DNA of 64,000 bases from Candidatus Eiseniibacteriota bacterium (GTDB lineage: Bacteria > Orphanbacterota > Orphanbacteria > Orphanbacterales > Orphanbacteraceae). The stretch lies in assembly GCA_029262235.1 (NCBI GenBank), contig JAJCZU010000004.1, positions 771,330 through 835,329 on the forward strand. The letters run 5' to 3'. The notes below the pieces were generated by a model, which did no database searches, had not been told where the DNA came from, and worked only from the letters and a program-made list of their open reading frames with translations. Shown here piece by piece: positions 1 to 64,000 of the stretch. Both the position numbers and the translations under genes were made by a program. The stretch's first letter is position 1. Each line of letters opens with the position of its first letter.

Positions 1-1
1 C

Positions 2-487
2 GGTGCGCTGATCGCACAGCCGCGCGCGCCCTACAAGCCCGTGAAAGCCGGCGAGAAGCGCCTCGATCTTCGCCTCCGTCTCGCGACCGTGCTCTATATC
101 GAGGTGCCGCCGATCGAGCGGGGTGCCGATCTGATCGGCCTCGAGGTGCGCCCGAACCACGAGAACATCTGGTGCGTGTATCCGACATTCGTGAACGTCG
201 GAACGGGGCACCTGCGCATTTACGATTCGTTCACCGTGACGCCGAACACACTCGCGCCGAGCGATCCTGTCATCGCAATGCCGTTTGCCGAATCGGGGGT
301 CGTGCTTCCGGGACGCCATCGCACGATCGAGATTCCGATGCTCGGCGGCCTGGGGGCCGGCGAATATCGCCTTTTCTACCAGGCCGAAGCGGGGGAGGAT
401 CTGCCCGTGATGGAAGGGGAGACGATCTTTTACGTCCCCGATGGTCTGGAACCGCCCGTGACCGCGACAGCAGCGGGTGTGCGCTGA
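2..487 (+). CDS. Hypothetical protein, 5'-truncated. The reading frame is open to the window edge; the track shows a GTG-initiated ORF at 41.
   Basis: Protein-like composition in an ORF of 148+ aa; no stop codon upstream in frame. The opposing-strand ORFs are Arg-rich junk. Confidence 0.4.
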   Translation, partial: GALIAQPRAPYKPVKAGEKRLDLRLRLATVLYIEVPPIERGADLIGLEVRPNHENIWCVYPTFVNVGTGHLRIYDSFTVTPNTLAPSDPVIAMPFAESGVVLPGRHRTIEIPMLGGLGAGEYRLFYQAEAGEDLPVMEGETIFYVPDGLEPPVTATAAGVR

Positions 488-626
488 CAGAGCTCGAAAC
501 GCCTTCAATAATCCATCTCCTCGACACGCGTCCCGGGTTTGCCCCGCGGGCGCGTTTTCGTTTACGCTGACCTCAGTCAGGCTCGGCTGACCGCAGTCAG
601 GCTCGAATGATCAGAAAGGCGGTTCC

Positions 627-1013
627 ATGACGAACGACGAACATGCCGTGCCCCCCGTGATCGCGCTCGGAGAGAAACTCGCGCGCATGAGCGATCCGTG
701 GACGCCGAAAGTCGTCGCGCAGCTGAACGACTATCACTGCAAGCTCGCGAAGCTGGAGGGCGCGTTCGTCTGGCACAGCCATCCGGAAACCGATGAACTG
801 TTTCTCGTGGTCGAAGGCGAAATGGGAATCGCGTTTCGCGGCGACCGCACCGTGCGTCTTCGTCCGGGCGAAATGATCGTGGTGCCGGCCGGCATGGAGC
901 ACAAGCCGTTCGCCGAGACATCGTGCAGCGTGCTTCTGATCGAACCCGCGGGAACCGTGAACACGGGCGACACGGGCGGCGATCGCACGGCTCCGGCAGA
1001 CGACTGGATCTGA
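627..1013 (+). CDS. Cupin-domain protein
   Basis: 128 aa with cupin-like motifs ([17 protein letters not shown]...PAGMEHKP) and typical size. Confidence 0.6.
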
Positions 1014-1041
1014 AGACACTCGGAACGGAAGGGGACGGAGC

Positions 1042-1467
1042 ATGAAGAAGATCATTCACGCGGTTCATGTGCACGCCGCTCCGGCGCGCGTCTATGGCGC
1101 ACTTACGACGGTGGAAGGGCTGGCGGGGTGGTGGTCGAAGAAGGTCACGGTGGAGCCGGGGGTAGGCGGGCTGGTCCGTTTCACGTTTGCGGGGGACTTT
1201 CATCCGCACATGAAGCAGACGGCGCTCGACACGAATCGCCGCGTTGCCTGGACGTGCGTCGACGGGCACGACAACTGGAGCGATAACACGTTTTCGTTCG
1301 CGCTGAACGAGCGCGACGGCGAGACGATGCTTCAGTTCGAACAGCAGTATGCGCGGGAACTCACGGACGAGGCCTACGGAATCTACAATTTCAACTGGGG
1401 CTACTATCTGTCGAGTTTGAAGGCGCTCTGCGAGCAGGGCGAAGGAACGCCGTTTACTCCCGCGTAG
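1042..1467 (+). CDS. SRPBCC / AHSA1 (activator of Hsp90 ATPase-like) domain protein
   Basis: 141 aa; 'VYGALTTVEGLAGWW' is characteristic of the AHSA1/SRPBCC family. Confidence 0.6.
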   Translation: MKKIIHAVHVHAAPARVYGALTTVEGLAGWWSKKVTVEPGVGGLVRFTFAGDFHPHMKQTALDTNRRVAWTCVDGHDNWSDNTFSFALNERDGETMLQFEQQYARELTDEAYGIYNFNWGYYLSSLKALCEQGEGTPFTPA

Positions 1468-1479
1468 ATCTCGTGCGAC

Positions 1480-3942
1480 TCAGCGTGACGTGAAGATCGT
1501 ACGCGTCACGGCGCGCTCCGGCTTCGTGACGGGGATGAGAAGCGTCTCCGGCTCGCCATCCATCGGAATCATCACGCGCACGTTCGTTTCCGGCACTTCA
1601 TAGCCGGGAACCGAAGTGCGGTCGATCACGATCGAATGCCCGCCCGGTGCAATGTCGGAGATCCGAAAACGGCCGTCGGACCACGTGATCGTGTCCGAAC
1701 CGTTGCTGGCCACGAGATGCACTTCCGGCATCCCCTCTTCCGCTTCGTCCCGCACGCCGTTCCTGTTCGCATCAAGGAACACGAGTCCCGTTACGGAACG
1801 ATTGAACCCGGTACGAAACGCGACGTCCACCGACTCGAACGCAGGTGCCGTGACGCGGCGCTCACTCTCTTCGAGCAGCGTGAGATCCGCGCGCAGCGTC
1901 TTGAGAGCAAGCCGGATTTCATGATCGCCGGCGGGGATGGCCTTGAACAGGTAGCGACCGTAGTCATCCGTGATCGCCCGCTTCTTCCCGCCGTTCAGCA
2001 GGATCTCTACACCCGGGATCGGGCGGTCGTCACCATCCATTACGCCGTTCATGTTCTGATCGAGATAAACCTGCCCCCCGATGTCGGCGATATGGCGCAC
2101 CGGTCGGGAGGGCGTGGGAGAGTGGGCGAGCGGCCCGTCCTTTTCGCCGAACTCGAAACGGCCCTTCATGTTGATGCGCGAGTCGACCGTGTACTGCCGT
2201 TCATGAACGACAACATCCGTGCGGTGGCTCTCGCCGAATCGATACCCGAGGCGAAAATTCAGGAGATAGTCTTTGCGCTCGGGATCGGTCTGGTCGTTCC
2301 AGCTCATGCCGGCCGTGAACTGCACGCGGCTCGAAAGGGAGCGCCCGACCGTGAGCGCGGCGGATGTGATTCCTTTCTGCGACCACGAAGCGCCGAGCGT
2401 GGTCATGCCGAGCGGCGTCGTCTGTGCGAGCCCGCCCGAGTAGGCGCGCGCGTTGTCGAGATTGCCGCGCCCCCGGGCCGAAACGTACCAGCTCCCCCGC
2501 AGCACGCCGCCGCGCAGGTCGAACAGGAACGTCTTGTCGTAGACACCGTCCGTCATGACTTCGTTGTACGCCGCGCTTGCCGTTTCGATGATCCCGGCGC
2601 CGAGATAGAACGAAACCTGCCCGTTGTTCACGACGCTCGCACCGGACAACGTGTCTACATCGTCGCGCACGATCTCGGTCCGGGATCCGTGCAGTGAGAC
2701 AAACGAAACGGGAGAGAGGCGTCCGCCGACCGAGTAGATCCGCGCACCGCGTTCGGGGAAACTCGTGGTCGGGATCTGGAACTCGCGTTCGTGATACGCG
2801 TAGCGCCCGTTCAGCTGGAGCGCGCGCCACGGAGTCAGCTCGATGCGTGATTCGGTGGCGAGGCGATCCGAGACACGCTCGCCCTGCGTGGCGAAGTGGC
2901 CGAGGCTGTTCTGCAGGCGGACCCAGCGTCGCGCGTACCTGTGCTGGGCGGCGACGAGCATTCCCCGTTTCGCGTCGTGGGTCCGGCCGCGTGCGACGGC
3001 GCCGAACGAAACGGCCTGGCCGGCCGGCGCGCCCGGCCGCGCGCCCCACGACCAGCTCGACGCGATGACATCGGTGTCGAAGTGAGGGCGCGTCAGTCGG
3101 CCCTCGCCTCCGGTCGCCCCGTCAGCCAGCTTCAAATACGTGAACGACAGTCGCTGTTCGCCGCGGCCCTTCGCGTAGTCCCAGCGCGCGCCGCGTCCCC
3201 CCGCGTTCAGCCAGGAGATTTCGCTCCCGACGCCGAGATCGCCCAGCGAGTACGCGTTGCCGGAACGATGCGCGTACGAGACGAGGAACGAGCGCAGGAC
3301 CGGGGACTCGCTCTCGGCCGCCTGCACGAACGAACGTGACCGGAGGCTCCCGCGCCCGGCGCGGGCGAGCGTTTCGACGTTCAGACCGCCGTCCGTGATG
3401 TGATCGTTCTGATACGCGTACGCGTTGTAGCGGACTTCTTTCATCCCGAATCTGCCGAGCTCCGAGACACCGGGAGTAAGCGTTGCGCGGCGACTGACGA
3501 GCGTGATCTCGTATTCGTCGGCGCTTACGTGAAGCTGTGCGTTGCAGAGCAGTCCGATCACCGTAATCGGCAGCACGAGATCGTCGGCGCCGGCACCCGC
3601 GGCGAGTCCGGGAGGAAGCGCGAGCGTCGGTTGATTCTCCCGTTCGAGTTCCCCGCTCACGGAGTGATAGCGGTGGGTGGTCCCTTCACGCGGGTCCGTG
3701 ACGGAGACCACCTGGCCGTCACCGTCGAACGTGAGGTCCAGGCCGAGGATCCGTGCGATCGGGGCAGCGGGGAGAAACCACTCGTCATCCCGCTTGTGCG
3801 GAACGCGGACGTCGAAGTGCGCCTCCTGGCCGTCGACCGTGACGGTCGGCGTGTCGGGGCGCGCCCAGGCGGGGCCCGGCGGCCCCTGCATGAGCAGGAT
3901 CGCGAGCGTAAGCCCTGAAATGTGCCGCAGTCGATGCATCAA
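1480..3942 (-). CDS. Large outer-membrane-type protein: signal peptide, beta-barrel-like middle region, and C-terminal tandem carboxypeptidase-regulatory-like / SdrD-B-like domains
   Basis: N-terminal signal peptide (LAILLMQGPPGPAWA). Alternating hydrophobic/aromatic beta-strand pattern with a Y/F-rich core. The C-terminal repeats 'VYLDQNMNGVMDGDD...GDHEI' and 'VFLDANRNGVRDEAE...GGHSI' resemble CarbopepD_reg/SdrD-B folds. Confidence 0.5.
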   Translation of the reverse strand: MMHRLRHISGLTLAILLMQGPPGPAWARPDTPTVTVDGQEAHFDVRVPHKRDDEWFLPAAPIARILGLDLTFDGDGQVVSVTDPREGTTHRYHSVSGELERENQPTLALPPGLAAGAGADDLVLPITVIGLLCNAQLHVSADEYEITLVSRRATLTPGVSELGRFGMKEVRYNAYAYQNDHITDGGLNVETLARAGRGSLRSRSFVQAAESESPVLRSFLVSYAHRSGNAYSLGDLGVGSEISWLNAGGRGARWDYAKGRGEQRLSFTYLKLADGATGGEGRLTRPHFDTDVIASSWSWGARPGAPAGQAVSFGAVARGRTHDAKRGMLVAAQHRYARRWVRLQNSLGHFATQGERVSDRLATESRIELTPWRALQLNGRYAYHEREFQIPTTSFPERGARIYSVGGRLSPVSFVSLHGSRTEIVRDDVDTLSGASVVNNGQVSFYLGAGIIETASAAYNEVMTDGVYDKTFLFDLRGGVLRGSWYVSARGRGNLDNARAYSGGLAQTTPLGMTTLGASWSQKGITSAALTVGRSLSSRVQFTAGMSWNDQTDPERKDYLLNFRLGYRFGESHRTDVVVHERQYTVDSRINMKGRFEFGEKDGPLAHSPTPSRPVRHIADIGGQVYLDQNMNGVMDGDDRPIPGVEILLNGGKKRAITDDYGRYLFKAIPAGDHEIRLALKTLRADLTLLEESERRVTAPAFESVDVAFRTGFNRSVTGLVFLDANRNGVRDEAEEGMPEVHLVASNGSDTITWSDGRFRISDIAPGGHSIVIDRTSVPGYEVPETNVRVMIPMDGEPETLLIPVTKPERAVTRTIFTSR

Positions 3943-4221
3943 ACGTGAATTCCCGTTTTACGCGGTTTTCGTCGATCCCCCGTGAATGTGCGGTCTGCAG
4001 AGCCGCCTGGAGGTCCTCTTCTACTAAATCGTTCGGAATCCGTGGGTTCTTGAGGGATTTCGGGGTTTTCGGTGGGCCTGGGTGGGAATGTAGGGGTTTT
4101 CCCGCTCATTCTTCCGAAGTCCTCGTCCCTCTCTTGCGGGAGATCGTCCCGGAGAGCAAAATAAAGGGGGCAAAGTTGCCAGCCGATGAAGTCGGTGCAG
4201 AAAGTAAAAAGGAGACCCGTC

Positions 4222-5055
4222 GTGAAAATCAGACCGAACGCGAAACCCATCCCGCCCTTCGGCTCGGGAAAGTCCGATCCCGCGAAAAAGACCGGAGAGA
4301 AGACGACGAAAACGCCGGTCGATCAGGCCGCCGATCTCGCGAAGACCGCGGCCGACGTGACGAAGTCGAAAACGAGCAGGCTCGGCAAGTTGATAGGGGG
4401 CGCGGCCGCGGGCGCCGCGGATGCCGCCGGAAAAGCGGCCCCCGCCGCCGGCACGGTTGCGGGCGCGGTCGCGGGTGTCGGCGCGGCGGCCTCCGGAGCC
4501 GCGGCCGCGGGAGTCGGTGGAGCTGCTTCTGCCGTCGCCGCCGGTGCGAGGGCCGGCGCGGCTGCAGGAGGGCGTTCGATGGCGATGTTGCAGACGATCG
4601 GTTCGCGGGCGGGCGGCGCCATGAGAGAGGGTCTCGCCGGCGTCATGCCGCGGATCGATCGTTTCCAGAACATCATGCAGCGCCACACCGAACTCGGGTA
4701 CCTCGTGCGCCTCGGCGGAAAGAACGATGACGAGAACGACGAGGAGATCAGGAAGGCCGCGCTCGGGCTCATGGAGCTCAAGGCAGGCGCGGGCGGCGCA
4801 TCGCCGGGACTGGCGGAGCTGATGGATCGTGTCAAGGATCTCGATCAGAACAGCCCCGCCGGGGAGTTCGCGAAGCAGCTCGAAGGTGCGGAAGAGTTGA
4901 TCGAGCAGGCTGGTCAGGAACTCGAAGAACTGGACACGCAGCTCGCACACGAACTGCAGACGGCGGCGTCGAAACTCACCGAGGCACAGACGCTGCACGG
5001 CGAAGTCAACAGGAAGTTCTCGGACGCCGTGGATCGCGTGATCGGAAACATCTGA
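4222..5055 (+). CDS. Ala/Gly-rich hypothetical protein (low-complexity N-terminal half, structured acidic coiled-coil-like C-terminal half)
   Basis: GTG at 4222 preceded by AAAAGGAGA about 8 nt upstream; the alternative ATG at 4186 has no good RBS. The C-terminal half is not low-complexity. Confidence 0.4.
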   Translation: MKIRPNAKPIPPFGSGKSDPAKKTGEKTTKTPVDQAADLAKTAADVTKSKTSRLGKLIGGAAAGAADAAGKAAPAAGTVAGAVAGVGAAASGAAAAGVGGAASAVAAGARAGAAAGGRSMAMLQTIGSRAGGAMREGLAGVMPRIDRFQNIMQRHTELGYLVRLGGKNDDENDEEIRKAALGLMELKAGAGGASPGLAELMDRVKDLDQNSPAGEFAKQLEGAEELIEQAGQELEELDTQLAHELQTAASKLTEAQTLHGEVNRKFSDAVDRVIGNI

Positions 5056-5086
5056 CCGGGGATCGGGAACCGCCCGGACGCGGGAT

Positions 5087-6775
5087 CTAGATCGATTTGA
5101 GAGACGAGGCGGTTGCCAGACGGGTGACCGCCTCGACTTCGCTCTGGAAGCGCTCGTCGTCCCAGCAGAGTTCGACGGCCATCAGGTTCGCACAGAGCAT
5201 GATTTCGTCGATTCCGGGGTCTTCTCCGGTGCCGAGGTCGGTGCGGCGCAGCAGAACATCGCTCAGCGTCATGGCCATCTCGTTTCGCACCGCGTGAATC
5301 ACCTGGGCGCCGATCGTTTCCGAGCGTCCGATGGTCGCGCCGAGTTCATCGTCCTCATCCAGGTAGCCGAGCACTTCGTGATAGCGCGTTCCGTAGTTAT
5401 GGACGAGCGATTCGACGACACGCGGGTGCAGACTGTCGGGTGCGATGCGAATCGCGTCCGCCAGATATTCAGTGAAGTTTTCGATTTCGCCCCCGATCAG
5501 CGGGCGCTTGTCGGTTTCGCAGCCGGGGTCTTTCCTGCCGAGCTTCTTGATCGCCCGTGTCACGGCGCGACTCGCCTCCCATCGCCCCGTCGTGTAACGA
5601 ACGCCGATGATCGTGAGCAGGTTTTCGATGCCGTCTTCTTTCGCATGATCGATCAGAGTGGAGCGATGCCCGTACTTGAGATTCTTCGCGCCGGGCGCGT
5701 TCTCCCCGAACGGCACGAGACCGCAGTTCACTTTGCTGACATCGGTCATCGAAAGATCGAGCACGGGAAGGGCGCGATTGATCTCGTCGATAAATCCCTG
5801 CAACTCGGAATGCGACACCTGGAACGGATGCTGGGATCCGGGATGCAGCTTGTGCCAGACGCCGATGAGCGTGTACTGGCGCCACGGCACGATGAACAGG
5901 TGACGCTCGCCGCGGCTCAGGATCGCCTCGGGGTCATGCGTGTCTCCCTGCACGGCCAGGGCGTGATCGCTTTCGAACAGCCGGCGTCCGATGACGAAGC
6001 ACGCGTCGCGCGAGTACTGGCGTTTCTGCCCGCGATGCGGATCGACGGCTTTCTGGAGCAGCGTTTCCGCGTACGGGCCCGCCGCGTTCACGAACATCTT
6101 TCCGCGAATCGTAAACTCGTCGCCCGACAGGCCGTCCTTTACGTCCACGCCGCTGATGGTTTTTCCGTCGTGATGAAAGCGAACGGCTTCGATGTAGTTG
6201 GCCACGTTCGCGCCGAGGCGCGCGGCGCTGTGAACGACCGAGAGTACGAGGCGCGTGGGGTTGTACATCTGCCCGTCGCAGAACACGGCCGCGCCCGAAT
6301 ACCGGTCGGCTTCGATGCCGGGAAAGAGAGACGCGAGTTCGCTGCGCCTGATCAGCCGGCCGTTCGGAATCTGCCGTTCGGGGGTTCGTATCCCGTGGTT
6401 CCTGCCCGTGGTCAGTAGATCGTAGAGTCCCATGCCGGTGCGGAGCGCAAGCTTGCCCTTCATGCCGAATCCGGAAGTCGGGATCGCGATCGGCAGGGGG
6501 TGTACGAGATGCGGCGCCATCCTGAGAAACGCGGCGCGCTCGGCGCTCGATCGCCGCAGCCGGGAGATGTCGAAGTGCTGCAGGTAGCGGATACCGCCGT
6601 GGATCATCTTGTAGGAGTGGGCGGACGTGGCGCCGCCGAAGTCGTCCCGCTCGATCAGCGCGACCGAGAGTCCGCGGATCGCGGCGTCGTAAGCCGCGCA
6701 TGCGCCGAAGATACCGGAGCCGACTACGACGAGGTCGAATTCCTGGTTCGCGAGAGCCTTCGTGTTGCGTTTCAT
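5087..6775 (-). CDS. glpD: FAD-dependent glycerol-3-phosphate dehydrogenase
   Basis: DLVVVGSGIFGACAAYDAAIRG dinucleotide-binding motif and GlpD/GlpA-family similarity throughout. No C-terminal Fe-S (BFD) Cys cluster, so GlpD-like rather than GlpA-like. ATG at 6775 overlaps the stop of the upstream GT4 gene (ATGA); the track's longer N-terminal extension is rejected. Confidence 0.8.
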   Translation of the reverse strand: MKRNTKALANQEFDLVVVGSGIFGACAAYDAAIRGLSVALIERDDFGGATSAHSYKMIHGGIRYLQHFDISRLRRSSAERAAFLRMAPHLVHPLPIAIPTSGFGMKGKLALRTGMGLYDLLTTGRNHGIRTPERQIPNGRLIRRSELASLFPGIEADRYSGAAVFCDGQMYNPTRLVLSVVHSAARLGANVANYIEAVRFHHDGKTISGVDVKDGLSGDEFTIRGKMFVNAAGPYAETLLQKAVDPHRGQKRQYSRDACFVIGRRLFESDHALAVQGDTHDPEAILSRGERHLFIVPWRQYTLIGVWHKLHPGSQHPFQVSHSELQGFIDEINRALPVLDLSMTDVSKVNCGLVPFGENAPGAKNLKYGHRSTLIDHAKEDGIENLLTIIGVRYTTGRWEASRAVTRAIKKLGRKDPGCETDKRPLIGGEIENFTEYLADAIRIAPDSLHPRVVESLVHNYGTRYHEVLGYLDEDDELGATIGRSETIGAQVIHAVRNEMAMTLSDVLLRRTDLGTGEDPGIDEIMLCANLMAVELCWDDERFQSEVEAVTRLATASSLKSI

Positions 6776-7926
6776 GTTCGTTTTCGGCGCTCTTCCTGAA
6801 AGATTTTCTCGTAACGCTCCGCGCAACGATCGATGTAATAGTCGCGCACGTGACGGCGGTTGAATCCGCCGCATTCGTGGAGCAGCGCGGGGTCACCCTT
6901 GTACTTCCGAATGGCCTCCAGGAACATTTCCTTACGGCCGAGCGGAATCAGCGACCCCGTTTTCCCCTCTTCCAGAAAATCGGCCTGTCCGCCGAAATCA
7001 TAACTGATAACAGGCAGCCCGAAGTGCATTGCCTCCAGATAGACGAGGCCGAAGCCCTCGTGTCGCGTGGTGGAAACGTAGAGATCGGACGCGGCAAGAT
7101 AAGCGGCTTTCTCTTCGTCGGTTACGTATCCCGTCAGTCGTACGCGATCGCGCAGTCCGCGCTTCTTTACGGTCTCCGCGAGCGACTCGCGCAGGGGACC
7201 ATCCCCCACAATCACGAGCAGATCGTTCGGATCGTTCGTCGATTCGACAAGATCGATCAGATCTTCGAGTCCTTTGCGGGGAATGAGCCGGCCGATCGTG
7301 ACCATGACGAATCTATCTTCGCCGATGTCGAGAGCATCGCGGTCGCGCGGAGGAATCGGCGTTTCGGGAATGCCGAGGGGAATGATGTCGATCGCGCGGT
7401 TCACATTGAAATACGTGCGCGCGTTTTCGGCCGTATTGCGTGACTGGGCGACCACGCGGTCGGCCCCGGAGAGCAGTTTCGTGATCGTGCCGCGCACGAG
7501 AGGAAGCCTGTGCGGGGAGAGGCGTTTCGTGGGGTCGAACAGATCGCCGCCGTGCACGCTGATGATATGCGGTACGCCGAGCTGGCGCGCGATGATGTCC
7601 GCGCTCGGCGAAGATGGCACGACGAAGTGTGAATTCACGATGTCGTACTTGTGTTCTTTCGCGAGGGCGCGGCCGCGGCGCAAACTGGCTGGGAAGTAGC
7701 TGAAGAGCGAACGGAACGTGGCCGTGCGGTCGTCCCTGCGGCCGAGGACGGGAACCCGGTGAATGACGAGATTGCCGTCGCGTTCGCATTCCGGGAGCCC
7801 GCGAAAGTGTGTGGTGACCACCGTGACCGAGTGCGTCTCGGCGAGTTTACGGAAGATCGCCCGGAAGACGACGCCTCCGCCTCCGCCGATCGGAGGGTAC
7901 TCATAGTTGAACGCGAGAATGTTCAA
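6772..7926 (-). CDS. Glycosyltransferase family 4 (GT-B fold)
   Basis: GT4 hallmarks: YPPIGGGG N-terminus and the EGFGLVYLEAMHFGLPVI (E-x7-E) motif. Likely TTG start at 7926 overlapping the epimerase stop (TTGA). The 196 aa upstream in the track ORF are Arg-rich junk. Confidence 0.75.
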   Translation of the reverse strand: MNILAFNYEYPPIGGGGGVVFRAIFRKLAETHSVTVVTTHFRGLPECERDGNLVIHRVPVLGRRDDRTATFRSLFSYFPASLRRGRALAKEHKYDIVNSHFVVPSSPSADIIARQLGVPHIISVHGGDLFDPTKRLSPHRLPLVRGTITKLLSGADRVVAQSRNTAENARTYFNVNRAIDIIPLGIPETPIPPRDRDALDIGEDRFVMVTIGRLIPRKGLEDLIDLVESTNDPNDLLVIVGDGPLRESLAETVKKRGLRDRVRLTGYVTDEEKAAYLAASDLYVSTTRHEGFGLVYLEAMHFGLPVISYDFGGQADFLEEGKTGSLIPLGRKEMFLEAIRKYKGDPALLHECGGFNRRHVRDYYIDRCAERYEKIFQEERRKRT

Positions 7927-8981
7927 AGCCAGCCCTGTTTCCGATACCCCTCGATGGTCAGGCAAATCCCCGCGCGAAGCGAAACGCGCGGCTCGAACCC
8001 CAGTTCCTGCCTGGCGCGCTCGATCGAGAAATGTTCGTCGTGCCGATAGAAGTCGAGCCTTCTCCGATAAAGCGGTGGCTGAATGCCGAAGGGTCTGCAA
8101 CTGAATTCGATGACCGTCGCCAGCAGATGCATCGCGGGCATCGGGATTCGCTGGAGAGAGCAGGAGGTGCCGAGTTCCTCCGCGAGGATCTGGACGAGAT
8201 CGACGAGCGGAACGGATTCGGCGCCGGCCACGTTGTAAACGCGCCCCACCGCTTCCGGTCTCTCCGCAACCAGCATCATAGCATCGTTCAAGTCGTCGAT
8301 ATAGACCAAGTGATGCTTGCCGCGGCCGTTCCCCACGAGCGGAAACCGCCCCTTCTGAATCATGCGGAACAGTTTCAGAAGCCGCCCGTCGCCGGCTCCG
8401 TACGCGGCGGCAGGCCGCACGGCTGTCACTTCCATGCCGCTTTCGCGACCGAACGCAAAAACGGCCTGCTCGGCCGCCCATTTGGACTTCTGATAGATGT
8501 CCTTCGGGCGGCACTCCGTCTCTTCATCCGTGACGCGCCCGTGGGAGTGTCCGATCACGCCGCTCGTGCTGCAGTAGACGAATCGCCGGACGCCCGCGTC
8601 CCGCGACCACGCCAGCAGACGCTTCGTGGCTTCGCAGTTGATTTCGAAGAAGTGGCTGTCGGGGACGTTCGCCTCGCGCATGGCGGCGGCGATATGAAAT
8701 ACGGTGTCGGCTCCCTCGAGCGCCGGCCGCATGATCGGCTCTTCGGCGAAGCTCCCGATGCGAAGGTCTACGCCCGCGCTCTGCAGCGTCGCGCCGTTTT
8801 GCGCTTCGAGCGGGGTGGCCTCGAGCGAAACGGCCGTGACCGGCATTGCGCGTGCGCGACAGGCCAGGGAGAGCGAGGATCCCAGGAAGCCGGTGCCGCC
8901 CGTGACGACTACTTTTGACAGACCGCACCTATCTTCTTCGTAAAGATCGTCGCGTGCTTTCCGTACAGCTTGTAAAGGCAT
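7923..8981 (-). CDS. NAD-dependent epimerase/dehydratase (SDR family)
   Basis: VVVTGGTGFLGSSL Rossmann motif, YxxxK region, epimerase-like length. First in-frame ATG (MPLQ...) is at 8981, which implies a 73-nt overlap with the upstream methyltransferase. The start is uncertain. Confidence 0.7.
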   Translation of the reverse strand: MPLQAVRKARDDLYEEDRCGLSKVVVTGGTGFLGSSLSLACRARAMPVTAVSLEATPLEAQNGATLQSAGVDLRIGSFAEEPIMRPALEGADTVFHIAAAMREANVPDSHFFEINCEATKRLLAWSRDAGVRRFVYCSTSGVIGHSHGRVTDEETECRPKDIYQKSKWAAEQAVFAFGRESGMEVTAVRPAAAYGAGDGRLLKLFRMIQKGRFPLVGNGRGKHHLVYIDDLNDAMMLVAERPEAVGRVYNVAGAESVPLVDLVQILAEELGTSCSLQRIPMPAMHLLATVIEFSCRPFGIQPPLYRRRLDFYRHDEHFSIERARQELGFEPRVSLRAGICLTIEGYRKQGWL

Positions 8982-9649
8982 CGGAATCCGAAATGAAGAA
9001 CCCCCGTGATCGCGATGGCGACGTAGTTCAGGGGATTCGAGTAGAACACGTAGAGATCGAGCGCGAACGGACGCGTCTCGCGGAATCCGCCGAGTTCGCC
9101 GTACTGCTTCAGGCTGTATTCCGAGACGAGATGGAAGTGATCGATGTTCTGGCCGACGGCATCGATGCTCACGATGGGATTGGATGCGTTCAGTCCGTAG
9201 ATGATCAGGTAGCCGCCCTGCGTCAGCGCGCGGTGGCACAGTTCGAGCCATTCGATGAGTTCGGGTTGCGCGAGGTGATTGACTTCCTGTTCGCAGACGA
9301 TGCAGTCGTACGTGTTTGCATGATTCTGCAGATGCGAGAAAGCGCGTTCGACCTGGCAGGGCAGGTTTCGCTTTTCCGCGTACGCGATCTTGTCGGGCGC
9401 GCTGTCGATGCCGAGCACGTTCGAATAGCCTTCTTCGATCAGCAGGTTCACGAGGTACCCGGGGCCGCAGCTGACCGCGAGAATCGACGCGCTTTTGTCG
9501 CGCGGCATGCGCGAGAGGATGTTGTGCCTGTAGTAGAGGCCGAAGGACCGGTATCCGGCGTCGATATCCCCCGGCGCCTGCCAGTAGGAGTCGAACGGTT
9601 CGAGCCGGGCGGACAGATGATCATCGCGAGTGGCCAAAGCCTGCCTCAT
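8909..9649 (-). CDS. Class I SAM-dependent methyltransferase
   Basis: 246 aa with an 'ILAVSCGPGYL' motif-I-like segment and 'DCIVC' (motif II). Confidence 0.65.
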   Translation of the reverse strand: MRQALATRDDHLSARLEPFDSYWQAPGDIDAGYRSFGLYYRHNILSRMPRDKSASILAVSCGPGYLVNLLIEEGYSNVLGIDSAPDKIAYAEKRNLPCQVERAFSHLQNHANTYDCIVCEQEVNHLAQPELIEWLELCHRALTQGGYLIIYGLNASNPIVSIDAVGQNIDHFHLVSEYSLKQYGELGGFRETRPFALDLYVFYSNPLNYVAIAITGVLHFGFRCLYKLYGKHATIFTKKIGAVCQK

Positions 9650-9716
9650 GGACTGGTTCCTCTGAAAGAAAGAGTACGACTAATATAGTAAACATCGGTC
9701 GAAACGATGACAAATG

Positions 9717-10103
9717 TTAGCCGGGATCGACGGACCTGTCCTTCAGGACGCCCAGCAGCAGAACGACCCACCCCGCGAGGAATAAAAGGCCCCCGAGAGG
9801 CGTGATTCGGCCGATTGAGCGGATTCCGGTCAGGGCGATCGTGTAGAGAGAGCCCGAAAAGAGAACGATTCCGGCGACGAAGAGGATGGCGACCAGGCGC
9901 CGCGTGCCGCCGGGCACCCACTGGTGCAATGCGAAAACGAGAAGGATGGCGAGGGCGTGGTACATCTGGTACCGTGCCCCTGTCTCGAATACGACCAGGC
10001 GTTCCGGCGGAATCGATCCGCGGAGCGCGTGCGCCCCGAACGCGCCTCCCATGACCGAAAGAAGCGCGAGTAGAGCGGCGATGGCGATGAATGTCCGTTC
10101 CAT
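9717..10103 (-). CDS. DUF423 family small membrane protein
   Basis: The C-terminal 128 aa of the track ORF (MERTFIAIAALLALL...) has 4 TM segments and DUF423-like sequence. The upstream 220 aa of the ORF are low-complexity and overlap the next gene. Confidence 0.55.
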   Translation of the reverse strand: MERTFIAIAALLALLSVMGGAFGAHALRGSIPPERLVVFETGARYQMYHALAILLVFALHQWVPGGTRRLVAILFVAGIVLFSGSLYTIALTGIRSIGRITPLGGLLFLAGWVVLLLGVLKDRSVDPG

Positions 10104-10136
10104 GATGCGCGAATCGTAGCACGGCGTGAGGGCCCA

Positions 10137-11084
10137 TTGAATCGATTCCTGTCCTACGGCATCAAGCTTCTGGTCACCGGTGGCCTTCTCTGGTGGGTGT
10201 ACCGCCAGCTGCCGATCGGAGAAGTGTGGCAGGCGCTGCGAGCCGCGGATCCCGGACTGCTGATCCTCGGCCTCGTCGCCACCACACTGCTTCGACTCAC
10301 CGCCGCCTACCAGACACGGCTCCTGACCGCGCAGCAGGGCATGACGATTTCGACGTGGCGGATCTGGGCCGTGAATTACGAAGCGGCGTTCTACGGGCTT
10401 TTCGTGCCGGGATACGTCGCGAGTTCGGCCGTGCGCTGGTATCGCATTGCGCAACCGGACGGCATGCGGATGCAGACCGCGGTCGTGATCGTGACGTACC
10501 GGATTCTGGACACCTTCGTTCTCGTTCTGACGGGGTTTCTGCTCTACGGACTCGATTCGAACGCGGAAAAGCCCCGGATCGTCGGTCCCGCCATGCTGAT
10601 CGTGCTCGTCCTGCTGGGCGCGATGTATCTTCTGGTGTTTAATCGTCCGTTCGCGCGATTCATCTTCAGAATGCTCGACCGGATTGCGCTGCCGGATTTT
10701 GTCGCGAGCCGCCTGCACAAGCTGAAAAGCGCCGCGGGTCTCATGCACGACCTGCCGCCGAAAACACACGCGCTCGTATTATTCTATTCATTCGTGAAAC
10801 ATTTCTGCACGGTGATTTCAGGGGTGCTGCTCGTCGCCTCGCTCGACACGAATCTGTCGATCATGACGAGCGCCTGGGTGCGTCCAGCCGTGTTCGTACT
10901 TACGATGCTGCCGATTTCGTTTTCGGGGCTCGGCGTGCGGGAGGGGGCGCTCTTCTATCTGCTCGACTTCTACCGCACAGAGCCGGCCGCGATCGCCGCG
11001 ATTTCTATCCTGTTCTTTCTGCCGCTTCTGCTCTCCGGGTTTGTCGGCGCCATTCTGGAATCCCGACGCTTCTTTCGCAGGTAA
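10137..11084 (+). CDS. Flippase-like / lysylphosphatidylglycerol-synthase-TM-domain (UPF0104) membrane protein
   Basis: 315 aa polytopic membrane protein with 8 or more TM segments; the N-terminal 'LLVTGGLLWWVYRQL' start is typical of the family. Confidence 0.6.
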   Translation: MNRFLSYGIKLLVTGGLLWWVYRQLPIGEVWQALRAADPGLLILGLVATTLLRLTAAYQTRLLTAQQGMTISTWRIWAVNYEAAFYGLFVPGYVASSAVRWYRIAQPDGMRMQTAVVIVTYRILDTFVLVLTGFLLYGLDSNAEKPRIVGPAMLIVLVLLGAMYLLVFNRPFARFIFRMLDRIALPDFVASRLHKLKSAAGLMHDLPPKTHALVLFYSFVKHFCTVISGVLLVASLDTNLSIMTSAWVRPAVFVLTMLPISFSGLGVREGALFYLLDFYRTEPAAIAAISILFFLPLLLSGFVGAILESRRFFRR

Positions 11085-11103
11085 ACGAATCAGCCGGGCA
11101 AGC

Positions 11104-13929
11104 TCACGGATTGATCTTTGCGCGCGCCGGTCCGAATTGCGGGTCGAGGGAAAGCGCGTTCTCGTAGGCGCGCATGGCGTCGCCCCTTCGGCCCGCGGCC
11201 TCGTGAACGAGGCCGGCGCGGTAGTGGGTCAACGGATTGCGCCGGTCAATACTGAGGGACCGCTCGAGCGCCTGCAGTGCGGGGCCGTGCGCACCCGCCC
11301 GCAGCGATGCAAGACCGTTTTCGCTCCAGGCAGTGGCTGCCGCGTGATCGATCGAGCGCGCGTGCCAGGCTTCGGCCCAGTTGCGGTGTTTCATGGCAGC
11401 GCCGGAGCCCACCACGACGAGAAGCGCGAGAGCGACCGGCGCGAGGGACGCGGACTGGAAACGGGGCGCGTGAGGCACCGCCCCCTCGAGCGCGGCGTCC
11501 TTGTATGCTGCCGGCTCATGGCGCGGAGGGCGGGGGGGCCTTGCGGGGAGCACGAATCGCAGGATCAGCAGAATGAGGCCCGCGCCGCTCATCATCAGTC
11601 CCTTCCGCATCCACGCGGGACGGTATTGCGCCTCGTACGTGCCCGGCACGGGAGCGGGGAATGCGAGGAAGAGTCCGTCGGCCTGGAGCGTCGTCAGAAC
11701 TTCGCCCGCGGGATCCGTAACGCGCCATCCCGGGTCGTACGTTTCCGCGAGCACGACGAGTCCGCCTCGGTCGACATCGACAAGTCGCGAGTTCGGCCCC
11801 GTGATCGTAAGCGGAAGCGGCCGGTTTGCGGCGCCCGGGAACGGCGGGCCCTGGAACGATGGTGTGCCGGGGAGCACCGGGGCGCGGTCGACGAACGTAA
11901 TGGCGCGCGGGTCGTGATCCTTCGCGTGGACCGCTCGCAGGAGGTTTGCGCGGTGCTGTTCCGCCCGCCATCGCAGCGAGAGCCGGGCGCGCGGCATCGG
12001 GTTCCTGTTTCGTGTGAGGAACAGCCCTCCCGGAAGGGGGGCGCCGGTCCGCGACGAAAGCGCGGCATCGACGCTCAGAAGGTCGAGCATACGTTCGCTG
12101 TACGCGGGATTCGGAACGCCGGACGTGCCTTCGGGAATGCCGACCCATTCGCGCCATGCGGTGGGAACGAGTGGGGTGAAGCCTTCGGCTGATTCCGCGC
12201 CGTAGAGGAGCGGAACGTTCGGAGTGAGTGACCAGCCGGCCGTACGATACTCGCTCCCGCCCGGCAGTTCCGCTTGCGGCTCTCCGCGCGCAGGCTCGCG
12301 CACGCTCCATCCCGGGGTGAAAGGGTCGACCCGGTCTCGCGCCGGGCGAAGCGTCCGGATTTCGTCGATGTCCCGTCGCGCAAACCGGGGGGCGTGATCG
12401 AGAGTTTCGAGAGCGTGCACTGCCGGCGGCGGCTCTGTTAGAAGCGCGGGATCGATCACGGGATTCCAGCCCCGCCCCCAGAGAAGCAGGTCGAGTGACA
12501 GGATCGCGAGGGGCGCGTAACGGAGCGGAACCGCGTAGCGAATGTAGGTGAAGAGTGCGAGAATGCCGATGCCCGCGCAGCCGAACACGATCGCGTGAAG
12601 CCGGTCGGCGCTCTGTGCATTCTGCAGTCGCGCGAGGCGCGCCGCCCAGTCGTTCGCGAGCGCGGATCCTTCGCCCGCAGCCGCGATCAGCGCTTCGCCC
12701 GGCGTCCCCCAGTTCCCCTGCGCCGCGATTCCGAGGAGCACGAGTGCGACCGTGCCGGCGCCCGCAACGGCAAGCGCCCGGCGCGAACGCCGGCGTACCG
12801 TCGCGTCGATCCCGCACCCGGCGAGGAGCGCCATGCAGAGCAGGAACGGCATCGCGAACCGGCCCGGAATGCGCGTGGCGTCCAGCAGCGGGAACGCGCC
12901 GAGGGCGTTCCACGCGAATCCGTAGCGGCCGATCATGACTGCGAACGAGAGCGCGGCCCCCGTGGCGAGCGCGAGGGGGACACGCCCGCGCAGAAAGAAC
13001 AGCCCGACGCAGACGCACGGGATCGCGCTTGCGCCGAAGTAGAAACAGGTTTCTGCATAAAGCGTCCAGTCGAGGCCCCCGTACCACGTGTCGAGCCGGG
13101 GTGTCCCCTGCAGATTCGGCAGCGCCGCGTGGAGCAGGTTCCACGGCGGGAGGGAGCCGAGGGATCGGAATGCTTCGCTCATGCCGGCGCTCCGCTCCGT
13201 TTCGCGAAGGAGCGAGAAAGTGGCCACTGTCTGGAACGCGCCCGCGAGAAGGCCCGCGCCGGTCGAATAGAGCACCCGCAGGTATCCGCGCATGCCGTAT
13301 CCGCCGCCCACTCTCGCAACCACGAGTGTGAACAGCATCGCGATCGCGGCGAGAATGGTGCCGTTCGGGTGCGGCGCGAGCGAAAGAAGCGTCCAGCCGA
13401 TCGCGAGAACGATCGCATGTGCCTTGTGCCCCTGCAGGGCGCCGAGCGTGCCCCATATGATCCAGGGCATCCAGGCTGCGCCGGCGAGAAGATTGAAGTC
13501 CGAAATATGTGTGACGAGAAAACCGGAGAACGCGTACATCGTGCCCGCGAACAGCGCGGACGTGTGACGTGTGTCCAGAAGCCGAGCCATCTGATACGCG
13601 CCGAAACCGGCCCATGCGAAGTGAAGAATGATGTCCCATGCGAATGCGAGCGTCGGCGGTAGAAGCGTGAACAGTGCGAAGGTGGTCGGGTAGAGCGGCG
13701 CGGTCTGCGATTCAGCGAACAGGGGATACCCGGCGAACATCCCTGACGTCCAGAGCGCGAAGTGGCCGCTCTTCAGCTGTTCGAACCACCACGCCCTCGT
13801 GGCGAACGAATGCATCCACGCTTCGTGATGGAAGAACGCTCCCCCGAACGCCGCCTCGCGAAAGAATACGATCGGAGCGATCAGAAAAAAGAGCGTGGCT
13901 TCGAACTGACGGCGGTTGATGCCGAACAT
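11104..13929 (-). CDS. YfhO-like polytopic membrane protein with C-terminal TPR repeats (putative glycan or protein glycosyl-transfer / polymerase-type membrane protein)
   Basis: 941 aa. About 14 TM segments at the N-terminus, then a large soluble domain, then C-terminal TPR repeats (RAGLVHEAAGRRGDAMRAYENALSLDPQF). Lies 9 nt downstream of the thioredoxin gene on the same strand. Confidence 0.6.
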   Translation of the reverse strand: MFGINRRQFEATLFFLIAPIVFFREAAFGGAFFHHEAWMHSFATRAWWFEQLKSGHFALWTSGMFAGYPLFAESQTAPLYPTTFALFTLLPPTLAFAWDIILHFAWAGFGAYQMARLLDTRHTSALFAGTMYAFSGFLVTHISDFNLLAGAAWMPWIIWGTLGALQGHKAHAIVLAIGWTLLSLAPHPNGTILAAIAMLFTLVVARVGGGYGMRGYLRVLYSTGAGLLAGAFQTVATFSLLRETERSAGMSEAFRSLGSLPPWNLLHAALPNLQGTPRLDTWYGGLDWTLYAETCFYFGASAIPCVCVGLFFLRGRVPLALATGAALSFAVMIGRYGFAWNALGAFPLLDATRIPGRFAMPFLLCMALLAGCGIDATVRRRSRRALAVAGAGTVALVLLGIAAQGNWGTPGEALIAAAGEGSALANDWAARLARLQNAQSADRLHAIVFGCAGIGILALFTYIRYAVPLRYAPLAILSLDLLLWGRGWNPVIDPALLTEPPPAVHALETLDHAPRFARRDIDEIRTLRPARDRVDPFTPGWSVREPARGEPQAELPGGSEYRTAGWSLTPNVPLLYGAESAEGFTPLVPTAWREWVGIPEGTSGVPNPAYSERMLDLLSVDAALSSRTGAPLPGGLFLTRNRNPMPRARLSLRWRAEQHRANLLRAVHAKDHDPRAITFVDRAPVLPGTPSFQGPPFPGAANRPLPLTITGPNSRLVDVDRGGLVVLAETYDPGWRVTDPAGEVLTTLQADGLFLAFPAPVPGTYEAQYRPAWMRKGLMMSGAGLILLILRFVLPARPPRPPRHEPAAYKDAALEGAVPHAPRFQSASLAPVALALLVVVGSGAAMKHRNWAEAWHARSIDHAAATAWSENGLASLRAGAHGPALQALERSLSIDRRNPLTHYRAGLVHEAAGRRGDAMRAYENALSLDPQFGPARAKINP

Positions 13930-13938
13930 CCGAGCCGC

Positions 13939-14529
13939 TTACTGCGCGCCGTAGTAGTCGGGTTCGTTCCCCGGCTTCCATTTTATATTGCAGCCGATGC
14001 TCGGCTTCTGCGACTCGTCCGAAGGCAGCGTGCGCGCTTCGATCGTGGCGTCGATCGCCTCCATCAGCTCTTCGCCTGTAATCGGCACGTCGTTCCCGGG
14101 GCTCGCGCCGTCCATGCGGCCGCGGTAGATCAGGCGCTGTCCCATGTCGAACACGTAGAAGTCGGGCGTGCACGCGGCGTGATACGCTTTCGCCACTTCC
14201 TGCGTTTCATCGAAGAGATACGGGAACGCATACCCCAAGGCCGCCTTCTCTTCCTTCATCTTCTCGGGGCTGTCCTCAGGATGTTTCTCGATGTCGTTCG
14301 CGTTGATCGCGACGAACGCGACCTCCTCGTCGATGTATTTGTCCGCGATTTCTTTGATCTTGTGCTGCACGTGTTTTACGAACGGACAGTGATTGCAGAG
14401 GAACATGATCACGAGCGCGCGCGCGCCCGCGAAATCTTCGAGCTTGACGATGCTCCCGTCGGTGTCGGGGAGCGCGAAGTCGGGGGCTGCCGTGATGAGC
14501 GGCAGCATGGTCGATTCTGTGCGAGCCAT
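13939..14529 (-). CDS. Thioredoxin-like (AhpC/TSA / redoxin) family protein
   Basis: The 'FLCNHCPFV' motif is a C-x2-C thioredoxin-fold active site; length 196 aa. Confidence 0.7.
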   Translation of the reverse strand: MARTESTMLPLITAAPDFALPDTDGSIVKLEDFAGARALVIMFLCNHCPFVKHVQHKIKEIADKYIDEEVAFVAINANDIEKHPEDSPEKMKEEKAALGYAFPYLFDETQEVAKAYHAACTPDFYVFDMGQRLIYRGRMDGASPGNDVPITGEELMEAIDATIEARTLPSDESQKPSIGCNIKWKPGNEPDYYGAQ

Positions 14530-14851
14530 GGCGAGGTCCTTTCGCTTATTCCCATAGGCCGAGGACGCGCTTCCGCGGTACTCTGGCCTTCTTCGGACGA
14601 ATTGTGATTCTCTTCAGTGTAGAAGGAATCCCCGCTCGAAAGCGAGTCTCTTTCGAAATGATCGCGCCAGCCGCTCTTTTCCGGCAACTCGCCGCCCGTC
14701 CGGCGGGATAAGGGGGAGACGGCAGCGGGGAGGGGCGGATTCGCCTTGCCACCCGGGTCCCGGGCTTGCCCTGACCCGTGCGGATCGACCTTCTTCGCGC
14801 CGTCCCATGGTACAATTCAGCTCGTTTTTTCACGCGATCAAAGGAGCGAGA

Positions 14852-15418
14852 ATGGACCGCGATCAAGCCTGGCAGATCGTCACCGAACATACGGAAAGTG
14901 AATCGCTGCGCAATCATATGCGCTCCGTCGAAATTGCCATGCGTGCGTACGCGAAGAAGCATGGCGAGGACGAGGAAAAGTGGGGCGTCACAGGGCTGCT
15001 CCACGACTTCGATTATGAGAAGTATCCGAACGACGCGCTTTCGCCGACGGAAGAGCACCCGTCGTGGGGCGTGAACTACCTGCGCGAACGCGGCTGTTCC
15101 GACGAAATCTGCGAAGCGATCATGGGGCATGCGCACTATACGGGCGTGCCGCGCGAGTCGCTGCTCGCGAAAGTGCTTTTCGCGACCGACGAGCTGACGG
15201 GGCTCATTACCGCGGTCACGCTCGTCCGCCCGTCGAAGAAGATCGCGGATGTAAAGCTCAAGTCCATCAAGAAGAAGTGGAAGCAGAAGTCGTTTGCGGC
15301 CGGCGTGAATCGCGACGAGATCGTCGAAGGGTGCGAAGCGCTCGGCCTCGATCTCGACGAGCACATGCAGTTCGTTCTCGACGCGATGAAAGAGCGCGCG
15401 GACGAAATCGGCCTTTAG
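14852..15418 (+). CDS. HD-domain (HDIG) metal-dependent phosphohydrolase
   Basis: H...HD...H...D motif pattern (SLRNHMRSVEIAM... LLHDFDYEK... GHAHY). ATG at 14852 with AAGGAG 6 nt upstream. Confidence 0.7.
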   Translation: MDRDQAWQIVTEHTESESLRNHMRSVEIAMRAYAKKHGEDEEKWGVTGLLHDFDYEKYPNDALSPTEEHPSWGVNYLRERGCSDEICEAIMGHAHYTGVPRESLLAKVLFATDELTGLITAVTLVRPSKKIADVKLKSIKKKWKQKSFAAGVNRDEIVEGCEALGLDLDEHMQFVLDAMKERADEIGL

Positions 15419-15465
15419 GAGTGGTAACGTGTTGACAACCGGCCCTGATTCGCCAAGATGATTTC

Positions 15466-16530
15466 ATGACGGAATCGAACACGCCGAAGTATCTGCAGCC
15501 GATCATGCTGTTCGCCCTGATCCTGCTCACGCTGTTTCTCGTGCTGATCCGCGACCTGATCGTGGGCCTTCTGCTCGGATTCATCGTGGCGGCGATCACG
15601 ATCAAGCTCTACGACGGCTTTCTGCGGATCTCGCGCGGGCGCGAGAGTCTCGCGGCGGGGCTCTCCGTACTCTTCATCTTTCTAATCGTCGTGGTTCCGT
15701 TCGGCTTCACGGGCTATCTCGTCGCGAACGATCTCTCCGGCTACCTCGACCCGAACGGCAAGCTGCGCCAGGACGTGATCCCGGCCGTCGAAAACCTCTG
15801 GGTCCGGTTTCTGCAGCAGGAGGAATTCCAGATCCTCGGGATTCCGATCAGCGTGACCGATCTCAGCAACAAGGTGCAGGAGTTCGCCACCAACGTCGCG
15901 CAGGTCGTACTCTCGACGGTGCGAAGAGCGGCGAGCAACATCACCGGGTTTCTGCTCGTACTGATCACGTTTCTCTACACTCTTTATTTCGGGTACCGCG
16001 ACGGACGCAAGTTCCTGTACTGGCTGATCGGCATTCTGCCGTTTCAAGCCGAGCGCGGGCAGGAGCTGATCCAGCAGTTTCATACGACCGCGCTCGCCGT
16101 GTTCCGCGGCACGCTCGTGATCGGACTCGTGCAGGGGATTCTCGGCGGCATTCTGCTCTGGGCAACCGGAGTGCCGACGCCGTTTCTCTGGAGCGTCGTG
16201 ATGATCGTGCTGTCGATCATTCCCGGGCTCGGCGTGCAGCTCGTGCTCGTTCCGTCGGGGATCTTTCTGATCGCGGGAGAACATGTGACCGCGGGGGTGA
16301 TCGTGCTCGTCGTGAGCATCGCCGTGATCGGCACCGTCGATAATCTGCTGCGGCCGATCCTGGTCGGGCGCGAGACGAAAATGCACGAACTGCTGATCTT
16401 CGTCAGCACGATCGGGGGCCTGATCGTGCTCGGCGCTCCCGGGCTCATCATCGGCCCGATCATCGCGGCCCTTCTGCGCACTTCCCTTCGCTACTATCAG
16501 GAGCATCGGGCGGAAATGATCGCCCAGTAA
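15466..16530 (+). CDS. AI-2E family transporter (PerM/YhhT, UPF0118)
   Basis: 354 aa with 8 TM segments. The C-terminal 'LRPILVG...ELLIFVSTIGGL..G..GLIIGP' signature is typical of the AI-2E family. Confidence 0.75.
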   Translation: MTESNTPKYLQPIMLFALILLTLFLVLIRDLIVGLLLGFIVAAITIKLYDGFLRISRGRESLAAGLSVLFIFLIVVVPFGFTGYLVANDLSGYLDPNGKLRQDVIPAVENLWVRFLQQEEFQILGIPISVTDLSNKVQEFATNVAQVVLSTVRRAASNITGFLLVLITFLYTLYFGYRDGRKFLYWLIGILPFQAERGQELIQQFHTTALAVFRGTLVIGLVQGILGGILLWATGVPTPFLWSVVMIVLSIIPGLGVQLVLVPSGIFLIAGEHVTAGVIVLVVSIAVIGTVDNLLRPILVGRETKMHELLIFVSTIGGLIVLGAPGLIIGPIIAALLRTSLRYYQEHRAEMIAQ

Positions 16531-16583
16531 GATCCGGCGGCTTCGCCCCACTCACTGCCAGGAATCGCCAGGGAGCCGACACC

Positions 16584-16835
16584 ATGATGCAGAAACTGAT
16601 GAACGGGATGATGGGGTCGTGCCGGGAGACGGCGCGGCTTGGAGTCGAGCGCCTTGTGCGTCCGCTGACCATCGTGGAGCGGGTCAGAATGACGCTTCAT
16701 ATGTCGATGTGCGGCATTTGTAAGGGGTATGCCCGCCAGATGGCGGCGATTCGCCGCGCCCTTGCCCGGGAGGACGCCTCGCTCTCGCGCGAGGCGGAAG
16801 AACGGATTGTCGAATCGATTCGAAAGGGCGCATGA
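16584..16835 (+). CDS. Small zf-HC2-like (anti-sigma-factor-type zinc finger) protein
   Basis: 83 aa; 'LHMSMCGICKGY' gives H-x3-C-x2-C, the putative zinc-finger motif found at anti-sigma-factor N-termini. No ECF sigma factor is adjacent. Confidence 0.4.
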   Translation: MMQKLMNGMMGSCRETARLGVERLVRPLTIVERVRMTLHMSMCGICKGYARQMAAIRRALAREDASLSREAEERIVESIRKGA

Positions 16836-16928
16836 GGGCCCGGGAACGCCCGGGAAAGCCGCCCCGCCCCGCCTATTTTATTGTCAGCCACTCCTCAAAT
16901 GTCGTAGGTTCTTCTCAAGGAGGATCTT

Positions 16929-17603
16929 ATGAAGGCTGCTCTTGCCCTCTACTGTCGCGAGCCGAAACCGGGTCATGTGAAAACGAGACTGGGAATCGAC
17001 ATCGGCGATGAAAGCGCCAGCGACTTCTACGAACGGTGCCTGGGACTGCTCCGGGATGAAGTCGACGCGGTCCTCGACCTCTACGATCTGATCATCTGTC
17101 CGAGCCACGGATACGAGGGGGCCTGGGCCCGCAAGTTCTTCGGCCGCAAGGAGACGCTCGTTCTGCCACAGGTCGACGGCAATCTCGGCACGAAGCTCAG
17201 CCAGAGCCTTTCGGATATTCGCACGGCCGGCTACAGCCCGGTGGTGTTCATCGGATCGGACGCGCCCTCGCTGCCTGTGCAGTTCCTGCGGGACGTGCAC
17301 GAGCTCGCGCAGCGGCACGATGTCGTGCTCGGTCCGACGGACGACGGCGGGGTATGGACGATGGCCGTCTCCGGACAGGCGCCGAGCCTGCGTGAGATTC
17401 CATGGAGCACCGAATTCGTGTTCGAGCGCCTGATGGCGGAGTCGCGCCAGGCGGGGATCTCGGTCGGCATCGCGCGCACCTGGTACGACGTCGATGACAA
17501 GCGGGGCCTTCGCCGCGCCGCCGTCGACCTCGACGCGAGCGAATCCACACAGCGACAGGAACTCGCCCACTGGATCCAGGGCATCATCAAAGGCGTGGCC
17601 TGA
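16929..17603 (+). CDS. DUF2064 (TIGR04282-type) glycosyltransferase-like protein
   Basis: 'ALYCREPKPGHVKTRL' is the hallmark N-terminus of DUF2064. AAGGAGG RBS 7 nt upstream of the ATG. Confidence 0.7.
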   Translation: MKAALALYCREPKPGHVKTRLGIDIGDESASDFYERCLGLLRDEVDAVLDLYDLIICPSHGYEGAWARKFFGRKETLVLPQVDGNLGTKLSQSLSDIRTAGYSPVVFIGSDAPSLPVQFLRDVHELAQRHDVVLGPTDDGGVWTMAVSGQAPSLREIPWSTEFVFERLMAESRQAGISVGIARTWYDVDDKRGLRRAAVDLDASESTQRQELAHWIQGIIKGVA

Positions 17604-17625
17604 GCCGTTTGCTCCCCCTATCCCC

Positions 17626-18483
17626 ATGAAAAAACGTTACGTCCTCCCGATTCCGATCTTGATTCTGCTCGCCGTGATCGCGGGATTTACTCTCGGCACT
17701 CTCGATCAAACCCTGGCTGACTGGGCCGCGCGCCTTCTGACGTACGTGCGCGGGCTCGGCGCGTGGGGTCCGGTTGTCATCGTCGTCACGATGATGGTCG
17801 TCTGCGTGACTTCGCTCCCGGGCGCCCCGCTCACACTGGGTTGCGGCTTTCTGTTCGGCGTATGGAAGGGGACGCTGATCGCGACGGCCGGCGCGACCCT
17901 CGGCGCGAGCGCCGCGTATGTTCTCGGCCGCACGTTCGCGCGGAACTGGGTGAAGCGAAGCATCAGCAGAAGGGCGCGTTTCGCCCGCCTCGACCGGGCC
18001 ACGCAGCATCACGGGTTCATGATCGTGCTGCTCTCGCGCCTCTCGCCGCTCTTTCCGTTCAACCTGCTGAACTATGCGTTTTCGGTGACCGCGGTGAAGT
18101 TCCGCGATTACTTTTTCGCTACGATGATCGGTGTGATCCCGGCGTGCTTCGTGTGGGTTTACATGGGCACGTTCATGAAGACGATCGCGGAAGTGGCGAC
18201 AGGCAAGGTCGACCCTTCGACAGTGAAGCCGTGGGTTCTCGTGCTGAGTCTCGTGATCACGCTCATCGCGATGGTGGTTCTGGCGTACGTTGCGAAGAAG
18301 ATGCTCGCGCGCGCGCTGGCGGAGGAAGTCACGCCGGAGGAAGCGGCCGCCATGGCCGAAGCGCTCGAAGGTACGAGCGCGCGTCACGCGAGTTCGCTGA
18401 GCGCGGAAGAGCTCGGCGAGGACCTCATCGAGTCGTCGAAGCGGATCGATCCTGTCGATCCCGCGCATCCCGACGGGTCTTGA
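17626..18483 (+). CDS. DedA / TVP38 / SNARE-associated family membrane protein
   Basis: DedA core (LPGAPLTLGCGFLFG...G...G..GR..AR). First plausible ATG at 17626 (MKKRYVLPIPILILL signal/TM); the upstream part of the track ORF is junk. Confidence 0.7.
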   Translation: MKKRYVLPIPILILLAVIAGFTLGTLDQTLADWAARLLTYVRGLGAWGPVVIVVTMMVVCVTSLPGAPLTLGCGFLFGVWKGTLIATAGATLGASAAYVLGRTFARNWVKRSISRRARFARLDRATQHHGFMIVLLSRLSPLFPFNLLNYAFSVTAVKFRDYFFATMIGVIPACFVWVYMGTFMKTIAEVATGKVDPSTVKPWVLVLSLVITLIAMVVLAYVAKKMLARALAEEVTPEEAAAMAEALEGTSARHASSLSAEELGEDLIESSKRIDPVDPAHPDGS

Positions 18484-18498
18484 GCGACGGGAAGAGCC

Positions 18499-19218
18499 GT
18501 GAAGGAATCCGCATCAGCCGCCGCTGCCCGCTCCCCGCGGCCCGCACGCGACCCTTACGTTTCGATCGTGATCCCCGTATTCAATGATTCCATGGAACTG
18601 GCCCGTCAACTGACCGATCTCCGCGCACACTTCGGCAATGTCGAGATCATCGTGTCGGACGGCGCGAGCTGGGACGATCCCGGTGCTGTGGCGGCCGGGT
18701 TCGACACGCGGTTCGTCGAGTCCGAGCCCGGACGCGGACCGCAGATGAACGCCGGCGCCGCGGCCGCGAACGGCGACGTGCTCTGGTTTCTGCACGCCGA
18801 CAGCGTGGTCGACCCCGGCAGCATCGGCGCGATCGAGCGTGCGCTCTCGGACCCGGACGTGATCGGCGGGGCGTTTCGCTTCTCGCTGGCGAAAAACACA
18901 TGGTACAAACCGATGCTTGACGCCTGCGTCGCGTGGCGAACGAACACCCTGCGGCAGGCGTACGGCGATCAGGGCATCTTCGTGCGCGCCGAAGTGTTCC
19001 GTCTGCTCGGCGGCTATCCCCCGATCGTGAGCATGGAGGATCTCGTATTCTACCGCCGCCTGCGTGAAACGGGACCGCTCGCGGCGCTCGACATCCCGAT
19101 CGGCGTCAATCCGAGGCGCTGGGAGAGCGACGGTTTTCTGCGCACCACCGCGCGCAATCTGATCGCCTGGTTCTGGTGGGATCTGCGCGGGAAGGGACGT
19201 GCGCGCGGCGGGGCATGA
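18499..19218 (+). CDS. Family 2 glycosyltransferase (TIGR04283-like, the usual partner of DUF2064)
   Basis: 'VSIVIPVFND' GT2 N-terminus, DGxxD / DxD-like segment 'IIVSDGASWD', size about 239 aa. Confidence 0.7.
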   Translation: MKESASAAAARSPRPARDPYVSIVIPVFNDSMELARQLTDLRAHFGNVEIIVSDGASWDDPGAVAAGFDTRFVESEPGRGPQMNAGAAAANGDVLWFLHADSVVDPGSIGAIERALSDPDVIGGAFRFSLAKNTWYKPMLDACVAWRTNTLRQAYGDQGIFVRAEVFRLLGGYPPIVSMEDLVFYRRLRETGPLAALDIPIGVNPRRWESDGFLRTTARNLIAWFWWDLRGKGRARGGA

Positions 19219-19273
19219 AGTCGGCTCGTCTACCTGTGATAAAATCACAGGCGATGAGCCTGGAGGATTCGGG

Positions 19274-19543
19274 ATGGAATTCGACCCCGTAGAAGCATTG
19301 ATTCTCGACCTGCTCGAGTGGATCGGCCCGCACCCCCGCGCCTACACGGAGGTCATGGACGCCTGGCGGACGTCGTGCCCGCGTCTCCCTGTCTGGGAGG
19401 AGGCGAACGAGCGCGGTTTCATCGGCAGCGGTACGGGAGGGAGCACGGAGGGAAGCGCCGGGGGGGCTGAAACGGGCGAATTCGTCACCGTAACGAGCCG
19501 GGGGGCCGCGTTCCTGGCAGAGCACCGCAGAGCCTTCAGTTAA
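19274..19543 (+). CDS. Small hypothetical protein
   Basis: ATG at 19274 (MEFDPVEALILDLLEWIGP...), 89 aa with non-degenerate composition. Weakly supported. Confidence 0.25.
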   Translation: MEFDPVEALILDLLEWIGPHPRAYTEVMDAWRTSCPRLPVWEEANERGFIGSGTGGSTEGSAGGAETGEFVTVTSRGAAFLAEHRRAFS

Positions 19544-19559
19544 AATTGTCGGTATTATT

Positions 19560-19606
19560 AAATTAAAAATATTGACAAAATCAAATAAACGGCTTACTGT
19601 TCGTGC
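19560..19606 (+). promoter_or_regulatory. Sigma-70-like promoter in a 65-bp AT-rich island; possibly drives a leaderless ArsR transcript
   Basis: TTGACA (19572-19577), 17-nt spacer, TACTGT (19595-19600). The ATG of the ArsR gene lies only 7 nt downstream. Local GC content is far below the genomic background. Confidence 0.5.
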
Positions 19607-20209
19607 ATGGAAACGAACACGAAGGCCATGCAAGGCACCCACCGAGTCACCGACGACGCGCAGCGGAAAGCGCTGACGTCGCCCATCCGGCTCGAAATCA
19701 TCGGTCATTTTACGGGGCCCGAGCCTCTCTCGGTCGCCGAGATCGGGGCGCGCATGGGGCGCCCGCCGACCGCCATCTACTATCACATCCATCAACTCGA
19801 AGAAGTCGGCCTGCTGATACGTACCGGGAGCCGCGGGAGCGGCAAGAAGGCCGAAGTTCTCTACCGCCCGATCGCCGACTATCTGGACCTTACTCCGGAT
19901 CGCGGCAATCGAGAGCATGACGCCGACACGCTCGCGACGCTCAAGGCGGCGCATCGCATGGCGGCGCGCGACATGGAAGCGGCCCTGCAGAACCAGACCG
20001 GATGCTACGACGGTGCACGCCGCAATTTCATCGCGTCCAGAATGCACGCGCGCCTGTCGCCGGAATCACTCGCCGCGGCGAACGAGCACATCGACGCCCT
20101 TTTCGAAATCTTCATGCAGGAATCATCCGCGGACGATAGCGCCGACGGCGACTTCTGTTCGTTCACGATCACACTCTTGCCTCTTCGAGGCCGTCAGGGA
20201 AGCGAGTAG
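19607..20209 (+). CDS. ArsR-family winged-helix transcriptional regulator
   Basis: HTH region 'SPIRLEIIGHFTGPEPLSVAEIGARMGRPPTAIYYHIHQLEEVGLL' is typical of ArsR/SmtB. Confidence 0.7.
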   Translation: METNTKAMQGTHRVTDDAQRKALTSPIRLEIIGHFTGPEPLSVAEIGARMGRPPTAIYYHIHQLEEVGLLIRTGSRGSGKKAEVLYRPIADYLDLTPDRGNREHDADTLATLKAAHRMAARDMEAALQNQTGCYDGARRNFIASRMHARLSPESLAAANEHIDALFEIFMQESSADDSADGDFCSFTITLLPLRGRQGSE

Positions 20210-20211
20210 CC

Positions 20212-20967
20212 ATGCCTTCGTTGCTTGATCAGCTCTTCGTTCTGTTTCTCGTTCTGCTGTTCCCGCTCTACAACTGGAACGAGGCGCGCAAAGTGAGGCG
20301 CGATATCGCCGGCGGGCTGGATCCGGCTTCGTTCGACACTGCAGGCGATTACAAAAAGGGAATCGCGATTCTCTGGGCGCTTGGAATCGCGGGCGTGGCA
20401 TTCTGGCTCATGCAGTCGAGGAGCTGGGATGCGCTCGGAATGGGTGGCGGATCGGACAGCGCGCTCCGGTGGGCGGGCGGAATCGCCGTGGCGGTTGCCG
20501 GTCTCGCGCTCACGTATCTGCAGGCCGCCCAGGTCGGGAAGAGCGACGATGCGCGGAAGCAGCTCCACGATCAGATCGGCGATCTCATGTACTTCCTTCC
20601 GAAGACGCAGAAGGAATTCTACTGGTTCAAATGGCTCTCGCTGTCCGCGGGTATCTGCGAGGAAATTCTGTATCGCGGCTTTCTGATGTGGTTCATCGGC
20701 AGTTATTTCGGCGTTCTCCCCGCGATCTTGCTGAGCTCCGTCGCCTTCGGAATCGCCCATTCCTATCAGGGGTTCGGGAACGCGGCCCAGACCGCGATTA
20801 TCGGTCTCTGGATGGCGATTCTGTTCTGGCTGACCGGCTCGATCTGGGTTCCGATGATCGCCCACTTCCTGGTCGATGTGATCGGTGGGCGCATGATCTA
20901 CGGAGTTCTGGCGCGGGATGCGCGCGGGTCCGGCGGGACGCGGATGGCTTCGCCGGGCAGCGCATGA
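20212..20967 (+). CDS. CPBP-family (CAAX protease / Abi) intramembrane metalloprotease
   Basis: Motifs EEILYRG (EExxxR), FGIAH (FxxxH) and HFLVD (H); polytopic. Confidence 0.75.
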   Translation: MPSLLDQLFVLFLVLLFPLYNWNEARKVRRDIAGGLDPASFDTAGDYKKGIAILWALGIAGVAFWLMQSRSWDALGMGGGSDSALRWAGGIAVAVAGLALTYLQAAQVGKSDDARKQLHDQIGDLMYFLPKTQKEFYWFKWLSLSAGICEEILYRGFLMWFIGSYFGVLPAILLSSVAFGIAHSYQGFGNAAQTAIIGLWMAILFWLTGSIWVPMIAHFLVDVIGGRMIYGVLARDARGSGGTRMASPGSA

Positions 20968-21860
20968 TGCTCGGGGCACCGAACACCACGCTTCGCGTCT
21001 GGCCGTTCCGCAGAACGCGCGCGATTCTCTGGCGCACGATCTCGTTCTTCGTGCTCTTCGGCGTGCTGGGCGCGGTTGTCATCGTACCCGTGGCTTCGAA
21101 ACTGGAAGACTGGAAAGCTTCATCGAGCGCGGCCGCTCATCTCTATCCTGACTTTGCCGGTCTTCTCGCGATTCTCGCGGCGACCTGGATCATGACGCGG
21201 TTCGTCGACCATCGCCCCTTCCGCACGGTCGGCTTCGCTCCGGGCACGGTCGTGCGCGACATCGCGCTCGGTCTCGCGCTCGGCGCGCTCTGGCTCACGC
21301 TCTCCGTCGGCATTGCATGGGCGTGCGGCTGGGCAACGTGGCAGGGGCGCGTGAGCATGACGGGGGGGGAGCTGCTCGAAGCGGGCGGCGCGATCTTCTT
21401 CAACGTGCTCACCCAGCAGCTGCTGCTATGCGGCTACATCTTCCAGACGATTCGCAGTCGAACGAATTTCGCGCTGGCCCTGCTTCTGTCGGCCGCTCTC
21501 TTTTCGGTTTTTCACGCCGGCGCGTTCGAAGGCGCCCTGCTTCCTGCCGTGAACGTATTCGCAGTCGGCGTCCTGTTCTGCGCCGCGTTCCAGGTCACGG
21601 GAAACCTGTGGCTGCCCGCCTCACTGCACTTCGCCTGGAACTTTCTGCTCGGTCCCGTATTCGGACTGACGGTAAGCGGAAGCGACAGCCTGGGACTCGG
21701 CTGGACCGCATTCGCGATCGAGGGCCCGGCGCTCTTTACCGGGGGTGCGTTCGGGCTCGAGGGCGGCCTTGTCGTGACCTTGACGACCGGTGCCCTCGCG
21801 GTCGCACTGCTGCTCATGCTCCACCGCGCCCGCGGGCGCATCCTGCCGGCTCCGGCGTAG
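20964..21860 (+). CDS. CPBP-family intramembrane metalloprotease (second paralog)
   Basis: ATG at 20964 overlaps the stop of the previous gene (ATGA). Motifs 'QQLLLCGY', 'FSVFHAG' and 'HFAWNFLLG'. The upstream 165 aa of the track ORF are junk. Confidence 0.65.
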   Translation: MMLGAPNTTLRVWPFRRTRAILWRTISFFVLFGVLGAVVIVPVASKLEDWKASSSAAAHLYPDFAGLLAILAATWIMTRFVDHRPFRTVGFAPGTVVRDIALGLALGALWLTLSVGIAWACGWATWQGRVSMTGGELLEAGGAIFFNVLTQQLLLCGYIFQTIRSRTNFALALLLSAALFSVFHAGAFEGALLPAVNVFAVGVLFCAAFQVTGNLWLPASLHFAWNFLLGPVFGLTVSGSDSLGLGWTAFAIEGPALFTGGAFGLEGGLVVTLTTGALAVALLLMLHRARGRILPAPA

Positions 21861-22018
21861 AGCAGGAACGCGCGGGACCACTTTCTCACGACTCCAATGA
21901 AACAGTTCGACTAGACTGGGTGGAAGACTGCCGCCGCCGACTCACCGCGCCTCGCAATCGCGGTGCTTCGCGCGCGCAATCTCGAATCGAATGACCGACA
22001 TCAAAAGGAGAAACAGAA

Positions 22019-22966
22019 ATGTCCAAAAAAATCATTGCCGTTGTGGGCGCGACCGGAGCGCAGGGCGGCGGGCTCGTACGTGCGATCTTGAGCGACGCTG
22101 GCGGCGGGTTCGCTGTGCGCGCCCTGACGCGTGACGCCAATTCGGACAAGGCGAAGGCTCTCGCAAAATCGGGGGCGGAAGTCGTTGCGGCCGACCTCGA
22201 CGACCAGGCGAGCCTCGAGGGCGCGCTCGATGGCGCGTACGGCGCCTACTTCGTGACCGCGTTCTGGGAGCACTTCTCGCCCGAAAAGGAGAAGGCCCAG
22301 GTTCGCAACATGGCCGCCGCGGCGAAGGGAGCGGGGGTCAAACACGTCATCTGGTCGACGCTCGAAGATACGCGCCAGTGGGTTCCGCTTTCGGACGACA
22401 GAATGCCGACGCTCATGGAGCATTACAAAGTGCCTCACTTCGATGCCAAAGGGGAGTCGAACAAGGTATTCACGGAGCTCGGCGTGCCGACGACGTTTCT
22501 GTTCACGTCGTTCTACTGGGACAACCTGATTCATTTCGGCATGGGGCCGAAGAAGGGCCCGGACGGCAAGCTCGCGTTCACGCTGCCGATGGCCGACAAG
22601 AAGCTGCCCGGGATGGCGGCGGAAGACATCGGAAAGTGCGCGTACGGTATCTTCAAGAAGGGGAACGATTTTATCGGGAAGAGCGTGGGGATTGCGGGAG
22701 AGCATCTGACAGGGACCCAGATGGCCGACGCGCTCTCGCAGGCGCTCGGCGAAGGAGTGAAATACAACGCCGTAACCCCGGAAATGTATCGGGGCTTCGG
22801 GTTTCCCGGCGCCGACGACCTCGGCAACATGTTCCAGGTCAAGTGCGATTTCGAAAAGGAGTTCTGCGGCGCGCGCAGCGTCGAGGTCTCGCGAAACCTG
22901 AACCCCGAGCTGCAGACGTTCGCCACGTGGCTCGATCGGAACAAAGCCGCGATCCTCGTCGATTAA
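22019..22966 (+). CDS. NmrA-family NAD(P)-binding protein
   Basis: 'IIAVVGATGAQGGGLV' Rossmann motif with NmrA-like similarity throughout. AAAAGGAGA RBS upstream. Confidence 0.75.
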   Translation: MSKKIIAVVGATGAQGGGLVRAILSDAGGGFAVRALTRDANSDKAKALAKSGAEVVAADLDDQASLEGALDGAYGAYFVTAFWEHFSPEKEKAQVRNMAAAAKGAGVKHVIWSTLEDTRQWVPLSDDRMPTLMEHYKVPHFDAKGESNKVFTELGVPTTFLFTSFYWDNLIHFGMGPKKGPDGKLAFTLPMADKKLPGMAAEDIGKCAYGIFKKGNDFIGKSVGIAGEHLTGTQMADALSQALGEGVKYNAVTPEMYRGFGFPGADDLGNMFQVKCDFEKEFCGARSVEVSRNLNPELQTFATWLDRNKAAILVD

Positions 22967-23037
22967 ACATGGCCGGCCGCTTTTTCGTATCGAGCTTGAC
23001 GCGCTGCGCGGTACTGCTGCAGTACCTGCGCTCCAGA

Positions 23038-23067
23038 TGAGGGGGAGCGGCCCCCCCTCTTTTCCTT
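23038..23067 (+). terminator. Rho-independent terminator
   Basis: GAGGGGG-agcggcc-CCCCCTC hairpin followed by TTTTCCTTT. Confidence 0.6.
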
Positions 23068-23230
23068 TACAGTTCGAGTGAAAACTGCTATCCTGCCGAT
23101 CGTTCCAGCCATTTCTCATACTCGCTGTTTTGATCCCGTCTTTCACGTTTCCCCCGAAGCCCTGTGGCGTCGGTGAAAGGCATCTATGCTGCGATTTTCA
23201 AACCTCACTGCAATGAAAGGAGCTCCCCTC

Positions 23231-24337
23231 ATGAAGCGAATGCTTACTGTGTTCGTCGTGCTCTGTATTACGGCCGCGAATGCCGGGGCGACCATGCCGC
23301 TCGGCACGGAGTCGGCCATGGATATCGACGCGATTCAGGCGGCCAAGGACGCCAACATGCTTCACAACCCGTACACCCCCGGTGCGCCGGCAGGTGGTGA
23401 AGACGTCGGCACTGCAACCGTGATTCCGGGCCTCCCGTACGTCGACGTCGGCAACACATGCGCGGCAGTCAACGATTATGTCGAGGCGTGTCCGTTCATC
23501 AATGACGGCGCCGGCGACCTCGTGTACGCCTACACGCCGGGCGCGAACGGCGCGATTACGATCGGGACGTGCAATTCGTTCTACGACACGCGAGTCTACG
23601 TGTACGAGAACGCGGTCACACCCGGATTTCCTTATGCCTGCAACGACGATGGCTGCAGCGGCCCCAATTTCCCGTTCGCCTGGCTTTCGTTCATCGAGAA
23701 CATGCCGGTCACGGCCGGAAACACGTACTACATCGTGGTCGACGGCTACAGTACCGAATGCGGCGACTATGAGCTGACGGTTGACGAATACGTTCCGCCG
23801 GCGCCTTGCGAGCCCTGTCCCGCCAACGCGATTATCGAGGGCGAACCGGATTGCGCTGATGGCTACGCGGACGACTACAACGCAGGCTGCAACTTCCCGG
23901 CAGGCAGCTCCGAGAGCTGGACGGCGCTGCCCTGCGGCGACCGGATCGATGTCTGTGGGAAGACGGGGAACGGCTACATCACCGACGGGTTCTTCAACCG
24001 CGACACGGACTGGTACCGCATTACGCTGACAGTGGCGCAGGATCTGCACATCTGTTTCTGCGCGGACTTTGCCGGTGCGGTCGGCGTGCTGGACGCCATC
24101 TGCCCGCCGATCGGAACGTACTGCTTCGAGAACAACGTGGCCGGCACGGAAATCTGCTGCGATGTTTCTCTCGGACCGGGTGACTACTATATTTTCGCTT
24201 CGACCGCCGGCTTCGGCGATCTCGGCGACCTCGTTCCCTGCGGCAGTGAATACACGCTGTCGATCACGGGGCACGACTGCCCGACCACCGCGACCGAGGA
24301 CGCGTCATGGGGCGAAGTCAAATCGATGTTCCGCTAG
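23231..24337 (+). CDS. Secreted Cys-rich protein of unknown function
   Basis: Signal peptide MKRMLTVFVVLCITAANAGA; more than 25 Cys; ends ...DASWGEVKSMFR. Confidence 0.55.
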   Translation: MKRMLTVFVVLCITAANAGATMPLGTESAMDIDAIQAAKDANMLHNPYTPGAPAGGEDVGTATVIPGLPYVDVGNTCAAVNDYVEACPFINDGAGDLVYAYTPGANGAITIGTCNSFYDTRVYVYENAVTPGFPYACNDDGCSGPNFPFAWLSFIENMPVTAGNTYYIVVDGYSTECGDYELTVDEYVPPAPCEPCPANAIIEGEPDCADGYADDYNAGCNFPAGSSESWTALPCGDRIDVCGKTGNGYITDGFFNRDTDWYRITLTVAQDLHICFCADFAGAVGVLDAICPPIGTYCFENNVAGTEICCDVSLGPGDYYIFASTAGFGDLGDLVPCGSEYTLSITGHDCPTTATEDASWGEVKSMFR

Positions 24338-24381
24338 AGTAGATACGCTGGGGAAGCGAACTCAGGGTAGAACACAGAAAA

Positions 24382-24420
24382 GAAGGCGGGCCCTTTGCAG
24401 GGTTCGCCTTCTTTCGTTTG
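24382..24420 (+). terminator. Rho-independent terminator
   Basis: GAAGGCGGGCCC...GGGTTCGCCTTC hairpin followed by TTTCGTTTG. Confidence 0.55.
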
Positions 24421-24523
24421 CAGTCAGAATCCGGTGCTGCTACGACTCATAAGGAGCCTCATGTGCTTCGCCCGGGCGTATTGCGCCGTGCAGGGGTGAA
24501 AAGCAAACGGGAGGTACGAAACG

Positions 24524-24922
24524 ATGGTTATTGGGAAAGAGCTTCGCATCGGCGCTTCAATAAAGGCGCTGATGATTCTGACACTGATGACGACTCTCGG
24601 CTGCGGAACGACGTCTCTCCGGGGCTCGTGGGTCCGGATCGACGACGAGGCGCCGCAGGGACAGACGGTCAAGATTCTCACGGAGGAACGTTTCGCGTTC
24701 GGGCTTCATGCCAGGAACGAGATTATCGCGGGCGGGGGACGCTACGTTCTCGATGGCGACTCCTACACGGAGACGATCGAGTATCACTGGATGCCGAGCC
24801 TCGTGGGGAAAACCGTCGTGTTCGATTGCGATCTGGACGGCGACATCTGGCACCATACCGGCAAGATCAAAACCGGCGGCGGCGTGCTCGTGATCGACGA
24901 AGTGTGGGAGCGGATCGAGTAG
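24524..24922 (+). CDS. Putative lipoprotein / secreted hypothetical protein
   Basis: Signal peptide with a positively charged n-region and '...TTLGC' cleavage region; 132 aa. Confidence 0.45.
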   Translation: MVIGKELRIGASIKALMILTLMTTLGCGTTSLRGSWVRIDDEAPQGQTVKILTEERFAFGLHARNEIIAGGGRYVLDGDSYTETIEYHWMPSLVGKTVVFDCDLDGDIWHHTGKIKTGGGVLVIDEVWERIE

Positions 24923-24925
24923 CGC

Positions 24926-24961
24926 AAAAAAAAGAAGGCGGGCCCGACCGGGTCCGCCTTC
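24926..24961. terminator. Hairpin terminator between convergent genes
   Basis: A8 run then GAAGGCGGGCCCG-acc-GGGTCCGCCTTC. Read on the minus strand the hairpin is followed by U8, which fits a terminator for the 25033..25650 gene. It shares its GAAGGCGGGCCC arm with the terminator at 24382. Confidence 0.55.
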
Positions 24962-25032
24962 CTCGTATTCAGACTCGAGCCGTGTGCTACGGCTTGACGC
25001 ACTTGCGTGCTACGACTTGATGAGTTTGTGCG

Positions 25033-25650
25033 CTACGACTTGACACGCGTGTACATGATTACGCCGTTCTTGAATTCCGTGCCGTCTTCCATCACTTCAT
25101 ACATCGTAACGGACGCGTGATCATCGTCGATCACTTCGCTGACGACTTTCGACGTCTTCATGGCGCCGGTCATGCCGTCAACGTACGTTCCGATCAGCGT
25201 GATCTTGTTGCAATGATCCTCGCAACCGCCTTCGCTGTACATCATCGTCGTGCTCATGTTGTCGGTCCAGATGCCCATATGCTTGCCGCTGGCGTTGTCA
25301 TAGCCCCACATGCCGTGGCCTTCGAACGGCATGCCCATCATCGTGCCGCTGTACGTTTCCATGAGATACCGGCCGCCCAGCGCGAGTTCCTGCGACGCCG
25401 TGCCCTTGCTGACCATCGGTTCGGCATCCGGAGTCATCCAGAACGTCGACTCGGTCATCCATTTGCCGACGCTTTTCGCCATCATTTCATGATGCGGGCC
25501 CGGGGTGGCCAGTTCCATCCACTTCGCCATCATGGCGTCTTCGCCGCCTTCGGCCATGGCGTGGTCGTGATCATCTCCGGCGAGAACGGGGGTAGCCAGC
25601 CATGCGGCCGTACAGAAAATCGCGCTCGCAATCAGCAGAATCCGTTTCAT
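25033..25650 (-). CDS. Secreted Met/His-rich protein (possibly DUF1579-like); candidate metal (Cu) binding
   Basis: Signal peptide MKRILLIASAIFCTAAWLATPVLA; many MxxM / HxxM / MM motifs. Confidence 0.5.
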   Translation of the reverse strand: MKRILLIASAIFCTAAWLATPVLAGDDHDHAMAEGGEDAMMAKWMELATPGPHHEMMAKSVGKWMTESTFWMTPDAEPMVSKGTASQELALGGRYLMETYSGTMMGMPFEGHGMWGYDNASGKHMGIWTDNMSTTMMYSEGGCEDHCNKITLIGTYVDGMTGAMKTSKVVSEVIDDDHASVTMYEVMEDGTEFKNGVIMYTRVKS

Positions 25651-25841
25651 TGGCAGTTCCTCCAGAAATTTGAGTGAACGATCCGTGGTCAGTTTCCGTC
25701 CTGTATAATGTAGACGGCCCGTATTCGGAGCCCCCCGAAAGGCTACCTGCCCGGGCTCCTGTGTTGCAAGCCGAAATGCGTTGACCGGAGATCGACTTCC
25801 CTTGATAGTCGAATGATCCCACTGCTGATTTCCTGGAGGTT

Positions 25842-27734
25842 TTGATGAGGTTTTTTGCTAAAGTATTTGGAATTATGCTCTTATCCGTCTTTGTCTGGCA
25901 CGCGGTCCCGTTTGCCGACGAAGCGAAGATGGCCGCGACCGAGCGGCACGAGATCGACGACAAGTTCAAATGGAACACGGCGGCGATTTTCGCATCGGAC
26001 GAAGTCTGGGAAAAGGAGCTTGCGGCGCTCACGAAAGAGGCGGCCGTTCTCAAGGATTACCAGGGGACGCTCGCGAAGTCATCGGACGCGCTGGCCGACT
26101 ATTTTCTGCTTCGCGACAAGCTCCTCCAGCGCGTCGAGATCTTGAGCATCTACGCGTCGCTCCGGTCGGACGAAGATACCCGCGTCGCGAAGTACAAGGA
26201 CATGGATACCCGCGCCGGCAAACTCTACACGAAGTTCGCCGAATGGACGGCGTGGGAAGATCCCGAACTGGCCGCGATCCCGGCTGACAAGCTGCGCGGC
26301 TTCCTGAAGAAGAACAAGCGACTTGCCTCGTATGAGTTTTCGATCGAGAATTCGATCCGGCTTCGGCAGTACACGCTTTCGCCCCGCGAAGAGGAGCTGC
26401 TCGCGATGGCGGGAACGGCGCTGGGCGCGCCCGCGGACATTGCGGGCATGATCCGGAACGCCGACTTCAAATGGCCGTCGATCAAGGACGAAGACGGGAA
26501 CGAAGTGGAGCTCACGAGCGGGCGCTTCGAAAAGTTTCGCCGGTCGAAGGACGTGCGCGTTCGCCGCGACGCCTACAATGCCGCGCTCGGAGCGTACGGC
26601 GGCATTTCGAATACGCTGGCCTCAGCGCTCGCCGGAGCGGTCGAAGGCCACATCTTCAATGCGCGGGCGCGCGGCTACGAGTCGTCGCTGCATGCGTCCC
26701 TCGCCCGGAACAACATTCCGGAATCAGTCTATCGCAACCTGATTCAGACCGTCGGCGAGAACATCGATCCCGTGCACCGGTACGTGGCGCTTCGCAAGAA
26801 AGCGCTCGGGCTCGACGAGATGCACTACGTCGACCTGTACCCGTCGATCGCGTCGAATCCGCCCGGCGGAACGCCGTATGACGAAGGTCGCAAGATGGTT
26901 CTCGGCGCGGTGGAAGTGCTCGGCGAACCGTATGTGAACGACTTGAACGCCGGTCTCGACGCGGGCTGGGTGGACGTTTACGAAAACGTGGGCAAGCGAA
27001 GCGGCGCCTACTCGCACGGCACGAAGGGCACCATGCCGTACATCCTCATGAACTACGGCGACAACATCAGTGGTGTCTTCACACTCGCGCACGAAGCGGG
27101 CCACTCGATGCATTCGCTTCTTACGGGGCGGAATCAGGAGTACGTGAACTGCGACTACTCGACGTTCGTCGCCGAAGTGGCGTCGACAGGCGTCGAAGCG
27201 CTGCTGCAGTTCAAGCTCGGTCGCGAGAGCGAAGGCGCGGGACGCGACGAACAGATCTATCTGCTCGACCACTTCATCCAGGACATGATGGGGACGATGA
27301 TCCGCCAGACGATGTTCGCCGAGTTCGAGCTCGGCATTCACGAAATGGCCGAGCGCGGCGAAACGCTGACGCCCGAGGCGATGGGCGCGTTCTACTCGGG
27401 ACTCGTCGCGAAGTACTACGGCCCCGCCATGGTCGTCGATCCGGAAACGGCGTACACGTGGGCGCGCATTCCCCACTTCTTCTATAACTTCTACGTGTTC
27501 CAGTACGCGACGAGTTATGCGGCTTCGTTCGCGATCGCCGAGAAAATCGACAAAGGGGAACCGGGCGCGGTTGACGCGTTCCTGAATCTTTTGAAAGAAG
27601 GCGGCAGCGACTACCCGATCGAGCAGATGAAGCGTGCGGGCGTCGACATGACGACGCCCGCTCCGATCGAAGCCGCCATGCGGACGATGAGCGACGCCGT
27701 CACGCGTCTTGAAAAATTGATCGAGGCTTCGTAG
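25842..27734 (+). CDS. pepF: Oligoendopeptidase F (M3B family zinc metallopeptidase)
   Basis: HEAGH zinc-binding motif with downstream E; about 600 aa PepF-like similarity throughout; N-terminal signal/TM segment. Confidence 0.8.
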   Translation: MMRFFAKVFGIMLLSVFVWHAVPFADEAKMAATERHEIDDKFKWNTAAIFASDEVWEKELAALTKEAAVLKDYQGTLAKSSDALADYFLLRDKLLQRVEILSIYASLRSDEDTRVAKYKDMDTRAGKLYTKFAEWTAWEDPELAAIPADKLRGFLKKNKRLASYEFSIENSIRLRQYTLSPREEELLAMAGTALGAPADIAGMIRNADFKWPSIKDEDGNEVELTSGRFEKFRRSKDVRVRRDAYNAALGAYGGISNTLASALAGAVEGHIFNARARGYESSLHASLARNNIPESVYRNLIQTVGENIDPVHRYVALRKKALGLDEMHYVDLYPSIASNPPGGTPYDEGRKMVLGAVEVLGEPYVNDLNAGLDAGWVDVYENVGKRSGAYSHGTKGTMPYILMNYGDNISGVFTLAHEAGHSMHSLLTGRNQEYVNCDYSTFVAEVASTGVEALLQFKLGRESEGAGRDEQIYLLDHFIQDMMGTMIRQTMFAEFELGIHEMAERGETLTPEAMGAFYSGLVAKYYGPAMVVDPETAYTWARIPHFFYNFYVFQYATSYAASFAIAEKIDKGEPGAVDAFLNLLKEGGSDYPIEQMKRAGVDMTTPAPIEAAMRTMSDAVTRLEKLIEAS

Positions 27735-27805
27735 TCGGCGACAGATCCGATCGGCTATGGTAACTTGAAGGGAGTCGAACCACCGTTCGGCTCCTTTCTT
27801 TTTGG

Positions 27806-29302
27806 GTGGATGCGGGGATGAAGAAGACTTTCACTTTTTCCAAACAGGCGATCAAGCGCGCGAGCTTTTGCAAAAAGGCCGCGTATCTGCGCGTGACGGA
27901 AAGCCGGAACGGAGATCCGTATGTGCATTCCGCGACGGATCTCGTGCGCATGGAGTACGGGCGGATCGTGCGCGATGCGGTGCGCGCGGAGTTCCCCGGC
28001 GGGCATGCGATCCGCGCGAAGAGCCACGAAGAAGCAGTTGCGAAGACGCAGGACGCGCTCGACGCCGGTGAGGCGGTGCTGTTCAACGCCGCGTTTTCGC
28101 ACGGGCCGCTTCGGATCCGGATCGACATTCTCGAGCGTACGGCGCCCGATCACTTCCAGGTGTGGGAGGTCAAGGCGGGGACGTCCGTCGAGAAGTACGT
28201 GCCGGATCTCACCGTGCACATATTTGCGATGCGGGAGCTCGGCTTCTCGGTAGACCCGGGCATGATCGTGCTCGACAAGCAGGCGAAATGGGGCGCGGAC
28301 ACATACTTTCGTCGCGTCGACTGTTCGCAGTCTGTGCATGACCGGCTCCCGAAGATCCGAAAGCGCTACGAAGAACTGCTGCGCGCACTCGAAAGCGAAA
28401 CGCCGCCGGAAGTACCGCTGAAACGGATGTGCGGCCGCTGTTCGTTTCTTCGCACCTGCTGGCCCTCGCTTCCCGAGCGCAGCGTGTTCGAGCTATACCA
28501 GGGCGACGGCGGCTGGGAGGCTGTCGACAAGCTCATCAAGCGCGGCATCTTCGATGTCGAATCACTTCCCGTGAGCGGGTCGTACAACACGATCCAGAAA
28601 CGCCAGATCCGCTCCGTACGCGAAGGGCGCGCAGTCGTGGCGGGAAGTCCCGCGCAAAGCCTTCGCCGGTCGGTCACGTATCCGCTTTTCTTCCTCGACT
28701 TCGAATCGACCGCGCCTCCGATTCCGGCGTTCGTTCATCAGCGGCCTTATGATCTCGTACCCTTCCAATGGTCGTGCCACGTGCAGAGAAAACCCGGCGG
28801 GCCGATCGAACATCACGATTTTCTATGGGATCGCGAGGGCGACCCCCGCCGCGAACTTACCGAATCGCTTCTCTTTCTTCTCGGGAGCGAGGGGACCATC
28901 GTCGTCTATTCCGATTTCGAAGAACGGGTCGTCCGGCGCATGGGAGAAGTGTTTCCTGAACTCCGCTCTCCCTTGAAGCGCGTCAGCAAGCGCATTCTCG
29001 ATCTGCTTCGCGTCATCCACAGGCACTACTATCATCCCGACTTCCGCGGCTCGTTCTCGATCAAGAATGTGTTGCCGATCATGGTCCCCGGCATCGACTA
29101 TTCCGGGCTTGGCATCGCGGACGGCATGGAGGCGATTCTGGCTTATAATCGACTGCAGAACGAAGCCATGACAGAAGAGGAGCGTGCACAGCTGATGAGT
29201 GATCTGAGAGCGTATTGCGAGCTCGACACGCTGGCGATGGTCGAGATCTTTCGCGTGCTCATGCAGCCGCCCGCCACGCTTCGGGAGAACCCCGCGAAAT
29301 GA
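27806..29302 (+). CDS. DUF2779-family protein: Cas4/RecB-like PD-(D/E)XK nuclease with Fe-S cysteines, plus a C-terminal RNase-H-like (FLDFE) domain
   Basis: N-terminal Cys (ASFC) plus C-x2-C-x5-C (CGRCSFLRTC), the Cas4/AddB-type cluster pattern. 'LFFLDFEST' is the DUF2779 DnaQ-like motif. Confidence 0.55.
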   Translation: MDAGMKKTFTFSKQAIKRASFCKKAAYLRVTESRNGDPYVHSATDLVRMEYGRIVRDAVRAEFPGGHAIRAKSHEEAVAKTQDALDAGEAVLFNAAFSHGPLRIRIDILERTAPDHFQVWEVKAGTSVEKYVPDLTVHIFAMRELGFSVDPGMIVLDKQAKWGADTYFRRVDCSQSVHDRLPKIRKRYEELLRALESETPPEVPLKRMCGRCSFLRTCWPSLPERSVFELYQGDGGWEAVDKLIKRGIFDVESLPVSGSYNTIQKRQIRSVREGRAVVAGSPAQSLRRSVTYPLFFLDFESTAPPIPAFVHQRPYDLVPFQWSCHVQRKPGGPIEHHDFLWDREGDPRRELTESLLFLLGSEGTIVVYSDFEERVVRRMGEVFPELRSPLKRVSKRILDLLRVIHRHYYHPDFRGSFSIKNVLPIMVPGIDYSGLGIADGMEAILAYNRLQNEAMTEEERAQLMSDLRAYCELDTLAMVEIFRVLMQPPATLRENPAK

Positions 29303-30456
29303 CCGACGGTATCGATCGCGCGATTCGGGACCAGTTCCCGATACTCGCGAAGAAGAACTATCTCGTGAGCCATTCGCTCGGCGCGATGCCGGTCGGCGCG
29401 CGCGAAGGGCTCATGCAATATGCGGACGAGTGGGAGACGAAGGGCGTGGTCGCCTGGGAGGAAGGGTGGTGGGAACTGCCCGTTACGATCGGCGACAAAG
29501 TCGGCGCGATCATCGGCGCCCCGCGCGGCTCGGTCGGCATGCAGCCGAACGTTTCGCTCGCAACGGGCGTATTTCTCTCTTCGCTTCCGTTCGAGGGAAA
29601 ACGCAACAAGATCGTCACCACCGACATGAACTTCCCGACCAATCTGTATCTGTTCGAAGGGTGGGAGAGTGCGGGAGCGCGCGTCGTTCGCGTGCCGACG
29701 AAAGACGATGTGAGCGTCGAAACGGAGCGCCTGATCGCGGCCATCGACGCGGAAACCCAGGTTGTCGCGATTTCGCACGTTCTCTTTCGTTCCTCGTACA
29801 TACAGGACGTCGCGGCGGTCGTGGCGAAGGCGCATGCCGTCGACGCGCTCGTTCTGATCGACGTCTATCAGTCGGCGGGGACCGTGCCGCTGCACGTCTC
29901 GGATCTCGGCGTCGACGCCGCGGTCGGCGGATGTCTGAAGTGGCTGTGTGGGGGGCCGGGCAACGCGTTCCTGTACGTGCGCCCCGACCGCGCGCGCGAA
30001 CTGAAACCGCGTCTCACGGGGTGGCAGTCGCACGAGAAGCCGTTCGCGTTCGATCGTGATTCGTTCCGGCGGGCGGAGGGCGCCTGGCGTTTCCTGACCG
30101 GCACGCCCACGATCGCGACCATGCGCGCGGCCGAAGCGGGGCTCGGGATCGTGCATGCGGTGGGCATGGACAAGATTCGCGCGAAGTCCCTCCGTCTTAC
30201 GCGGCTGATTCTCGACCGCTGCGATCGCGAAGGGTGGCCCGTGAATTCGCCGCGCGATGACGCGGTGCGCGGCGGGACCGTGACGATCGCGCTTCCCGAT
30301 GCGGAGCAACTGAAGGACGAGCTGATTCGAAACGACATTCTCGTGGACTACCGGCCGAGCGCCGGCGTTCGGATCGCGCCCCACTTCTACAATACCGAGG
30401 AAGAAGTGCTGGCGGCACTCGACGCGCTGGCCGCCATCACAGGAGCGAAGCGATGA
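29299..30456 (+). CDS. kynU: Kynureninase (PLP-dependent)
   Basis: 'GCLKWLCGGPGNAFLYV' matches the KynU PLP-lysine region (YKYLNGGPG). About 385 aa. ATG at 29299 overlaps the stop of the upstream DUF2779 gene (ATGA). Confidence 0.7.
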   Translation: MTDGIDRAIRDQFPILAKKNYLVSHSLGAMPVGAREGLMQYADEWETKGVVAWEEGWWELPVTIGDKVGAIIGAPRGSVGMQPNVSLATGVFLSSLPFEGKRNKIVTTDMNFPTNLYLFEGWESAGARVVRVPTKDDVSVETERLIAAIDAETQVVAISHVLFRSSYIQDVAAVVAKAHAVDALVLIDVYQSAGTVPLHVSDLGVDAAVGGCLKWLCGGPGNAFLYVRPDRARELKPRLTGWQSHEKPFAFDRDSFRRAEGAWRFLTGTPTIATMRAAEAGLGIVHAVGMDKIRAKSLRLTRLILDRCDREGWPVNSPRDDAVRGGTVTIALPDAEQLKDELIRNDILVDYRPSAGVRIAPHFYNTEEEVLAALDALAAITGAKR

Positions 30457-31088
30457 GCCCCGAAATCATCGATATTTCACGCGCGCTGACGGCAGAGACC
30501 GCGCCATGGCCGGGTGACGTCCCGTTCTCGCGCGAATGGACGACCCGGATCGAAGACGGCGCGGCCGTGAACCTGAGTGCGTTCCGGATGTCGCCGCATG
30601 TGGGGACGCATGCGGACTCGCCGTTTCATGTCACGGCCGGCGCGCCCGGAATCGAATCGATGCCCCTCGGGTCTTACATCGGTTATGCGCGCGTCGTCAC
30701 GGTGCCGGGGAAACCGAAGCAGGTCGTACCCGAGCACCTGGCCGCGTTCGACCTCAAGATGCCGCCGCGCATTCTGCTGCGAACGAGCACTGATCCTGAC
30801 CCCACTGTGTTTCCCGAAGAGTGCACCACGCTTTCGCCCGACCTGGCCCGTCTTCTCGCGCACGGAGGTACGAAGCTCGTCGGCATCGACACGCCGAGCA
30901 TCGATCCGACCGACTCCAGAGAACTGGCCGCCCACAAGATTCTGGCGGAAGCCGGGATCGTGTGGCTCGAGAACCTCGACCTCACGCATGCCCCCGACGG
31001 CATCTATCTGCTCGCGGCGCTTCCGCTCAAGATCCCGGGATCCGACGCGGCCCCGGTCCGCGCCGTTTTAGTCCGCGACATCGAATAA
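30453..31088 (+). CDS. kynB: Kynurenine formamidase (cyclase-family arylformamidase)
   Basis: 'PHVGTHADSPFH' is the HxGTHxDxPxH cyclase-family motif. ATGA overlap with kynU. Confidence 0.7.
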   Translation: MSPEIIDISRALTAETAPWPGDVPFSREWTTRIEDGAAVNLSAFRMSPHVGTHADSPFHVTAGAPGIESMPLGSYIGYARVVTVPGKPKQVVPEHLAAFDLKMPPRILLRTSTDPDPTVFPEECTTLSPDLARLLAHGGTKLVGIDTPSIDPTDSRELAAHKILAEAGIVWLENLDLTHAPDGIYLLAALPLKIPGSDAAPVRAVLVRDIE

Positions 31089-31175
31089 ACTCCCCGTTCG
31101 ACGAGTAATCCCTGCAGCAACAGACTGAAGAAGAATCGGATCAGGAGGCGCGAGGTCGTTATTCTTCTCGACCCG

Positions 31176-31452
31176 CTCGTCCTGGCCAAATGGCCAACTA
31201 CGGAGGCCGAGCGGGATCCGAAGAACAACTCCTCGCGCCTCGGAATCCGCCTTCACACAGCGGTTTGTGCGCGGGGGGGAGACCGGCTGGCGAGACTCGA
31301 TTCATAGGATTTGGGCATCTCCGTCTCCGCCCTCCGGACCCGCTCCCTTCCGCTCCTGCCTCGCCGCCTCCATTGGAAGGGGAATGGGGGCGTGGAAGGT
31401 CTTTCCAGGAGGCCTCTCGGCCTCCGTAGTTGGCCAGTCTGGCCAGGACGAG
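31176..31452. repeat. About 36-bp near-perfect inverted repeat pair flanking about 205 bp (MITE-like or structured-RNA element) in a 470-bp intergenic region
   Basis: Arm 1 (31176-31211) is CTCGTCCTGGCCAAATGGCCAACTACGGAGGCCGAG. Arm 2 (31416-31452) is its reverse complement with 3 mismatches. Each arm contains a TGGCCA..TGGCCA internal palindrome. Confidence 0.55.
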
Positions 31453-31515
31453 AGGCCTCCGGGAAGATCCTTTCACGCCCCAAGCCTCCTCTTCCTATTT
31501 TTTTACAAATGTGAT

Positions 31516-31537
31516 ATCATATCGATATTGATATGAT
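31516..31537. promoter_or_regulatory. 22-bp palindromic operator-like site in an AT-rich promoter region upstream of the SPFH-Arc pair
   Basis: ATCATATCGAT|ATTGATATGAT is a palindrome with a single mismatch. It sits in TTTTTTTACAAATGTGATATCATATCGATATTGATATGATGG, 25 nt upstream of the SPFH ATG. Confidence 0.5.
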
Positions 31538-31561
31538 GGCTCAAAGAAAGGAACGCATACC

Positions 31562-32440
31562 ATGATCAAGGAACAAACAAGAGGTGCCTGGAGCGGCTAT
31601 TTCATGCTGTTCGTCGTGATTTTCTTTTTCCTCTTCTCGCTCGCGGTCGTAATCACGGGCGGGGCGAGCGGCGTCCGTATCTTCGTGCTGCAGGGCATCT
31701 TCGGACTCTTCATCACTGCGTTTCTGGGGGCGGGATTTTTCATCGTGAACCCGAATCAGGCGCGCGTGCTTGTGTTGTTCGGCAAGTACAAGGGCACCGT
31801 GAAGCAGAACGGCTTTTTCTGGGCGAACCCGTTTTTCGTCAAGACGAAGGTGTCGCTCCGCGCGCGCAATCTGAACGGCGAGCGGCTCAAGGTGAACGAT
31901 CAGTCGGGGAATCCGATCGAGATCGCGGCCGTGGTCGTGTGGCAGGTGTCCGACACCGCGCGCGCGTCGTTCGATGTCGACGACTACAAGGAATACGTGG
32001 TCGTGCAGAGCGAAGCGGCCGTGCGGCATCTGGCGGGGTCGTACCCGTACGATACGTGGGAGGACGATCACGAAGGCGTCATCACACTGCGCGAGGGCAC
32101 GGAGGTCGTGAGCCAGATGCTGGAAAAGGAGCTGCGCGAACGCTTCAGCCGAGCCGGAGTCGAAGTGATCGAAGCGAGAATCAGCCATCTCGCCTACGCG
32201 CCCGAAATCGCCGAAGCGATGCTGCGCCGGCAGCAGGCGAGTGCGGTCGTCGCGGCGCGCACGCAGATCGTCGACGGCGCGGTGGGCATGGTGAGCATGG
32301 CCCTCGAAAAGCTGTCGCAGCAGGGCATCATCGACTTCGACGAAGACAAAAAGGCGACGATGGTGAGTAACCTGCTCGTGGTTCTCTGCGGCGAGTCGTC
32401 GGTTCACCCCGTGATCAACACCGGCACGCTGCACCAGTAG
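31562..32440 (+). CDS. SPFH / band-7 (stomatin-prohibitin-flotillin) domain membrane protein
   Basis: N-terminal TM segments followed by an SPFH core ('[17 protein letters not shown]...AVVVWQV'). Confidence 0.7.
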
Positions 32441-32442
32441 CG

Positions 32443-32628
32443 ATGGCCAAGCGAAAGGCATTTCTCCTTCGGATGAACCCCGCGCTCTGGGACGAACTCG
32501 AAAAGTGGGCCGCGGACGACTTCCGCAGCGTGAACGGCCAGATCGAGTTCCTGCTGCGCCAGGCGGTGCGTGAGAAACGGAAGAAGGACGTACGCGAAAG
32601 GGGGAGGGACGACGTCCCTCCCTCGTGA
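32443..32628 (+). CDS. Arc-type ribbon-helix-helix DNA-binding protein
   Basis: 61 aa; 'KAFLLRMNPALWDELEKWAADDFRSVNGQIEFLLRQAV' matches the Arc/Mnt RHH pattern. 2-nt gap after the SPFH stop. Confidence 0.6.
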   Translation: MAKRKAFLLRMNPALWDELEKWAADDFRSVNGQIEFLLRQAVREKRKKDVRERGRDDVPPS

Positions 32629-32640
32629 TACTCTCGGGCG

Positions 32641-34599
32641 ATGCAGGCGAATGAGCAAACCAACGCGCGTGCGGGGTCCGCGGCGGGCACGCTGACGGCG
32701 ACTGCTTTGATCGGCTTCATCGGCGCGATCTGGCAGTGGAGGCGCGCGCTGACCGCCGACCCGTTTCACTACGCCGACAGCGGTACGATCGCTTCCGCCC
32801 TTCTCTTTTCGCTGGCACTCTTCGTCGGATTGGCGGCCGTCATCTGGCTGCTCACACGACTCCTTCGCGCCCACCTGCTGGCGCCGGCACTTCTTGCGGC
32901 TTCCTTCCTCTACCTCGAATTCCTGGCGTGGTTCGCGGGGCGTCAGATCTCGGTCAGGACGCCGACGTTCGTGATCGGCATTCTGCTCACGTCAGTAGCG
33001 GCCGTCATCCTGGCGGGAGTGGTGCGAAGAGGCACGGGCCGGCGCATTTTCACGCGTATTCTGATGGCCGCCGCGCTCGTTCTGGTGATGGCGACAGCAC
33101 TTCCTCTCGCTGCGCTGCTGCAGGGGGATCAGGAGAGCGACGGGCATCACGCGACCGCGCTTTCGGATCGCCGGCCCGCGCCGCCCGGCGCACCGAACCT
33201 CGTGCTCATCACGATCGATACGCTGCGCCCCGACTTTCTCGGCGCGTACGGAAATCCGGCCGTCTACACGCCCCATATCGACCGGTACGCGCGCGAGGGA
33301 ACGCAGGTGATGCGCGCGCTCTCGTCGATTCCGATCACGCTGCCCAGCCACGCGACGATCATGACCGGGACGCACCCTTCCACGCACGGCATCAACAACA
33401 ACGGCTTCCCGTTCACGCAGGCCGAAGAGACGGTGCTTGCCGGACATTTGCGAAACCACGGGTATCGAACGGGGGCGTTCGTCGCTGCCTATCCGCTCGA
33501 CGGCGCCTTCGGCCTCGGGGTCGGGTTCGATGTGTACGATGACGAAACCGAAGACGCGGCCATTCTTTCCGTATATCGATTCCGCAAGTTTTTGAACGAG
33601 ACTTCCACGGGCGCTGTCCTGAAACGCCTCGGACGTCGCGTCATGGACCACGGTGTGGCGGAACGCAAGGGTGAGGTCGTGTGGGGCGCGGCCCGCGTAT
33701 GGCTCGAAGAGCAGGATGAAAGCCCGTTCTTTCTATGGCTTCATTTCTATGATCCGCACGCTCCCTATGATCCGGGGCCGATCGGGACTCGCCTGTATGA
33801 AGACCGCACCGTTCTGCGTGGCGGAATGGAACTCGATGAGATCGAAGTGCCGCCGTACGCGCGGCTCAAAGACGCGAAGGACATGAAGGATTACCGCGGT
33901 CTTTACGCGGGGGAAGTGACGCGCCTCGACCGCGTGATCGGTGAGGTCGGCGCGTACTTCGATCAGCGCGGATGGAGCGCGCGCACTCTCTTTGCGTTGA
34001 CGGCGGACCACGGCGAAGGACTCGGCTCGCATGACATTCTGACTCATGCGCCGCGATTGCACGACGAGCAGCTCGCGGTGCCGCTCTTCCTGCGCGGGCC
34101 CGGAATCGCCCGCGGAGAACTTTCGCGGGCGCCGTTTCGGCTGGTCGATCTGGCGCCGACGCTGCTTGCCCGGGCCGCTCTGCCGCCGCTCCCGGACGCG
34201 GAGGGCCGTGTGATGACGCTGGATCGCGGGCTGAGAGGATCGGAAGAGACGGGAGCCGGGGAAGCCGGGGGCGACGCGGCGGGCGATGCGGCTCGCGATT
34301 TTCTGCACGTAGCCGAAACGCCGATTGACGGAGGGCGCCGCTCGCTTGAATCAGACGGCTGGAAACTGGTACATACACTTCGCACGGGAGATTACGAACT
34401 CTTCGATCAGGTGAACGATCCCGGCGAAACGACAAATCGCATCACCGACAGGCAGGCCGATGACATGTTCCGGTCGCTCGGTGATCTGCTGGAGTCGATT
34501 CCTTCCGCGCTTCACGGAGGCAGCGCGCCGGATTTCGCGAACCTTCCCGAATCCGCGCGCGAGAAGCTCCGCGGCCTCGGATACCTGAACGATAACTAA
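32641..34599 (+). CDS. Membrane-anchored sulfatase-family protein
   Basis: N-terminal multi-TM region followed by a sulfatase domain ('LVLITIDTLRPDFLGAYG', 'GTHPSTHG', 'YDPHAPY', 'LTADHGE'). Confidence 0.7.
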   Translation: MQANEQTNARAGSAAGTLTATALIGFIGAIWQWRRALTADPFHYADSGTIASALLFSLALFVGLAAVIWLLTRLLRAHLLAPALLAASFLYLEFLAWFAGRQISVRTPTFVIGILLTSVAAVILAGVVRRGTGRRIFTRILMAAALVLVMATALPLAALLQGDQESDGHHATALSDRRPAPPGAPNLVLITIDTLRPDFLGAYGNPAVYTPHIDRYAREGTQVMRALSSIPITLPSHATIMTGTHPSTHGINNNGFPFTQAEETVLAGHLRNHGYRTGAFVAAYPLDGAFGLGVGFDVYDDETEDAAILSVYRFRKFLNETSTGAVLKRLGRRVMDHGVAERKGEVVWGAARVWLEEQDESPFFLWLHFYDPHAPYDPGPIGTRLYEDRTVLRGGMELDEIEVPPYARLKDAKDMKDYRGLYAGEVTRLDRVIGEVGAYFDQRGWSARTLFALTADHGEGLGSHDILTHAPRLHDEQLAVPLFLRGPGIARGELSRAPFRLVDLAPTLLARAALPPLPDAEGRVMTLDRGLRGSEETGAGEAGGDAAGDAARDFLHVAETPIDGGRRSLESDGWKLVHTLRTGDYELFDQVNDPGETTNRITDRQADDMFRSLGDLLESIPSALHGGSAPDFANLPESAREKLRGLGYLNDN

Positions 34600-34703
34600 G
34601 CGACGACTAAGCGACGACTAAGCGACGGCTGACCGCCAACTGAAAGACATCGGAACGAAGACTGGCCGACAACCGAACGTGTGCGATTCGTCTTCATGGC
34701 CGC

Positions 34704-36593
34704 TCAGTGAAAGTCGACGAGGAACGATCGGCTCTCGAACGGGCGCAGTTCCTCCACGTTCAGTACGAGCGCGTCATTCTCACGCTCATACGTGTAGCTC
34801 GGCGCGTTGAACCCGATGACAGACGGCGTCACCGTGATCTTGCCGGGCGAGCGCGGGAGATACGTGCGCAGGTTGATCGCGGGAATCGGCTTGTCGTATT
34901 CGCTCGAAACATAGAGCCCGAGGCGATTCGGTCCGAGCACTTCGGTCCGGAAGCGCACGCCGTCACGCGCCTCCCACCAGTTCGCCACGTCTCCTCCGGT
35001 CGCGATCCACACTCTCTTCGAGCGCATGTAATTCACGAGCTTCGGGATCACGTCTTCCACGCCCTGCTTCGTCAGCAGATGTGTGTGAAACGACAGAAAA
35101 TAGATCGTACCCATGCGGTAGTGCGCGAGGAACGACGTCTTGTACGCTTCGATTACGGCGCGCGGGTCCTTGAGATCCTGCGTAACGAGGAGTTCGTAGT
35201 CGTCGACGCCGACGCGCGGAATTTCGACGATGCGATTCGACTTCGAGCGCTTCCATGCCGTGCCGCCGCGCGCGATGGTGTGAATCGCGGGCACGGCAGA
35301 GGACGCCTCGAATCCGCCCACCATATAACGGTAGCCGGCGTGGGCAAGCGCGCGAATCGTCTCTTCGTCATACTTTTCCTCGGGCGGCCGAAACCCCACG
35401 CACGCCTGCCCCGTGATCTCCTCGAGATCGGCTTTCGTACGCGTGATGCGCGCGAGCTGCTTTTCATACTGCACGCCGCCGAGCGGTGAGTGGTCGTCCG
35501 AATGCGACCCGATTTCGCCGACGGCCGCAAGCCGCGTGGTAAGGGCCTCGTGATCGCGGGCGAGATCGGACACGCAGAAAAACGTTACGGGAACGTCGAG
35601 TTCGGTGAAAATGCGCTGCGTTTCTTCGGACGCCTGATAGAACGATTCGGTGTCCTGCGCGAAGATGACGGCCGAGCGCCGGCCCTCGGGCCACGTGTCG
35701 ATCGCAGCCACCGGGCGCCGGGCGACCCAGTCGACCGCGTTCGTTGCGAGCCGCGCCGGAACGTTAGCGGTTTGTTCTTTCGTATGAAACGCCGTGAGGG
35801 GCATGCCGAACCAGACGAAACGGCCGTCGCCCGCGCTTGTGTGGAGCGCGAACGAGTAAGGCCCGCGGTCGGCTTCCGGCTCCAGGTCGACGAACTGACG
35901 CGCGCGGTCTGTGTAATAGCCGTCCGCCCAGTCGACGTTGTATGCGGCGAGTGCGAGTTTCCCGTCGAGCGCGCCGAGGATCGTTCCCTCCGGAATGCCG
36001 GCGGTTACGGGGGAGTGTCCGGAGGTCGAAACGAACCACGGCTTGACGCCGTCCGGAAGCGACGGAGAATCCGTGATCCTGCCGTTCGAGAAGCGTTCGA
36101 TCATTTCGTAGCCGACCCACTCGCCCTTCTCGTCGCGCGCGCCCGTGTACCAGCTCGCGACTACGCCGCCGCCTGCCGCGAGATACTCGTCGATCCGTTC
36201 GCGCTCGAGCGCCGTGAGAGATATCGCGGCGGGCAGAACGAGCGCGTCGAAGCCCGCGCTCCGCGAAGCCGTCCATGACTCCAGCTCGCTGTCGGAAATC
36301 TTGACGACCGACGCGCCGGCGTCGGCAAGCCACTGCGCCCAGACTTCGGCCAGCGATTCGCCCATCGGCAGATCCGTCTTCGCGAGATAGTCACGAGAAT
36401 GCTTCGAGTCGAGCACGGCAACGCGCGCCGGATCCTCGTCGAGAAATCCCTGCCCGTCCATTGTGAAATAGCCGAACACGTTGCGCAGCAGCAGCAGATA
36501 GATCAGCACGCCGGAAGCGATCACGATCACGGCGAACAGAAGCATGTAGGCTTTCAGAAGCCATGGGGAAGAAATGCGCCCGGGCAATCCCAT
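34704..36593 (-). CDS. Membrane-anchored polysaccharide deacetylase (CE4 / NodB domain; PgaB/IcaB-like) with an additional N-terminal domain
   Basis: N-terminal TM segment. NodB motifs 'AVIFAQDTESFY' and 'IGSHSDDH'. It is the last gene of the operon and directly abuts the small membrane gene. Confidence 0.65.
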   Translation of the reverse strand: MGLPGRISSPWLLKAYMLLFAVIVIASGVLIYLLLLRNVFGYFTMDGQGFLDEDPARVAVLDSKHSRDYLAKTDLPMGESLAEVWAQWLADAGASVVKISDSELESWTASRSAGFDALVLPAAISLTALERERIDEYLAAGGGVVASWYTGARDEKGEWVGYEMIERFSNGRITDSPSLPDGVKPWFVSTSGHSPVTAGIPEGTILGALDGKLALAAYNVDWADGYYTDRARQFVDLEPEADRGPYSFALHTSAGDGRFVWFGMPLTAFHTKEQTANVPARLATNAVDWVARRPVAAIDTWPEGRRSAVIFAQDTESFYQASEETQRIFTELDVPVTFFCVSDLARDHEALTTRLAAVGEIGSHSDDHSPLGGVQYEKQLARITRTKADLEEITGQACVGFRPPEEKYDEETIRALAHAGYRYMVGGFEASSAVPAIHTIARGGTAWKRSKSNRIVEIPRVGVDDYELLVTQDLKDPRAVIEAYKTSFLAHYRMGTIYFLSFHTHLLTKQGVEDVIPKLVNYMRSKRVWIATGGDVANWWEARDGVRFRTEVLGPNRLGLYVSSEYDKPIPAINLRTYLPRSPGKITVTPSVIGFNAPSYTYERENDALVLNVEELRPFESRSFLVDFH

Positions 36594-36860
36594 CTACGCG
36601 TCCCCTTCGCGATCATGTGACGCGCCGTGATCGTGCGACACGCCCTGCGCGCGCGGCCCGCTGGGAGCGCGCGAGCCGCCTTGATCCGAGGATCCGTCAT
36701 GCACGTACTTCACGAAGAAGCGGCGCTCCATCGTCTTCATTGCGGGCGCCGGCGCCTTCGCCTCGCGCATCTTGTACACGAGAAACGAGCCGGCCGCCAT
36801 GATGATGGTCACGATCGTGGCGATCAGAATGATCGTGGAAAGCAGCGGGATCAGATTCAT
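36594..36860 (-). CDS. Small membrane protein (IcaD/PgaD-like accessory subunit candidate)
   Basis: 88 aa with one TM segment (LIPLLSTIILIATIVTIIMAAGSFLVY), positioned between the synthase and the deacetylase exactly as icaD is. Confidence 0.45.
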   Translation of the reverse strand: MNLIPLLSTIILIATIVTIIMAAGSFLVYKMREAKAPAPAMKTMERRFFVKYVHDGSSDQGGSRAPSGPRAQGVSHDHGASHDREGDA

Positions 36861-36872
36861 GCGAGCCTCCGA

Positions 36873-38195
36873 TCAGATCCGTCCGAGACGGTCCAGTTTG
36901 CCCCAGCCCATTTCGAGCCCGAGCGTCTCTTCGACGAGTCCGTACACTTTGTAGAAGTCGATGACGAGAATGAAAAAGACGCGATACAAAACCGCGTAGC
37001 CGACAAGGCCGAGGTCCTCGTTCTCCATGACCATGCAGTGCATGGCGGCGGCGATGTCGAGCAGCGTGAGCTGCACCCACCAGAGAACGAGCAGATACGA
37101 AAGGCCGTGCACCGCGCCGATGTAGATCAGGAAGAAGTTCGCGGCGATGTTCATGACCGGCCAGAGAATGCCTTCGAATGCCATGTAGGCGGCCGTGAAC
37201 GGGACCGTGAAGTCGCCCTTTTCGACGCGCGTGAAGATCTTCCTGTGCTTCTTGATCGACTGCAGAATGCCGCGCGTCCATCGATACCGCTGCTTCACGA
37301 GATCGAGCAGCGCTTCGGGCGCTTCGGTCCACGCGATCGATCCCGGTTCGTACGTGATGTGCCAGCCCTGCTTGAGGATCTTGAGCGTCAGGTCGCAGTC
37401 TTCGGCGAACGTGTCCGAATCGTAGAGTCCGACATCGACCACCACGTCGCGGCGAAAGAGGCCGAGCGGGCCCGGTACGATGTTGACCGATCGAAAATAC
37501 GCCTGCGCCTTGCGGACGAGGTTCAGTCCCTGAATGTATTCGAGCGCCTGCAGTTTCGCGTAGAGGTTGTCGCGGTTCGACACTTTGACATTGCCGGCGA
37601 CTGCGGCAATGCGTGTGTCGCGAAAGTGGCGGGCGGCGAGCCGGATCGCGTCGGGTTCGAGTTTCGAATCGGAGTCGATGCACGCGATGATCTGCCCCTC
37701 GGCGCGCATGATCCCGTAGTTCAGGGCCTCGGCCTTCCCCTGGTTCGGCTTCGTGAACACGCGGACGCGGCGGTGCCCGTAGTCGCCTTCCCACACTTTC
37801 GCGCGCGCATACGTGTCGTCGGTCGAGCCGTCGTCGATCACGATCACTTCGTAGTTCGGGTAGTTCTGTTCGAGCAGCGAACCGAGCGAGGCGTCGATCA
37901 TGATCCCTTCATTGTAGGCGGGCACCATGATCGAAACGAACGGCGTGTGCGGTTCGTCAGAAATCTGACTGTCTTCGATCTGCTGCAGATAGGAAAACCA
38001 GAGAAGGCAGAAGTAGCGCAGCACGAGCGTCCCGAGAAATCCGAGAAAAAGTACGACCACGGATTGGACGAGCGCGTTCGGGATCGGAATTCTGGACTTT
38101 ACGACCGAAAGGTAGATCCCGAACGAACCGCCGACGAGCAGCACGGACGAGGCGATGAAGACCGACACGTACTTCTGAAACTTGCCGCGCGTCAT
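36873..38195 (-). CDS. Processive family-2 beta-glycosyltransferase (PgaC/IcaA/NodC-like; poly-beta-1,6-GlcNAc-synthase-like)
   Basis: 'SIMVPAYNEG', 'VIDDGSTDDT', 'DSDS', 'FAEDCDL' (TED) and 'QRYRWTRG' (QxxRW), with 2 N-terminal and 3 C-terminal TM segments. 440 aa. ATG at 38195 overlaps the porin stop (ATGA). Confidence 0.75.
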   Translation of the reverse strand: MTRGKFQKYVSVFIASSVLLVGGSFGIYLSVVKSRIPIPNALVQSVVVLFLGFLGTLVLRYFCLLWFSYLQQIEDSQISDEPHTPFVSIMVPAYNEGIMIDASLGSLLEQNYPNYEVIVIDDGSTDDTYARAKVWEGDYGHRRVRVFTKPNQGKAEALNYGIMRAEGQIIACIDSDSKLEPDAIRLAARHFRDTRIAAVAGNVKVSNRDNLYAKLQALEYIQGLNLVRKAQAYFRSVNIVPGPLGLFRRDVVVDVGLYDSDTFAEDCDLTLKILKQGWHITYEPGSIAWTEAPEALLDLVKQRYRWTRGILQSIKKHRKIFTRVEKGDFTVPFTAAYMAFEGILWPVMNIAANFFLIYIGAVHGLSYLLVLWWVQLTLLDIAAAMHCMVMENEDLGLVGYAVLYRVFFILVIDFYKVYGLVEETLGLEMGWGKLDRLGRI

Positions 38196-40084
38196 GAGCC
38201 GTGTCCCAGGGTGAGGCCCGCGCGCCAGGATGTGAGTTCGTAGGAGCCGCCCGCGCGAAACACGCGCGAGTGAAAGAAGCCCGTGCCGAGCGCGACGCGG
38301 TTCGACAGCATGTACGAGAAGCTTGCGGTCACGTCGGCGGCGGTGCCCGTCTCTACTTCGGTGGAGCGGCCGAGAAGCGCTTCGCACTCGAGCGACATGC
38401 TTTCGCGCCAGAGCGAAACGTGCACGCCGCCCTTATGGCTGCGATGCTCGGCGGGACTCCAGTAGAGGTCGGACTCGCCTGTGTACGAGAGATACGTTCC
38501 GCGATACTCGACCGCGACGCGCGGAGAATCGCGGAGCGCCCAGGAGAGCTTCCAGGCGGCGTCGAAACTTTCGTTCTCGTCAGACAGCGTTGTGCGGCGA
38601 AGCGAAGAGCCCGCGCGGAGCGGACCGTCCGGCATCCATTGCATGGCCGCGCGATACGCGGTGCCGTGCAGCGGGGCGTCGCCTACCGCGCGAACCGAGA
38701 GCGCCCGTTCGGGCATGTCGAAGCGTTCGGCTGCGGCATCGAATCGCCAGCGAATGCCGCGCAAGTACTCGACACGCGCTTCTTCTTCGTGCGTGGTGCC
38801 CGCTCCCTCGTATGCGTTCAAGCGCACGGTGCCATGCAGCGAAACCCCGTCGCGCCAGAGCCAGCTGCCGTTTGCCCCGATCCGGTCGACCGCGACCGAT
38901 TCGTCGTTCTGGTTCATGAGAAGGCGTTCGTAACGGCCGCTCGCGCTCCATGCTTCGTCGAACTTCTGCCCCAGATCCAGGGCGAGGGACGACGAACGAA
39001 ACGACTCTGAGTCCTGCGTGTGCCGGTACTCGGGCGTCGATGCGAGAGGACGGTCGCGTTCGCCTGCGTTCCAGTCGAATCCGTTCTGCAATGTCGAACG
39101 CCGGGCCCAGTCGCGGCGCCCTTCCCACTGATAGAGGTCCGCGATCCGTTTCGCCGGGCGCGCGTCTCCCGGCGAGCGGCGCTGCACCGCGCGGTACCGG
39201 TCGAACGCCGCGCGATTCCTGCCCTGCGAAACGAGAATGTCCGCATAGGCGAGTTCGGCCGAGTCGAGTGCGGCGGTATTCGCGCGGTCTTCTGCGTCAC
39301 GTGGCCGGCCCGTGACGCGCGCCTGATTCGCGACCCGCGCCTCTTCCGCGTCACGCGCCTCGTGCCATTGCGCGCGACGCTTTGACGTCTCGGTGGAAAC
39401 CCACGCGCGCGTGCCTCGCTCTGCCTCTTTCCGTGCCTCGTGCAGGCGGCCATCGGCGTCCGCCACGCCTGCGGCGAGCAGTGAGTCGGTGAACCGGCGC
39501 GCGTCATAGTAGCGTTCGGCGCTGACAAGGGCTTCGGCATAGTGCGCCTGCGCCAGTGCGGCCGCGCGATCTGTGTCCGCGAGCTCATCGTTTTGAGCCG
39601 CCGCGAGCGAGCGCTTCGCGAGCAGCACGCCGTACTGAGGATTCGCGCGAAGCTCGCGCATGCCTTCTATCGCCCGCGTTTCGTTTTCGTCCATGGCGAG
39701 CGCGGCGTGGTAACTGCGTTCGGCGGCTTCGACATCGCCTGTCCACCGTTGAAGGTCGCCCGCCGCGCCGAGGGCCGCGGCCGAATGCGCGTTGCGTTCT
39801 TCGAGAAGTGTGATCCCTGCTGCCGGCTCTCCGCTCCAGCCGAGAACCAGCGCCCATTCAATGACGGCGGTTTCATCGGATCGGCCCGCGCTCTTCAGTG
39901 TTTCGAGGTAGCTCTCGTAAAGCCGGGTCGACTCGTCGTAGCGCCCGTCCCACGAGCAGGCGCGGGCGTCCTGCAGAATCGCGGCGGCATCAGAGGGCGC
40001 CGGGTCAGCCGAGGGCGGCATCATCGGAAACAGGAAGAAAAGCGCAGCGTGATACGAGACCAGCAGCGTGATGGGGCCCATCAC
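38192..40084 (-). CDS. PgaA-like outer-membrane export protein: N-terminal TPR repeats plus C-terminal beta-barrel
   Basis: Signal peptide; N-terminal TPR-like helical repeats (about 300 aa); C-terminal alternating beta-strand region ending in an aromatic-rich segment. Confidence 0.55.
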   Translation of the reverse strand: MMGPITLLVSYHAALFFLFPMMPPSADPAPSDAAAILQDARACSWDGRYDESTRLYESYLETLKSAGRSDETAVIEWALVLGWSGEPAAGITLLEERNAHSAAALGAAGDLQRWTGDVEAAERSYHAALAMDENETRAIEGMRELRANPQYGVLLAKRSLAAAQNDELADTDRAAALAQAHYAEALVSAERYYDARRFTDSLLAAGVADADGRLHEARKEAERGTRAWVSTETSKRRAQWHEARDAEEARVANQARVTGRPRDAEDRANTAALDSAELAYADILVSQGRNRAAFDRYRAVQRRSPGDARPAKRIADLYQWEGRRDWARRSTLQNGFDWNAGERDRPLASTPEYRHTQDSESFRSSSLALDLGQKFDEAWSASGRYERLLMNQNDESVAVDRIGANGSWLWRDGVSLHGTVRLNAYEGAGTTHEEEARVEYLRGIRWRFDAAAERFDMPERALSVRAVGDAPLHGTAYRAAMQWMPDGPLRAGSSLRRTTLSDENESFDAAWKLSWALRDSPRVAVEYRGTYLSYTGESDLYWSPAEHRSHKGGVHVSLWRESMSLECEALLGRSTEVETGTAADVTASFSYMLSNRVALGTGFFHSRVFRAGGSYELTSWRAGLTLGHGS

Positions 40085-41715
40085 GACTCGACCATGGCCT
40101 TGGGGTCGACGGACGAAGGAGGCGAGGAGAAGGAATTGCGGAAGGCGTCGGTCAGCGAATAGAGAATCGCGTTCGTGTCGTCTCGGCCCTGAATGAGGGC
40201 CGTGGCCCAGTGGTGTGTTACGTCGGGGTTGCCCTTGAAGTGATCGATCAGATTCGTGTGAAGCCGCTCGCGAAACGCCTGAAATCCTGCTTCGTCCGAT
40301 CCGACGAGTACGATCGCGACATCGCAGCCGGAGATTCCGATCACGAGATCGTCGTTTCGGCAGCAGCGCAGCACGACTTCCGCCGCTTCCTTCGGCGCTC
40401 TGTTCGTGAGCGGATCCTCGCCATCGGGATTCTGAAAACGCGAGAGATAGGCGATCGAGGCGAGTCCCGTTTCGCGCACGAGCGCGATGAGTTCCGAGAA
40501 GCGGTCGGTCACGCGCGGCGTGAACAGGAACTCGTCGGTCTCTGTGTTGTACTCGAGCAGCTCTTCGCCGCGTTCCGCGTCCCCCATGCTTTCGGCGAAG
40601 CGCTCCGCGAAACTCTGTTCGGCCACTCCCGAGTGTACTTCGAGATTCGTGGACGGGCCGCGACGGATCAGGTTCATCACGCGATAGCGAAACTCGTCAC
40701 CGTGCAGCGGGCGTGCCACGATGTCGTCGCCACCCGAGCGAAAGCAGCGAATGCGGTCGAGCGCGCGCATGCGACGCCCGCCTACAAACAGCACCGGCGT
40801 GCGGATTCCGCTTTCGCGCATCCGCGCGCACACTTCGAACGGGGCGCTCGTTCCGTCGGCCAGTTCGATGATCGCGAGGTCGTGCGGGTCGGTGATTCCC
40901 TTCGCCACCGCCTGCATCGGTGACTCGACCGACGTAATTTCGTAGGCATCGCCGAGCGCGGTTTCGATCTCCTCGCCCTCGGGCGAGCGAAACACCATGA
41001 TGCGTCCCCCGTCCGGGATGATCGCATCGGCGTCTGCCTCGGCTCCGTTCTCATTGCCGATCCCGCCACCCTTAAGCAACGTGAACGGAATCGCCTTGCG
41101 GGGGAGCGACGCGCCGCGATACTTGCGAATGCGCAGCACGCTTCCCGGGCCCGTTGCATCTTCGATATGGAAGAGCCCGAAACAGAAGCGTTCCAGCACG
41201 CGCCATGCCGGCGTGCGCGGAATCTCCGTCGCCTCTTCTGAAAGCAGAACCGTGGCCGGCATGTCGTCGAATCCGTTCAGCAGTGCGCTGTAGAAGCCGG
41301 GGTTGTCCGTTACAGGGTAACGCGACTGCAGCAGCGACGAAAACGCCTCCACGACGACTCGCGTGCGCGACTCCGCCAGGGTTGCGATTTCGTCCACGAT
41401 GCTCTTCGCATCCCCCGTGTTCACGACGAGATCCGAGAACGACGCCGAAGGCGCAATCACGACGAGCTGATCGTCGCGCAGAAATTCCGACAGGTCGACA
41501 TCGAGCGCCTGCGCGGCGATAAACAGGTCGCGCGGACGTCCCCCCGAGATCCAGAGGCAACGCTCGCCGCGACGCAGTCCTTCCAATAGAAAGATCAGCG
41601 ACAGCTCGAGTTTCTCCGAACCGATATTGCCCGTCAGCAAATACGTACGTGTCGGCATCAGCCCGCCCGTGATCTGGTCGAGCTGGGGGAACCCCGTAGG
41701 GATTCTTTGCTGCAT
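40081..41715 (-). CDS. BcsE-like tripartite regulator: degenerate RecA/KaiC-like ATPase domain, degenerate receiver domain, and degenerate GGDEF domain with an intact RxxD I-site
   Basis: N-terminus 'GFPQLDQITGGLMPTRTYLLTGNIGSEKL' is KaiC/RadA-like but its Walker A reads GSEKL rather than GKT. The middle domain is receiver-like ('DLAIIELADG...PVLFVGG...GGDDIVARPL'), with E at the phospho-acceptor position. The C-terminal 'RNDDLVIGISGCDVAIVL' aligns to RxxD-LVARYGGDEFavll of GGDEF domains. Its stop abuts the porin start. Confidence 0.55.
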   Translation of the reverse strand: MQQRIPTGFPQLDQITGGLMPTRTYLLTGNIGSEKLELSLIFLLEGLRRGERCLWISGGRPRDLFIAAQALDVDLSEFLRDDQLVVIAPSASFSDLVVNTGDAKSIVDEIATLAESRTRVVVEAFSSLLQSRYPVTDNPGFYSALLNGFDDMPATVLLSEEATEIPRTPAWRVLERFCFGLFHIEDATGPGSVLRIRKYRGASLPRKAIPFTLLKGGGIGNENGAEADADAIIPDGGRIMVFRSPEGEEIETALGDAYEITSVESPMQAVAKGITDPHDLAIIELADGTSAPFEVCARMRESGIRTPVLFVGGRRMRALDRIRCFRSGGDDIVARPLHGDEFRYRVMNLIRRGPSTNLEVHSGVAEQSFAERFAESMGDAERGEELLEYNTETDEFLFTPRVTDRFSELIALVRETGLASIAYLSRFQNPDGEDPLTNRAPKEAAEVVLRCCRNDDLVIGISGCDVAIVLVGSDEAGFQAFRERLHTNLIDHFKGNPDVTHHWATALIQGRDDTNAILYSLTDAFRNSFSSPPSSVDPKAMVES

Positions 41716-42010
41716 TGAATATAATCCTCCGCCTTCTCTATCGAGGATCGGCAGACCTGCGCAGAATCATTCATGTTCCGCGCGGGAAAACGTTTTCGTT
41801 GGGAAATGATGCGAATTTTGTCGAAGGGGGCCAGCCCGGCGTAAGCGCGAAGAAAGCGCGCGTTTGGGTCAGGCGGGTGCAGGGAGGGTTCGTCTCGCCC
41901 GCCCGTTCCCGTGTGTTCCCAACCCCAGCGCCCGTTCACGCTGGACAGTAACGCGCCTCTGTAGGATGATCGGATCTACAACGAATCACACCCCCTTACA
42001 AGTAAACGAC

Positions 42011-43081
42011 ATGACACTTCAGCAGCGCATCCGAGCATCTTCGATCTTCCGTATTCCGTTAGCCGTGACATTCCCGTTCGCATTCCCGTTCGCACTCATG
42101 TTCGCGCTACTGGTTGCGCTTGTGATTGCTCCGCCGCGCGCGACTGCCGAACCCGTTGCCCGCGGCATGACTGTCTCCTGTCAGACGTGGGGGTGGGAGT
42201 GGGGGAGCGACGAAATGGTCGCGACGATGGCCGATCTCAAGGCGATGGGATGCAACTGGATCGCGATTCATCCGTACGCCGGGATTCGGGGCGACGGCGA
42301 AGTCGTTTCCCGCATGGTCGAACGCGGCGAAACGCCCGACTGGCTGACGCGCCCGATCGAAGAAGCCCATCGTCTCGGCCTCAAGATGATGATCAAACCG
42401 CATATCGCATACTGGGGCGGGCCGTTCTCGTGGCGCGGCGAGATCACGTTCGAAACCGACGAAGAGTGGGATCGGTTCTTCACGACTTACACCGCGTGGA
42501 TCGTCGAAGTTGCGCGCATCTGCCAGGACGCCGACGCTTTCGTTGTCGGCACAGAACTCGACCTCACGCTCGGTCACGAAGAGCAGTGGAAGCAGATCAT
42601 CGCTGACGTACGCGCCGTAACCGACGCGCCCCTGACATACGCTGCCAACTGGACCGACTACGAACGCGTGACTTTCTGGCCGCAGCTCGACGTGATCGGA
42701 ATCCAGTCGTACTTTCCGCTCGCCGACACTCTCGGCCTCCGCGAAGAGGCGAGCCTCGACTCCGCGTGGGCCTCGCTCGGCGACAGATTGCGCGCTTTCG
42801 CCGAACCCCTCGACAAACGCGTGCTGCTCACCGAGCTCGGCTACAACCGTTCGTCGAGCGCCGCATGGAAACCGTGGGAGTATCGGTCAGGTGGCGATGA
42901 TGCCGAAGAAATCCAGCGCCGCTGCATGAACGCCGCGCTCCGCGCGCTCGAAGGGAACGATCTCTTCGTCGGCGCGTTTCTATGGAAATGGTTTCCCGGT
43001 GAACAGCAGGGGAGGCGCGGCAACTTCCTTCTCTCGACGCCCACAATGCGGGGTGTGATTTCTTCGAACTGGGGGAAGTAG
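42011..43081 (+). CDS. Secreted glycoside hydrolase, clan GH-A (cellulase-like / GH5-GH113-like (beta/alpha)8 fold)
   Basis: Signal peptide; 'VLLTELGY' is a catalytic-nucleophile-type motif; 'WGWEWGSDEMVATMADLKAMGCNWIAIHPYA' is a cellulase-like N-terminus. The start (42011 vs 41966) is uncertain. Confidence 0.55.
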   Translation: MTLQQRIRASSIFRIPLAVTFPFAFPFALMFALLVALVIAPPRATAEPVARGMTVSCQTWGWEWGSDEMVATMADLKAMGCNWIAIHPYAGIRGDGEVVSRMVERGETPDWLTRPIEEAHRLGLKMMIKPHIAYWGGPFSWRGEITFETDEEWDRFFTTYTAWIVEVARICQDADAFVVGTELDLTLGHEEQWKQIIADVRAVTDAPLTYAANWTDYERVTFWPQLDVIGIQSYFPLADTLGLREEASLDSAWASLGDRLRAFAEPLDKRVLLTELGYNRSSSAAWKPWEYRSGGDDAEEIQRRCMNAALRALEGNDLFVGAFLWKWFPGEQQGRRGNFLLSTPTMRGVISSNWGK

Positions 43082-43099
43082 GCGAAGCGGGTTGGTCGG

Positions 43100-43220
43100 G
43101 TGGCGGGATAATCCTCCTCGCCCTCGCCCTGTCGTGCCGCGGTATCAAGTCAGGTAAACGAGATCATCGTTGCCCGGCCCTCCAATGGGGCTCGGGTCTG
43201 CGGGGGATCATCTCGCCACC
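43100..43220. repeat. About 120-bp MITE-like repeat, copy 1
   Basis: Terminal inverted repeats GGTGGCGGGATAATCC and GGATCATCTCGCCACC. Internal blocks CCTCCTCGCCCTCGCCCTGTCG and CCCGGCCCTCCAATGGGGCTCGGG are shared with copy 2. A partial third copy lies at about 43290-43350. Confidence 0.55.
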
Positions 43221-43373
43221 CGCCAGCACGACTTCGCTTGGTGAGGGCGGACGGAAAAGAGGGGGGAGGCGGGTGTGCGCTCGAAACAATCCTTCTCGCC
43301 TTCGCCCTGTTGTGCCGCGGTGCATTGCTCTTCGCCCGCTCGACATGGCCGACTGGCCGCGAAGCACGGGCTT

Positions 43374-45410
43374 CTATCGCAGCAGGATCAGTTTCAAGCC
43401 AGTGTTCGTGTTCGCCGAAATCAGTGAGATGAAGTAGGTCCCGGCGGCGACGGCCAGCCCTTCGTCGTTGTTGCCGTCCCACTCGATGATGCGAGCTCCT
43501 TCACTCCCCCGCAATGTTCTCACGAGTCGACCACTGATATCGAACACGCGGAGTTCCGCGGGAAGTAGGAGATCGTGCGAAGGGGTGAGCAGGATATGTG
43601 CTCCGGTTCGTGTGGGGTTGGGGCCGAGCAACTGGAGCGGGCGTACGGTGAAGTCGGCGTGATCGATAACGTTTGTCGGTGTTTCGCACCCTGCTCCCCG
43701 TGCGCCGATGAGGCCGCAACCAGGGGCTGATAGGAGTGGGGAGGTGTCTTCCAGCGTGTAGTCATTCGTTGTCGTATCGCAGAAAAGGGGATCTACATGG
43801 AGATTTCCACTGGAGTCACCGATACCGGCGACGCAGCCGACCCAGTCGCCACCTGTATTGTCGAACAAGTTCGTGCACGTGACGCTCACGTTAGCCGGGT
43901 CCTGACACGAAATCGCCGGACCTGGATTCGTATTGAACGCGAGGATCGAGCGGTCGATGTCGAAATCGACATTCTCAAGATGCAAGCTCGCTTCTGTCGT
44001 CGCTGTGTTCTGGACGCAGGATACGTTGCTCAGCGTGATCGCTTTGATCATGCTTTCTCGGTTGGACAACTCTCTCCCTGCGATACCGAGCGCCCTGCCG
44101 GCCGAATCGTCGAATCGTCCGGGGCTGCTCAATTGGCCACTGAAGATCACGCTTCCGTGCGCCGCCGTATTGCCGGCGATCACGGTAGTGTCGATGGTGA
44201 TGTCTGAGCCGGCCGTAGCAATCGCGCCGCCATCTCCGGGTGTATCGTTCCCGAGAATGGTCGTATGAGTGATGTGGAAGGGGGAGCCGAAAGCATAGAG
44301 ACCTCCGCCTCCGTTCACAGCATTGTTCCCCACGAGTTTGGATCTGGTCACTTGTACATCCAGTGCGAACCATCCACCGAGAGCCCCGCCCCTGAGAGCG
44401 GAGTTCCCCTGGAGGGTGGAGTTCCGAATCGTGACGTTCGAAGCATCAGCGAGTAGCCCGCCGCCGGTAGCGCCCGATTCATTCGACTCGAACAGGCACG
44501 AGTCGAAGGTCGCGTCGGCTTCCATTACCAACACCGCCCCACCACCACCCAGAGACCACAACTCACTACCTGTCACAATGTTGCATGACATCGTGCAGGA
44601 CACGACCGAAACCTCGGTGAGCCAGAGGTACAGGCCGCCGCCGTTTCCTGCCTGATTCGAATCGATTCGGGAAGCTGTGAACGACGGATTCCCGCCAAGG
44701 GTTCCTTCCGTTTGATACCACCCCCCACCAAGCCCCGTCGCCATGTTTCCCGTGACCTTGCAGAACGACACGGTCAGATCAGTTTGTGAGTATCCTCCCG
44801 CACCGTTCGCTGCCTGATTCGCGCACACCGTGGACTGCGTCACCGTCACCTCGCCATACCGGCAGTAGATTCCGCCTCCGCGGTCCTGGGCAGCATTGCT
44901 GTCCACCACGCACGAAGTGATTCGAGGTCCCGGATTGGCGCTGCCCCAGATGGCTACACCACCTCCGTCGATGGCGGCGTTTGATCGAATCACACTATCC
45001 ATGATTCGAAGGTCGGCATTAACTGCGAATATGCCTCCGCCTGAAGTGTCGGGGGCAACCAGTGCAGTTCCGCCCGTGATCGTCAGATTCTTGACGAGTG
45101 TAGTTGTATCCGTATTCGAACAATCCAGCACGCGGCCAAGTTGCTGAGCGTCGATCACGACGGAATCGGGTGCCGCGCCTTCGCCGAGCAACACAATCCC
45201 TGACTTCATGACAATCGAATGTTCGAAGTGGGTTCCTACTCCAACGAGAACCGTGTCTCCGGCCGCTGCCGAATCGATCCCCGCCTGGATCGTGGAAACG
45301 TCACCCGAACCGTTCGACTCAACGGTCCAGACAGCTGCGCTCGCCCGGTTTACTACCAGCAGTAACCCCGCAAGGAGAATGCAGAGATAGGGCATGCGGA
45401 ACGAGAACAC
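43374..45410 (-). CDS. Secreted right-handed parallel beta-helix repeat protein with a C-terminal T9SS / FlgD-Ig-like sorting domain
   Basis: Signal peptide; many 'N..ING/GGA' beta-helix repeats; the C-terminus '...GTYFISLISANTNTGLKLILLR' fits the T9SS CTD pattern. Confidence 0.65.
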   Translation of the reverse strand: MFSFRMPYLCILLAGLLLVVNRASAAVWTVESNGSGDVSTIQAGIDSAAAGDTVLVGVGTHFEHSIVMKSGIVLLGEGAAPDSVVIDAQQLGRVLDCSNTDTTTLVKNLTITGGTALVAPDTSGGGIFAVNADLRIMDSVIRSNAAIDGGGVAIWGSANPGPRITSCVVDSNAAQDRGGGIYCRYGEVTVTQSTVCANQAANGAGGYSQTDLTVSFCKVTGNMATGLGGGWYQTEGTLGGNPSFTASRIDSNQAGNGGGLYLWLTEVSVVSCTMSCNIVTGSELWSLGGGGAVLVMEADATFDSCLFESNESGATGGGLLADASNVTIRNSTLQGNSALRGGALGGWFALDVQVTRSKLVGNNAVNGGGGLYAFGSPFHITHTTILGNDTPGDGGAIATAGSDITIDTTVIAGNTAAHGSVIFSGQLSSPGRFDDSAGRALGIAGRELSNRESMIKAITLSNVSCVQNTATTEASLHLENVDFDIDRSILAFNTNPGPAISCQDPANVSVTCTNLFDNTGGDWVGCVAGIGDSSGNLHVDPLFCDTTTNDYTLEDTSPLLSAPGCGLIGARGAGCETPTNVIDHADFTVRPLQLLGPNPTRTGAHILLTPSHDLLLPAELRVFDISGRLVRTLRGSEGARIIEWDGNNDEGLAVAAGTYFISLISANTNTGLKLILLR

Positions 45411-45586
45411 AGAAACCGACTCCGTTCGATGATTGAGAGCTCATTGATTGTAGCATATCGCATCAGGCGCGCTTCTTATGGGACGGGAGCGAGACGATCC
45501 GTTTGTTTGGGCGACAGAACGAAGGGACTGTTCCCCGCCATCCCCCCTCCGGATTCCTCACGCCCCAAAGCGTGATCGGAGGGGCG

Positions 45587-45709
45587 GGCGGTGAGACATT
45601 CCCCCGCAGTCCCGAGCCCCATTGGAGGGCCGGGGGTTCGGCGATCAGGCTTCATGTCTCATGTGAGCAGGCCCGACAGGGCGAGGGCGAGGAGGAATGT
45701 CTCACCGCC
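45587..45709. repeat. About 120-bp MITE-like repeat, copy 2, inverted relative to copy 1
   Basis: Perfect 16-bp TIRs GGCGGTGAGACATTCC and GGAATGTCTCACCGCC. The internal sequence is the reverse complement of copy-1 blocks. The stop codon of the VWA gene (45702-45704) lies inside the right TIR. Confidence 0.55.
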
Positions 45710-46799
45710 CCCGCCTCTTGCGATTCCGCAAGAAATCTACCAGCACAAAATCACCCACCTGATCCGCCGAGCTGAAGAACGCCCGCCCGCGGTTCTTCTC
45801 CGTGAGTTCCGCGATGAACTGCTCGAGGTACGGATCCTGCGCGACCATGAACGTCGTGATCACGATCCCCTTGCGCCTGCAGACGACGGCTTCGTCGAGC
45901 GTGCGGTTCACGATCATCTCGTCGAGTCCGAAGGTGTTGCGATACGTTCCCTGGCCCGGTATCTGAATCACGGTCGGCTTGCCGTCGGTGATCATGAAGA
46001 TCTGCTTGTTGGGATTCTTGCGCCGCTCGAGAAGTTTGCGCGCGAGCTGCAGTCCGGCTTTCGTGTTCGTGTGGTACGGGCCGACGGCCGTGAACGGCAG
46101 GTCCTTGATGGGCACGGGGCGCGCGTCGTCGCCGAAGAGCACGATGTCGAGCGTGTCTTTGCGGTACCGCGTCATGATGAGTTCGGTGAGCGCGAGCGCA
46201 ACCTGCTTGGCGGGCGTGAAGCGATCTTCGCCGTAGAGAATCATGCTGTGGGAGATGTCGAGCAGCAGCACGGTGGCGCAGGAGGTCGCGAACTCGGAAT
46301 CGTGCACGACGAGATCACGCTCTTCGAGCGGAACGTCGGTGTTCCCTTCGCGCCGTACGGCGTTCCACATCGACGCGTTGAAGTCGATCGCTTCGATGTC
46401 GTCGCCGAACTGAAAGTCGCGCCGCTCGGGAAGCGCCTCGTTCGTGTTGCCGCCGCCGTACGGCGTCATGTGCGCGCCCTGCCCGCCCGACTGCAGATTC
46501 TGGAAGATGCGTTCGAGCGATGATTGGCGAAGCCCCTGCACGCCCTTGTCGGTGAGCTGCATTTTACCCAGTTCGGTGCTCACGATTTCGCGATCGTTCA
46601 GCTGCTTCTGGAACGCGTCGAGGTCGACGCTTTCGTCGAGGTAGCCGCGCTGCTGCAGCTGGCGCATCATTTCCATGGCGCGCTCGGGATCGCCGTTCGA
46701 CTTGAGCAGCAGAAAATTGAACAGGTCGAGCAGCTGCTTGAAATGGCTGAGCTTCTTTAAGAGCTCGGGATCCCAGGAGCCGTAACGAAAGCCGAACAT
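45702..46799 (-). CDS. VWA (von Willebrand factor A) domain protein
   Basis: 'VLLLDISHSM' is a MIDAS DxSxS motif and 'IFMITDGKP' is vWA-like; positioned downstream of the AAA+ gene. Confidence 0.65.
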   Translation of the reverse strand: MFGFRYGSWDPELLKKLSHFKQLLDLFNFLLLKSNGDPERAMEMMRQLQQRGYLDESVDLDAFQKQLNDREIVSTELGKMQLTDKGVQGLRQSSLERIFQNLQSGGQGAHMTPYGGGNTNEALPERRDFQFGDDIEAIDFNASMWNAVRREGNTDVPLEERDLVVHDSEFATSCATVLLLDISHSMILYGEDRFTPAKQVALALTELIMTRYRKDTLDIVLFGDDARPVPIKDLPFTAVGPYHTNTKAGLQLARKLLERRKNPNKQIFMITDGKPTVIQIPGQGTYRNTFGLDEMIVNRTLDEAVVCRRKGIVITTFMVAQDPYLEQFIAELTEKNRGRAFFSSADQVGDFVLVDFLRNRKRRGR

Positions 46800-46809
46800 A
46801 ACGCGCCCC

Positions 46810-48270
46810 CTAAAGGTCGCGCATCATGCGGCTCAGCATGTCGCCGTAGCGCACGGCGCCGCCGATTCCCTCGCGCGAGAGAATCGAATGCTGGTGCATC
46901 GCCTCGAGCACGAACTCCTGCGCGGCAAGGCGCACTTCGGGCGTTTCGGGCTCGAGATAGTTGTCGACGAGTTCGTTCAGGCCGTCGATGCTCGAGAACT
47001 GCGCGGCGAGTTCGCCAGAAAACGGCAGATCCGAGACGTCGATCGTGTTCCCGGCGTTGAACCACGCCGCCACGCGCCCGTAGAGCGGCTCGGATGCGTC
47101 CGGGTGGGCCTTGTCTTCGTGCACGGACGGAAAGTACTCCTGAAAGATCGATTTCACGGCCTTGCCAATCAGGCGTTCCGCCACGATGTTCGGCCCTTCC
47201 TGCTCCCCTTCGTACACGAGTTCGAGCTTGCCCGTGATCGCGGGCAGCACGGCATAGAGATCGCTGAGCCGCGCGGTCGGGCTCGGATCGCCGTTCGCGA
47301 CCATGCGCCGTTCCACGCTGCTCGTCAAAAGCTCCAGTGCCGCGATCGCGAGTCGCGCGCTGACGCCCGAAGTCTGGTCGACGTGTTCGCTGAGGCGCGC
47401 CTGCACCGCGATCTCTTCAATCGTTTCGCGCAGAAAATCGGGCACGGTGACGGCCACGCTGCGATCGGTCGACGCTTCCTGGTCCGTGATCATCATCGCG
47501 TCCTCGAGGCTCTCGGGATAATGCGTGATGATCTGGCTCGCGATGCGGTCCTTGAGCGGCGTTATGATGTTCCCGCGGTTCGTGTAGTCCTCGGGATTCG
47601 CCGTGAACAGAAAGATCATGTCGACCGCGAGGCGAATCGGAAAGCCGCGTATCTGCAGATCACGTTCTTCGAGAAGATTCAAAAGGCCGACCTGAATGCG
47701 CGGCTGAAGATCGGGGATCTCGTTCAGACAGAAGAGGCCGCGGTTCGTGCGCGGCACGATGCCGTAATGAATCACGCGTTCGTCAGAGAGATCGAGCCGT
47801 TCGCGCGACGCCCGGATCGGGTCGATGTCGCCGATAAGATCAGCCATGCTGACGTCGGGTGTCGCGAGCTTTTCCTGATAGCGCGCGGAGCGGTGCAGCC
47901 AGGCGACGGGCGTGTCGTCGCCCGCTTCTTTCACGAGCGTGCGCGCGAAGTGCGAGGCGGGGCGAAGCGGATCATCGTTCAGGGGGGCGCCGTCGACAAC
48001 GGGCGTCCATTCGTCGAGGAACGCCGAGATCGCGCGACAGACTCTCGTCTTCGCCTGGCCGCGCAGGCCGAGCAGAAGGAGGTCGTGGCGCGAAAGAAGC
48101 GCGTTCACGATCGCGGGAATCACCGAGTCGTCGTAACCGACGATGCCGGGAAAAAGCGTGCGCTTTTCGCGGATCGCGTCGAGCAGGTTCGCGCGCACTT
48201 CGTCGCGGATGCTCCGGGATTCGTAGCCGCTCGCCTTGAGCGCGCCGAGGGTGCCTGGCTTTTGCTGCAT
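46810..48270 (-). CDS. MoxR/ChlI-like AAA+ ATPase
   Basis: Walker A 'GLRGQAKT' is the MoxR-style GxxGxAKT. The sensor / arginine-finger region 'IFLFTANPEDY...TPLKDRI' is present. The Walker B position reads 'LFCLNEI', with N in place of the usual D. The start (48270 vs 48354) is uncertain. Confidence 0.6.
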   Translation of the reverse strand: MQQKPGTLGALKASGYESRSIRDEVRANLLDAIREKRTLFPGIVGYDDSVIPAIVNALLSRHDLLLLGLRGQAKTRVCRAISAFLDEWTPVVDGAPLNDDPLRPASHFARTLVKEAGDDTPVAWLHRSARYQEKLATPDVSMADLIGDIDPIRASRERLDLSDERVIHYGIVPRTNRGLFCLNEIPDLQPRIQVGLLNLLEERDLQIRGFPIRLAVDMIFLFTANPEDYTNRGNIITPLKDRIASQIITHYPESLEDAMMITDQEASTDRSVAVTVPDFLRETIEEIAVQARLSEHVDQTSGVSARLAIAALELLTSSVERRMVANGDPSPTARLSDLYAVLPAITGKLELVYEGEQEGPNIVAERLIGKAVKSIFQEYFPSVHEDKAHPDASEPLYGRVAAWFNAGNTIDVSDLPFSGELAAQFSSIDGLNELVDNYLEPETPEVRLAAQEFVLEAMHQHSILSREGIGGAVRYGDMLSRMMRDL

Positions 48271-48630
48271 GAGCTTCCTTTTGTCGGGAACAGGGGGGAG
48301 GGGCTCGATCCATTCGAGTTCGTATATAATAGTAAGGGCTGCCCGGGGGATCAAGGCGGCGCCGGTGATTGGACCGAAGCGGGGAACGATTTGACGTGGC
48401 TCCCGATTCTCCGTATCCTGAATCTATAACGATTCTGTGAGCAACGCTCCGACCGACGATCGCCTAACGTGATGAACCATGGCGGCTTCGGCGACAGGGT
48501 CCCTCTGGAAACGGGCGGGCCTCCCGTGTTTGGAAAGGAGCGATGCGGAACCGGCTGATCAACGCGATCGGTCCGGCTGTTTCGCGTTCGCCTTTTCCTG
48601 GCTCACACCCCTCGGGGAAAAGGCGATGCC

Positions 48631-49926
48631 ATGCTTTCCTTCGAAGATGCCATCAAAAGTACTTTGCAAGCCGTGCAGGCTGTCGAAACCGAAGCGATGC
48701 CGCTTCTGGGCGCCCAGGGACGCGTGCTGCGCGCGCCGGTGACCGCCGATCGCGATCTGCCGCCGTTCGACCGGAGCGAGCGTGACGGTTTTGCCGTGCG
48801 CGCCGAAGACTGCGCGAATGGAAAAGCGACCCTGCCCGTTCACGCGCGCACGATTTACGCGGGCGACGAGCCGGGCGCCGCGATCGAACCGGGGACGGCC
48901 ATCCGCATCATGACGGGGGCCCCGCTTCCCGAAGGCGCGAACGTGGCGGTTCCGGTCGAGAAGACGATCGAGACGGGCGCGGGTGAGGCGGGCGAGGTGG
49001 CCGGCGCGGATGCCGGCGTTCGCCCGCGGGTGGTCATCGACTATCCCGCGATCAAGCCCGGGCTTCATGTGCATCCGCGCGGCTCCGATGCGCGCGCCGG
49101 CGCACTGCTGCTCGATACGGGCACCGTGCTCGGCCCGTCCGAAATCGCCGCGGCGGCCTCGGTGGGCGCCGGTACCGTGACAGTTTCCCGCCGCATTCGC
49201 GTCTCCGCGCTTTCTACAGGCGACGAACTCGTAGCGATCGAGGACGCGCCCGGCCCCGCGGCCATTCGTGACTGCAACGGGCCCGTGATTCTCGCGATGG
49301 CGTCCGCGCATCCGTGGATTCACGCGATCGGGTCGTATCGCGCGCCCGACGATCGTGGCGTGTTGCGCGAAACCATCGCGCGCGCGCTCGAGAGCGCCGA
49401 CGTGCTCGTACTTTCCGGCGGCGTGAGCATGGGAACGAAGGACTTCGTGCCCGGCGTGCTGGCGGAGCTCGGCGTAGAACAGATCTTTCACAAGACCGCC
49501 ATTCGCCCCGGGAAGCCGCTCTGGCTCGGCGCCGCGCCGAACGGGGCGCACGTTTTCGGCCTCCCGGGAAATCCGGTCGCCGTGCAGGTCACGTTTCGCG
49601 AAATCGTAATGCCGGCGCTTCGCAAACTGGCGGGCATGGCGCGCACGAGCGGCCCCGAATATGTGCTCCCTCTGGCGATACCCGTTTCGAAATCGATTCC
49701 GTTCCGTCAGTTCGTCCCCGCCCGCGTCGTGCCGGGCAATCCGGCGGGCGAACCGCACAAATCGCCGCTTTGCTCGTGCTCGCACGCGCTGCCGCTCGAC
49801 CATCGCGGGTCGGGCGACTTCGTTTCCGCCGCGCGCGCCGAGGGCGTGATCGTGCTGCCCGAAGGGCCGCACGAGTTCAGGGCGGGCGACCCGGTCATGT
49901 TTCACCCCTGGGGACCATCATGCTAG
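48631..49926 (+). CDS. moeA: Molybdopterin molybdenumtransferase
   Basis: MoeA-family similarity throughout ('GPVILAMASA', 'LSGGVSMGTKDF', 'GLPGNPVA'). Confidence 0.8.
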   Translation: MLSFEDAIKSTLQAVQAVETEAMPLLGAQGRVLRAPVTADRDLPPFDRSERDGFAVRAEDCANGKATLPVHARTIYAGDEPGAAIEPGTAIRIMTGAPLPEGANVAVPVEKTIETGAGEAGEVAGADAGVRPRVVIDYPAIKPGLHVHPRGSDARAGALLLDTGTVLGPSEIAAAASVGAGTVTVSRRIRVSALSTGDELVAIEDAPGPAAIRDCNGPVILAMASAHPWIHAIGSYRAPDDRGVLRETIARALESADVLVLSGGVSMGTKDFVPGVLAELGVEQIFHKTAIRPGKPLWLGAAPNGAHVFGLPGNPVAVQVTFREIVMPALRKLAGMARTSGPEYVLPLAIPVSKSIPFRQFVPARVVPGNPAGEPHKSPLCSCSHALPLDHRGSGDFVSAARAEGVIVLPEGPHEFRAGDPVMFHPWGPSC

Positions 49927-50894
49927 TCGACAAACACGGCCGTCTCGCGGATCGCCTTCGCATCGGGCTCACGGATCGTTGCGACCTGCGCTGCACCTAC
50001 TGCATGCCGCTTCACGGCAATGTGTTCGCCCCGAAATCGGATCTCCTGACGAACGAAGAAATCGTGCGCGTGGCCCGCTTTCTCGTAAAGCGCACCGGTC
50101 TCACGCGGATTCGGCTGACGGGCGGCGAACCGCTGCTGCACCCGGGGCTCGAAGAACTCGTGCGCGATCTCGCGACGCTCGATATCGAAGATCTCGCCCT
50201 TACGACGAACGCGCAGCTGCTCGCGGATCACGCGGAGGGTCTTGCGCGGGCGGGGCTGCGCCGCGTGAACATCTCGCTCGACACGCTGCAGCCCGCGCGG
50301 TTTGATGCGATGGCGCGCGTCGGGAAACTGGAGCGCACGCTCGAGGGGATCGACGCCGCGATCGAAGCCGGTCTCGGCCCCGTGAAGCTGAACTGTGTCG
50401 TGATGCGCGGCGACAATGACGACGAAGTGGGCGATCTCGTACGCTATGCTCTCGATCGCGACCTCGAACTCCGCTTCCTGGAGCTCATGTCGATCGGTGA
50501 AGCGGCCGCGTTTCATTCTGAGAAGTACGTGACGAGCGAAGACACGAGGGCGCGGCTCGCGCGCGAATTCACGATTGAAGAGCGGCCGTTCGAAGCAGGC
50601 GAAACGGCGCACGTGTTCGGCATTCGAAACGGCACGCGCAGAGGGAGCGTCGGTTTCATTTCGCCCGTCAGCAAGCCGTTCTGCACCTCGTGCCGCAGGC
50701 TTCGGCTGTCGGGGACGGGCGTGCTGCGCGGTTGTCTCATGAACGCCGCGGGCCCGGACGTGCGGGCGATTATTCGATCGGGCGACGCCGACTGGGAAGA
50801 ACAGCTCGCGCGCACGGTGCTGACCGCGATCAATCAGAAGCCGTGGCTCAGTACGATGGAAACGCAGGTCGCGATGCACAGGCTGGGCGGCTGA
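49920..50894 (+). CDS. moaA: GTP 3',8-cyclase (radical SAM)
   Basis: 'CDLRCTYCMP' radical-SAM CxxxCxxC; the C-terminal second cluster 'CTSCRRLRLSGTGVLRGC'. ATG at 49920 overlaps the moeA end by 7 nt; the upstream 200 aa of the track ORF are junk. Confidence 0.8.
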   Translation: MLVDKHGRLADRLRIGLTDRCDLRCTYCMPLHGNVFAPKSDLLTNEEIVRVARFLVKRTGLTRIRLTGGEPLLHPGLEELVRDLATLDIEDLALTTNAQLLADHAEGLARAGLRRVNISLDTLQPARFDAMARVGKLERTLEGIDAAIEAGLGPVKLNCVVMRGDNDDEVGDLVRYALDRDLELRFLELMSIGEAAAFHSEKYVTSEDTRARLAREFTIEERPFEAGETAHVFGIRNGTRRGSVGFISPVSKPFCTSCRRLRLSGTGVLRGCLMNAAGPDVRAIIRSGDADWEEQLARTVLTAINQKPWLSTMETQVAMHRLGG

Positions 50895-50968
50895 CGAACG
50901 GCAGGGCCGGGCATCGCCGCGCCGGCAACCAGAAGACAGCATACGCAGAACGGGATGGAGGCTGCGCT

Positions 50969-51445
50969 TTGGAAGAGAAACGACTGTCGCACATCGGGGA
51001 TGATGAACGGGCGCGCATGGTCGACGTGTCGCCGAAGTCCGAAACCGTGCGTATGGCGCGGGCCGAAGCGATCGTGCGCGTCGGCGCGGAAGTCGCCGCG
51101 CTCCTTCGCTCGACGGGTTCCGTGGCGAAGGGGAACGTCATCGAGACGGCGCGTATCGCCGGGATCATGGCGGCGAAGAGAACGGCCGAACTCGTGCCGA
51201 TGTGCCATCCGCTGATGCTCGATCATATTGCGATCGACGGCAATCTCGACGGCGACCGCCTGACCATGCAGTGCGAAGTGCGATGCACCGGACGCACCGG
51301 CGTCGAGATGGAAGCGATGCTCGGCGCGTCCGTCGCCGCGCTCACGGTGTACGACATGTGCAAGTCGGCGTCGAAGGGAATCGAAATCGAAGGCGTTCGT
51401 CTTCTCAATAAAGAAGGCGGCAAGAGCGGGAAGTGGGAACGATGA
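50969..51445 (+). CDS. moaC: Cyclic pyranopterin monophosphate synthase
   Basis: 'LSHIGDDERARMVDVSPK', 'IAGIMAAKRT..LVPMCHPL' and 'TGRTGVEMEAMLGASVAALTVYDMCK' match MoaC throughout. Probable TTG start at 50969; no in-frame ATG is upstream of the conserved N-terminus. Confidence 0.75.
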   Translation: MEEKRLSHIGDDERARMVDVSPKSETVRMARAEAIVRVGAEVAALLRSTGSVAKGNVIETARIAGIMAAKRTAELVPMCHPLMLDHIAIDGNLDGDRLTMQCEVRCTGRTGVEMEAMLGASVAALTVYDMCKSASKGIEIEGVRLLNKEGGKSGKWER

Positions 51446-51891
51446 GTAACGCACGCGGAACGGTGCTCGCCGTCCAGATTTCGCCCGGCGGCATTCCGAA
51501 GATGCCGGTCGAAGAGGCGGTCGTCGGTCGCATGGGAATCGAGGGCGACGGACGCGATCACGCGAAGCACTGGAAAGAGGAGCGCGCGATCTCGATTCAG
51601 GATCTCGAGCTCATCGAACAGATCCGGGGCGACGGTTACGATGTGGCCCCCGGCGTTATGGGCGAGAATCTAACGGTGAAAGACCTGCACGTACAGACGC
51701 TGATCCCCGGCACCAAGCTTCACTTTTCGGGCGGGCTCGTGCTCGAACTGACCGGTCCGCGCAAACCGTGTTTCGTGCTCGACACGATCGACGAGAAGCT
51801 GAAAGATGACGTGATCAATCGAATCGGATACATGGCACGCGTGGTGCAGGAACATACGATCCGTCCTGGCGAAACGGTGTGGGCGGAGTGA
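51442..51891 (+). CDS. MOSC-domain protein
   Basis: 150 aa; the C-terminal 'PCFVLDTI..RIGYMARVVQEHTIRPGETV' is MOSC-like. ATGA overlap with moaC. Confidence 0.6.
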   Translation: MSNARGTVLAVQISPGGIPKMPVEEAVVGRMGIEGDGRDHAKHWKEERAISIQDLELIEQIRGDGYDVAPGVMGENLTVKDLHVQTLIPGTKLHFSGGLVLELTGPRKPCFVLDTIDEKLKDDVINRIGYMARVVQEHTIRPGETVWAE

Positions 51892-51953
51892 CACGAGATC
51901 GGGCCGGCCGTGCGGATCAAGAGGGCGAATCCGGTCGCAGAACAGAACGCTCG

Positions 51954-52532
51954 ATGCCCGTTCCCGCTTACCCGCATACGGCGGCGCTTCTCGTCGGCGG
52001 AAAGAGCACGCGCATGGGGCAGGCGAAAGTCGGCCTCCGGTTCGAAGACGGCAGCACGCTCGGCGAACGGATCGTCGCCACACTGCAGGCGATGACGCGT
52101 GAAGTCGTTCTCGTCGGCACATGCGAAGATCTTCCCGCGCCGCTTCGTGCACTTCCCGCGATTCCCGATCTGCGCACCGGCGAAGGTCCGCTCGCAGGAT
52201 GGGAGGCGCTACTCGCTTCGGGCCGCGACAGCGAATACCTGGTGCTCTCGTGCGACCAGCCCGTTCTCGATGCCGCACCGCTGGTTCCGCTTCTCGCCGT
52301 ACCCTCCGCGCCCGCATTTCTTCTCGTGAACGAACCGATGCCCGCGCGCCTCAGCGCCGCGCTTCTGCCGCAGGTGAGCGCCGCGCTCGACAAGGGCAAC
52401 CGCTCGCTGCGCGATCTCATGGTCACGATTCCCTCTGCGCACTTCGCCCAGTTCCCGTCCGGCGCACGGCCCATTCCGAATCTGAACACGCCCGCAGACT
52501 GGGCGGCGTTTCAGAAAACGTTGGCGCGATGA
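51954..52532 (+). CDS. mobA: Molybdenum cofactor guanylyltransferase
   Basis: 'AALLVGGKSTRMGQAK' is the MobA N-terminal nucleotide-binding motif. ATG at 51954. Confidence 0.7.
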   Translation: MPVPAYPHTAALLVGGKSTRMGQAKVGLRFEDGSTLGERIVATLQAMTREVVLVGTCEDLPAPLRALPAIPDLRTGEGPLAGWEALLASGRDSEYLVLSCDQPVLDAAPLVPLLAVPSAPAFLLVNEPMPARLSAALLPQVSAALDKGNRSLRDLMVTIPSAHFAQFPSGARPIPNLNTPADWAAFQKTLAR

Positions 52533-53962
52533 CGAACGCGAACGACCGCCAGAAGCTCAGTGATCTCTTTCGTGAGCACACCGGCGCCGCCCCGGAAGAC
52601 GTAACCTCGCTCCGGGGCGACGGGTCGGACCGCCGGCTCTATCGGCTGGCCGGCCCCGTTTCGATGATCGGCGTCGCGCACGAGAACAGGCGCGAAAACG
52701 ACTCGTTCGTTGCGCTCAGCCGCCATTTCCGCGACCGGTCGCTCCCCGTGCCCGCGATTTACGTTTATGACGCGGACGCGCACATCTATCTCGAAGAGGA
52801 CCTCGGCGACACCACACTTGCAGACTGGCTCGCCCGCGCGAAGGGCGCCGACGACGAGCGCCGGAAACTGATCGACAGCGTTGTCGCCTGGCTTCCGCGC
52901 TTTCAGATCGAAGGGTCGGAAGGGCTCACGGACGACGTCTTCTCGTCGCACGCTCGCTTTCTGCCCAAAACGGCCGAAGCGGACCTCGACTACTTTCGCG
53001 ACTCGTTTCTCGGGCTGCTCTATGACGGCGAATGGGACGCGGCGAAGCTCGATCGCGACTGCCGGGAACTCGTCCGGCTTCTTGCCGACTCGGACTCCGA
53101 TTTCTTCCTGTATCGCGACTTCCAGGCCCGCAACATGATGGTGCGGAACGGCGCGCTCTCGTTCATCGACTATCAGTCGGGGCGCCGCGGTCCGCTCGCG
53201 TACGATCTCGCCTCGTTCCTCTATTCTTCGACGACGCATTTTTCGACGCGCGAGCGAAACGAGCGTATCGATCTCTATGTGCGCGAAGCGAGCCACCTCA
53301 CGAAATTCGACGAAACCCGTTTTCGCGAAAGCTTTCCCCTGGTTGCCCTCATCCGCAATCTGCAGACGCTCGGCGCGTACGGGAACCTCGGAGTGCGCAA
53401 AGGGAAGGCGCTTTTCCTGCGGAACGTGCCCGCGAAGGTGAACACGATCGTCGGACTCTTCCGTGAGGCCGGTCTTCGTGATACGTTTCCGGCGATCTAC
53501 GACATTCTGGCGCGGATCGGGCGCTCGCCGCGCAAGGCGCTGAAGGGGATGCACATGACTGACGAGATGCTCGTCGAAATCCACAGTTTCTCGTATCACA
53601 AATCCGGCATCCCGCGCGACGAGCGGGGGCACGGAGGCGGGTTCGTGTTCGACTGCCGCTTTCTGCCGAACCCGGGGCGTGAGGAAGGCTACGACACGCT
53701 CGACGGACGCGATACGGAAGTGCGCGTCTATCTCGAGAAGCGAAGCGAGGTCGAGGCGTTCTGGGTGCATGTGCGCAGCATCGTCGAAGAAGCGGTGCGC
53801 GCGTACGAGAAGCGCGGCTTCCAGTCGCTCTCGATCGCGTTCGGCTGCACGGGCGGGCAGCATCGCAGCGTCTACTTCGCCGAGCGCCTGTTCGCCCATC
53901 TCTCGCGCGAGGGAAAGATGTGTCGCCTGCGCCATGACGATCTGCAGGAGGACGCGGATTGA
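52529..53962 (+). CDS. Fusion protein: N-terminal aminoglycoside-phosphotransferase-like sugar kinase (AmgK-like anomeric MurNAc/GlcNAc kinase) plus a C-terminal RapZ (YvcJ/YhbJ) C-terminal-domain homolog
   Basis: APH-like kinase motifs ('LYRDFQARNMMV', 'FIDYQSG'). The C-terminal 'FVFDCRFLPNPGRE...SIAFGCTGGQHRSVYFAERL' matches the RapZ C-terminal domain (GCTGGxHRSV). ATGA overlap with mobA; the upstream 136 aa of the track ORF are junk. Confidence 0.6.
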   Translation: MTNANDRQKLSDLFREHTGAAPEDVTSLRGDGSDRRLYRLAGPVSMIGVAHENRRENDSFVALSRHFRDRSLPVPAIYVYDADAHIYLEEDLGDTTLADWLARAKGADDERRKLIDSVVAWLPRFQIEGSEGLTDDVFSSHARFLPKTAEADLDYFRDSFLGLLYDGEWDAAKLDRDCRELVRLLADSDSDFFLYRDFQARNMMVRNGALSFIDYQSGRRGPLAYDLASFLYSSTTHFSTRERNERIDLYVREASHLTKFDETRFRESFPLVALIRNLQTLGAYGNLGVRKGKALFLRNVPAKVNTIVGLFREAGLRDTFPAIYDILARIGRSPRKALKGMHMTDEMLVEIHSFSYHKSGIPRDERGHGGGFVFDCRFLPNPGREEGYDTLDGRDTEVRVYLEKRSEVEAFWVHVRSIVEEAVRAYEKRGFQSLSIAFGCTGGQHRSVYFAERLFAHLSREGKMCRLRHDDLQEDAD

Positions 53963-54747
53963 CCGGCATGGTCCTCGCTGCCGGCCTCGGAAAGCGCCTG
54001 CGCCCCGTTACCATCCGTACGCCGAAAGCGCTGATTCCGGTGCGCGGGAAGCCGTTACTCCAGTGGGCGCTCGACAAGCTCGGGCGCGTCGGTGCCGACC
54101 CCATCTACGTCAACGTGCATCATCATGCGCCGTTCGTGCGGACGTTTCTTTCCCAGATTGAAACGGCGGAAGAGATTCGCGTGGTCGAAGAGGATCCGGT
54201 TCTCGAAACGGGGGGCGGCATTCGTAATGTCGCGCGAATGATGGAAACGGATGCGGCGGGCGGAAAGACTGCAGGTGGCTCCCGCGCCGGGAGCGACACC
54301 TCGGGCACGCGCGACTCCCTGCTGATTCACAACGCCGACGTCCTCTCGTCGCTCCCGCTCGATCGTTTTCAGGATGCGTTCGAATCCGGAAAGTACGACG
54401 CGTATCTTGCCGTGCAGACGCGCAAGACGAGCCGGCCGATCGCGATCGATTCCGAGGGATTGCTTTCCGGGCGTTTCGGTGAAGAGCCGGTCCGGCCGGC
54501 CGATTCTCTGACGCCCGTCGGCTACAGCGGGATTCTGGCGATCACGCACGCCACGGCGCTGGCGCTCCCGGGCGAAGGATCGTTTCCCTTGATCGACTCT
54601 CTGCTCGCACTCATTCAGGAGGGCGCGCGCGTAGGAACGTATCCGATGGACGGCGCGTACTGGACCGACGTCGGCACGATGAAACGCTGGACGCAGGTCG
54701 AGCACGATCTCGCGAACGGCGTCATCGCACCGGAAGCGCTTGCGTGA
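53959..54747 (+). CDS. Sugar-1-phosphate nucleotidyltransferase (MurU-like)
   Basis: 'MVLAAGLGKRLRP' is the G-x-G-x-R-L NTP-transferase motif. The track start is a TTG at 53959 overlapping the kinase stop; the ATG at 53968 is an alternative. Confidence 0.65.
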   Translation: MTGMVLAAGLGKRLRPVTIRTPKALIPVRGKPLLQWALDKLGRVGADPIYVNVHHHAPFVRTFLSQIETAEEIRVVEEDPVLETGGGIRNVARMMETDAAGGKTAGGSRAGSDTSGTRDSLLIHNADVLSSLPLDRFQDAFESGKYDAYLAVQTRKTSRPIAIDSEGLLSGRFGEEPVRPADSLTPVGYSGILAITHATALALPGEGSFPLIDSLLALIQEGARVGTYPMDGAYWTDVGTMKRWTQVEHDLANGVIAPEALA

Positions 54748-54807
54748 TCGTGTAGCGATCAGAATCCGCCTCACCGGCATCTCGCCGAATGCGCCTCGCC
54801 CGCCCCG

Positions 54808-55635
54808 CTACTTCTTCGCGATCAGATACGCAATCCACGCCACCGCGTCGTCGCCCTTCTTCACCGGGCGGAAGACGCCGTTCCCGTCGCCGTCCTTGTC
54901 GGTGCCTTCCCAGAAGACGGTCACTTCGCTGTAGCCCGTTTCGTAAAGCAGGTCTTTCACTTCGACGAGATTCCAGAGCCGCCAGTCGTACGTGAACGCT
55001 TTCTTCATCTTGCTTCCGTCGGGGAACTTGAAGTGGATGTAGCAGCGATAGTCGCCGGTGACCGGGTCGTAGTAGTCCTGATCCCAGACGTACGTGAAAT
55101 CGTCGTATTCCCACTCTTCGAGCTGCGGGATCATGGCTTCGGGGCCACCGTAAATGTCGAGGTAGAGAAACCCGTCGTCGTTCAACGTTTCGTGAACGGC
55201 GCGGAAGTATTCTGCGAGCGTCTCTCTCTTCTTGAACGCGAAGTACGAGAAATTGTTGGCGCAGATGATGTCGAACTTTTCGTTACCCGGATGCAGCACG
55301 TCCCCTTCCATCAGCTTGACGCGCAGGGCGGCTTCGCCGAGCGGGGGGAGATGCTGCTGACGTCCCCATGCGAGCGGAACGGGGTCGAGGTCGATGCCGA
55401 GCGCGCGATTCTCGGGCGACGTTCGTACGAAACTGCACGCGACCGCGCCGGTGCCGCAGAAGTCCTCACGCAGAGTGCGCGGTTCCTTGTTGAACATCTT
55501 GTTGTACGTTCTGCGGACGAACTTCACTTCCGAGTCGGGATCCTGCACGGACTTGATATAGAGGTCGTACCGATCCGCATTTTTCGAAGCTTTGATCTTT
55601 GAAGTCTTGTGCTTCGCAGCCTTGATCTTTCCCAT
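54808..55635 (-). CDS. Class I SAM-dependent methyltransferase
   Basis: 'EDFCGTGAVA' (motif I) and 'DIICANN' (motif II). ATG at 55635; the upstream part of the track ORF is unlikely to be coding. Confidence 0.6.
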   Translation of the reverse strand: MGKIKAAKHKTSKIKASKNADRYDLYIKSVQDPDSEVKFVRRTYNKMFNKEPRTLREDFCGTGAVACSFVRTSPENRALGIDLDPVPLAWGRQQHLPPLGEAALRVKLMEGDVLHPGNEKFDIICANNFSYFAFKKRETLAEYFRAVHETLNDDGFLYLDIYGGPEAMIPQLEEWEYDDFTYVWDQDYYDPVTGDYRCYIHFKFPDGSKMKKAFTYDWRLWNLVEVKDLLYETGYSEVTVFWEGTDKDGDGNGVFRPVKKGDDAVAWIAYLIAKK

Positions 55636-55940
55636 CACGAGTCCCCTCACGAATCGAAGGTTGCATGGCCCGGCGGGCGCCGGCTGGTGAATGAACGGAG
55701 AATAGGACAGGACCGTTTTCGGGGGCAACAGGGAAAAGTCTTGGTGGGAGCAGAAAAACGGATACAATGTCGAGAGAAACTACCCGGCAGGAACGCAGCG
55801 ATCCATCCGTAAAGTTCCGGGGGCGGGGTTCGGTTTTCGCGTATAGGACGAATGACCCCCTCGGGCGACTATAAATGTGAACCGGAAGGGCAACGGCCCT
55901 GCAGATGGGCAAGGGCCCTACATTCGCGAATGGAGGAGAC

Positions 55941-57056
55941 ATGTCTCGCAATAGACTCCAGGTCGGGTTAGGCCTCCTGGCACTCGGATTCGGAGCGGCT
56001 CTTCTCCCCTTGTCCGCCCTGGCGCAGGACACCGAGGAGATGGGCTTCGACGAAGTGGAAGAACCGGCGCCGGCTGCGCATGCAAGCTGGACCGAGAACA
56101 TTCATATCTCAGGTCGTTTCGATCTGAACCTCGAGAAGTTCAGCCCCGGCGGCGATCCGGGCGGGACCGAACAGTTCCGCAACTATCATCACTTCCTGTT
56201 CGTGAAGGCTTCTCCTTATAAGGACATCAGCTTCTCGGCCGAGGTGCTCGACCAGTCGTACTACGAAATTCAATACACGCTCAGCCCGCGCGCCTCGCTC
56301 AAGGCGGGCAAGATCTGGGTGCCGTTCGGTCTGACCCCGTTCCATCACTTCTACGGCGGCGTGCAGGGAGACCCGTTCACGGGCAAGCTCGTGCCGAACG
56401 TCTGGGCGGAACTGGGCTTTTCGATCGACTACCGCATTCTCCAGGGTGAGGGCGGCAGCTGGAACCTGCACGGCGATACATACGCCATCCGGGGCTTCGA
56501 CGGAGCGCCCGGCACGATTCTCGATCTCTCTTCGGGCGGAAGCGACGACGTGTTCGCCTACGGACAGCGGCTCACGCTGAGCATGCTTTCCTCAAAGGTC
56601 GTCGTGGCCGGCTCGGGGCTCTGGAACGAGTGGGGCCCCGAAGACAAAGAGGCGGTCGTGCTCTGGGGCGGCGATCTCACGGTCGGCTACGGGCTGATCG
56701 ACGTCGCGTTCCTGCGTGACCTTTCGTTTCGCGGAGCGTTTGCGCGCGCCGAGATCAGAGACCCGGCGATCAACGATCTCCGGTTCGACGAAGACAGCGA
56801 CTGGTACTGGAAATACGGCGATTTCGCCGAACTCTCGTACGGTCACTGGCGCCCGGGCGTCACGCTCAAGGCGCGCTTCGGCACGTACGTCGACTTCGGC
56901 GACATCATCACGCAGGAGGACATGCATTCGTTCAATCTCGCGGCGGTCCGCCAGGTCGGCCCGCTCAGCCTGGTTGCTCACTATTTCTGGGTGTTCGAAG
57001 AAGCGAACGAGATCGACAACGACTTCGTGCGTCTCTCGACCATCCTCGCGTTTTAG
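55941..57056 (+). CDS. Outer-membrane beta-barrel (porin-like) protein
   Basis: Signal peptide (MSRNRLQVGLGLLALGFGAALLPLSALAQD); amphipathic beta-strand pattern; C-terminal '...STILAF' with a terminal Phe, as in OMP signatures. Confidence 0.6.
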   Translation: MSRNRLQVGLGLLALGFGAALLPLSALAQDTEEMGFDEVEEPAPAAHASWTENIHISGRFDLNLEKFSPGGDPGGTEQFRNYHHFLFVKASPYKDISFSAEVLDQSYYEIQYTLSPRASLKAGKIWVPFGLTPFHHFYGGVQGDPFTGKLVPNVWAELGFSIDYRILQGEGGSWNLHGDTYAIRGFDGAPGTILDLSSGGSDDVFAYGQRLTLSMLSSKVVVAGSGLWNEWGPEDKEAVVLWGGDLTVGYGLIDVAFLRDLSFRGAFARAEIRDPAINDLRFDEDSDWYWKYGDFAELSYGHWRPGVTLKARFGTYVDFGDIITQEDMHSFNLAAVRQVGPLSLVAHYFWVFEEANEIDNDFVRLSTILAF

Positions 57057-57065
57057 GAGGCTCTG

Positions 57066-57689
57066 ATGCCGGTTCCAGTCAATCTGGTGGGAACAGGGTG
57101 GGGAACTCGTCTGAACGAGCTTTCCCTCACGATCAGGATCCTCTTTACGGCGACCCTGATGACGATGGGCACGGCCTATCTATTCGCGGTCACGAACGTG
57201 GCGCTCTCGGTCGGGCTGACCCCGGCCAAGGTCATCGAGCACTACTGGGGCACGCCCGCGACCCGCGCTTCCATGGAGGCCGACAAGGGCGAAGCGGTCG
57301 CTGCCGAGGAAGAGGAGATGAGCTTCGACGATCTCGAAATGGACGAAGCGGCGTCCGGACCGGTCGTAGCGATCCCGTCGTTCTCGAGCCTCGTGGCCGA
57401 AGGGCATTTTCACCTGTTCGGCTACTCGATGATCTTCTTCATCTGCGGTTTCATCGTCTCGTTTGCCGAGGCGAATCCCATATTCAAGCGCGTGCTCGTT
57501 CTTGCGCCGTTCGTCGGTTCCGTGTTCGACGTCTGGAGCATTTTCCTGACGCGCTTCATCGGTCCCTGGTTTTCCTGGATGGTCATGATGTCGGGCGCTC
57601 TGATGGCCTCATCGTTTCTGATCATCTTTGTCATCTCGATCAAGCAAATGTGGTTCACGAAGAGCCCGAAAGCAAAGGTAGCGGCATGA
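57066..57689 (+). CDS. Integral membrane protein of unknown function (about 4 TM segments, acidic loop)
   Basis: 207 aa with hydrophobic segments and a His pair (EGHFHLFGY). 9-nt gap after the OMP gene. Confidence 0.5.
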   Translation: MPVPVNLVGTGWGTRLNELSLTIRILFTATLMTMGTAYLFAVTNVALSVGLTPAKVIEHYWGTPATRASMEADKGEAVAAEEEEMSFDDLEMDEAASGPVVAIPSFSSLVAEGHFHLFGYSMIFFICGFIVSFAEANPIFKRVLVLAPFVGSVFDVWSIFLTRFIGPWFSWMVMMSGALMASSFLIIFVISIKQMWFTKSPKAKVAA

Positions 57690-58297
57690 ATTACGGAAGA
57701 TTTGGAAAGTTCCTGGTGCTTTGTGCGCTCCCCTTCGTACTCGTCGGCTTTTTTGCCCTGGTGGGTTTTCCGCAGCAGAGCTATGCGCAGTTTGCGGATG
57801 TCGTAACAGTCAAGGCGGCGCTGAAAGAGGCGCTTCAGGCCAACGGAGCGAAGTCACTCGTCAAGCGTGAGGTCGTGCCGACAGCCGAGCAGGCCGCGGA
57901 GATGGCGAAACTGTACGGAATCGAAGCCGGCAAGAAATACACGATGTACACAGGGCTCACGGCTGAGAAGAAGCCGGTGGGCACGGTCGTGATCGTCGAT
58001 GTGGCGGGCTATGAAGGGCCGCTTCAGATGATCATCTGCATCGAGCCCGATTCTGCCTCCGTTTACGACCTCGGCTTCACGATGTTCGCGGAAGAACGTG
58101 GCAAGCCCGCGAAGGAAGCCGGGTATCTCAAGCAGTATATCGGCGCCGACGTTTCCTGGAAGTACGCGCTCGGAAAGGACGTCGACGGCATTACGGGGGC
58201 GACCGGGACTTCGACGGCGGTTGCCGCCGCGGTCAAGATCGGCACCAGCGTTTATGACTATTTCGTGACGCGCGGAAATGGAGTCGTCGAGCCATGA
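57686..58297 (+). CDS. FMN-binding domain protein (NqrC/RnfG/NosR-type covalent flavinylation motif)
   Basis: Signal/TM N-terminus; 'DGITGATGTS' matches D-x-x-(S/T)-G-A-T flavinylation sites. ATGA overlap with the preceding gene. Confidence 0.65.
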   Translation: MNYGRFGKFLVLCALPFVLVGFFALVGFPQQSYAQFADVVTVKAALKEALQANGAKSLVKREVVPTAEQAAEMAKLYGIEAGKKYTMYTGLTAEKKPVGTVVIVDVAGYEGPLQMIICIEPDSASVYDLGFTMFAEERGKPAKEAGYLKQYIGADVSWKYALGKDVDGITGATGTSTAVAAAVKIGTSVYDYFVTRGNGVVEP

Positions 58298-58707
58298 TCA
58301 AGACGATGAGGAACCCGGTTAGAGGGCCTGCCACGCTGATCGCGTGTCTGCTGCTCTTCACGGGGTGCGGCACGTTTCATCCCCTCGAGAGGGGTGGGGA
58401 GGCCGACGGTCTGCCGACCGCGCCCGGGCTGAGCGAAGACGTGAGTTTTGCGAGCAACGTGAAGCCGATTCTTTCGCAGTGCGCGGTCTGTCATGGGAGC
58501 GGCGCGGGCGGATGGACCTACGGCGGCGGCGCGACCGCCTACGTCGAAGCGCGCACCGTTGTCGATCCCGGCGATCCTGCCGCGAGCCTGTTGCTCGCGA
58601 AGGCGTCGGGAGCAGTGAGCCACGGAGGCGGCGCGCCGCTTCCTTCAACCGGAACTAAATACGCGACCGTTCTTACGTGGATCGAAGACGGAGCACTCGA
58701 TAATTAG
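58294..58707 (+). CDS. Small monoheme c-type cytochrome lipoprotein
   Basis: Lipoprotein-like signal peptide (LLFTGC) and a single CxxCH (CAVCHG). ATGA overlap with the preceding gene. Confidence 0.55.
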   Translation: MIKTMRNPVRGPATLIACLLLFTGCGTFHPLERGGEADGLPTAPGLSEDVSFASNVKPILSQCAVCHGSGAGGWTYGGGATAYVEARTVVDPGDPAASLLLAKASGAVSHGGGAPLPSTGTKYATVLTWIEDGALDN

Positions 58708-58726
58708 TCGCAAAGGGAGGCGAGCG

Positions 58727-59800
58727 ATGTTTGTTTCAAAGAGAAGTCTGACCCTGGCGCTGACTCTGGGAATCTTCGCCATGGTGATGACGGCGTGTGA
58801 GAGAACCAAGATTACGCGGATCGTCGAGGAAGCTCCGGTGGGCGGCGAGTCGAACTGCTTCGAGTGTCACAGCGACGCGGCGACGTTCATCGTGGCTGCG
58901 GAACAGCAGTGGATGAACTCGGTGCACGCGAGCAGCCTGAATATCGATCGGGGAGCCAGCGCGTCGTGTGCGGGCTGTCACATCAGCGAAGGTTTCGTGC
59001 AGCGCGCAAGCGGCCTCGAAGTGACCGGCGAAGATAATGCGACGCCGATTCACTGCTTTACGTGTCACGCGCCGCATACGGAAGGCGATTTTTCGCTCCG
59101 GTGGACAGAGCCCGTGACGCTGCAGAACGGTGTAACGGCCGATATCGGGGCCGGCAACCTGTGCGCACAGTGTCACCAGGCACGCCGCGACGTGAACTCG
59201 TATGTCGGCACGATCGGCACCGAGACCGTCTCGATCACAAGCACGCACTGGGGGCCGCATCACGGCAACCAGGCCGACATGTTCATCGGTTCGAACGGCT
59301 ACGAATATGCTGGCTACACGTATCGTGGAGCGTCGCATCTATCCGCGGCGACCAACGGCTGCGTGAACTGCCACTTCGACGCCACGAGCAACAGCGTGGT
59401 CGGCGGGCACTCCTTTAACATGGCCTACACGCTGCGTGACGAAGGCGGAGCCGGCAGTGAAATCCTGAACACGGCTGCCTGTGAAGCGTGTCACTCGGAT
59501 GTGGACGACTTCGACATCAACGACATGCAGACGAACGTGAACGCGCTGATCGCGGAACTCGAAGAGCTGCTCGAAGACGCGGGTCTCTGGACGAACGGTC
59601 ATCCGAACGCGGGCGTCACGACTTCGGTCGATTCGGCGGGCGCGGTCTGGAATCTGCTGATGGCGGAAGAAGACAGAAGCCACGGCGTTCACAATGCGAA
59701 ATACACGGTCGATCTGCTGCAGTCTTCGATCGACTTCATGAAGGGCGAGCTGAAAGGCTCGGACAAGAACGCGGTCTACCAGCGTCACGCGATGCGGTAG
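58727..59800 (+). CDS. Hexaheme c-type cytochrome lipoprotein
   Basis: Lipoprotein-like signal peptide (LGIFAMVMTAC). Six CxxCH motifs: CFECH, CAGCH, CFTCH, CAQCH, CVNCH and CEACH. Confidence 0.7.
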   Translation: MFVSKRSLTLALTLGIFAMVMTACERTKITRIVEEAPVGGESNCFECHSDAATFIVAAEQQWMNSVHASSLNIDRGASASCAGCHISEGFVQRASGLEVTGEDNATPIHCFTCHAPHTEGDFSLRWTEPVTLQNGVTADIGAGNLCAQCHQARRDVNSYVGTIGTETVSITSTHWGPHHGNQADMFIGSNGYEYAGYTYRGASHLSAATNGCVNCHFDATSNSVVGGHSFNMAYTLRDEGGAGSEILNTAACEACHSDVDDFDINDMQTNVNALIAELEELLEDAGLWTNGHPNAGVTTSVDSAGAVWNLLMAEEDRSHGVHNAKYTVDLLQSSIDFMKGELKGSDKNAVYQRHAMR

Positions 59801-59819
59801 GGTTAGCGGCGGGACGCGC

Positions 59820-61160
59820 TCAGGCGTCTCGAGAATCGTACTCTGATTTCACGAGGGAGCGGGAAGGTCGAAACTTCCCGCTCTTCTCGTTTGGCAGCCG
59901 GTCCACCAGCTCGATCCGGAACGACACGCCCGGTCCGAACACTTCTTCCGCGCTCTTCTCGATCCGGCGCAGGTGCGCCCCGCTCGGCTTCTCCCACGCA
60001 ATCGCCCGCAGTACGATGCGGTCCGTCGCTTCCTGCGTCATCTGGTACTGGCGCATCCACGGATCTTCAGACAGCATCGGCACGGTCAGTTCGTACGGAT
60101 GCACCACGCGCCCGCCCGGCAGCGTGAAATAGTCGATCATGCGCCCCGTGACCCGGCGGATCGTGCGGTACGGCGCGCCGCAGGCACAGCGATCTTCCCC
60201 CTGCACCACGATGTCGTCGAGCCTGTATCGCAGGAACGGCATCGTGAACGAGTGAAGGGCCGTGCCGACCGCCTCGCCCTGCTCCCCCGGAGAAGCCGGC
60301 GCGCCGTCTTCGCGCAGCACTTCCAGAATCATGTTGTCGTCAATCACATGCATGTCGCCCGTGGCGGGACACTCGGCCGCGATCATGTTGAACTCGTGGC
60401 TGCCGTACGTCTGGCGAACGGGGGCCGCGAACCCTTCTGCAATCTGCTTTTTCATGAGCGTGGTCGCGACTTCGCCGCCGACCGAAACGAGGCGCACGGG
60501 AGGCGGAGGCGTTCCGGTCTCGATCAAGTGCTGCGCCACACGCGCGAGCGTCGAGGGAAAACCACCGATGACGTCGGCGCGCGCGGCATGAATCTGCTCT
60601 AGAAGATCTTCCGCTTCACGCAGCGTATTGATGCGGTGAGTTCGGTAGCGCCGGAGTGCGTGCCGGGCTGAACGCCACGTTCCCGCCGGCCCTTCCTGCT
60701 GCTCGGAAAAGAGGCCGATGACCACGAGGTTGTCGCCCGCCCGCATGCCGTGACGCCGCAGCTGGCGCGTGCGAAAAAGCGCGAGCAGGGTCTCTTCGCC
60801 CGGAGCGCGCCGAATCGTGAGCGGCTCGCCTGTCGAGCCGCTCGTTCTGTGTGAAATCAGGCCGTTCAACGAAGTGCCCGGCGGAACGAGGTCACCGGCG
60901 GCGCGCCCGGCGAGATCGGCACGCGTAACAAGCGGCAGCCGGTGCAGGTCGGCGGCACCGCGCACGTCGCGCACGTCGAGGCCGGCGCGGGCGAAATGTT
61001 CACGATAGAAGGGAATATGCCGAGCGGCGTGTTGCACGAGGGCGCGGAGTCTTCGGTCCCGAAACGCGTCGATCTTCTCACGGGTCTTGAGACCGCCCGC
61101 GAGAAGATCGACGGTGGATCGCAGCGTTTCGGTTCGGGGCAGCAGTGCGCGCAGGCTCAT
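59820..61160 (-). CDS. Phenylacetate-CoA ligase-like adenylate-forming enzyme (PaaK / CapK / F390-synthetase family)
   Basis: 'TSGSTGEPL' is the AMP-binding P-loop-like motif; PaaK-like length and C-terminal domain. Confidence 0.65.
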   Translation of the reverse strand: MSLRALLPRTETLRSTVDLLAGGLKTREKIDAFRDRRLRALVQHAARHIPFYREHFARAGLDVRDVRGAADLHRLPLVTRADLAGRAAGDLVPPGTSLNGLISHRTSGSTGEPLTIRRAPGEETLLALFRTRQLRRHGMRAGDNLVVIGLFSEQQEGPAGTWRSARHALRRYRTHRINTLREAEDLLEQIHAARADVIGGFPSTLARVAQHLIETGTPPPPVRLVSVGGEVATTLMKKQIAEGFAAPVRQTYGSHEFNMIAAECPATGDMHVIDDNMILEVLREDGAPASPGEQGEAVGTALHSFTMPFLRYRLDDIVVQGEDRCACGAPYRTIRRVTGRMIDYFTLPGGRVVHPYELTVPMLSEDPWMRQYQMTQEATDRIVLRAIAWEKPSGAHLRRIEKSAEEVFGPGVSFRIELVDRLPNEKSGKFRPSRSLVKSEYDSRDA

Positions 61161-61183
61161 GCCCCGATTGTAGCGAATCCGCG

Positions 61184-62596
61184 CTAGCGGATCAGATGCA
61201 GTTTCCGGGTTTCGGCGGTCGCCCCGTCATACTCGAGGCGATAGAGATAGACCCCGCTGGCGGCATCGCGCCCCGCATTGTCGCGCCCGTCCCAGATCGT
61301 CGTATGCGTTCCCGCGCCTTCCGTGCCGGACACGAGCTGGCGCACCACGCGGCCCGACTGGCTGTAGATCGCGAGATTGACCGCGCCGGTCGCGGGGAGC
61401 GAGTAGCGAATGCTGGTCGTGGGATTAAACGGGTTCGGCACGTTCGGCAGCAGCTGCGCCTGCGTGGTCGAAAGCGGCGCACCGTCGGCAACGGAAGTCG
61501 CCGTCTGCAGCCGGATCAGGTAGAGCCCCGTCTGCCGGTCGCTCACGATGATCGTGCCCGACGGGAGATACGGATAGACCCCCCAGGCGCCGTCGTACAC
61601 ACCAGCCCCCGGCTGCGGGTGCGTATCCCAGAAGCCGAGTTCCACTTCGTTGTCGCGATCGCTGAAGTCGACCACGCGAAGACCGTTGCCGTAGTACGCG
61701 ATATACGCCGTGTCGCCCACCGTATGCACGTTATGGGCCGACGTCTCGAATCCGCCCACTTTGTAGCGCGACGTCTGATAGATGTTCTGGTAGTCGGTGA
61801 CGTTCCAGCAGCGAACCGCTCCGTTCGGCTGCTCGTCGGCCGTCACGAACGAGTCATGGCCCTTGAGCGGCGCGATGTGATGGCTCGACCTCCCGTAGTT
61901 GAACGTCGCGAGGTTCACGATGCTCGCCGGATTCGACGTATCGAGAATGCGAAACTCCTGCGCGTTGATGCACGCGACGTACGCCGTATCGTTCTCGACC
62001 CAGAGATCGTGAATGTACTGCGTGTTCCACGTCCCCACCTGAACCGGAGCGATCGGATTGCTGAGGTCCACCATGCGAAACCCCTGGTTCGCGTTCGTGC
62101 CGCAGAGATACGCCATTGAAGAGGTGGTGTCGATGTAGATGTTGTGCGCGGTGGAGAAGTTGCTGCCGAGCCAGTTCGTGACCACGAACGGCGCTTCGGG
62201 ATCCGACATGTCGATGATCTGCATCCCGTGGCCGGTGCCTTCGCTCACGACGTAGGCGTAATGGCCCAGCGTCTTCACGTCGTGCCACCCCGACCCGACG
62301 AGTCCCGGGAGGAACGATACGAACGCCGGGTTCAGCGGATCCGTCACGTTATAGAAGATCGTTCCCGTGTTGTACGTCACGAGCGCGTATTCGTTTCCGT
62401 TCGGCGCCACGTATCCCCAGCAGTCCTGATACCCGTTCGGGTTCGACGGGTAGTCGTTCACGTTGGCGAGAAGGACCGTATTGCAGTGCACGGAATCCTC
62501 CGCGGCGAACGCGGTTCCGCAAAGCAGGGTGCAGAGCAGCGTGCAGAGCACGCCGACGATCATACCAGGACGCATGCGATTGTCTCCTTTGTTCAA
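61184..62596 (-). CDS. LVIVD-repeat beta-propeller protein with a T9SS C-terminal sorting domain
   Basis: Signal peptide; repeated 'YAYV...GL.I.D.S.P' LVIVD-like units; C-terminus '...SGVYLYRLEYDGATAETRKLHLIR'. Confidence 0.6.
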   Translation of the reverse strand: MNKGDNRMRPGMIVGVLCTLLCTLLCGTAFAAEDSVHCNTVLLANVNDYPSNPNGYQDCWGYVAPNGNEYALVTYNTGTIFYNVTDPLNPAFVSFLPGLVGSGWHDVKTLGHYAYVVSEGTGHGMQIIDMSDPEAPFVVTNWLGSNFSTAHNIYIDTTSSMAYLCGTNANQGFRMVDLSNPIAPVQVGTWNTQYIHDLWVENDTAYVACINAQEFRILDTSNPASIVNLATFNYGRSSHHIAPLKGHDSFVTADEQPNGAVRCWNVTDYQNIYQTSRYKVGGFETSAHNVHTVGDTAYIAYYGNGLRVVDFSDRDNEVELGFWDTHPQPGAGVYDGAWGVYPYLPSGTIIVSDRQTGLYLIRLQTATSVADGAPLSTTQAQLLPNVPNPFNPTTSIRYSLPATGAVNLAIYSQSGRVVRQLVSGTEGAGTHTTIWDGRDNAGRDAASGVYLYRLEYDGATAETRKLHLIR

Positions 62597-62616
62597 ACTC
62601 CGATCCGCCGGGCGGA

Positions 62617-63978
62617 TCAGCGGATCAGATTCAGTTTTCGTGTACGAATTTCATTGCCGGCGTGCAGCGAATAAAAGTACGTGCCGCTCGCGACTTCGCG
62701 CCCGTTCGCGTCCGTGCCGTCCCAGACGGCCGTGTGCTCGCCGGATGATTCATGCCCCTGCGCGAGCTGGCGCACGAGGCGGCCCGACAGATCGAAGACG
62801 GCCAGATCGACGAACGCCGGCTCTTCGAGCGCGAAGCGAATGCGCGTCGTGGGGTTGAACGGATTCGGTTCGTTCGGCATCAGCCTCGTCTGAAACGCGA
62901 CAGGAAGGTCGCCCGACTCGACGCCCGTCGCCGTCGCCGGATCCCAGCGCACGAGGAACAACCCCTTCTGCATGTCCGAAAGCACGATCGTACCCGACGA
63001 AAGGAACGGGTAAACGCCCCAGTTGCCGGTGTACGTACCCGGGACATCGCCGAGCGGCGACGTGTCGTACCACGCGGTCAGAAACGAGTTCGGCGGGTCG
63101 GTCATGTCGATGATCCGCAGACCCTCCGTGTAGTAGGACACGTAGCAGATGCTGTCTTTCATGATCGCGTTGTGCGCGGAGGTGAGGCCGGCCTTCTTGT
63201 ACTGGTCGACCTGCACGATGTTCTGGAAGTCGGAGATGTCCCAGACGCGCACCGGGCCCCGCACGGCTTCGTCGCTCGTGACCAGGTAGTCGTGGTTCGG
63301 GTGAACCCAGGCGTTGTGATTCGCCGCGCTCGCGTACGTATGCGTGGCGAGCACGGAAACGCTCGCCGGATTCGAGACATCGAGAATGTGAAAGCCGCCG
63401 AAACTGATCGTGGACGCGTACGCGGTGTCATTCTCGACGTAGAGATCGTGCACGTAGTGTGTGCCCCATGCGCCGAGGAACGACGGGCTCGTCGGCGTCG
63501 AGATATCGAGAATGACCATGCCCGACCCTGTGCCGACGGCGTAGAGCCGCGCGGCCGCCACGTCGACGAAGAGATTGTGCGAGTTCCCCACCGTGGCGTT
63601 GTACGTCGCGACGAGAACCGGATTGTCCGGGCTTGAAACGTCGATGATCTGAATCCCGCCGCCCCCCTCGGTGCCGACGTAGATGTAATCCTGATACGAC
63701 TTGATGTCGCGCCAGCCGTTATTGGGGCCGTTGATGAACTTGACCAGAACCGGATTGGCGGGGTCGGTCACGCGATAGAATGAAGTGCCCGTAAAATGGC
63801 CGATGACAGCGTATTCATCGCCGTTCTTCTCGTAGCCCCATACGTCGGAGTAGCTCTCGGCGTAATCCATCGTGACGGAAAGCAGTGTCACGTCGCAGAC
63901 CAGGCTGTCCGAGGCCTGCGTGGCGGCGGGCAGTGTAAGCATCACAGCGAACATCGTCGCGATAACCAGGGGTTTCAT
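62617..63978 (-). CDS. LVIVD-repeat beta-propeller protein with a T9SS C-terminal sorting domain (tandem paralog)
   Basis: Same architecture as the upstream gene; C-terminus '...GTYFYSLHAGNEIRTRKLNLIR'. About 45% identical to it by eye. Confidence 0.6.
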   Translation of the reverse strand: MKPLVIATMFAVMLTLPAATQASDSLVCDVTLLSVTMDYAESYSDVWGYEKNGDEYAVIGHFTGTSFYRVTDPANPVLVKFINGPNNGWRDIKSYQDYIYVGTEGGGGIQIIDVSSPDNPVLVATYNATVGNSHNLFVDVAAARLYAVGTGSGMVILDISTPTSPSFLGAWGTHYVHDLYVENDTAYASTISFGGFHILDVSNPASVSVLATHTYASAANHNAWVHPNHDYLVTSDEAVRGPVRVWDISDFQNIVQVDQYKKAGLTSAHNAIMKDSICYVSYYTEGLRIIDMTDPPNSFLTAWYDTSPLGDVPGTYTGNWGVYPFLSSGTIVLSDMQKGLFLVRWDPATATGVESGDLPVAFQTRLMPNEPNPFNPTTRIRFALEEPAFVDLAVFDLSGRLVRQLAQGHESSGEHTAVWDGTDANGREVASGTYFYSLHAGNEIRTRKLNLIR

Positions 63979-64000
63979 AGATCCTCCAGGTAGAAATTCA

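Follow-up and report, generated by a model that had tools for sequence, protein, structure and literature searches.

Results

Organization of the Operon

In the 64,000-nucleotide stretch of DNA analyzed here (the window), five genes on the minus strand follow one another in a conserved order, which runs from a regulator through a PgaA-like porin, PgaC-like GT2 and small membrane protein to a CE4 deacetylase:

40081..41715, minus strand: regulator gene, first in the operon, 544 aa with an ATG start; KaiC-like N-terminal domain (NTD), degenerate receiver (REC*) and degenerate GGDEF domain (GGDEF*), from the ORF and its translation
38192..40084, minus strand: PgaA-like TPR and beta-barrel outer-membrane export protein, about 629 aa, from weak TPR Pfam matches and a family profile
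36873..38195, minus strand: processive GT2 synthase, PgaC/IcaA-like, 440 aa, from TIGR03937 and hhalign; QRYRW motif present
36594..36860, minus strand: small single-pass membrane protein, 88 aa, N-terminus MNLIPLLSTIILIATIVTII...
34704..36593, minus strand: membrane-anchored CE4 polysaccharide deacetylase, 629 aa, closing the operon (PF01522, 64.8 bits)

The 544-aa reading frame that the original prediction had placed at 40081-41715 is present with its ATG, and its location on the minus strand is a detail absent from that prediction. A Shine-Dalgarno-like GGAGGA lies about 12 nt 5′ of this ATG, and the identical 544-aa protein is recorded from an NCBI assembly. The regulator stop is overlapped by the porin gene start (GTGATG), in agreement with the predicted translational abutment of the two genes, and the porin stop is overlapped by the GT2 start (ATGA).

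A profile built from 39 porin sequences matched E. coli PgaA over its residues 414-760 (hhalign probability 87%, E=3.7e-6), and the protein has the TPR and porin combination of a pgaABCD-type operon. For the GT2, TIGR03937 was the best family (209.5 bits, below its own cutoff of 422), and hhalign aligned it with E. coli PgaC at 100% probability (E=1.6e-43). It had been predicted that the regulator gene leads an operon that also encodes a PgaC-like synthase and a PgaA-like porin and that bcsA, bcsB and bcsQ are missing nearby; the two alignments bear out the former, and the ORFs lying up to roughly 10 kb to either side of the regulator include none of the three bcs genes. The accompanying label "PNAG-type" is borne out only in part. 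The small membrane protein is neither PgaD-like (hhalign P=0.066) nor BcsF-like, with no match to PF11120, compared to 117.8 bits for E. coli BcsF itself. The deacetylase, whose PDB matches are chitin and xylan CE4 deacetylases, shows no specific similarity to PgaB (hhalign P=0.22), and no GH153-like domain was detected in it.

The operon shares with E. coli PgaABCD and staphylococcal IcaADBC a PgaC-like processive GT2, with a small membrane subunit beside it, as well as a PgaA-like TPR and porin protein and a deacetylase. It differs in having a separate soluble candidate sensor and the order X-A-C-small-deacetylase, in a small protein that is single-pass and unrelated to PgaD, and in a membrane-anchored CE4 deacetylase without specific similarity to PgaB.

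The same five-gene order was found beside homologs of the regulator at 39% and 24% identity, and three further homologs have TPR or porin genes downstream. A survey anchored on the GT2 recovered 80 operons of this type from many phyla, 60 of them with enough upstream DNA, and a gene for the KaiC-like NTD lies upstream in 52 of these 60. The CE4 deacetylase is conserved across the survey, and a small membrane protein follows the GT2 in nearly all 80 operons. In 25 of the 57 operon-linked NTD proteins, the NTD was the only module seen in a profile search, and the REC*-GGDEF* module is dispensable for this operon type. The original prediction relied on homologs being syntenic with exopolysaccharide (EPS) genes; this synteny reaches down to 24% identity, but family members P0005 and P0046 are not located beside EPS genes.

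Three Degenerate Domains and a Conserved I-Site

The regulator was divided into the following domains and motifs:

41050..41715, minus strand: KaiC/RecA-like NTD, residues 1-222 (Pfam PF06745, PDB search, Foldseek)
41608..41631, minus strand: degenerate Walker A, G29-N-I-G-S-E-K-L36 (translation)
40648..41010, minus strand: REC*, residues 236-356
40864..40866, minus strand: E284 in place of the phospho-acceptor Asp (from alignments that include canonical receivers and homologs)
40756..40767, minus strand: R317-A-L-D320, second RxxD, at the start of alpha4 in REC* (homolog alignments)
40126..40566, minus strand: GGDEF*, residues ~384-530 (family profile, hhalign, Foldseek)
40348..40359, minus strand: R453-N-D-D456, RxxD of the primary I-site (42 of 42 homologs; alignment with GGEEF cyclases)
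40318..40332, minus strand: S462-G-C-D-V466 at the GG[D/E]EF catalytic position (alignment with cyclases)
40264..40266, minus strand: R484, third I-site residue, 28 residues after D456 (R in 39 of 42 homologs)

All three catalytic or phospho-acceptor motifs have been lost in the regulator's own lineage, while the residues that form the I-site are kept. The motifs quoted in the original prediction (GNIGSEKL, E at the phospho-Asp, SGCDV, and RNDD five residues upstream of it) are all found in the translation and are far beyond chance. The tripartite NTD-REC*-GGDEF* arrangement is likewise real, and it matches the degenerate NTPase*, REC* and GGDEF* architecture of BcsE (PMC7439463, PMC11470070). 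The AF2 model of the regulator has a mean pLDDT of 86, and its nearest structural neighbors are KaiC and, among REC-GGDEF cyclases, WspR, PleD and DgcR.

The NTD matched PF06745 with 57.3 bits (Pfam gathering cutoff 26.6) and KaiC in the PDB by sequence search (E=4.6e-13), and the best 50 Foldseek matches listed were KaiC throughout, with E values of about 1e-16. Its Walker A departs from GxxxxGK[S/T], with E in place of the Gly before K and L in place of S/T. The same decay, GxPGxEK[LMF], is seen in one Gemmatimonadota subclade, and GxxxxGK[ST] is intact in 25 of the 57 operon-linked homologs.

Residues 236-356 have the receiver fold (PF00072) and lack the phospho-acceptor set of Asp, acidic pocket, Thr/Ser and Lys. 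E284 stands at the end of beta3 (IIELADG), R243-S244 takes the place of the acidic pair after beta1, and G312 and R335 replace the conserved T/S and K, respectively. A second RxxD lies in this domain, with R317 kept in 40 of the 42 family members and D320 in 37 (E in three more), and R-x-x-[D/E] occupies the site in all 28 operon-linked homologs of an independently gathered set. In ordinary receivers, the R317 position is seldom an R (4 of 33 aligned residues). This second motif did not feature in the original prediction, and it strengthens the analogy with BcsE.

As a single sequence, the regulator has no Pfam match to GGDEF (PF00990), whereas one homolog, P0006, scores above the Pfam GGDEF cutoff. 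The family profile of GGDEF* matched true GGDEF domains in the PDB (E from 1e-14 to 1e-8) as well as PelD (E=5e-8), and hhalign aligned the family with canonical GGDEF at 98.8% probability. With Foldseek, residues 234-544 matched WspR, PleD and DgcR over about 320 columns that include both domains (E from 1e-13 to 1e-10). The GGDEF fold of the C-terminal domain, whose absence would have counted against the original prediction, is thus seen by profile, hhalign and Foldseek. PelD_GGDEF (PF16963) matches 12 of the 42 relatives, and the searches also matched GGDEF proteins without a receiver.

RNDD, the five residues after it and SGCDV align column for column with the RxxD-x5-GGEEF of real diguanylate cyclases; the GG[D/E]EF catalytic motif itself is absent from the regulator and degenerate in all the KaiC-linked relatives examined. 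In PleD, R390 forms the I-site together with RxxD and lies at +28 from D362 (PMC7288161), and the spacing from D456 to R484 is the same.

When 42 homologs, one per 50%-identity cluster, were aligned, column identity averaged 25%, and no column was invariant other than G328, R453 and D456. The intact RxxD I-site of the original prediction is therefore conserved across these homologs, although it is not kept in every relative; the Ignavibacteria NTD+CT forms have DKKD instead, and one Gemmatimonadota subclade has RxxxxD. The description of the regulator as a triple pseudo-enzyme is true of its own lineage but cannot be extended to the family, since Walker A is intact, or the receiver canonical, in many members. 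The regulator belongs to a broad and widespread family of its own, which appears to be undescribed and has members in Gemmatimonadota, Myxococcota and Acidobacteriota, among others.

Relationship to BcsE

BcsE has a dual I-site, made up of R415TGD in GGDEF* and R306ATD in REC* (PMC11470070), and in hhalign alignments both R453NDD and R317ALD of the regulator are in register with these motifs. When the regulator family was compared at full length with an alignment of 108 BcsE sequences, the two were collinear over 441 columns (P=0.037, probability 1.4%). Domain by domain, P was 0.05 for the NTD, 0.018 for REC* and 0.0013 for GGDEF*, while canonical REC and GGDEF profiles gave 0.53 and 0.24 against the same BcsE domains. 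The hhalign probabilities of all the BcsE comparisons lay between 1 and 18%.

PF10995 did not match the regulator at E<=1 and was not among the 25 families matched most often in a scan of the 42 relatives. No BcsE chain appeared in the PDB profile searches at E<=10 or among the best 50 Foldseek matches. Of the three comparisons proposed originally, KaiC (E about 1e-16) and PelD (profile E=5e-8) were recovered, but BcsE was not, and the claim that a BcsE-type receptor had been recruited to this operon is not supported.

Judged by sequence comparison, the regulator is not a member of the BcsE/GIL family but is built like BcsE. The two share the NTPase*-REC*-GGDEF* order, an RxxD in GGDEF* and a second one at the same place in REC*, and each is a cytoplasmic protein whose gene leads an EPS operon. 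However, the regulator has no significant sequence similarity to BcsE, lacks BcsF, BcsG, BcsR and BcsQ partners, and accompanies a PgaC-like synthase rather than BcsA. Its REC and GGDEF domains are far less diverged from canonical ones, and in its relatives Walker A and the receiver may still look active. The regulator family is also multi-phylum, whereas the BcsE homologs retrieved that carry an organism name are all Enterobacterales.

Discussion

We consider it reasonably probable that the regulator is a cytoplasmic c-di-GMP-sensing subunit with a BcsE-like dual I-site, which would control a PNAG-like, synthase-dependent EPS machine at the post-translational level. We infer from the conserved I-site residues that the regulator binds c-di-GMP. 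By analogy with the dual I-site of BcsE, an intercalated c-di-GMP dimer could be clamped between the RxxD motifs of REC* and GGDEF*, and the closed conformation would be relayed to the KaiC-like NTD. The NTD is likely a docking or oligomerization module on the synthase complex, because it alone adjoins nearly every operon of this type. Docking would turn polymerization or export on at the protein level, where the sign of the regulation (activation rather than inhibition) is assumed. The NTD of the regulator itself would be a scaffold dead for nucleotide hydrolysis, and relatives with an intact Walker A may still use ATP.

The prevalence of the NTD could also be read differently. The regulator might be an assembly or scaffolding factor independent of c-di-GMP, with an NTD that is functional, as an ATPase in relatives and here as a static oligomeric scaffold, and that assists assembly or gating of the synthase-porin machine, and with a REC*-GGDEF* that is a leftover or binds another nucleotide or a partner protein. 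This would account for the NTD being the only module found beside almost all operons, for the 25 of 57 partners reduced to it in the profile search and for some NTD+CT forms without the I-site Arg, and the intact Walker A in 25 of 57 suggests an ancestral ATP-dependent role. A relic, however, would not have kept R453, D456 and R484 as the most conserved of 544 residues, with R317 and D320 also kept, among relatives about 20% identical, and the kept residues are those that contact c-di-GMP in PleD and BcsE; we therefore regard this explanation as rather unlikely. An active enzyme or a part of a phospho-relay (a diguanylate cyclase, a KaiC-like ATPase or kinase, or a phosphorylatable response regulator) is highly improbable, even though some relatives have an intact Walker A and canonical receiver motifs. 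The regulator has a Walker A without its Gly and Ser/Thr and a receiver without the acidic pair, Asp (E284), Thr and Lys, and a role as an active diguanylate cyclase was rejected on account of SGCDV at the GGDEF motif and the absence of the upstream GTP/Mg-binding motifs.

That the regulator is a true but highly diverged BcsE/GIL orthologue, whose gene left a cellulose operon for a PNAG-like one, would explain the identical three-domain order, both RxxD motifs in register, the collinearity at full length and the better scores of the family REC* and GGDEF* profiles against BcsE than those of canonical profiles. We find such an origin quite improbable, as no BcsE comparison was significant, neither PF10995 nor a BcsE chain was recovered in the searches described above, the family is far closer than BcsE to canonical KaiC, REC and GGDEF, and none of bcsF, bcsG, bcsR or bcsQ is a partner. 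The direction of such a transfer is also unsupported, and the regulator family is phylogenetically much broader than the retrieved BcsE homologs.

The proposed c-di-GMP-sensing subunit can also be set beside other known systems. PelD is comparable in having a catalytically dead GGDEF with an RxxD I-site, at which PelD binds c-di-GMP, and it controls a synthase-dependent, partially deacetylated hexosamine polymer. It differs by its transmembrane helices and GAF domain and by the lack of a KaiC-like or receiver domain, and the Pel system uses a GT4 (PelF) instead of a GT2. PleD, WspR and DgcR, the best structural matches to residues 234-544, have the same I-site triad of RxxD and an Arg at +28; these cyclases are active and have both GG[D/E]EF and an Asp that can be phosphorylated, whereas the regulator keeps the I-site, has lost the active and phospho-sites and carries an N-terminal KaiC-like fusion. 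PelD, BcsE and PssE of Listeria all activate EPS synthases as I-site receptors with a degenerate GGDEF, and receptors of this kind are a known c-di-GMP switch for several biofilm polysaccharide synthases. In E. coli, c-di-GMP binds PgaC-PgaD directly, and PNAG systems are thought to sense it in this way. The locus suggests a third arrangement, in which a soluble BcsE-style dual-I-site candidate sensor with a KaiC-like fusion would be wired to a PgaC-like synthase. Loci so arranged are common in poorly studied environmental phyla (Gemmatimonadota, Myxococcota, Acidobacteriota, Ignavibacteria). No paper mentioning both KaiC and PgaC was found in the literature searched, and the survey flags what appears to be an undescribed and widespread type of EPS operon.

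A broader and more tentative possibility, which we think doubtful but worth stating, is that BcsE did not arise specifically for cellulose but is the branch that has diverged furthest in an ancient KaiC-like-REC-GGDEF* family, spread over many phyla, that controls synthase-dependent EPS machines by clamping dimeric c-di-GMP between two RxxD motifs. The regulator would then be a far less diverged member acting on an unrecognized but widespread PNAG-like system of GT2, single-pass subunit, CE4 deacetylase and PgaA-like porin, and coupling would everywhere be the task of the KaiC-like domain, which many lineages would have kept as an ATPase. The unusual architecture of BcsE would thereby gain an origin that can be tested, and the less diverged proteins of the family, which are probably better behaved, could be used to study the coupling of c-di-GMP sensing to a synthase by a pseudo-NTPase.

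Domain architecture of the regulator

The original prediction placed an ORF at 40081-41715 without stating its strand; it is present there as a single minus-strand ORF of 544 codons (start 41715, stop 40083-40081), with a GGAGGA Shine-Dalgarno-like motif about 12 nt 5' of its ATG. An NCBI assembly carries an identical 544-aa protein, and adjacent proteins match ones named 'Gemmatimonadota bacterium' at 90% identity or more, which makes a Gemmatimonadota metagenome-assembled genome the most likely source of the window. The motifs quoted in that prediction are all found in the translation.

Motif positions in the regulator translation
29-36 (-), Walker A position: G29-NIGSEK-L36
284 (-), receiver phospho-Asp position: E284
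453-456 (-), I-site: R453-N-D-D456; S462-G-C-D-V466 begins five residues on

The other pocket positions of the degenerate receiver (REC*) hold R243-S244 for the acidic pair, G312 for Thr/Ser and R335 for Lys. Judged by its residues, the regulator can neither synthesise c-di-GMP, nor hydrolyse ATP as KaiC does, nor be phosphorylated at its receiver, and a reading as an enzymatically active cyclase or kinase, or as a working response regulator, was rejected on its motifs.

The N-terminal domain (NTD) matches the Pfam KaiC model (57.3 bits, cutoff 26.6) and, in a sequence search of the PDB, KaiC chains (E=4.6e-13). The middle part matches response-regulator receivers in the PDB (E=2.6e-9) and lies under the Pfam cutoff. 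As the C-terminal ~180 aa alone (186 aa submitted to Pfam) gave nothing relevant, the GGDEF assignment depended on family profiles. Several relatives carry weak GGDEF, PelD_GGDEF or GGDEF_2 matches in this domain (GGDEF*), one of them above the GGDEF cutoff. The family profile of the C-terminal domain matches true GGDEF domains in proteins that lack a receiver, aligns with canonical GGDEF (hhalign probability 98.8%) and, in the PDB, picks up diguanylate cyclases (E=1e-14 to 1e-8) and PelD (5e-8). The full-length AlphaFold2 model, predicted from a 42-sequence alignment, is confident (pLDDT 86) and resembles KaiC in a structure search; residues 234-544 modelled on their own (pLDDT 84.7, pTM 0.76) match WspR, PleD and DgcR best in the PDB, across both domains (E=1e-13 to 1e-10). 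The agreement of sequence, profile and model matches therefore bears out the predicted three-domain reading.

A HMMER search run exhaustively over 1.84 billion representatives revealed the family, with full-length relatives at 24-39% identity (P0003-P0007, P0009 and P0046) alongside numerous KaiC+REC+X proteins ~500 aa in length. A word-indexed homolog search with the regulator returned solely the regulator itself and one receiver-only match, the same kind of search with the family alignment returned generic REC and GGDEF proteins only, and a genome scan using the regulator as query gave no match.

Two conserved RxxD motifs

Conservation was assessed across 42 relatives, each from a separate 50%-identity cluster, with a mean column identity of 25%. 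The only invariant columns are G328, R453 and D456, so that the RxxD I-site claimed as intact is retained in 42/42 relatives. R484, found in 39 of the 42, lies 28 residues C-terminal to D456, a spacing equal to that from D362 to R390, the third I-site residue of PleD (PMC7288161). The motif is in column-for-column register with the RxxD ahead of GGEEF in real cyclases, and all KaiC-linked relatives are degenerate at the GGDEF position. A second RxxD, absent from the original prediction, lies in the receiver (R317-A-L-D320): R317 is present in 40/42 relatives and D320 in 37/42, with Glu in three more, and R-x-x-[D/E] occurs at these positions in all 28 homologs collected independently via the synthase gene. 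Arginine at the R317 position is rare in ordinary receivers (4 of 33 aligned). By comparative sequence analysis, the regulator retains all I-site residues under strong constraint.

A PgaA/PgaC-like operon

The regulator gene heads a five-gene operon.

Genes following the regulator gene
Second gene, same strand (-), downstream: TPR/beta-barrel protein, 629 aa (profile against E. coli PgaA)
Third gene (-): processive GT2, 440 aa (TIGR03937; hhalign against PgaC)
Fourth gene, window 36594-36860 (-): single-pass membrane protein, 88 aa, between synthase and deacetylase
Fifth gene (-): membrane-anchored CE4 deacetylase, 629 aa

The porin gene is translationally abutted, as had been proposed, its start sitting on the regulator stop codon (GTGATG), and the ATG of the GT2 gene overlaps the porin stop. 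The TPR/beta-barrel family profile matches PgaA across the last TPRs and the porin (probability 87%), and the GT2 has TIGR03937 PgaC_IcaA as its best family (209 bits, under the family cutoff) and matches PgaC by hhalign with 100% probability. The operon had been called PNAG-type; the synthase and porin fit this description, whereas the CE4 deacetylase does not resemble PgaB and the small protein belongs with neither PgaD nor BcsF, homology to PgaB and PgaD having been rejected after hhalign comparison. The polymer made is presumably an N-acetyl-hexosamine polymer.

The five-gene order recurs at the homologs P0003 (39% identity) and P0006 (24% identity), and TPR or barrel genes lie downstream of P0004, P0017 and P0009 on short contigs. 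P0005 and P0046 are not beside EPS genes. The regulator gene is evidently co-transcribed and co-inherited with the PgaC/PgaA-like secretion machine.

With the GT2 as bait, 80 loci were retrieved from GTDB species genomes (Gemmatimonadota, Myxococcota, Acidobacteriota, Ignavibacteria/Bacteroidota, Campylobacterota and a small number of Proteobacteria) and surveyed with HMMs. Almost all of them combine the synthase with the small protein and the deacetylase. Sixty loci include 4.5 kb or more of upstream sequence, and 52 of these carry a KaiC-like NTD gene there. The operon-linked NTD proteins comprise 20 NTD+REC+GGDEF*, six NTD+REC, six NTD+GGDEF* and 25 NTD-alone forms, and 25 of these 57 proteins retain a complete Walker A. 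The degenerate 'GxPGxEK[LMF]' variant, as in the regulator, is characteristic of a Gemmatimonadota subclade. At five Ignavibacteria/Bacteroidota loci (L032, L060, L067, L086, L092), the KaiC-like proteins are ~400-430 aa long and have no receiver. The Ignavibacteria NTD+GGDEF* forms have a weak GGDEF-like tail with DKKD at the RxxD position, and a Gemmatimonadota subclade (e.g., L062, L073, L077) has RxxxxD at the I-site; to judge by these residues, c-di-GMP sensing may have been lost or altered in both lineages.

Relationship to BcsE

In BcsE, the enterobacterial cellulose-secretion c-di-GMP receptor, R306ATD of REC* and R415TGD of GGDEF* jointly clamp an intercalated c-di-GMP dimer, and this dual RxxD clamp raises the affinity from ~2.5 uM to ~140 nM (PMC11470070). 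By hhalign, both RxxD motifs of the regulator family are in register with R306ATD and R415TGD. On paper the regulator, predicted to be a 'BcsE-type' receptor, would work like BcsE, yet by sequence it does not belong to that family: Pfam scans gave no GIL (PF10995) match for the regulator at E<=1 or among the 25 families most often matched by its 42 relatives, and PDB profile searches with the regulator family returned no BcsE chain at E<=10. The hhalign probability was 0.2% against E. coli BcsE alone and 1.4% against a 108-sequence BcsE alignment (collinear over 441 columns, P=0.037), and because of these values we rejected the regulator as a BcsE family member and did not file it under BcsE. 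Comparison per domain gave P=0.05 for the NTD, 0.018 for REC and 0.0013 for GGDEF*; canonical REC and GGDEF profiles scored worse still against BcsE (P=0.53 and 0.24), and BcsE lies much farther from canonical KaiC, REC and GGDEF domains than the regulator family does. Since the full-length and per-domain scores are insignificant, kinship between the regulator and BcsE is at best hinted at, and would be concentrated around both RxxD motifs.

Proposed function

Dimeric c-di-GMP would be bound between REC* and GGDEF*, and the KaiC-like NTD, common to almost all such operons, would dock on the synthase complex and relay the signal, making the regulator a post-translational switch resembling BcsE or PelD. 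We consider this reading of the sequences probable. The main rival makes the NTD an assembly factor that works independently of c-di-GMP, with an optional or vestigial sensory tail, and the NTD-only variants support it; it is, however, unlikely, as the extreme conservation falls on exactly the ligand-contact residues.

In the searched literature, the combination of KaiC, receiver, GGDEF and I-site appears only in the BcsE paper, and KaiC and PgaC are linked in none of the papers. I-site receptors with a degenerate GGDEF that serve EPS synthases are an already known type, of which the regulator would be a further variant; what is noteworthy is a BcsE-like dual I-site beyond cellulose systems and beyond enterobacteria, and an undescribed type of operon that is widespread and has a putative KaiC-like coupling protein.

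Small membrane proteins and neighbouring genes

The N-terminus of the small membrane protein (MNLIPLLSTIILIATIVTI...) is almost unchanged between operons even where the regulators share just 24-39% identity.

Further copies between synthase and deacetylase
L003 (P0003 locus), 13685-13882
L008 (a relative's locus), 4855-5031

It matched no Pfam family, and its FFxKY tail is loosely like the BcsF tail LFFAKPRY, which docks on the BcsE NTD. A reading as a BcsF analogue was downgraded because there is no BcsF Pfam match and the protein also occurs in operons without a KaiC-like gene. P0005 and P0046 each directly precede a gene for a 73-89-aa single-pass membrane protein (L005 11709-11930; L013 9588-9857), a pair arranged like bcsE-bcsF.

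Some Acidobacteriota operons have a second CE4 deacetylase paralog in the opposite orientation, a few kb downstream.

Second CE4 paralogs in three Acidobacteriota loci
L038, 14413-16287 (-)
L070, 9356-11239 (-)
L078, 10534-12372 (-)

Divergent from the regulator gene in the window is a gene for a GH113-family glycoside hydrolase (41864-43081 (+); PF22612, 134 bits), which is absent beside the P0003 operon; its product could trim the polymer of this system, much as BcsZ and the C-terminal domain of PgaB act in theirs. Just past it, 43374-45410 (-) encodes a right-handed beta-helix protein of 678 aa whose FlgD-Ig/Por_Secre_tail-like C-terminus suggests type IX secretion sorting; this may be a further secreted protein that acts on polysaccharides. 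At 45702-48354 (-), and unrelated to the regulator finding, a 365-aa VWA-domain protein, with a cluster member at least 90% identical named 'VWA domain-containing protein', adjoins an uncharacterised 514-aa ORF.

Follow-up and report, generated by a model that had tools for sequence, protein, structure and literature searches.

The gene for a right-handed beta-helix protein in the window, that is, the whole 64-kb stretch of DNA analysed here, lies between two inverted copies of a long hairpin element, which we call c1 and c2. On balance, and with little more than even confidence, we take c1 and c2 to be paralogous structured elements bound to this locus, each located where one of two convergent genes ends, and not transposons; the beta-helix gene is a later and unrelated insertion between them.

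Two inverted hairpin elements between convergent genes

The first element, c1 (43080-43240, + strand), lies sense to a GH113 glycoside hydrolase gene (41864-43081, +; Pfam PF22612 GH113, E 6.9e-39). The second, c2 (45571-45724, - strand), lies sense to the gene of a 365-aa VWA-domain protein (45702-46799, -; PF13519/PF00092), upstream of which is an AAA_5 (MoxR-like) ATPase gene (46810-48354). Both elements were delimited by folding and scored with a covariance model, R1. The GH113 stop codon, TAG (43079-43081), directly adjoins the base of the c1 hairpin. The stop codon of the VWA gene, TGA (45702-45704, - strand), sits together with the last 4-6 codons in the 5' arm of c2, as the original prediction had proposed. 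The basic C-terminal tail of the VWA protein is of ordinary length and composition compared with 49 homologs, and the tail found in the related genome L048, AAGAGGGGGTGA, resembles that of the window, AAGAGGCGGGGGCGGTGA.

When c1 was compared with the reverse complement of c2, the alignment extended over 124 nt at 83% identity and scored 100, where the null reached 25 at most; this bears out the claim that two inverted repeat copies flank the beta-helix gene. The unit had been taken to be about 120 bp long; full pairing, which spans ~43080-43240 and 45571-45724, extends it to ~155-160 nt. The inverted similarity between the copies stops at the hairpin arms.

Each copy has the same layout. In c1, a 5' arm (43082-43117) is followed by 'block A' (43113-43134), a variable loop (~43141-43172), 'block B' (43173-43196) and a 3' arm (43202-43237). 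In c2, again in + coordinates, the order is 3' arm (45579-45605), block B (45611-45634), variable loop, block A (45674-45695) and 5' arm (45691-45717). The two internal blocks are those already noticed in the original prediction: block A, CCTCCTCGCCCTCGCCCTGTCG, is present in c1 (+) and c2 (-) with 0 mismatches, block B, CCCGGCCCTCCAATGGGGCTCGGG, is found likewise on the + strand in c1 and on the - strand in c2, and the chance expectation is 0.00 for each. It had also been claimed that each copy ends in 16-bp terminal inverted repeats. Inverted arms of its own are indeed present in each copy, but they are longer, namely 36 nt with 72% complementarity in c1, and 27 nt with 89% complementarity, including a perfect 17-nt run, in c2. 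Across all copies, including those of the related genomes described below, units measure 150-175 nt and arms 24-42 nt, with 72-96% complementarity. No ORF is conserved across the hairpin copies.

A third copy, previously placed at about 43290-43350, is real and partial. This copy 3 (43266-43325, +) duplicates the 5' half of c1 in degenerate form: 34 nt match 43110-43143 at 91% identity, with weaker similarity over ~43266-43325, and a stretch at 43291-43312 (+) corresponds to block A with 3 mismatches. It has neither block B nor a 3' arm. Its nearest relative is the window's own c1, with which it has the c1-specific CGTGCC variant in common. We considered whether copy 3 might be a complete but diverged element and rejected this: it does not fold (z +0.38), and its R1 score of 7.3 bits is at noise level.

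The gene between c1 and c2 (43374-45395, -) encodes a protein of 673 aa from the ATG at 45395, the ORF reaching back to a GTG at 45410. The protein has a signal peptide, matches to PF13229 Beta_helix and PF13860, and a type A C-terminal sorting domain of the T9SS (TIGR04183, 25.7 bits; cutoff 23), so that the T9SS cargo announced in the original prediction was recovered. It is an orphan, with a 100% match only to itself and a next match of 41% identity over 33% of its length. The GC3 of the gene is 0.66, compared to 0.74-0.84 in neighbour genes.

Related genomes carry the hairpin pair without the beta-helix gene

GH113 orthologs were found in six related loci (L019, L037, L038, L044, L045 and L048). 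Two of these genomes, L037 (94% aa identity for VWA) and L019 (89% aa identity for GH113), carry c1 and c2 back to back and have no beta-helix gene. In both, the convergent GH113 and VWA genes each have their own hairpin, at a distance of 125-185 nt from one another; the c1 orthologs are at L019:6944-7120 and L037:11400-11562(-), and a c2 ortholog is at L037:11080-11225. The comparison with relatives lacking the insertion, which had been proposed as a check, was thus possible. Among more distant relatives, at 69-73% VWA identity, the GH113/VWA spacers are 9, 68 and ~50 nt long and hold no element; that of L048 contains only a small hairpin.

BLASTN junctions against L037 and L019 define an inserted segment of 2,276 nt (43269-45544), which contains copy 3, the beta-helix gene and its 5' region. 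Copy 3 is absent from both relatives. The segment stands in place of ~118 nt in L037 and ~67-86 nt in L019, and these central spacers of the relatives are unalignable. On either side of it, the edges of the spacer are conserved. Beside c1, the edge (43241-43268) is homologous to L037 and L019 up to position 43268. Beside c2, homology to the two relatives resumes over 45545-45578, with 91% identity to L019:7214-7260 and a block at 83% with L037; this edge holds a small hairpin that overlaps the outer stem of c2. Because the relatives hold both hairpins in place without the gene, the comparison indicates that the beta-helix segment is a later, lineage-specific insertion, acquired after the hairpin pair existed and in the window's lineage only. 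The genome was also assembled independently in Logan (L035, L036), with the same arrangement, and a single orientation is seen there and in the window.

Once the insert is removed, the edge at 43241-43268 can pair with 45537-45578 (z -3.8). In L037 and L019 the entire spacer shows no unusual stability. As, moreover, the inverted similarity ends at the arms, a single giant palindrome including the spacer edges was set aside as only weakly supported.

The arms conserve pairing and the internal blocks conserve sequence

Both copies form long hairpins, as a fold suggested in the original prediction confirmed: -89.8 kcal/mol for c1 (z -5.98) and -85.9 kcal/mol for c2 (z -5.59), that is, about -86 to -90 kcal/mol with z close to -6. 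Scores with the covariance model R1 were 175 bits and 167 bits, respectively. The consensus fold comprises 49 pairs, with 87% of cells paired, compared to 43-56% when the partners were slid. Sixteen pairs covary, both sides having changed, against 7.0 +/- 1.9 in shuffles (0/500 reached this) and 3-7 in the slid controls; these statistics rest on only 5 sequences from 3 genomes (the window, L037 and L019).

The neutral baseline was taken from four-fold degenerate sites, which are 57-66% identical between these genomes. Arm identity ranges over 32-84% when all copies are compared and over 52-84% among orthologs, and arms and loop taken together are 30-84% identical. Blocks A and B, by comparison, are 85-100% identical in 10/10 pairwise comparisons. 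We conclude that the arms drift at a roughly neutral rate yet keep pairing through compensatory changes, and that purifying selection holds blocks A and B. This constraint points to a sequence-specific function of the blocks at the 3' ends of the two convergent genes. The hairpins thus offer a clean small case, in a poorly studied uncultured lineage, of near-neutral stems with compensatory changes around two internal blocks at 85-100% identity.

The loop of c1 in L019 is 70% identical to that of c2 in the window and only 39% to that of its ortholog, the window's c1. Since it is closer to c2 than to c1, occasional gene conversion between the two copies is suggested.

A predicted role at the 3' ends of converging transcripts

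Each element can be described as a GC-rich imperfect palindrome that starts at the stop codon of its convergent gene (c1) or just before it (c2), and that consists of a long outer stem, which may change in sequence as long as pairing is kept, an inner helix formed by blocks A and B, and a variable terminal loop of ~35 nt. In our preferred reading, the pair would have a single origin in the ancestor that the window genome shares with L037 and L019, where it replaced a spacer of 9-68 nt, most simply, we infer, by inverted duplication of one hairpin. The arms would have drifted since then with compensatory changes, while purifying selection and occasional gene conversion would have kept the cores alike. 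Finally, a foreign segment of 2,276 nt with the T9SS gene was inserted between the hairpins, in the middle of the spacer, which is unconstrained; copy 3 lies at the left junction.

In both copies, and in the 3 genomes, a stable hairpin in sense orientation is found right at the stop codon, and the hairpins are probably terminators or stabilisers of mRNA. Intrinsic terminators without a U-tract ('I-shaped' terminators), as well as hairpins between convergent genes, are known in GC-rich bacteria. Like them, c1 and c2 place a long, GC-rich stem-loop directly behind a stop codon and have no T-run, none being present after either 3' arm; a canonical promoter/terminator scan called nothing at c1 or c2. 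There is one hairpin for each converging gene, in replacement of the small shared hairpin seen in L048. The two elements would most likely act, as such terminators or as insulators, on two converging transcripts, and the conserved A:B helix could be the site for a sequence-specific factor. Terminators do not normally have stems of 45-50 bp with an internal block conserved at 85-100%, however, nor are the terminators of a convergent pair normally paralogs. A plain terminator leaves blocks of 22-34 nt at 85-100% conservation unexplained, which counts against our preferred reading, as do the missing U-tract and the lack of a canonical terminator call at either element.

A close described parallel is given by the REP-type palindromes, which usually occur as oppositely oriented dimers downstream of ORFs, with DNA inserted between the partners in some described cases, and for which roles at the RNA level have been proposed (Di Nocera et al. 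2013, PMC3733652). REP dimers, BIMEs and REPINs are, as are c1 and c2, palindromic, GC-rich and non-coding, and follow ORFs in gaps between genes that are convergent or co-directional (PMC3733652). In REP dimers, two units are opposed, their stems can differ ('heterodimers'), insertion between the partners occurs, and termination or stabilisation of mRNA has been proposed (PMC3733652); the c1 and c2 hairpins may similarly be barriers against 3' exonucleases. REP units differ from c1 and c2: they measure 20-40 bp, bear a GTAG or CGTC tag, number from tens to hundreds, and are often accompanied by a RAYT gene. The hairpins c1 and c2, by contrast, are 150-175 nt long, only one locus is detectable, and no RAYT is found in the window. 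No REP tag is present at c2; what precedes c1, GTAG in the window and L037 and ATAG in L019, is simply the GH113 stop codon.

Search for further copies and alternative explanations

No further copy was found in 222 kb of available sequence, which includes the 64-kb window and ~150 kb of related loci. A degenerate block A was searched among 185,579 GTDB species genomes and gave 34 matches. Of these, 33 were isolated and due to chance, in phyla that are unrelated; block B was present in addition in L019 alone, the sole orthologous match. A pattern met by all 5 known copies had 0 matches in JGI metagenomes and IMG/VR. The known distribution of the hairpins is therefore very narrow, that is, 3 genomes. 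At all candidate ends of the 5 copies, and of a second hairpin pair, X and Y, no target-site duplication of at least 3 nt was present; a duplication of 2 nt is beyond statistical judgement. None of the 37 annotated ORFs of the window encodes a transposase, integrase, recombinase or RAYT. The original prediction had stated that, if additional copies and target-site duplications were lacking, the arrangement would be an isolated local duplication, and this is the situation in the data searched (window, relatives' loci and collections).

These results bear first on the reading of c1 and c2 as MITEs or foldback non-autonomous transposons, in which each hairpin, or the whole ~450-nt unit of c1, spacer and c2, was inserted by a transposase encoded elsewhere, copy 3 being the remnant of another insertion. 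We judge this unlikely, though it is the most probable of the alternatives. Bacterial MITEs such as Correia/NEMIS, ERIC, RUP and SPRITE have the size range, the inverted arms and the strong transcript hairpins of c1 and c2; they lie between genes, may provide a stop codon or a terminator, and vary in presence among relatives (PMC10969869). The lineage-specific presence of the small, non-coding and strongly folding c1 and c2, the short empty spacers of relatives, the stop codon contributed by one arm, and the partial third copy all fit this description, as does the X/Y pair, which has the same architecture and shows presence/absence polymorphism between 94%-identical relatives. A low copy number is also known among MITEs, with 1-22 copies of MITEAba12 per genome (PMC10969869). 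Yet in MITEs the terminal repeats are conserved, target sites are duplicated and copies are dispersed; neither duplication nor dispersal was seen for c1 and c2 in the data searched, and the termini are here the least conserved part and the interior the most conserved. The MITE reading is weakened because the ends, to which a transposase would bind, should be the conserved part, yet the arms vary. In addition, VWA codons make up the outer 5' arm of c2, and they are similar to the ancestral tail. With unconserved arms, no other copies in the data searched and no transposase in the window, we did not retain the term 'MITE-like' of the original prediction.

A second alternative is that each hairpin encodes or contains a trans-acting or protein-binding structured RNA, for instance an sRNA derived from a 3' UTR; its functional part would be either the CU-rich block A or the hairpin of block B, and the long stem would serve as a scaffold for processing or stability. 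The restriction of strong purifying selection to the blocks, the covariation of the stem, the sense orientation in two 3' UTRs, and a compensatory change from C-G to U-A inside the A:B helix of c2 in L037 argue for such an RNA. It is nevertheless improbable. The distribution is extremely narrow, Rfam 15 gave no match at gathering thresholds, and even at E <=10 only noise matches to eukaryotic families were obtained; nor did the 64-kb window contain a complementary target of block A or B at up to 3 mismatches. When the two strands were compared for G·U pairs and minimum free energy, c1 copies favoured the sense strand in folding energy and c2 copies the antisense strand. Given the lack of a consistent sense-strand advantage, selection could act on DNA rather than on RNA, which counts against our preferred reading as well.

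Less probable still, and in our opinion very unlikely, is that c1 and c2 are structure-specific recombination sites of the attC kind, or flanks of a hot spot, with the variable centre as a landing pad for segment exchange. Integron attC sites are imperfect palindromes of 60-140+ nt that conserve the structure rather than the sequence of their arms and have a variable centre, as c1 and c2 do, and an inserted promoter-proximal gene accompanies both. The spacer centre differs in 3/3 genomes (2,276, 118 and ~67 nt), its conserved edges can pair around it, and a partial copy of the element lies at the insertion junction. However, an unconstrained spacer would be unalignable anyway at ~60% neutral identity. 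The R''/R' core sites of attC are also lacking, since neither RYYYAAC nor GTTRRRY was found on either strand of any copy, and no integrase is encoded in the 64 kb. The copies are inverted instead of forming a tandem array in the same orientation, conservation falls on internal blocks and not on the base of the stem, and the junctions of the insert are found ~28 and 26 nt from the hairpins, not within them.

That the beta-helix gene is flipped or moved by c1/c2 recombination, as in phase variation or a composite element, is scarcely credible: inverted repeats of ~124 nt at 83% identity do lie on both sides of a gene for a surface or secreted protein, a kind that is often phase-variable, and the c1/c2 exchange in the L019 lineage shows that the copies recombine, but L037 and L019 hold both repeats at the same positions without the gene, no recombinase is encoded in the 64 kb, the only independent assembly has the same orientation, flipping would not switch the gene on or off because its own 5' region lies inside the segment, and the gene has no close homolog elsewhere and therefore no sign of having moved. 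The mobilised or invertible cassette of the original prediction was accordingly abandoned. An annotation as 'MITE-flanked mobile cassette' would be wrong, because the gene is a strain-specific orphan insertion into the spacer of an older hairpin pair.

A second hairpin pair in the window

X and Y (31130-31496) form a second hairpin pair, unrelated to c1 and c2 and of the same architecture. The pair is missing from L047, a relative at 94% identity; the spacers are unalignable, and no boundaries or target-site duplications can be read from them. The lineage-specific gain of c1 and c2, taken with the presence/absence of X/Y, is the behaviour of mobile or selfish DNA, and it too counts against our preferred reading of c1 and c2.

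A bolder proposal, which we regard as improbable, is that c1/c2 and X/Y both belong to a hitherto undescribed class of intergenic modules, nested and palindromic, in this Eisenbacteria/Gemmatimonadota-like lineage. These would be long inverted hairpins, arising de novo or by mobility, with a shared constrained core read by a dedicated factor, paired arms that drift freely, and a centre that is a preferred landing site for foreign genes. If the pattern, seen twice in the window, proved general, it could provide a handle on termination and mRNA-end biology in GC-rich bacteria of the FCB group, and could help to explain where accessory genes land. We also considered whether paired hairpins with a shared core might be a feature of convergent genes. 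This was rejected, since X/Y sits between the co-directional genes Cyclase and Band_7.

Two homologous hairpins at the ends of convergent genes

The beta-helix protein gene (43374-45395, - strand), which encodes PF13229 and a T9SS type A sorting domain (TIGR04183, 25.7 bits for a cutoff of 23), lies between two convergent genes: a GH113 glycoside hydrolase gene (41864-43081, + strand) and, downstream of an AAA_5 ATPase gene, a VWA protein gene (45702-46799, - strand). The inverted repeat copies that had been predicted around it are present essentially as described. Copy 1 directly follows the GH113 stop codon on the + strand and copy 2 the VWA stop codon on the - strand, both in sense orientation, so that the 'inverted' arrangement is that of homologous 3' elements on two convergent genes. 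Both full copies contain block A (CCTCCTCGCCCTCGCCCTGTCG; 43113-43134 on the + strand and 45674-45695 on the - strand, with 0 mismatches) and block B (CCCGGCCCTCCAATGGGGCTCGGG; 43173-43196 on the + strand and 45611-45634 on the - strand), the chance expectation being 0.00 in shuffles for each block. Overall, copy 1 and the reverse complement of copy 2 are 83% identical over 124 nt (score 100, compared to a null maximum of 25).

Each copy does have its own terminal inverted repeats, which turned out to be longer than originally noted: 36 nt at 72% complementarity in copy 1 (43082-43117 and 43202-43237), and 27 nt at 89%, including a perfect 17-nt run, in copy 2 (45579-45605 and 45691-45717). 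With bulges, pairing spans 43080-43240 and 45571-45724, respectively. Both copies fold far more stably than shuffled sequence (-89.8 kcal/mol, z -5.98 for copy 1; -85.9 kcal/mol, z -5.59 for copy 2). As predicted, the VWA stop codon (45702-45704, - strand) and the final codons fall within the 5' arm of copy 2. The same arrangement is found in L035 and L036, two Logan contigs of the same organism assembled independently, and is therefore not an assembly artefact.

Of the predicted partial third copy, only a fragment could be recovered: 34 nt at 91% identity, with weaker similarity reaching back to about 43266, and a block A-like stretch with 3 mismatches to block A (43291-43312, + strand). It has no block B, its fold is at chance level (z +0.38), and it scores 7.3 bits, at noise level, with R1, the covariance model of the element built from five full copies in three genomes.

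Relatives and order of events

Degenerate block A was scanned across 185,579 species-representative genomes. Among the 34 loci found, block B was also present at only one, L019, in a MAG labelled Gemmatimonadetes. Here, a GH113 ortholog is followed by an orthologous copy 1 and, about 90 nt further, by a sequence 91% identical to window 45544-45589, the left flank of copy 2, just after which the contig ends. L037, a Logan contig whose VWA protein is 94% identical in amino acids, has convergent VWA and GH113 genes with 458 nt between them; both hairpins are present in this spacer, and the gene between them is absent. This refutes the proposal that the beta-helix gene is a mobilised or invertible cassette. 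BLASTN homology to L037 and L019 breaks at window 43268 and 45545, so that window 43269-45544 (2,276 nt) stands where L037 has about 118 nt and L019 about 67-86 nt.

In relatives with 69-73% VWA identity, VWA-GH113 spacers without the element measure 9 nt (L044), 68 nt (L045) and about 50 nt (L048). In the L038 group (VWA identity 71%; also L039-L041), the spacer holds a single hairpin unrelated in sequence (L038:11121-11303), about 183 nt long, with a folding energy of -101 to -120 kcal/mol and a stem of about 45 bp. Giant hairpins of different kinds thus fill one spacer in different lineages.

The most parsimonious history begins with a short spacer between convergent genes; the hairpin pair was gained before L037, L019 and the window genome diverged, and a foreign beta-helix gene was inserted later, in the window lineage only. 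The hairpins are thus older than the gene, and the inverted copies neither brought it in nor delimit a cassette. A unit of about 20 nt, CCTTCCGGATTC[T/C]TCA..CGCC, is tandemly duplicated in the L037 spacer (L037:11216-11400); it is single, and adjoins copy 2, in the window and in L019.

The 2,276-nt segment holds the beta-helix gene with its own upstream region, and no mobility gene is associated with it. The nearest relative of the beta-helix protein matches it at 41% identity across one third of its length, and the GC3 of its gene is 0.66, compared to 0.74-0.84 for the neighbours. Both insertion junctions are outside the hairpins, at a distance of about 26-28 nt. At the left edge, the segment carries a degenerate duplicate of the 5' half of copy 1, namely the third copy. 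The variant CGTGCC is found in this fragment and in window copy 1 only, which points to a local partial duplication, probably made at or after insertion, rather than to the arrival of an element from another place. The conserved edges of the spacer (43241-43268 and 45537-45578) are complementary (GAGGGGGG/CCCCCCTC, GGTGAGG/CCTCAC) and, when joined without the insert, can form a stem (z -3.8). The gene may accordingly be pictured within the loop of a central hairpin, the third at this locus, a model that we regard as tentative because the equivalent region as a whole shows no unusual stability in L037 or L019.

Two further genes of the window probably encode T9SS or surface cargo: an LVIVD-repeat protein that has FlgD_ig and, at its C-terminus, a weak Por_Secre_tail (61184-62596, - strand) and an 820-aa SdrD_B/CarboxypepD_reg protein (1480-3942, - strand); neither has hairpin elements.

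Constraint on the parts of the element

Between the three genomes, four-fold degenerate sites of the GH113, VWA and AAA_5 genes, taken as a neutral yardstick, show 57-66% identity. Identity between copies of the element is 85-100% for blocks A and B in all 10 pairwise comparisons, 32-84% for the arms and 30-72% for the terminal loop; the centre of the spacer is unalignable. The arms nevertheless stay complementary. In the consensus structure, which has 49 pairs and was drawn from five sequences in three genomes, pairing is kept in 87% of cells, compared to 43-56% with slid partners, and changes on both sides affect 16 pairs, compared to 7.0 +/- 1.9 in shuffles (0/500) and 3 to 7 in slid controls. 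Block A pairs with block B in this fold, and one C-G pair of the A:B helix has become U-A in copy 2 of L037. Across these five sequences from three genomes, the blocks are thus under purifying selection at the sequence level and the arms are constrained in structure only; the loop and the spacer centre are free to vary.

The loop of L019 copy 1 is 70% identical to that of window copy 2, compared to 39% with its ortholog, window copy 1. Core and loop of this copy (L019:6990-7075, aligned with window 45611-45695) are of the copy-2 type, with 87% identity to window copy 2 over 112 nt, which indicates gene conversion between the two inverted copies in the L019 lineage.

Mobility of the element

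On the features examined, the identification of the element as a MITE, also part of the original prediction, did not hold. R1, run with filters off, found only copies 1 and 2 in the window, plus weak matches to another long-hairpin pair, and, across about 150 kb of related loci, nothing but orthologous copies. Allowing up to 4 substitutions, blocks A and B had no further site in 222 kb, and the pattern shared by all five known copies gave 0 matches in 241 million JGI metagenome records and 0 in IMG/VR; these searched data thus contain no dispersed copies. The ends are not conserved, and no direct repeat of at least 3 nt lies outside any candidate end: the defining MITE features, conserved ends and target-site duplications, are absent. 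The 37 annotated ORFs in the window include no transposase, integrase or RAYT gene. In copy 2, the outer 5' arm consists of VWA codons. Since the basic C-terminal tail of the VWA protein is of normal length compared to 49 homologs, and resembles at the DNA level that of L048, a relative without the element, this arm may well be, at least in part, ancestral coding sequence and not a terminal repeat brought in from outside.

Likely role

Copies 1 and 2 are probably 3'-end hairpins, which would stop or insulate convergent transcription and would shield both mRNAs from 3' exonucleases. We infer this from their sense position at both stop codons, their very stable stems, and the fact that they replace the L048 spacer, which holds a small hairpin. 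Termination or insulation and mRNA 3' protection are roles proposed for REP dimers (PMC3733652). No U-tract is present at either copy, and a canonical terminator scan made no call at either. No sense-strand advantage in folding energy was consistent across copies, so selection could also act at the DNA level. The conserved A:B helix goes beyond what a simple terminator accounts for and hints at a sequence-specific partner. The element has no match in Rfam; the closest known kinds are REP-dimer or MITE-like intergenic palindromes and 3' hairpins without a U-tract. It is new and very narrowly distributed, and its constrained core is set apart unusually clearly from arms that covary freely.

A second hairpin pair in the window

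Two other long hairpins, unrelated to copies 1 and 2, X (about 31130-31256) and Y (about 31372-31496), lie between a Cyclase gene (30453-31088, + strand) and a Band_7 gene (31562-32440, + strand). Their loops share, in inverted orientation, a core of about 28 nt (TCCTGGCCA[AA/GAC]TGGCCAACTACGGAGG), and their stems are completely different from each other. The pair is absent from the relatives examined, where the Cyclase-Band_7 spacer is 110-192 nt long: 192 nt in L047, whose Band_7 is 94% identical, and 110-120 nt in more distant relatives. Lineage-specific pairs of hairpins with a common core and differing arms are thus recurrent in this genome and, as X and Y separate two + strand genes, do not depend on a convergent arrangement. 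Given this recurrence, such pairs may be of selfish or mobile origin, or may be made by another mechanism.

Immediately upstream of the Band_7 gene, an AT-rich palindromic motif (TGTGATATCATATCGATATTGATATGATGG and variants, 31509-31539) is conserved in all relatives examined (L038, L045, L046, L047) and resembles an operator or a promoter element. Elsewhere in the window, a Moco riboswitch (RF01055 in Rfam, 66.6 bits; 48435-48556, + strand) lies directly upstream of a MoeA gene (48631-49926), itself followed by a MoaA-like radical SAM gene.

Follow-up and report, generated by a model that had tools for sequence, protein, structure and literature searches.

The analysed window is a stretch of 64,000 nucleotides in which a gene for a 477-residue protein is followed, on the same strand, by a gene for a small nucleotidyltransferase (NTase) and preceded, again on the same strand, by a string of Moco genes (48631–52532; Table 1). 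The 477-residue protein is a fusion of two domains that are recognised separately in domain-wise profile searches, an APH domain (PF01636, E = 1.5e-10) at residues 44–250 and the RapZ C-terminal domain (RapZ_C; PF22740, E = 5.6e-34) at residues 348–472, and it contains both the FVFDCRFLPNP and the GCTGGQHRSV signatures. The original prediction had described a kinase with a RapZ C-domain as its C-terminal extension and without the N-terminal P-loop domain of RapZ, and both statements are borne out: profile and structure comparisons identify the extension as RapZ_C, the NCBIfam RapZ model is matched only over model positions 156–277 of 278, and a motif search of the fusion protein found no Walker A motif (G-x4-G-K-[ST]). 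The N-terminus of the protein lines up with those of its homologues in the alignment. An AF2 model of the fusion has a pLDDT of 91.3 and a pTM of 0.76, with the relative orientation of the two domains uncertain.

Table 1 Features of the fusion locus, with positions in the window.
Feature	Position	Strand	Remarks
moeA	48631-49926	+	
moaA	49920-50894	+	
moaC	about 50969-51445	+	
MOSC gene	51442-51891	+	
mobA	51879/51954-52532	+	
Fusion gene, AmgK-like APH-fold kinase + RapZ C-terminal domain	52529..53962	+	477 aa; ATG overlaps mobA stop (ATGA)
Kinase domain, APH / eukaryotic-like kinase fold	52529..53539	+	aa 1-337
Catalytic loop Y-R-D197-F-Q-A-R-N202 and metal-binding I-D214-Y-Q	53111..53170	+	D197, N202 and D214 invariant in 95 homologues
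RapZ C-terminal domain	53570..53944	+	aa 348-472
Phosphate-pocket loop C440-T-G-G-Q-H445-R446-S447 (C-x5-R-S loop)	53846..53869	+	corresponds to E. coli RapZ C247-S254; regex match
MurU-like sugar-1-phosphate nucleotidyltransferase	53959..54747	+	TTG start 53959 overlaps kinase stop; alternative ATG 53968; NTP_transferase (PF00483), Pfam E 5e-16

The kinase half has the (H/Y)RDxxxxN loop and the downstream metal-binding aspartate that characterise the APH / eukaryotic-like kinase fold, and the same motif layout is present in 3csv (HRDFHAQN ... IDFQD), for which the best NCBIfam match is the AmgK model NF045698 (252 bits, partial sequence). The AmgK models are also the only named NCBIfam kinase models that match the fusion, at 48.6 bits for NF045759 and 34.9 bits for NF045698, both below the respective equivalog cut-offs of 550 and 500 bits; a fusion from a Tannerella MAG scores 63.3 and 32.1 bits against the same two models. 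PDB searches found no substrate-bound AmgK structure. In these comparisons the fusion kinase is nearest to AmgK-like proteins.

The N-terminus of the downstream NTase, MVLAAGLGKRLRP, contains the LAAGxGxRxxP nucleotide-binding signature, and the protein has the minimal NTP_transferase fold. In the PDB it comes closest to MurU 4y7t (E = 8.7e-14) and 8hhd, and the best NCBIfam match is likewise MurU at 82.3 bits, followed by a second MurU model at 71.8 bits, both below the cut-offs of these models (250 bits for NF045761 and 370 bits for NF045697). The NTase of the Tannerella MAG is also nearest to MurU in both NCBIfam and the PDB. A mannose-1-phosphate guanylyltransferase model, however, comes nearly level with MurU for the window protein at 77.6 bits, and since this score is almost as high and all scores lie far under the cut-offs, the matches do not by themselves establish the substrate specificity of the NTase and the fusion.

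The fusion is no peculiarity of this window and belongs to a large and widespread family of 585 clusters at 50% identity, found in hundreds of GTDB species from many bacterial phyla, including Acidobacteriota, Bacteroidota, Elusimicrobiota, Gemmatimonadota and others. Carriers in the Bacteroidota include Parabacteroides, Phocaeicola and the Tannerella MAG, the protein of which, used as a search seed and in a cluster look-up, returned only Parabacteroides. Because the same architecture occurs in thousands of full-length homologues, the fusion is neither a chance product nor an assembly artefact; for the window protein itself, an exact look-up in public assemblies returned no identical copy. The pairing with the NTase is conserved: at 72 of 80 loci, and in at least eight phyla, the NTase gene comes directly after the kinase gene, and nine protein clusters at 50% identity are triple fusions of APH, RapZ_C and NTase. 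Unsupervised ORF clustering, together with a Pfam census that took in two flanking ORFs to either side at the 80 loci, found no conserved neighbours beyond the NTase except murA, murQ and alaX in five Acidobacteriota loci, where murQ and murA lie divergently upstream of the fusion. The locus L082 has SLT lytic transglycosylase and Amidase_2 genes downstream of the module, and at most loci the Pfam census found no peptidoglycan genes nearby. A literature search found no papers joining RapZ with AmgK, and the fusion is apparently undescribed in the searchable literature.

The gene pair recalls AmgK/MurU, an anabolic shortcut of peptidoglycan recycling known from Pseudomonas putida (PP_0405/PP_0406) and also from Caulobacter, Legionella and Tannerella forsythia. 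In both cases the gene of an APH-fold kinase is followed by that of a small NTP_transferase, both window proteins find their best matches, by profile and by structure, in this system, and some fusion loci have peptidoglycan neighbours. In contrast, the additional RapZ_C domain of about 130 residues is absent from the Pseudomonas and alphaproteobacterial kinases, which are about 324–360 residues long according to the NCBIfam model lengths (333 in 3csv), and the window proteins score far below the equivalog cut-offs. The resemblance to AmgK/MurU that had been noted thus holds for the closest matches of the two proteins, which are AmgK-like and MurU, and does not extend to equivalog level for either of them. 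Published work reports homologues of AmgK/MurU from Bacteroides spp. and functional use of those from T. forsythia (PMC8054146, PMC10941766).

The reading that we favour, with slightly more confidence than doubt, is that the kinase and the NTase constitute a self-contained module for the salvage of amino sugars, similar in kind to AmgK/MurU, and that the extra domain on the kinase binds a sugar phosphate or a nucleotide sugar and is probably regulatory. First, the APH-fold N-domain would transfer a phosphate from ATP to the anomeric hydroxyl of an amino sugar from the cell wall, with MurNAc and/or GlcNAc as the likeliest substrates. Next, the MurU-like NTase would convert the resulting sugar-1-phosphate to a UDP-sugar, which would feed peptidoglycan synthesis. 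Finally, RapZ_C would bind a ligand and thereby adjust the kinase, and perhaps the way it contacts the NTase, to the pool of cell-wall precursors; the domain may also dimerise the enzyme. Both enzymes score below the equivalog cut-offs of AmgK and MurU, so that the identity of the sugar is inferred, as are the choice of nucleotide, what the C-domain binds and how it would regulate the kinase. Such a model suggests that many phyla possess a regulated version of AmgK/MurU salvage with a fused kinase.

The pair might instead activate a different substrate, such as another hexosamine, mannose, a heptose or a choline substrate of the LicA/LicC type, with RapZ_C as a generic phosphate-binding or dimerisation appendage. 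We consider this unlikely, although it is the strongest of the alternatives: for the window and the Tannerella MAG alike, AmgK-like proteins and MurU consistently come out best in both sequence and structure comparisons, the functional neighbours, where there are any, are murQ, murA, SLT and Amidase_2, and proteins of the RapZ family are otherwise tied to amino-sugar metabolism.

The C-domain itself offers further clues. In RapZ, the pocket that binds sulphate or malonate, and putatively GlcN6P, consists of H190, T248, G249, H252 and R253 together with C247, as defined in the earlier studies (PMC5737377, PMC9841335), and the E. coli RapZ-CTD binds GlcN6P with a KD of 10 nM (PMC7073468). In every one of 95 fusions the pocket loop has the same C, T, G, G, H, R and S, so that the T, G, H, R and C of the RapZ pocket are kept, whereas the position of H190 is occupied by Gly in 94 of the 95, followed by Arg or Lys, and a conserved glycine-rich insertion of five residues (GHGGG) further distinguishes the fusion C-domain from RapZ. 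Given the Gly at the H190 position, the ligand in the fusions may differ from GlcN6P. The surface that RapZ uses for RNA is changed as well: the contact residues K170, K194, R196, K203, R211, K251 and K270 are not conserved, the C-terminal K/R tail is absent and replaced by acidic or variable tails (QEDAD in the window), and the net charge of the domain, +4 in E. coli, stands at a median of 0 in the fusions and at -6 in the window protein, leaving a neutral to acidic domain. A metabolite-binding role of the C-domain, in line with the sensing suggested earlier, is thus plausible from residue conservation, with an invariant phosphate pocket and RNA-contact residues that are not conserved, while the GlmZ binding of RapZ should not be carried over to the fusion protein. 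A phosphorylated amino sugar or a nucleotide sugar would be the most likely ligand of a domain that appears to have kept the phosphate-binding pocket of RapZ and lost its basic RNA-binding surface and tail, with GlcN6P, GlcNAc-6P, MurNAc-6P, UDP-GlcNAc and UDP-MurNAc as candidates.

The organisation of the module has a parallel in the Firmicutes, where YvcJ, a UDP-GlcNAc-binding protein in B. subtilis, is encoded directly upstream of the accessory uridylyltransferase GlmR (PMC7525490, PMC13046274). In both cases a gene for a kinase-like domain joined to RapZ_C precedes one for an uridylyltransferase that forms a UDP-amino sugar, an activity that would be shared by the window NTase; the two would also share a tie to the supply of UDP-GlcNAc or peptidoglycan precursors, and the RNA-binding tail is missing in both (PMC7525490, PMC13046274). 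However, the kinase-like domain of YvcJ is a P-loop NTPase and not an APH fold, and GlmR is a member of the CofD/YvcK family, unlike the NTP_transferase of the window; the two systems are alike in organisation and are not orthologous.

The same invariant loop also admits a more far-reaching interpretation. As a C-x5-R-S loop, it could be a Cys-dependent phosphatase or phosphotransfer site that acts on a sugar 6-phosphate such as MurNAc-6P, a reading to which we assign only a small chance. In the Pseudomonas pathway this step is carried out by MupP, a MurNAc-6P phosphatase of the HAD family that supplies free MurNAc to AmgK; its fold is unrelated to RapZ_C, and the two would share a step only if the domain were catalytic. 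On this view, which we hold to be rather improbable, RapZ_C would have originated long ago as a module that acts on amino-sugar phosphates, either as a catalyst or by handling them as substrates, with a Cys-x5-Arg phosphate loop at its core; it would dephosphorylate MurNAc-6P or GlcNAc-6P, or hand it to the attached anomeric kinase, in place of MupP. The fusion would in that case be a converter of 6-phosphate to 1-phosphate sugars in one polypeptide, and would reveal the ancestral function from which the enterobacterial RNA-adaptor RapZ was later recruited. A literature search found no papers linking RapZ or YvcJ with CX5R or PTP-like chemistry.

That the fusion is a RapZ-like adaptor presenting a small RNA to a ribonuclease, as its C-terminal homology to E. 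coli RapZ (YhbJ), an RNase adaptor and sensor of GlcN6P with an RNA-binding CTD, and the automatic name of some members would have it, is rejected on residue conservation and charge and seems highly improbable: an APH kinase stands in place of the P-loop N-domain that RapZ needs in E. coli to interact with RNase E (PMC5737377), the RNA-contact residues and basic tail are lost as described above, and YvcJ also has no basic tail and no known RNA binding (PMC7525490).

The genes upstream had been described as coupled to the fusion through ATGA overlaps, and this applies only to moaC/MOSC and mobA/kinase. The overlap of moeA and moaA is ATGCTAG, moaA and moaC are separated by a gap of about 75 nt, and the kinase/NTase junction reads gat-TGA-ccggc-ATG, where the two genes overlap (TTGA) only when TTG serves as the start codon. 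A functional link, for instance through nucleotide-transfer chemistry common with MobA or co-regulation with molybdoenzymes, might be read from the tight same-strand gene string, the overlap of mobA and the kinase gene and the only promoter-like site found, ahead of moeA, but is scarcely credible and was rejected, as Moco genes adjoin the fusion at none of the 80 loci, apart from a moaA 2 kb away in L036, nor at two further loci with called genes (L081 and L082), and Moco families are missing from the Pfam census of the neighbours. Essentially no other fusion locus has this linkage, and it is therefore incidental, a local operon-packing accident of the host lineage that carries no functional message.

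RapZ and YvcJ are widely conserved in bacteria; their biochemical function outside the enterobacterial GlmY/GlmZ circuit has yet to be settled, and the chemistry of the ligand in the C-domain pocket is under debate. In the fusion, which hundreds of species possess, abundant gut Bacteroidales among them, the RapZ pocket domain is joined to a small-molecule kinase with another fold. This provides a simple enzymatic system for measuring directly whether the C-domain serves as a ligand binder, an allosteric element or a catalyst. The AmgK/MurU route can be targeted to potentiate fosfomycin and underlies metabolic labelling with MurNAc. Its fused form is missed by the current equivalog models, and annotation pipelines sometimes mislabel it, with some family members automatically named 'RNase adapter RapZ' in the databases.

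The fusion protein combines an APH-fold kinase (Pfam APH, residues 44-250, E 1.5e-10) with the RapZ C-terminal domain (RapZ_C, PF22740, residues 348-472, E 5.6e-34), and a phmmer comparison with PDB sequences matches the latter to the E. coli RapZ C-terminal domain (5o5s, E 8e-18). The NCBIfam RapZ model aligns through positions 156-277 of 278 only and no Walker A motif is found in the 477 residues, so the P-loop N-domain of RapZ is absent, which confirms the original prediction of a RapZ C-domain without its P-loop partner. The description of the kinase as AmgK-like stands at the level of best matches: two AmgK models are its only named NCBIfam kinase matches, although at 48.6 and 34.9 bits they do not reach the equivalog cut-offs of 550 and 500 bits. 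An orthologous fusion from a Tannerella metagenome-assembled genome (MAG) likewise has the AmgK models as its only named kinase matches, below the cut-offs, and the aligned part of the AmgK-like PDB kinase 3csv matches the AmgK model NF045698 best, at 252 bits. The kinase should be active, as 95 homologues all keep unchanged the catalytic loop F-L-Y-R-D197-F-Q-S/A-R-N202 and the motif that binds metal, I-D214-Y-Q-G-G-R.

The NTase encoded directly downstream is an NTP_transferase in Pfam, and its predicted likeness to MurU holds in the same partial manner. MurU is its best NCBIfam match, but the score of 82 bits stays below the cut-off of 250, and a mannose-1-P guanylyltransferase model reaches 78 bits; the closest solved relatives are MurU of P. 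putida (4y7t, E 8.7e-14) and P. aeruginosa (8hhd), and the same outcome is seen, more strongly, for the NTase of the Tannerella MAG. The best profile and structure-entry matches of both proteins suggest that the pair works like AmgK/MurU, equivalog membership being outside the range of either score and the substrate being presumed; that the two enzymes act on a different sugar is rather unlikely. The window NTase also contains a Gly/Ser/Thr/Ala-rich insertion of ~25 residues (TDAAGGKTAGGSRAGSDTSGTRD; window 54240-54320, about residues 95-120), which is absent from MurU and the Tannerella MAG orthologue.

A survey of homologous fusions reveals a large family spread across many phyla. A word-indexed protein search with the fusion yielded about 8000 proteins; nearly all of the top 120 are 470-500 residues long and combine PF01636 with PF22740, and the closest homologue among the matches listed is 91% identical and belongs to a Gemmatimonadota MAG. 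An exhaustive phmmer scan of 1.84 billion representatives clustered at 50% identity found 585 matches with E <= 1e-30, rising to 3128 with E <= 1e-10, and GTDB contigs (one genome per species) hold at least 598 confirmed pattern matches. By record titles, the best 80 of these loci include 37 from Acidobacteriota, 27 from Bacteroidota (among them Phocaeicola plebeius DSM 17135, Bacteroides sp. 519, Parabacteroides sp. PF5-6 and the Tannerella MAG), five from Elusimicrobiota, two each from Gemmatimonadota and Calditrichota, and one each from Methylomirabilota, Bdellovibrionales, Opitutaceae, Lentisphaeria and Eremiobacterota. Nine of ten long phmmer matches (710-816 residues), each from a separate 50%-identity cluster, are triple fusions with RapZ_C between kinase and NTP_transferase (P0277, P0285, P0310, P0312, P0318, P0381, P0388, P0400 and P0401), which is Rosetta-stone evidence for a joint action of the three domains. 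The homologue P0380 (718 residues) has a DNA_pol_A_exo1 3'-5' exonuclease domain before APH and RapZ_C and may be a merged gene call.

Databases already display the APH and RapZ_C architecture, auto-named 'phosphotransferase', 'RapZ C-terminal domain-containing protein' or 'RNase adapter RapZ'. AmgK/MurU homologues have been stated for Bacteroides spp. (PMC8054146), and T. forsythia AmgK/MurU has been put to functional use in E. coli (PMC10941766, PMC13041923); a homologue search and cluster look-up seeded with the Tannerella MAG protein yielded Parabacteroides sequences only. Our literature search found no paper treating RapZ and AmgK together. Given the family size and the database entries, the window fusion is one further member of a widespread AmgK/MurU variant that is, as far as we found, undiscussed.

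When E. coli RapZ residues are mapped onto 95 fusions through the phmmer alignment, the loop C247-T-G-G-x-H252-R253-S254 (C440 to S447 in the window) is invariant, as are R184, D176, H276 and D182, the last needed for dimerisation of the RapZ C-terminal domain (PMC7073468). Of the five pocket residues, H190 is replaced by Gly in 94 of the 95, and the residue after it is Arg or Lys in 94. A Gly-rich five-residue insertion relative to E. coli RapZ (GHGGG; consensus S-G-H-G-G-G) precedes the FVFD strand throughout the family; in the window it lies at residues 365-371 (nt 53621-53641), with G370 and G371 invariant, and the 10-residue block that holds it has the lowest pLDDT in the C-domain, the disordered C-terminal tail aside. 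The fusions do not conserve the basic residues with which RapZ follows the GlmZ backbone (K170, K194, R196, K203, R211 and K251; PMC9841335), nor K270 and the K281-R-K tail (PMC7073468); the window protein ends in QEDAD, and the net charge of the C-domain is -6 in the window and 0 in the family median, whereas E. coli residues 159-284 carry +4. With the pocket loop kept and the RNA-contact residues, tail and charge lost, RapZ_C of the fusion likely binds a phosphate-containing small molecule. This reading fits known ligands: the RapZ pocket binds sulphate or malonate (PMC5737377), the isolated RapZ C-terminal domain binds GlcN6P with a KD of 10 nM (PMC7073468), and B. subtilis YvcJ, which has no RNA tail, binds UDP-GlcNAc (PMC7525490, PMC13046274). 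In addition, yvcJ lies directly upstream of the gene for GlmR, now seen as an accessory uridylyltransferase (PMC7525490, PMC13046274); the Firmicutes YvcJ-GlmR pair thus resembles fusion-NTase in placing a kinase-like domain with RapZ_C before a uridylyltransferase, whereas the kinase and transferase folds are non-homologous.

On balance we lean towards an AmgK/MurU-type salvage module in which RapZ_C, by binding a phosphorylated amino sugar or a UDP-sugar, would tune the output of the kinase to the precursor pool; the coupling to the NTase could likewise be tuned by it, and the domain may in addition dimerise the enzyme. A catalytic RapZ_C appears improbable, and the evidence for it is weak: its invariant C-x5-R-S loop lies in a strand-loop-helix as in Cys-dependent phosphatases, C247S RapZ of E. 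coli is inactive and a 'chemically transformed' GlcN6P product was observed in the RapZ pocket (PMC9841335), and phosphatase activity is reported for YvcJ according to a citation in PMC7525490; our literature search found no paper that connects a CX5R or PTP-like loop with either RapZ or YvcJ. An RNA-adaptor role is highly improbable, as the RNA-contact basic residues and tail are not conserved and the C-domain is neutral to acidic. The automatic name 'RNase adapter RapZ' is probably wrong, and for the members that carry it (e.g. P0020, P0042, P0063, P0183, P0242), which lack the P-loop domain and RapZ RNA-binding residues, it is likely an over-annotation.

In tblastn searches with window proteins, the NTase gene follows the fusion immediately, on the same strand, in 72 of the best 80 of at least 598 loci, and neither unsupervised ORF clustering of the 80 loci nor a Pfam survey of the two closest ORFs on either side found another conserved neighbour. 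Interpretable neighbours, where present, are peptidoglycan genes: in five Acidobacteriota loci the fusion gene has murQ (MurNAc-6P etherase; 385 bits) and murA (552 bits) just upstream in divergent orientation, and L082, a locus with called genes, has a lytic transglycosylase and an amidase gene. The molybdenum cofactor (Moco) linkage raised earlier is not conserved: Moco genes adjoin the fusion in none of the 80 loci, except that L036 has a moaA 2 kb upstream, and two further loci with called genes, L081 and L082, have the kinase-NTase pair without them, so a functional Moco link is very doubtful and the adjacency in the window is incidental.

Features of the window and of comparison loci with fusion homologues
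Feature	Coordinates	Strand	Remark
AAA_5 (MoxR-like) ATPase and VWA-domain genes	45702-48354	-	a pair adjoining the Moco string upstream, in divergent orientation
moeA	48631-49926	+	Moco gene
moaA	49920-50894	+	Moco gene
moaC	about 50969-51445	+	Moco gene
MOSC-domain gene	51442-51891	+	stand-alone, between moaC and mobA
mobA	51879 or 51954 to 52532	+	Moco gene
Fusion	52529-53962	+	477 aa
NTase	53959 or 53968 to 54747	+	259-262 aa
Methyltransferase gene	54808-55767	-	next after NTase, opposite strand
FMN_bind-domain protein, small lipoprotein-like ORF, multihaem cytochrome	57701-59800	+	cytochrome with MtrC/MtrF-like and c7-like motifs; unrelated to fusion
murA/murQ	L017:5376-7746	-	likewise in L033, L035, L043, L064
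SLT lytic transglycosylase	L082:10333-11367	+	directly after NTase
Amidase_2 (AmpD/AmiD-like) gene	L082:13198-13854	+	3 kb farther along

Within the window, the tight plus-strand gene string spans 48.6 to 54.75 kb. The ATGA overlaps said to couple its genes are present at moaC/MOSC and mobA/kinase, whereas moeA and moaA overlap by 7 nt (ATGCTAG), moaA and moaC are separated by about 75 nt, and the kinase/NTase junction reads TGA-ccggc-ATG, or forms a TTGA overlap if the NTase starts at TTG, which gives it an N-terminus equal in length to those of homologues. One sigma-70-like site lies ahead of moeA and no further one was found inside the string, which faintly suggests that moeA to the NTase gene may form one transcription unit. 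The MOSC gene best matches, among NCBIfam models, the MOSC part of the MoaC/MOSC fusion model NF011069.
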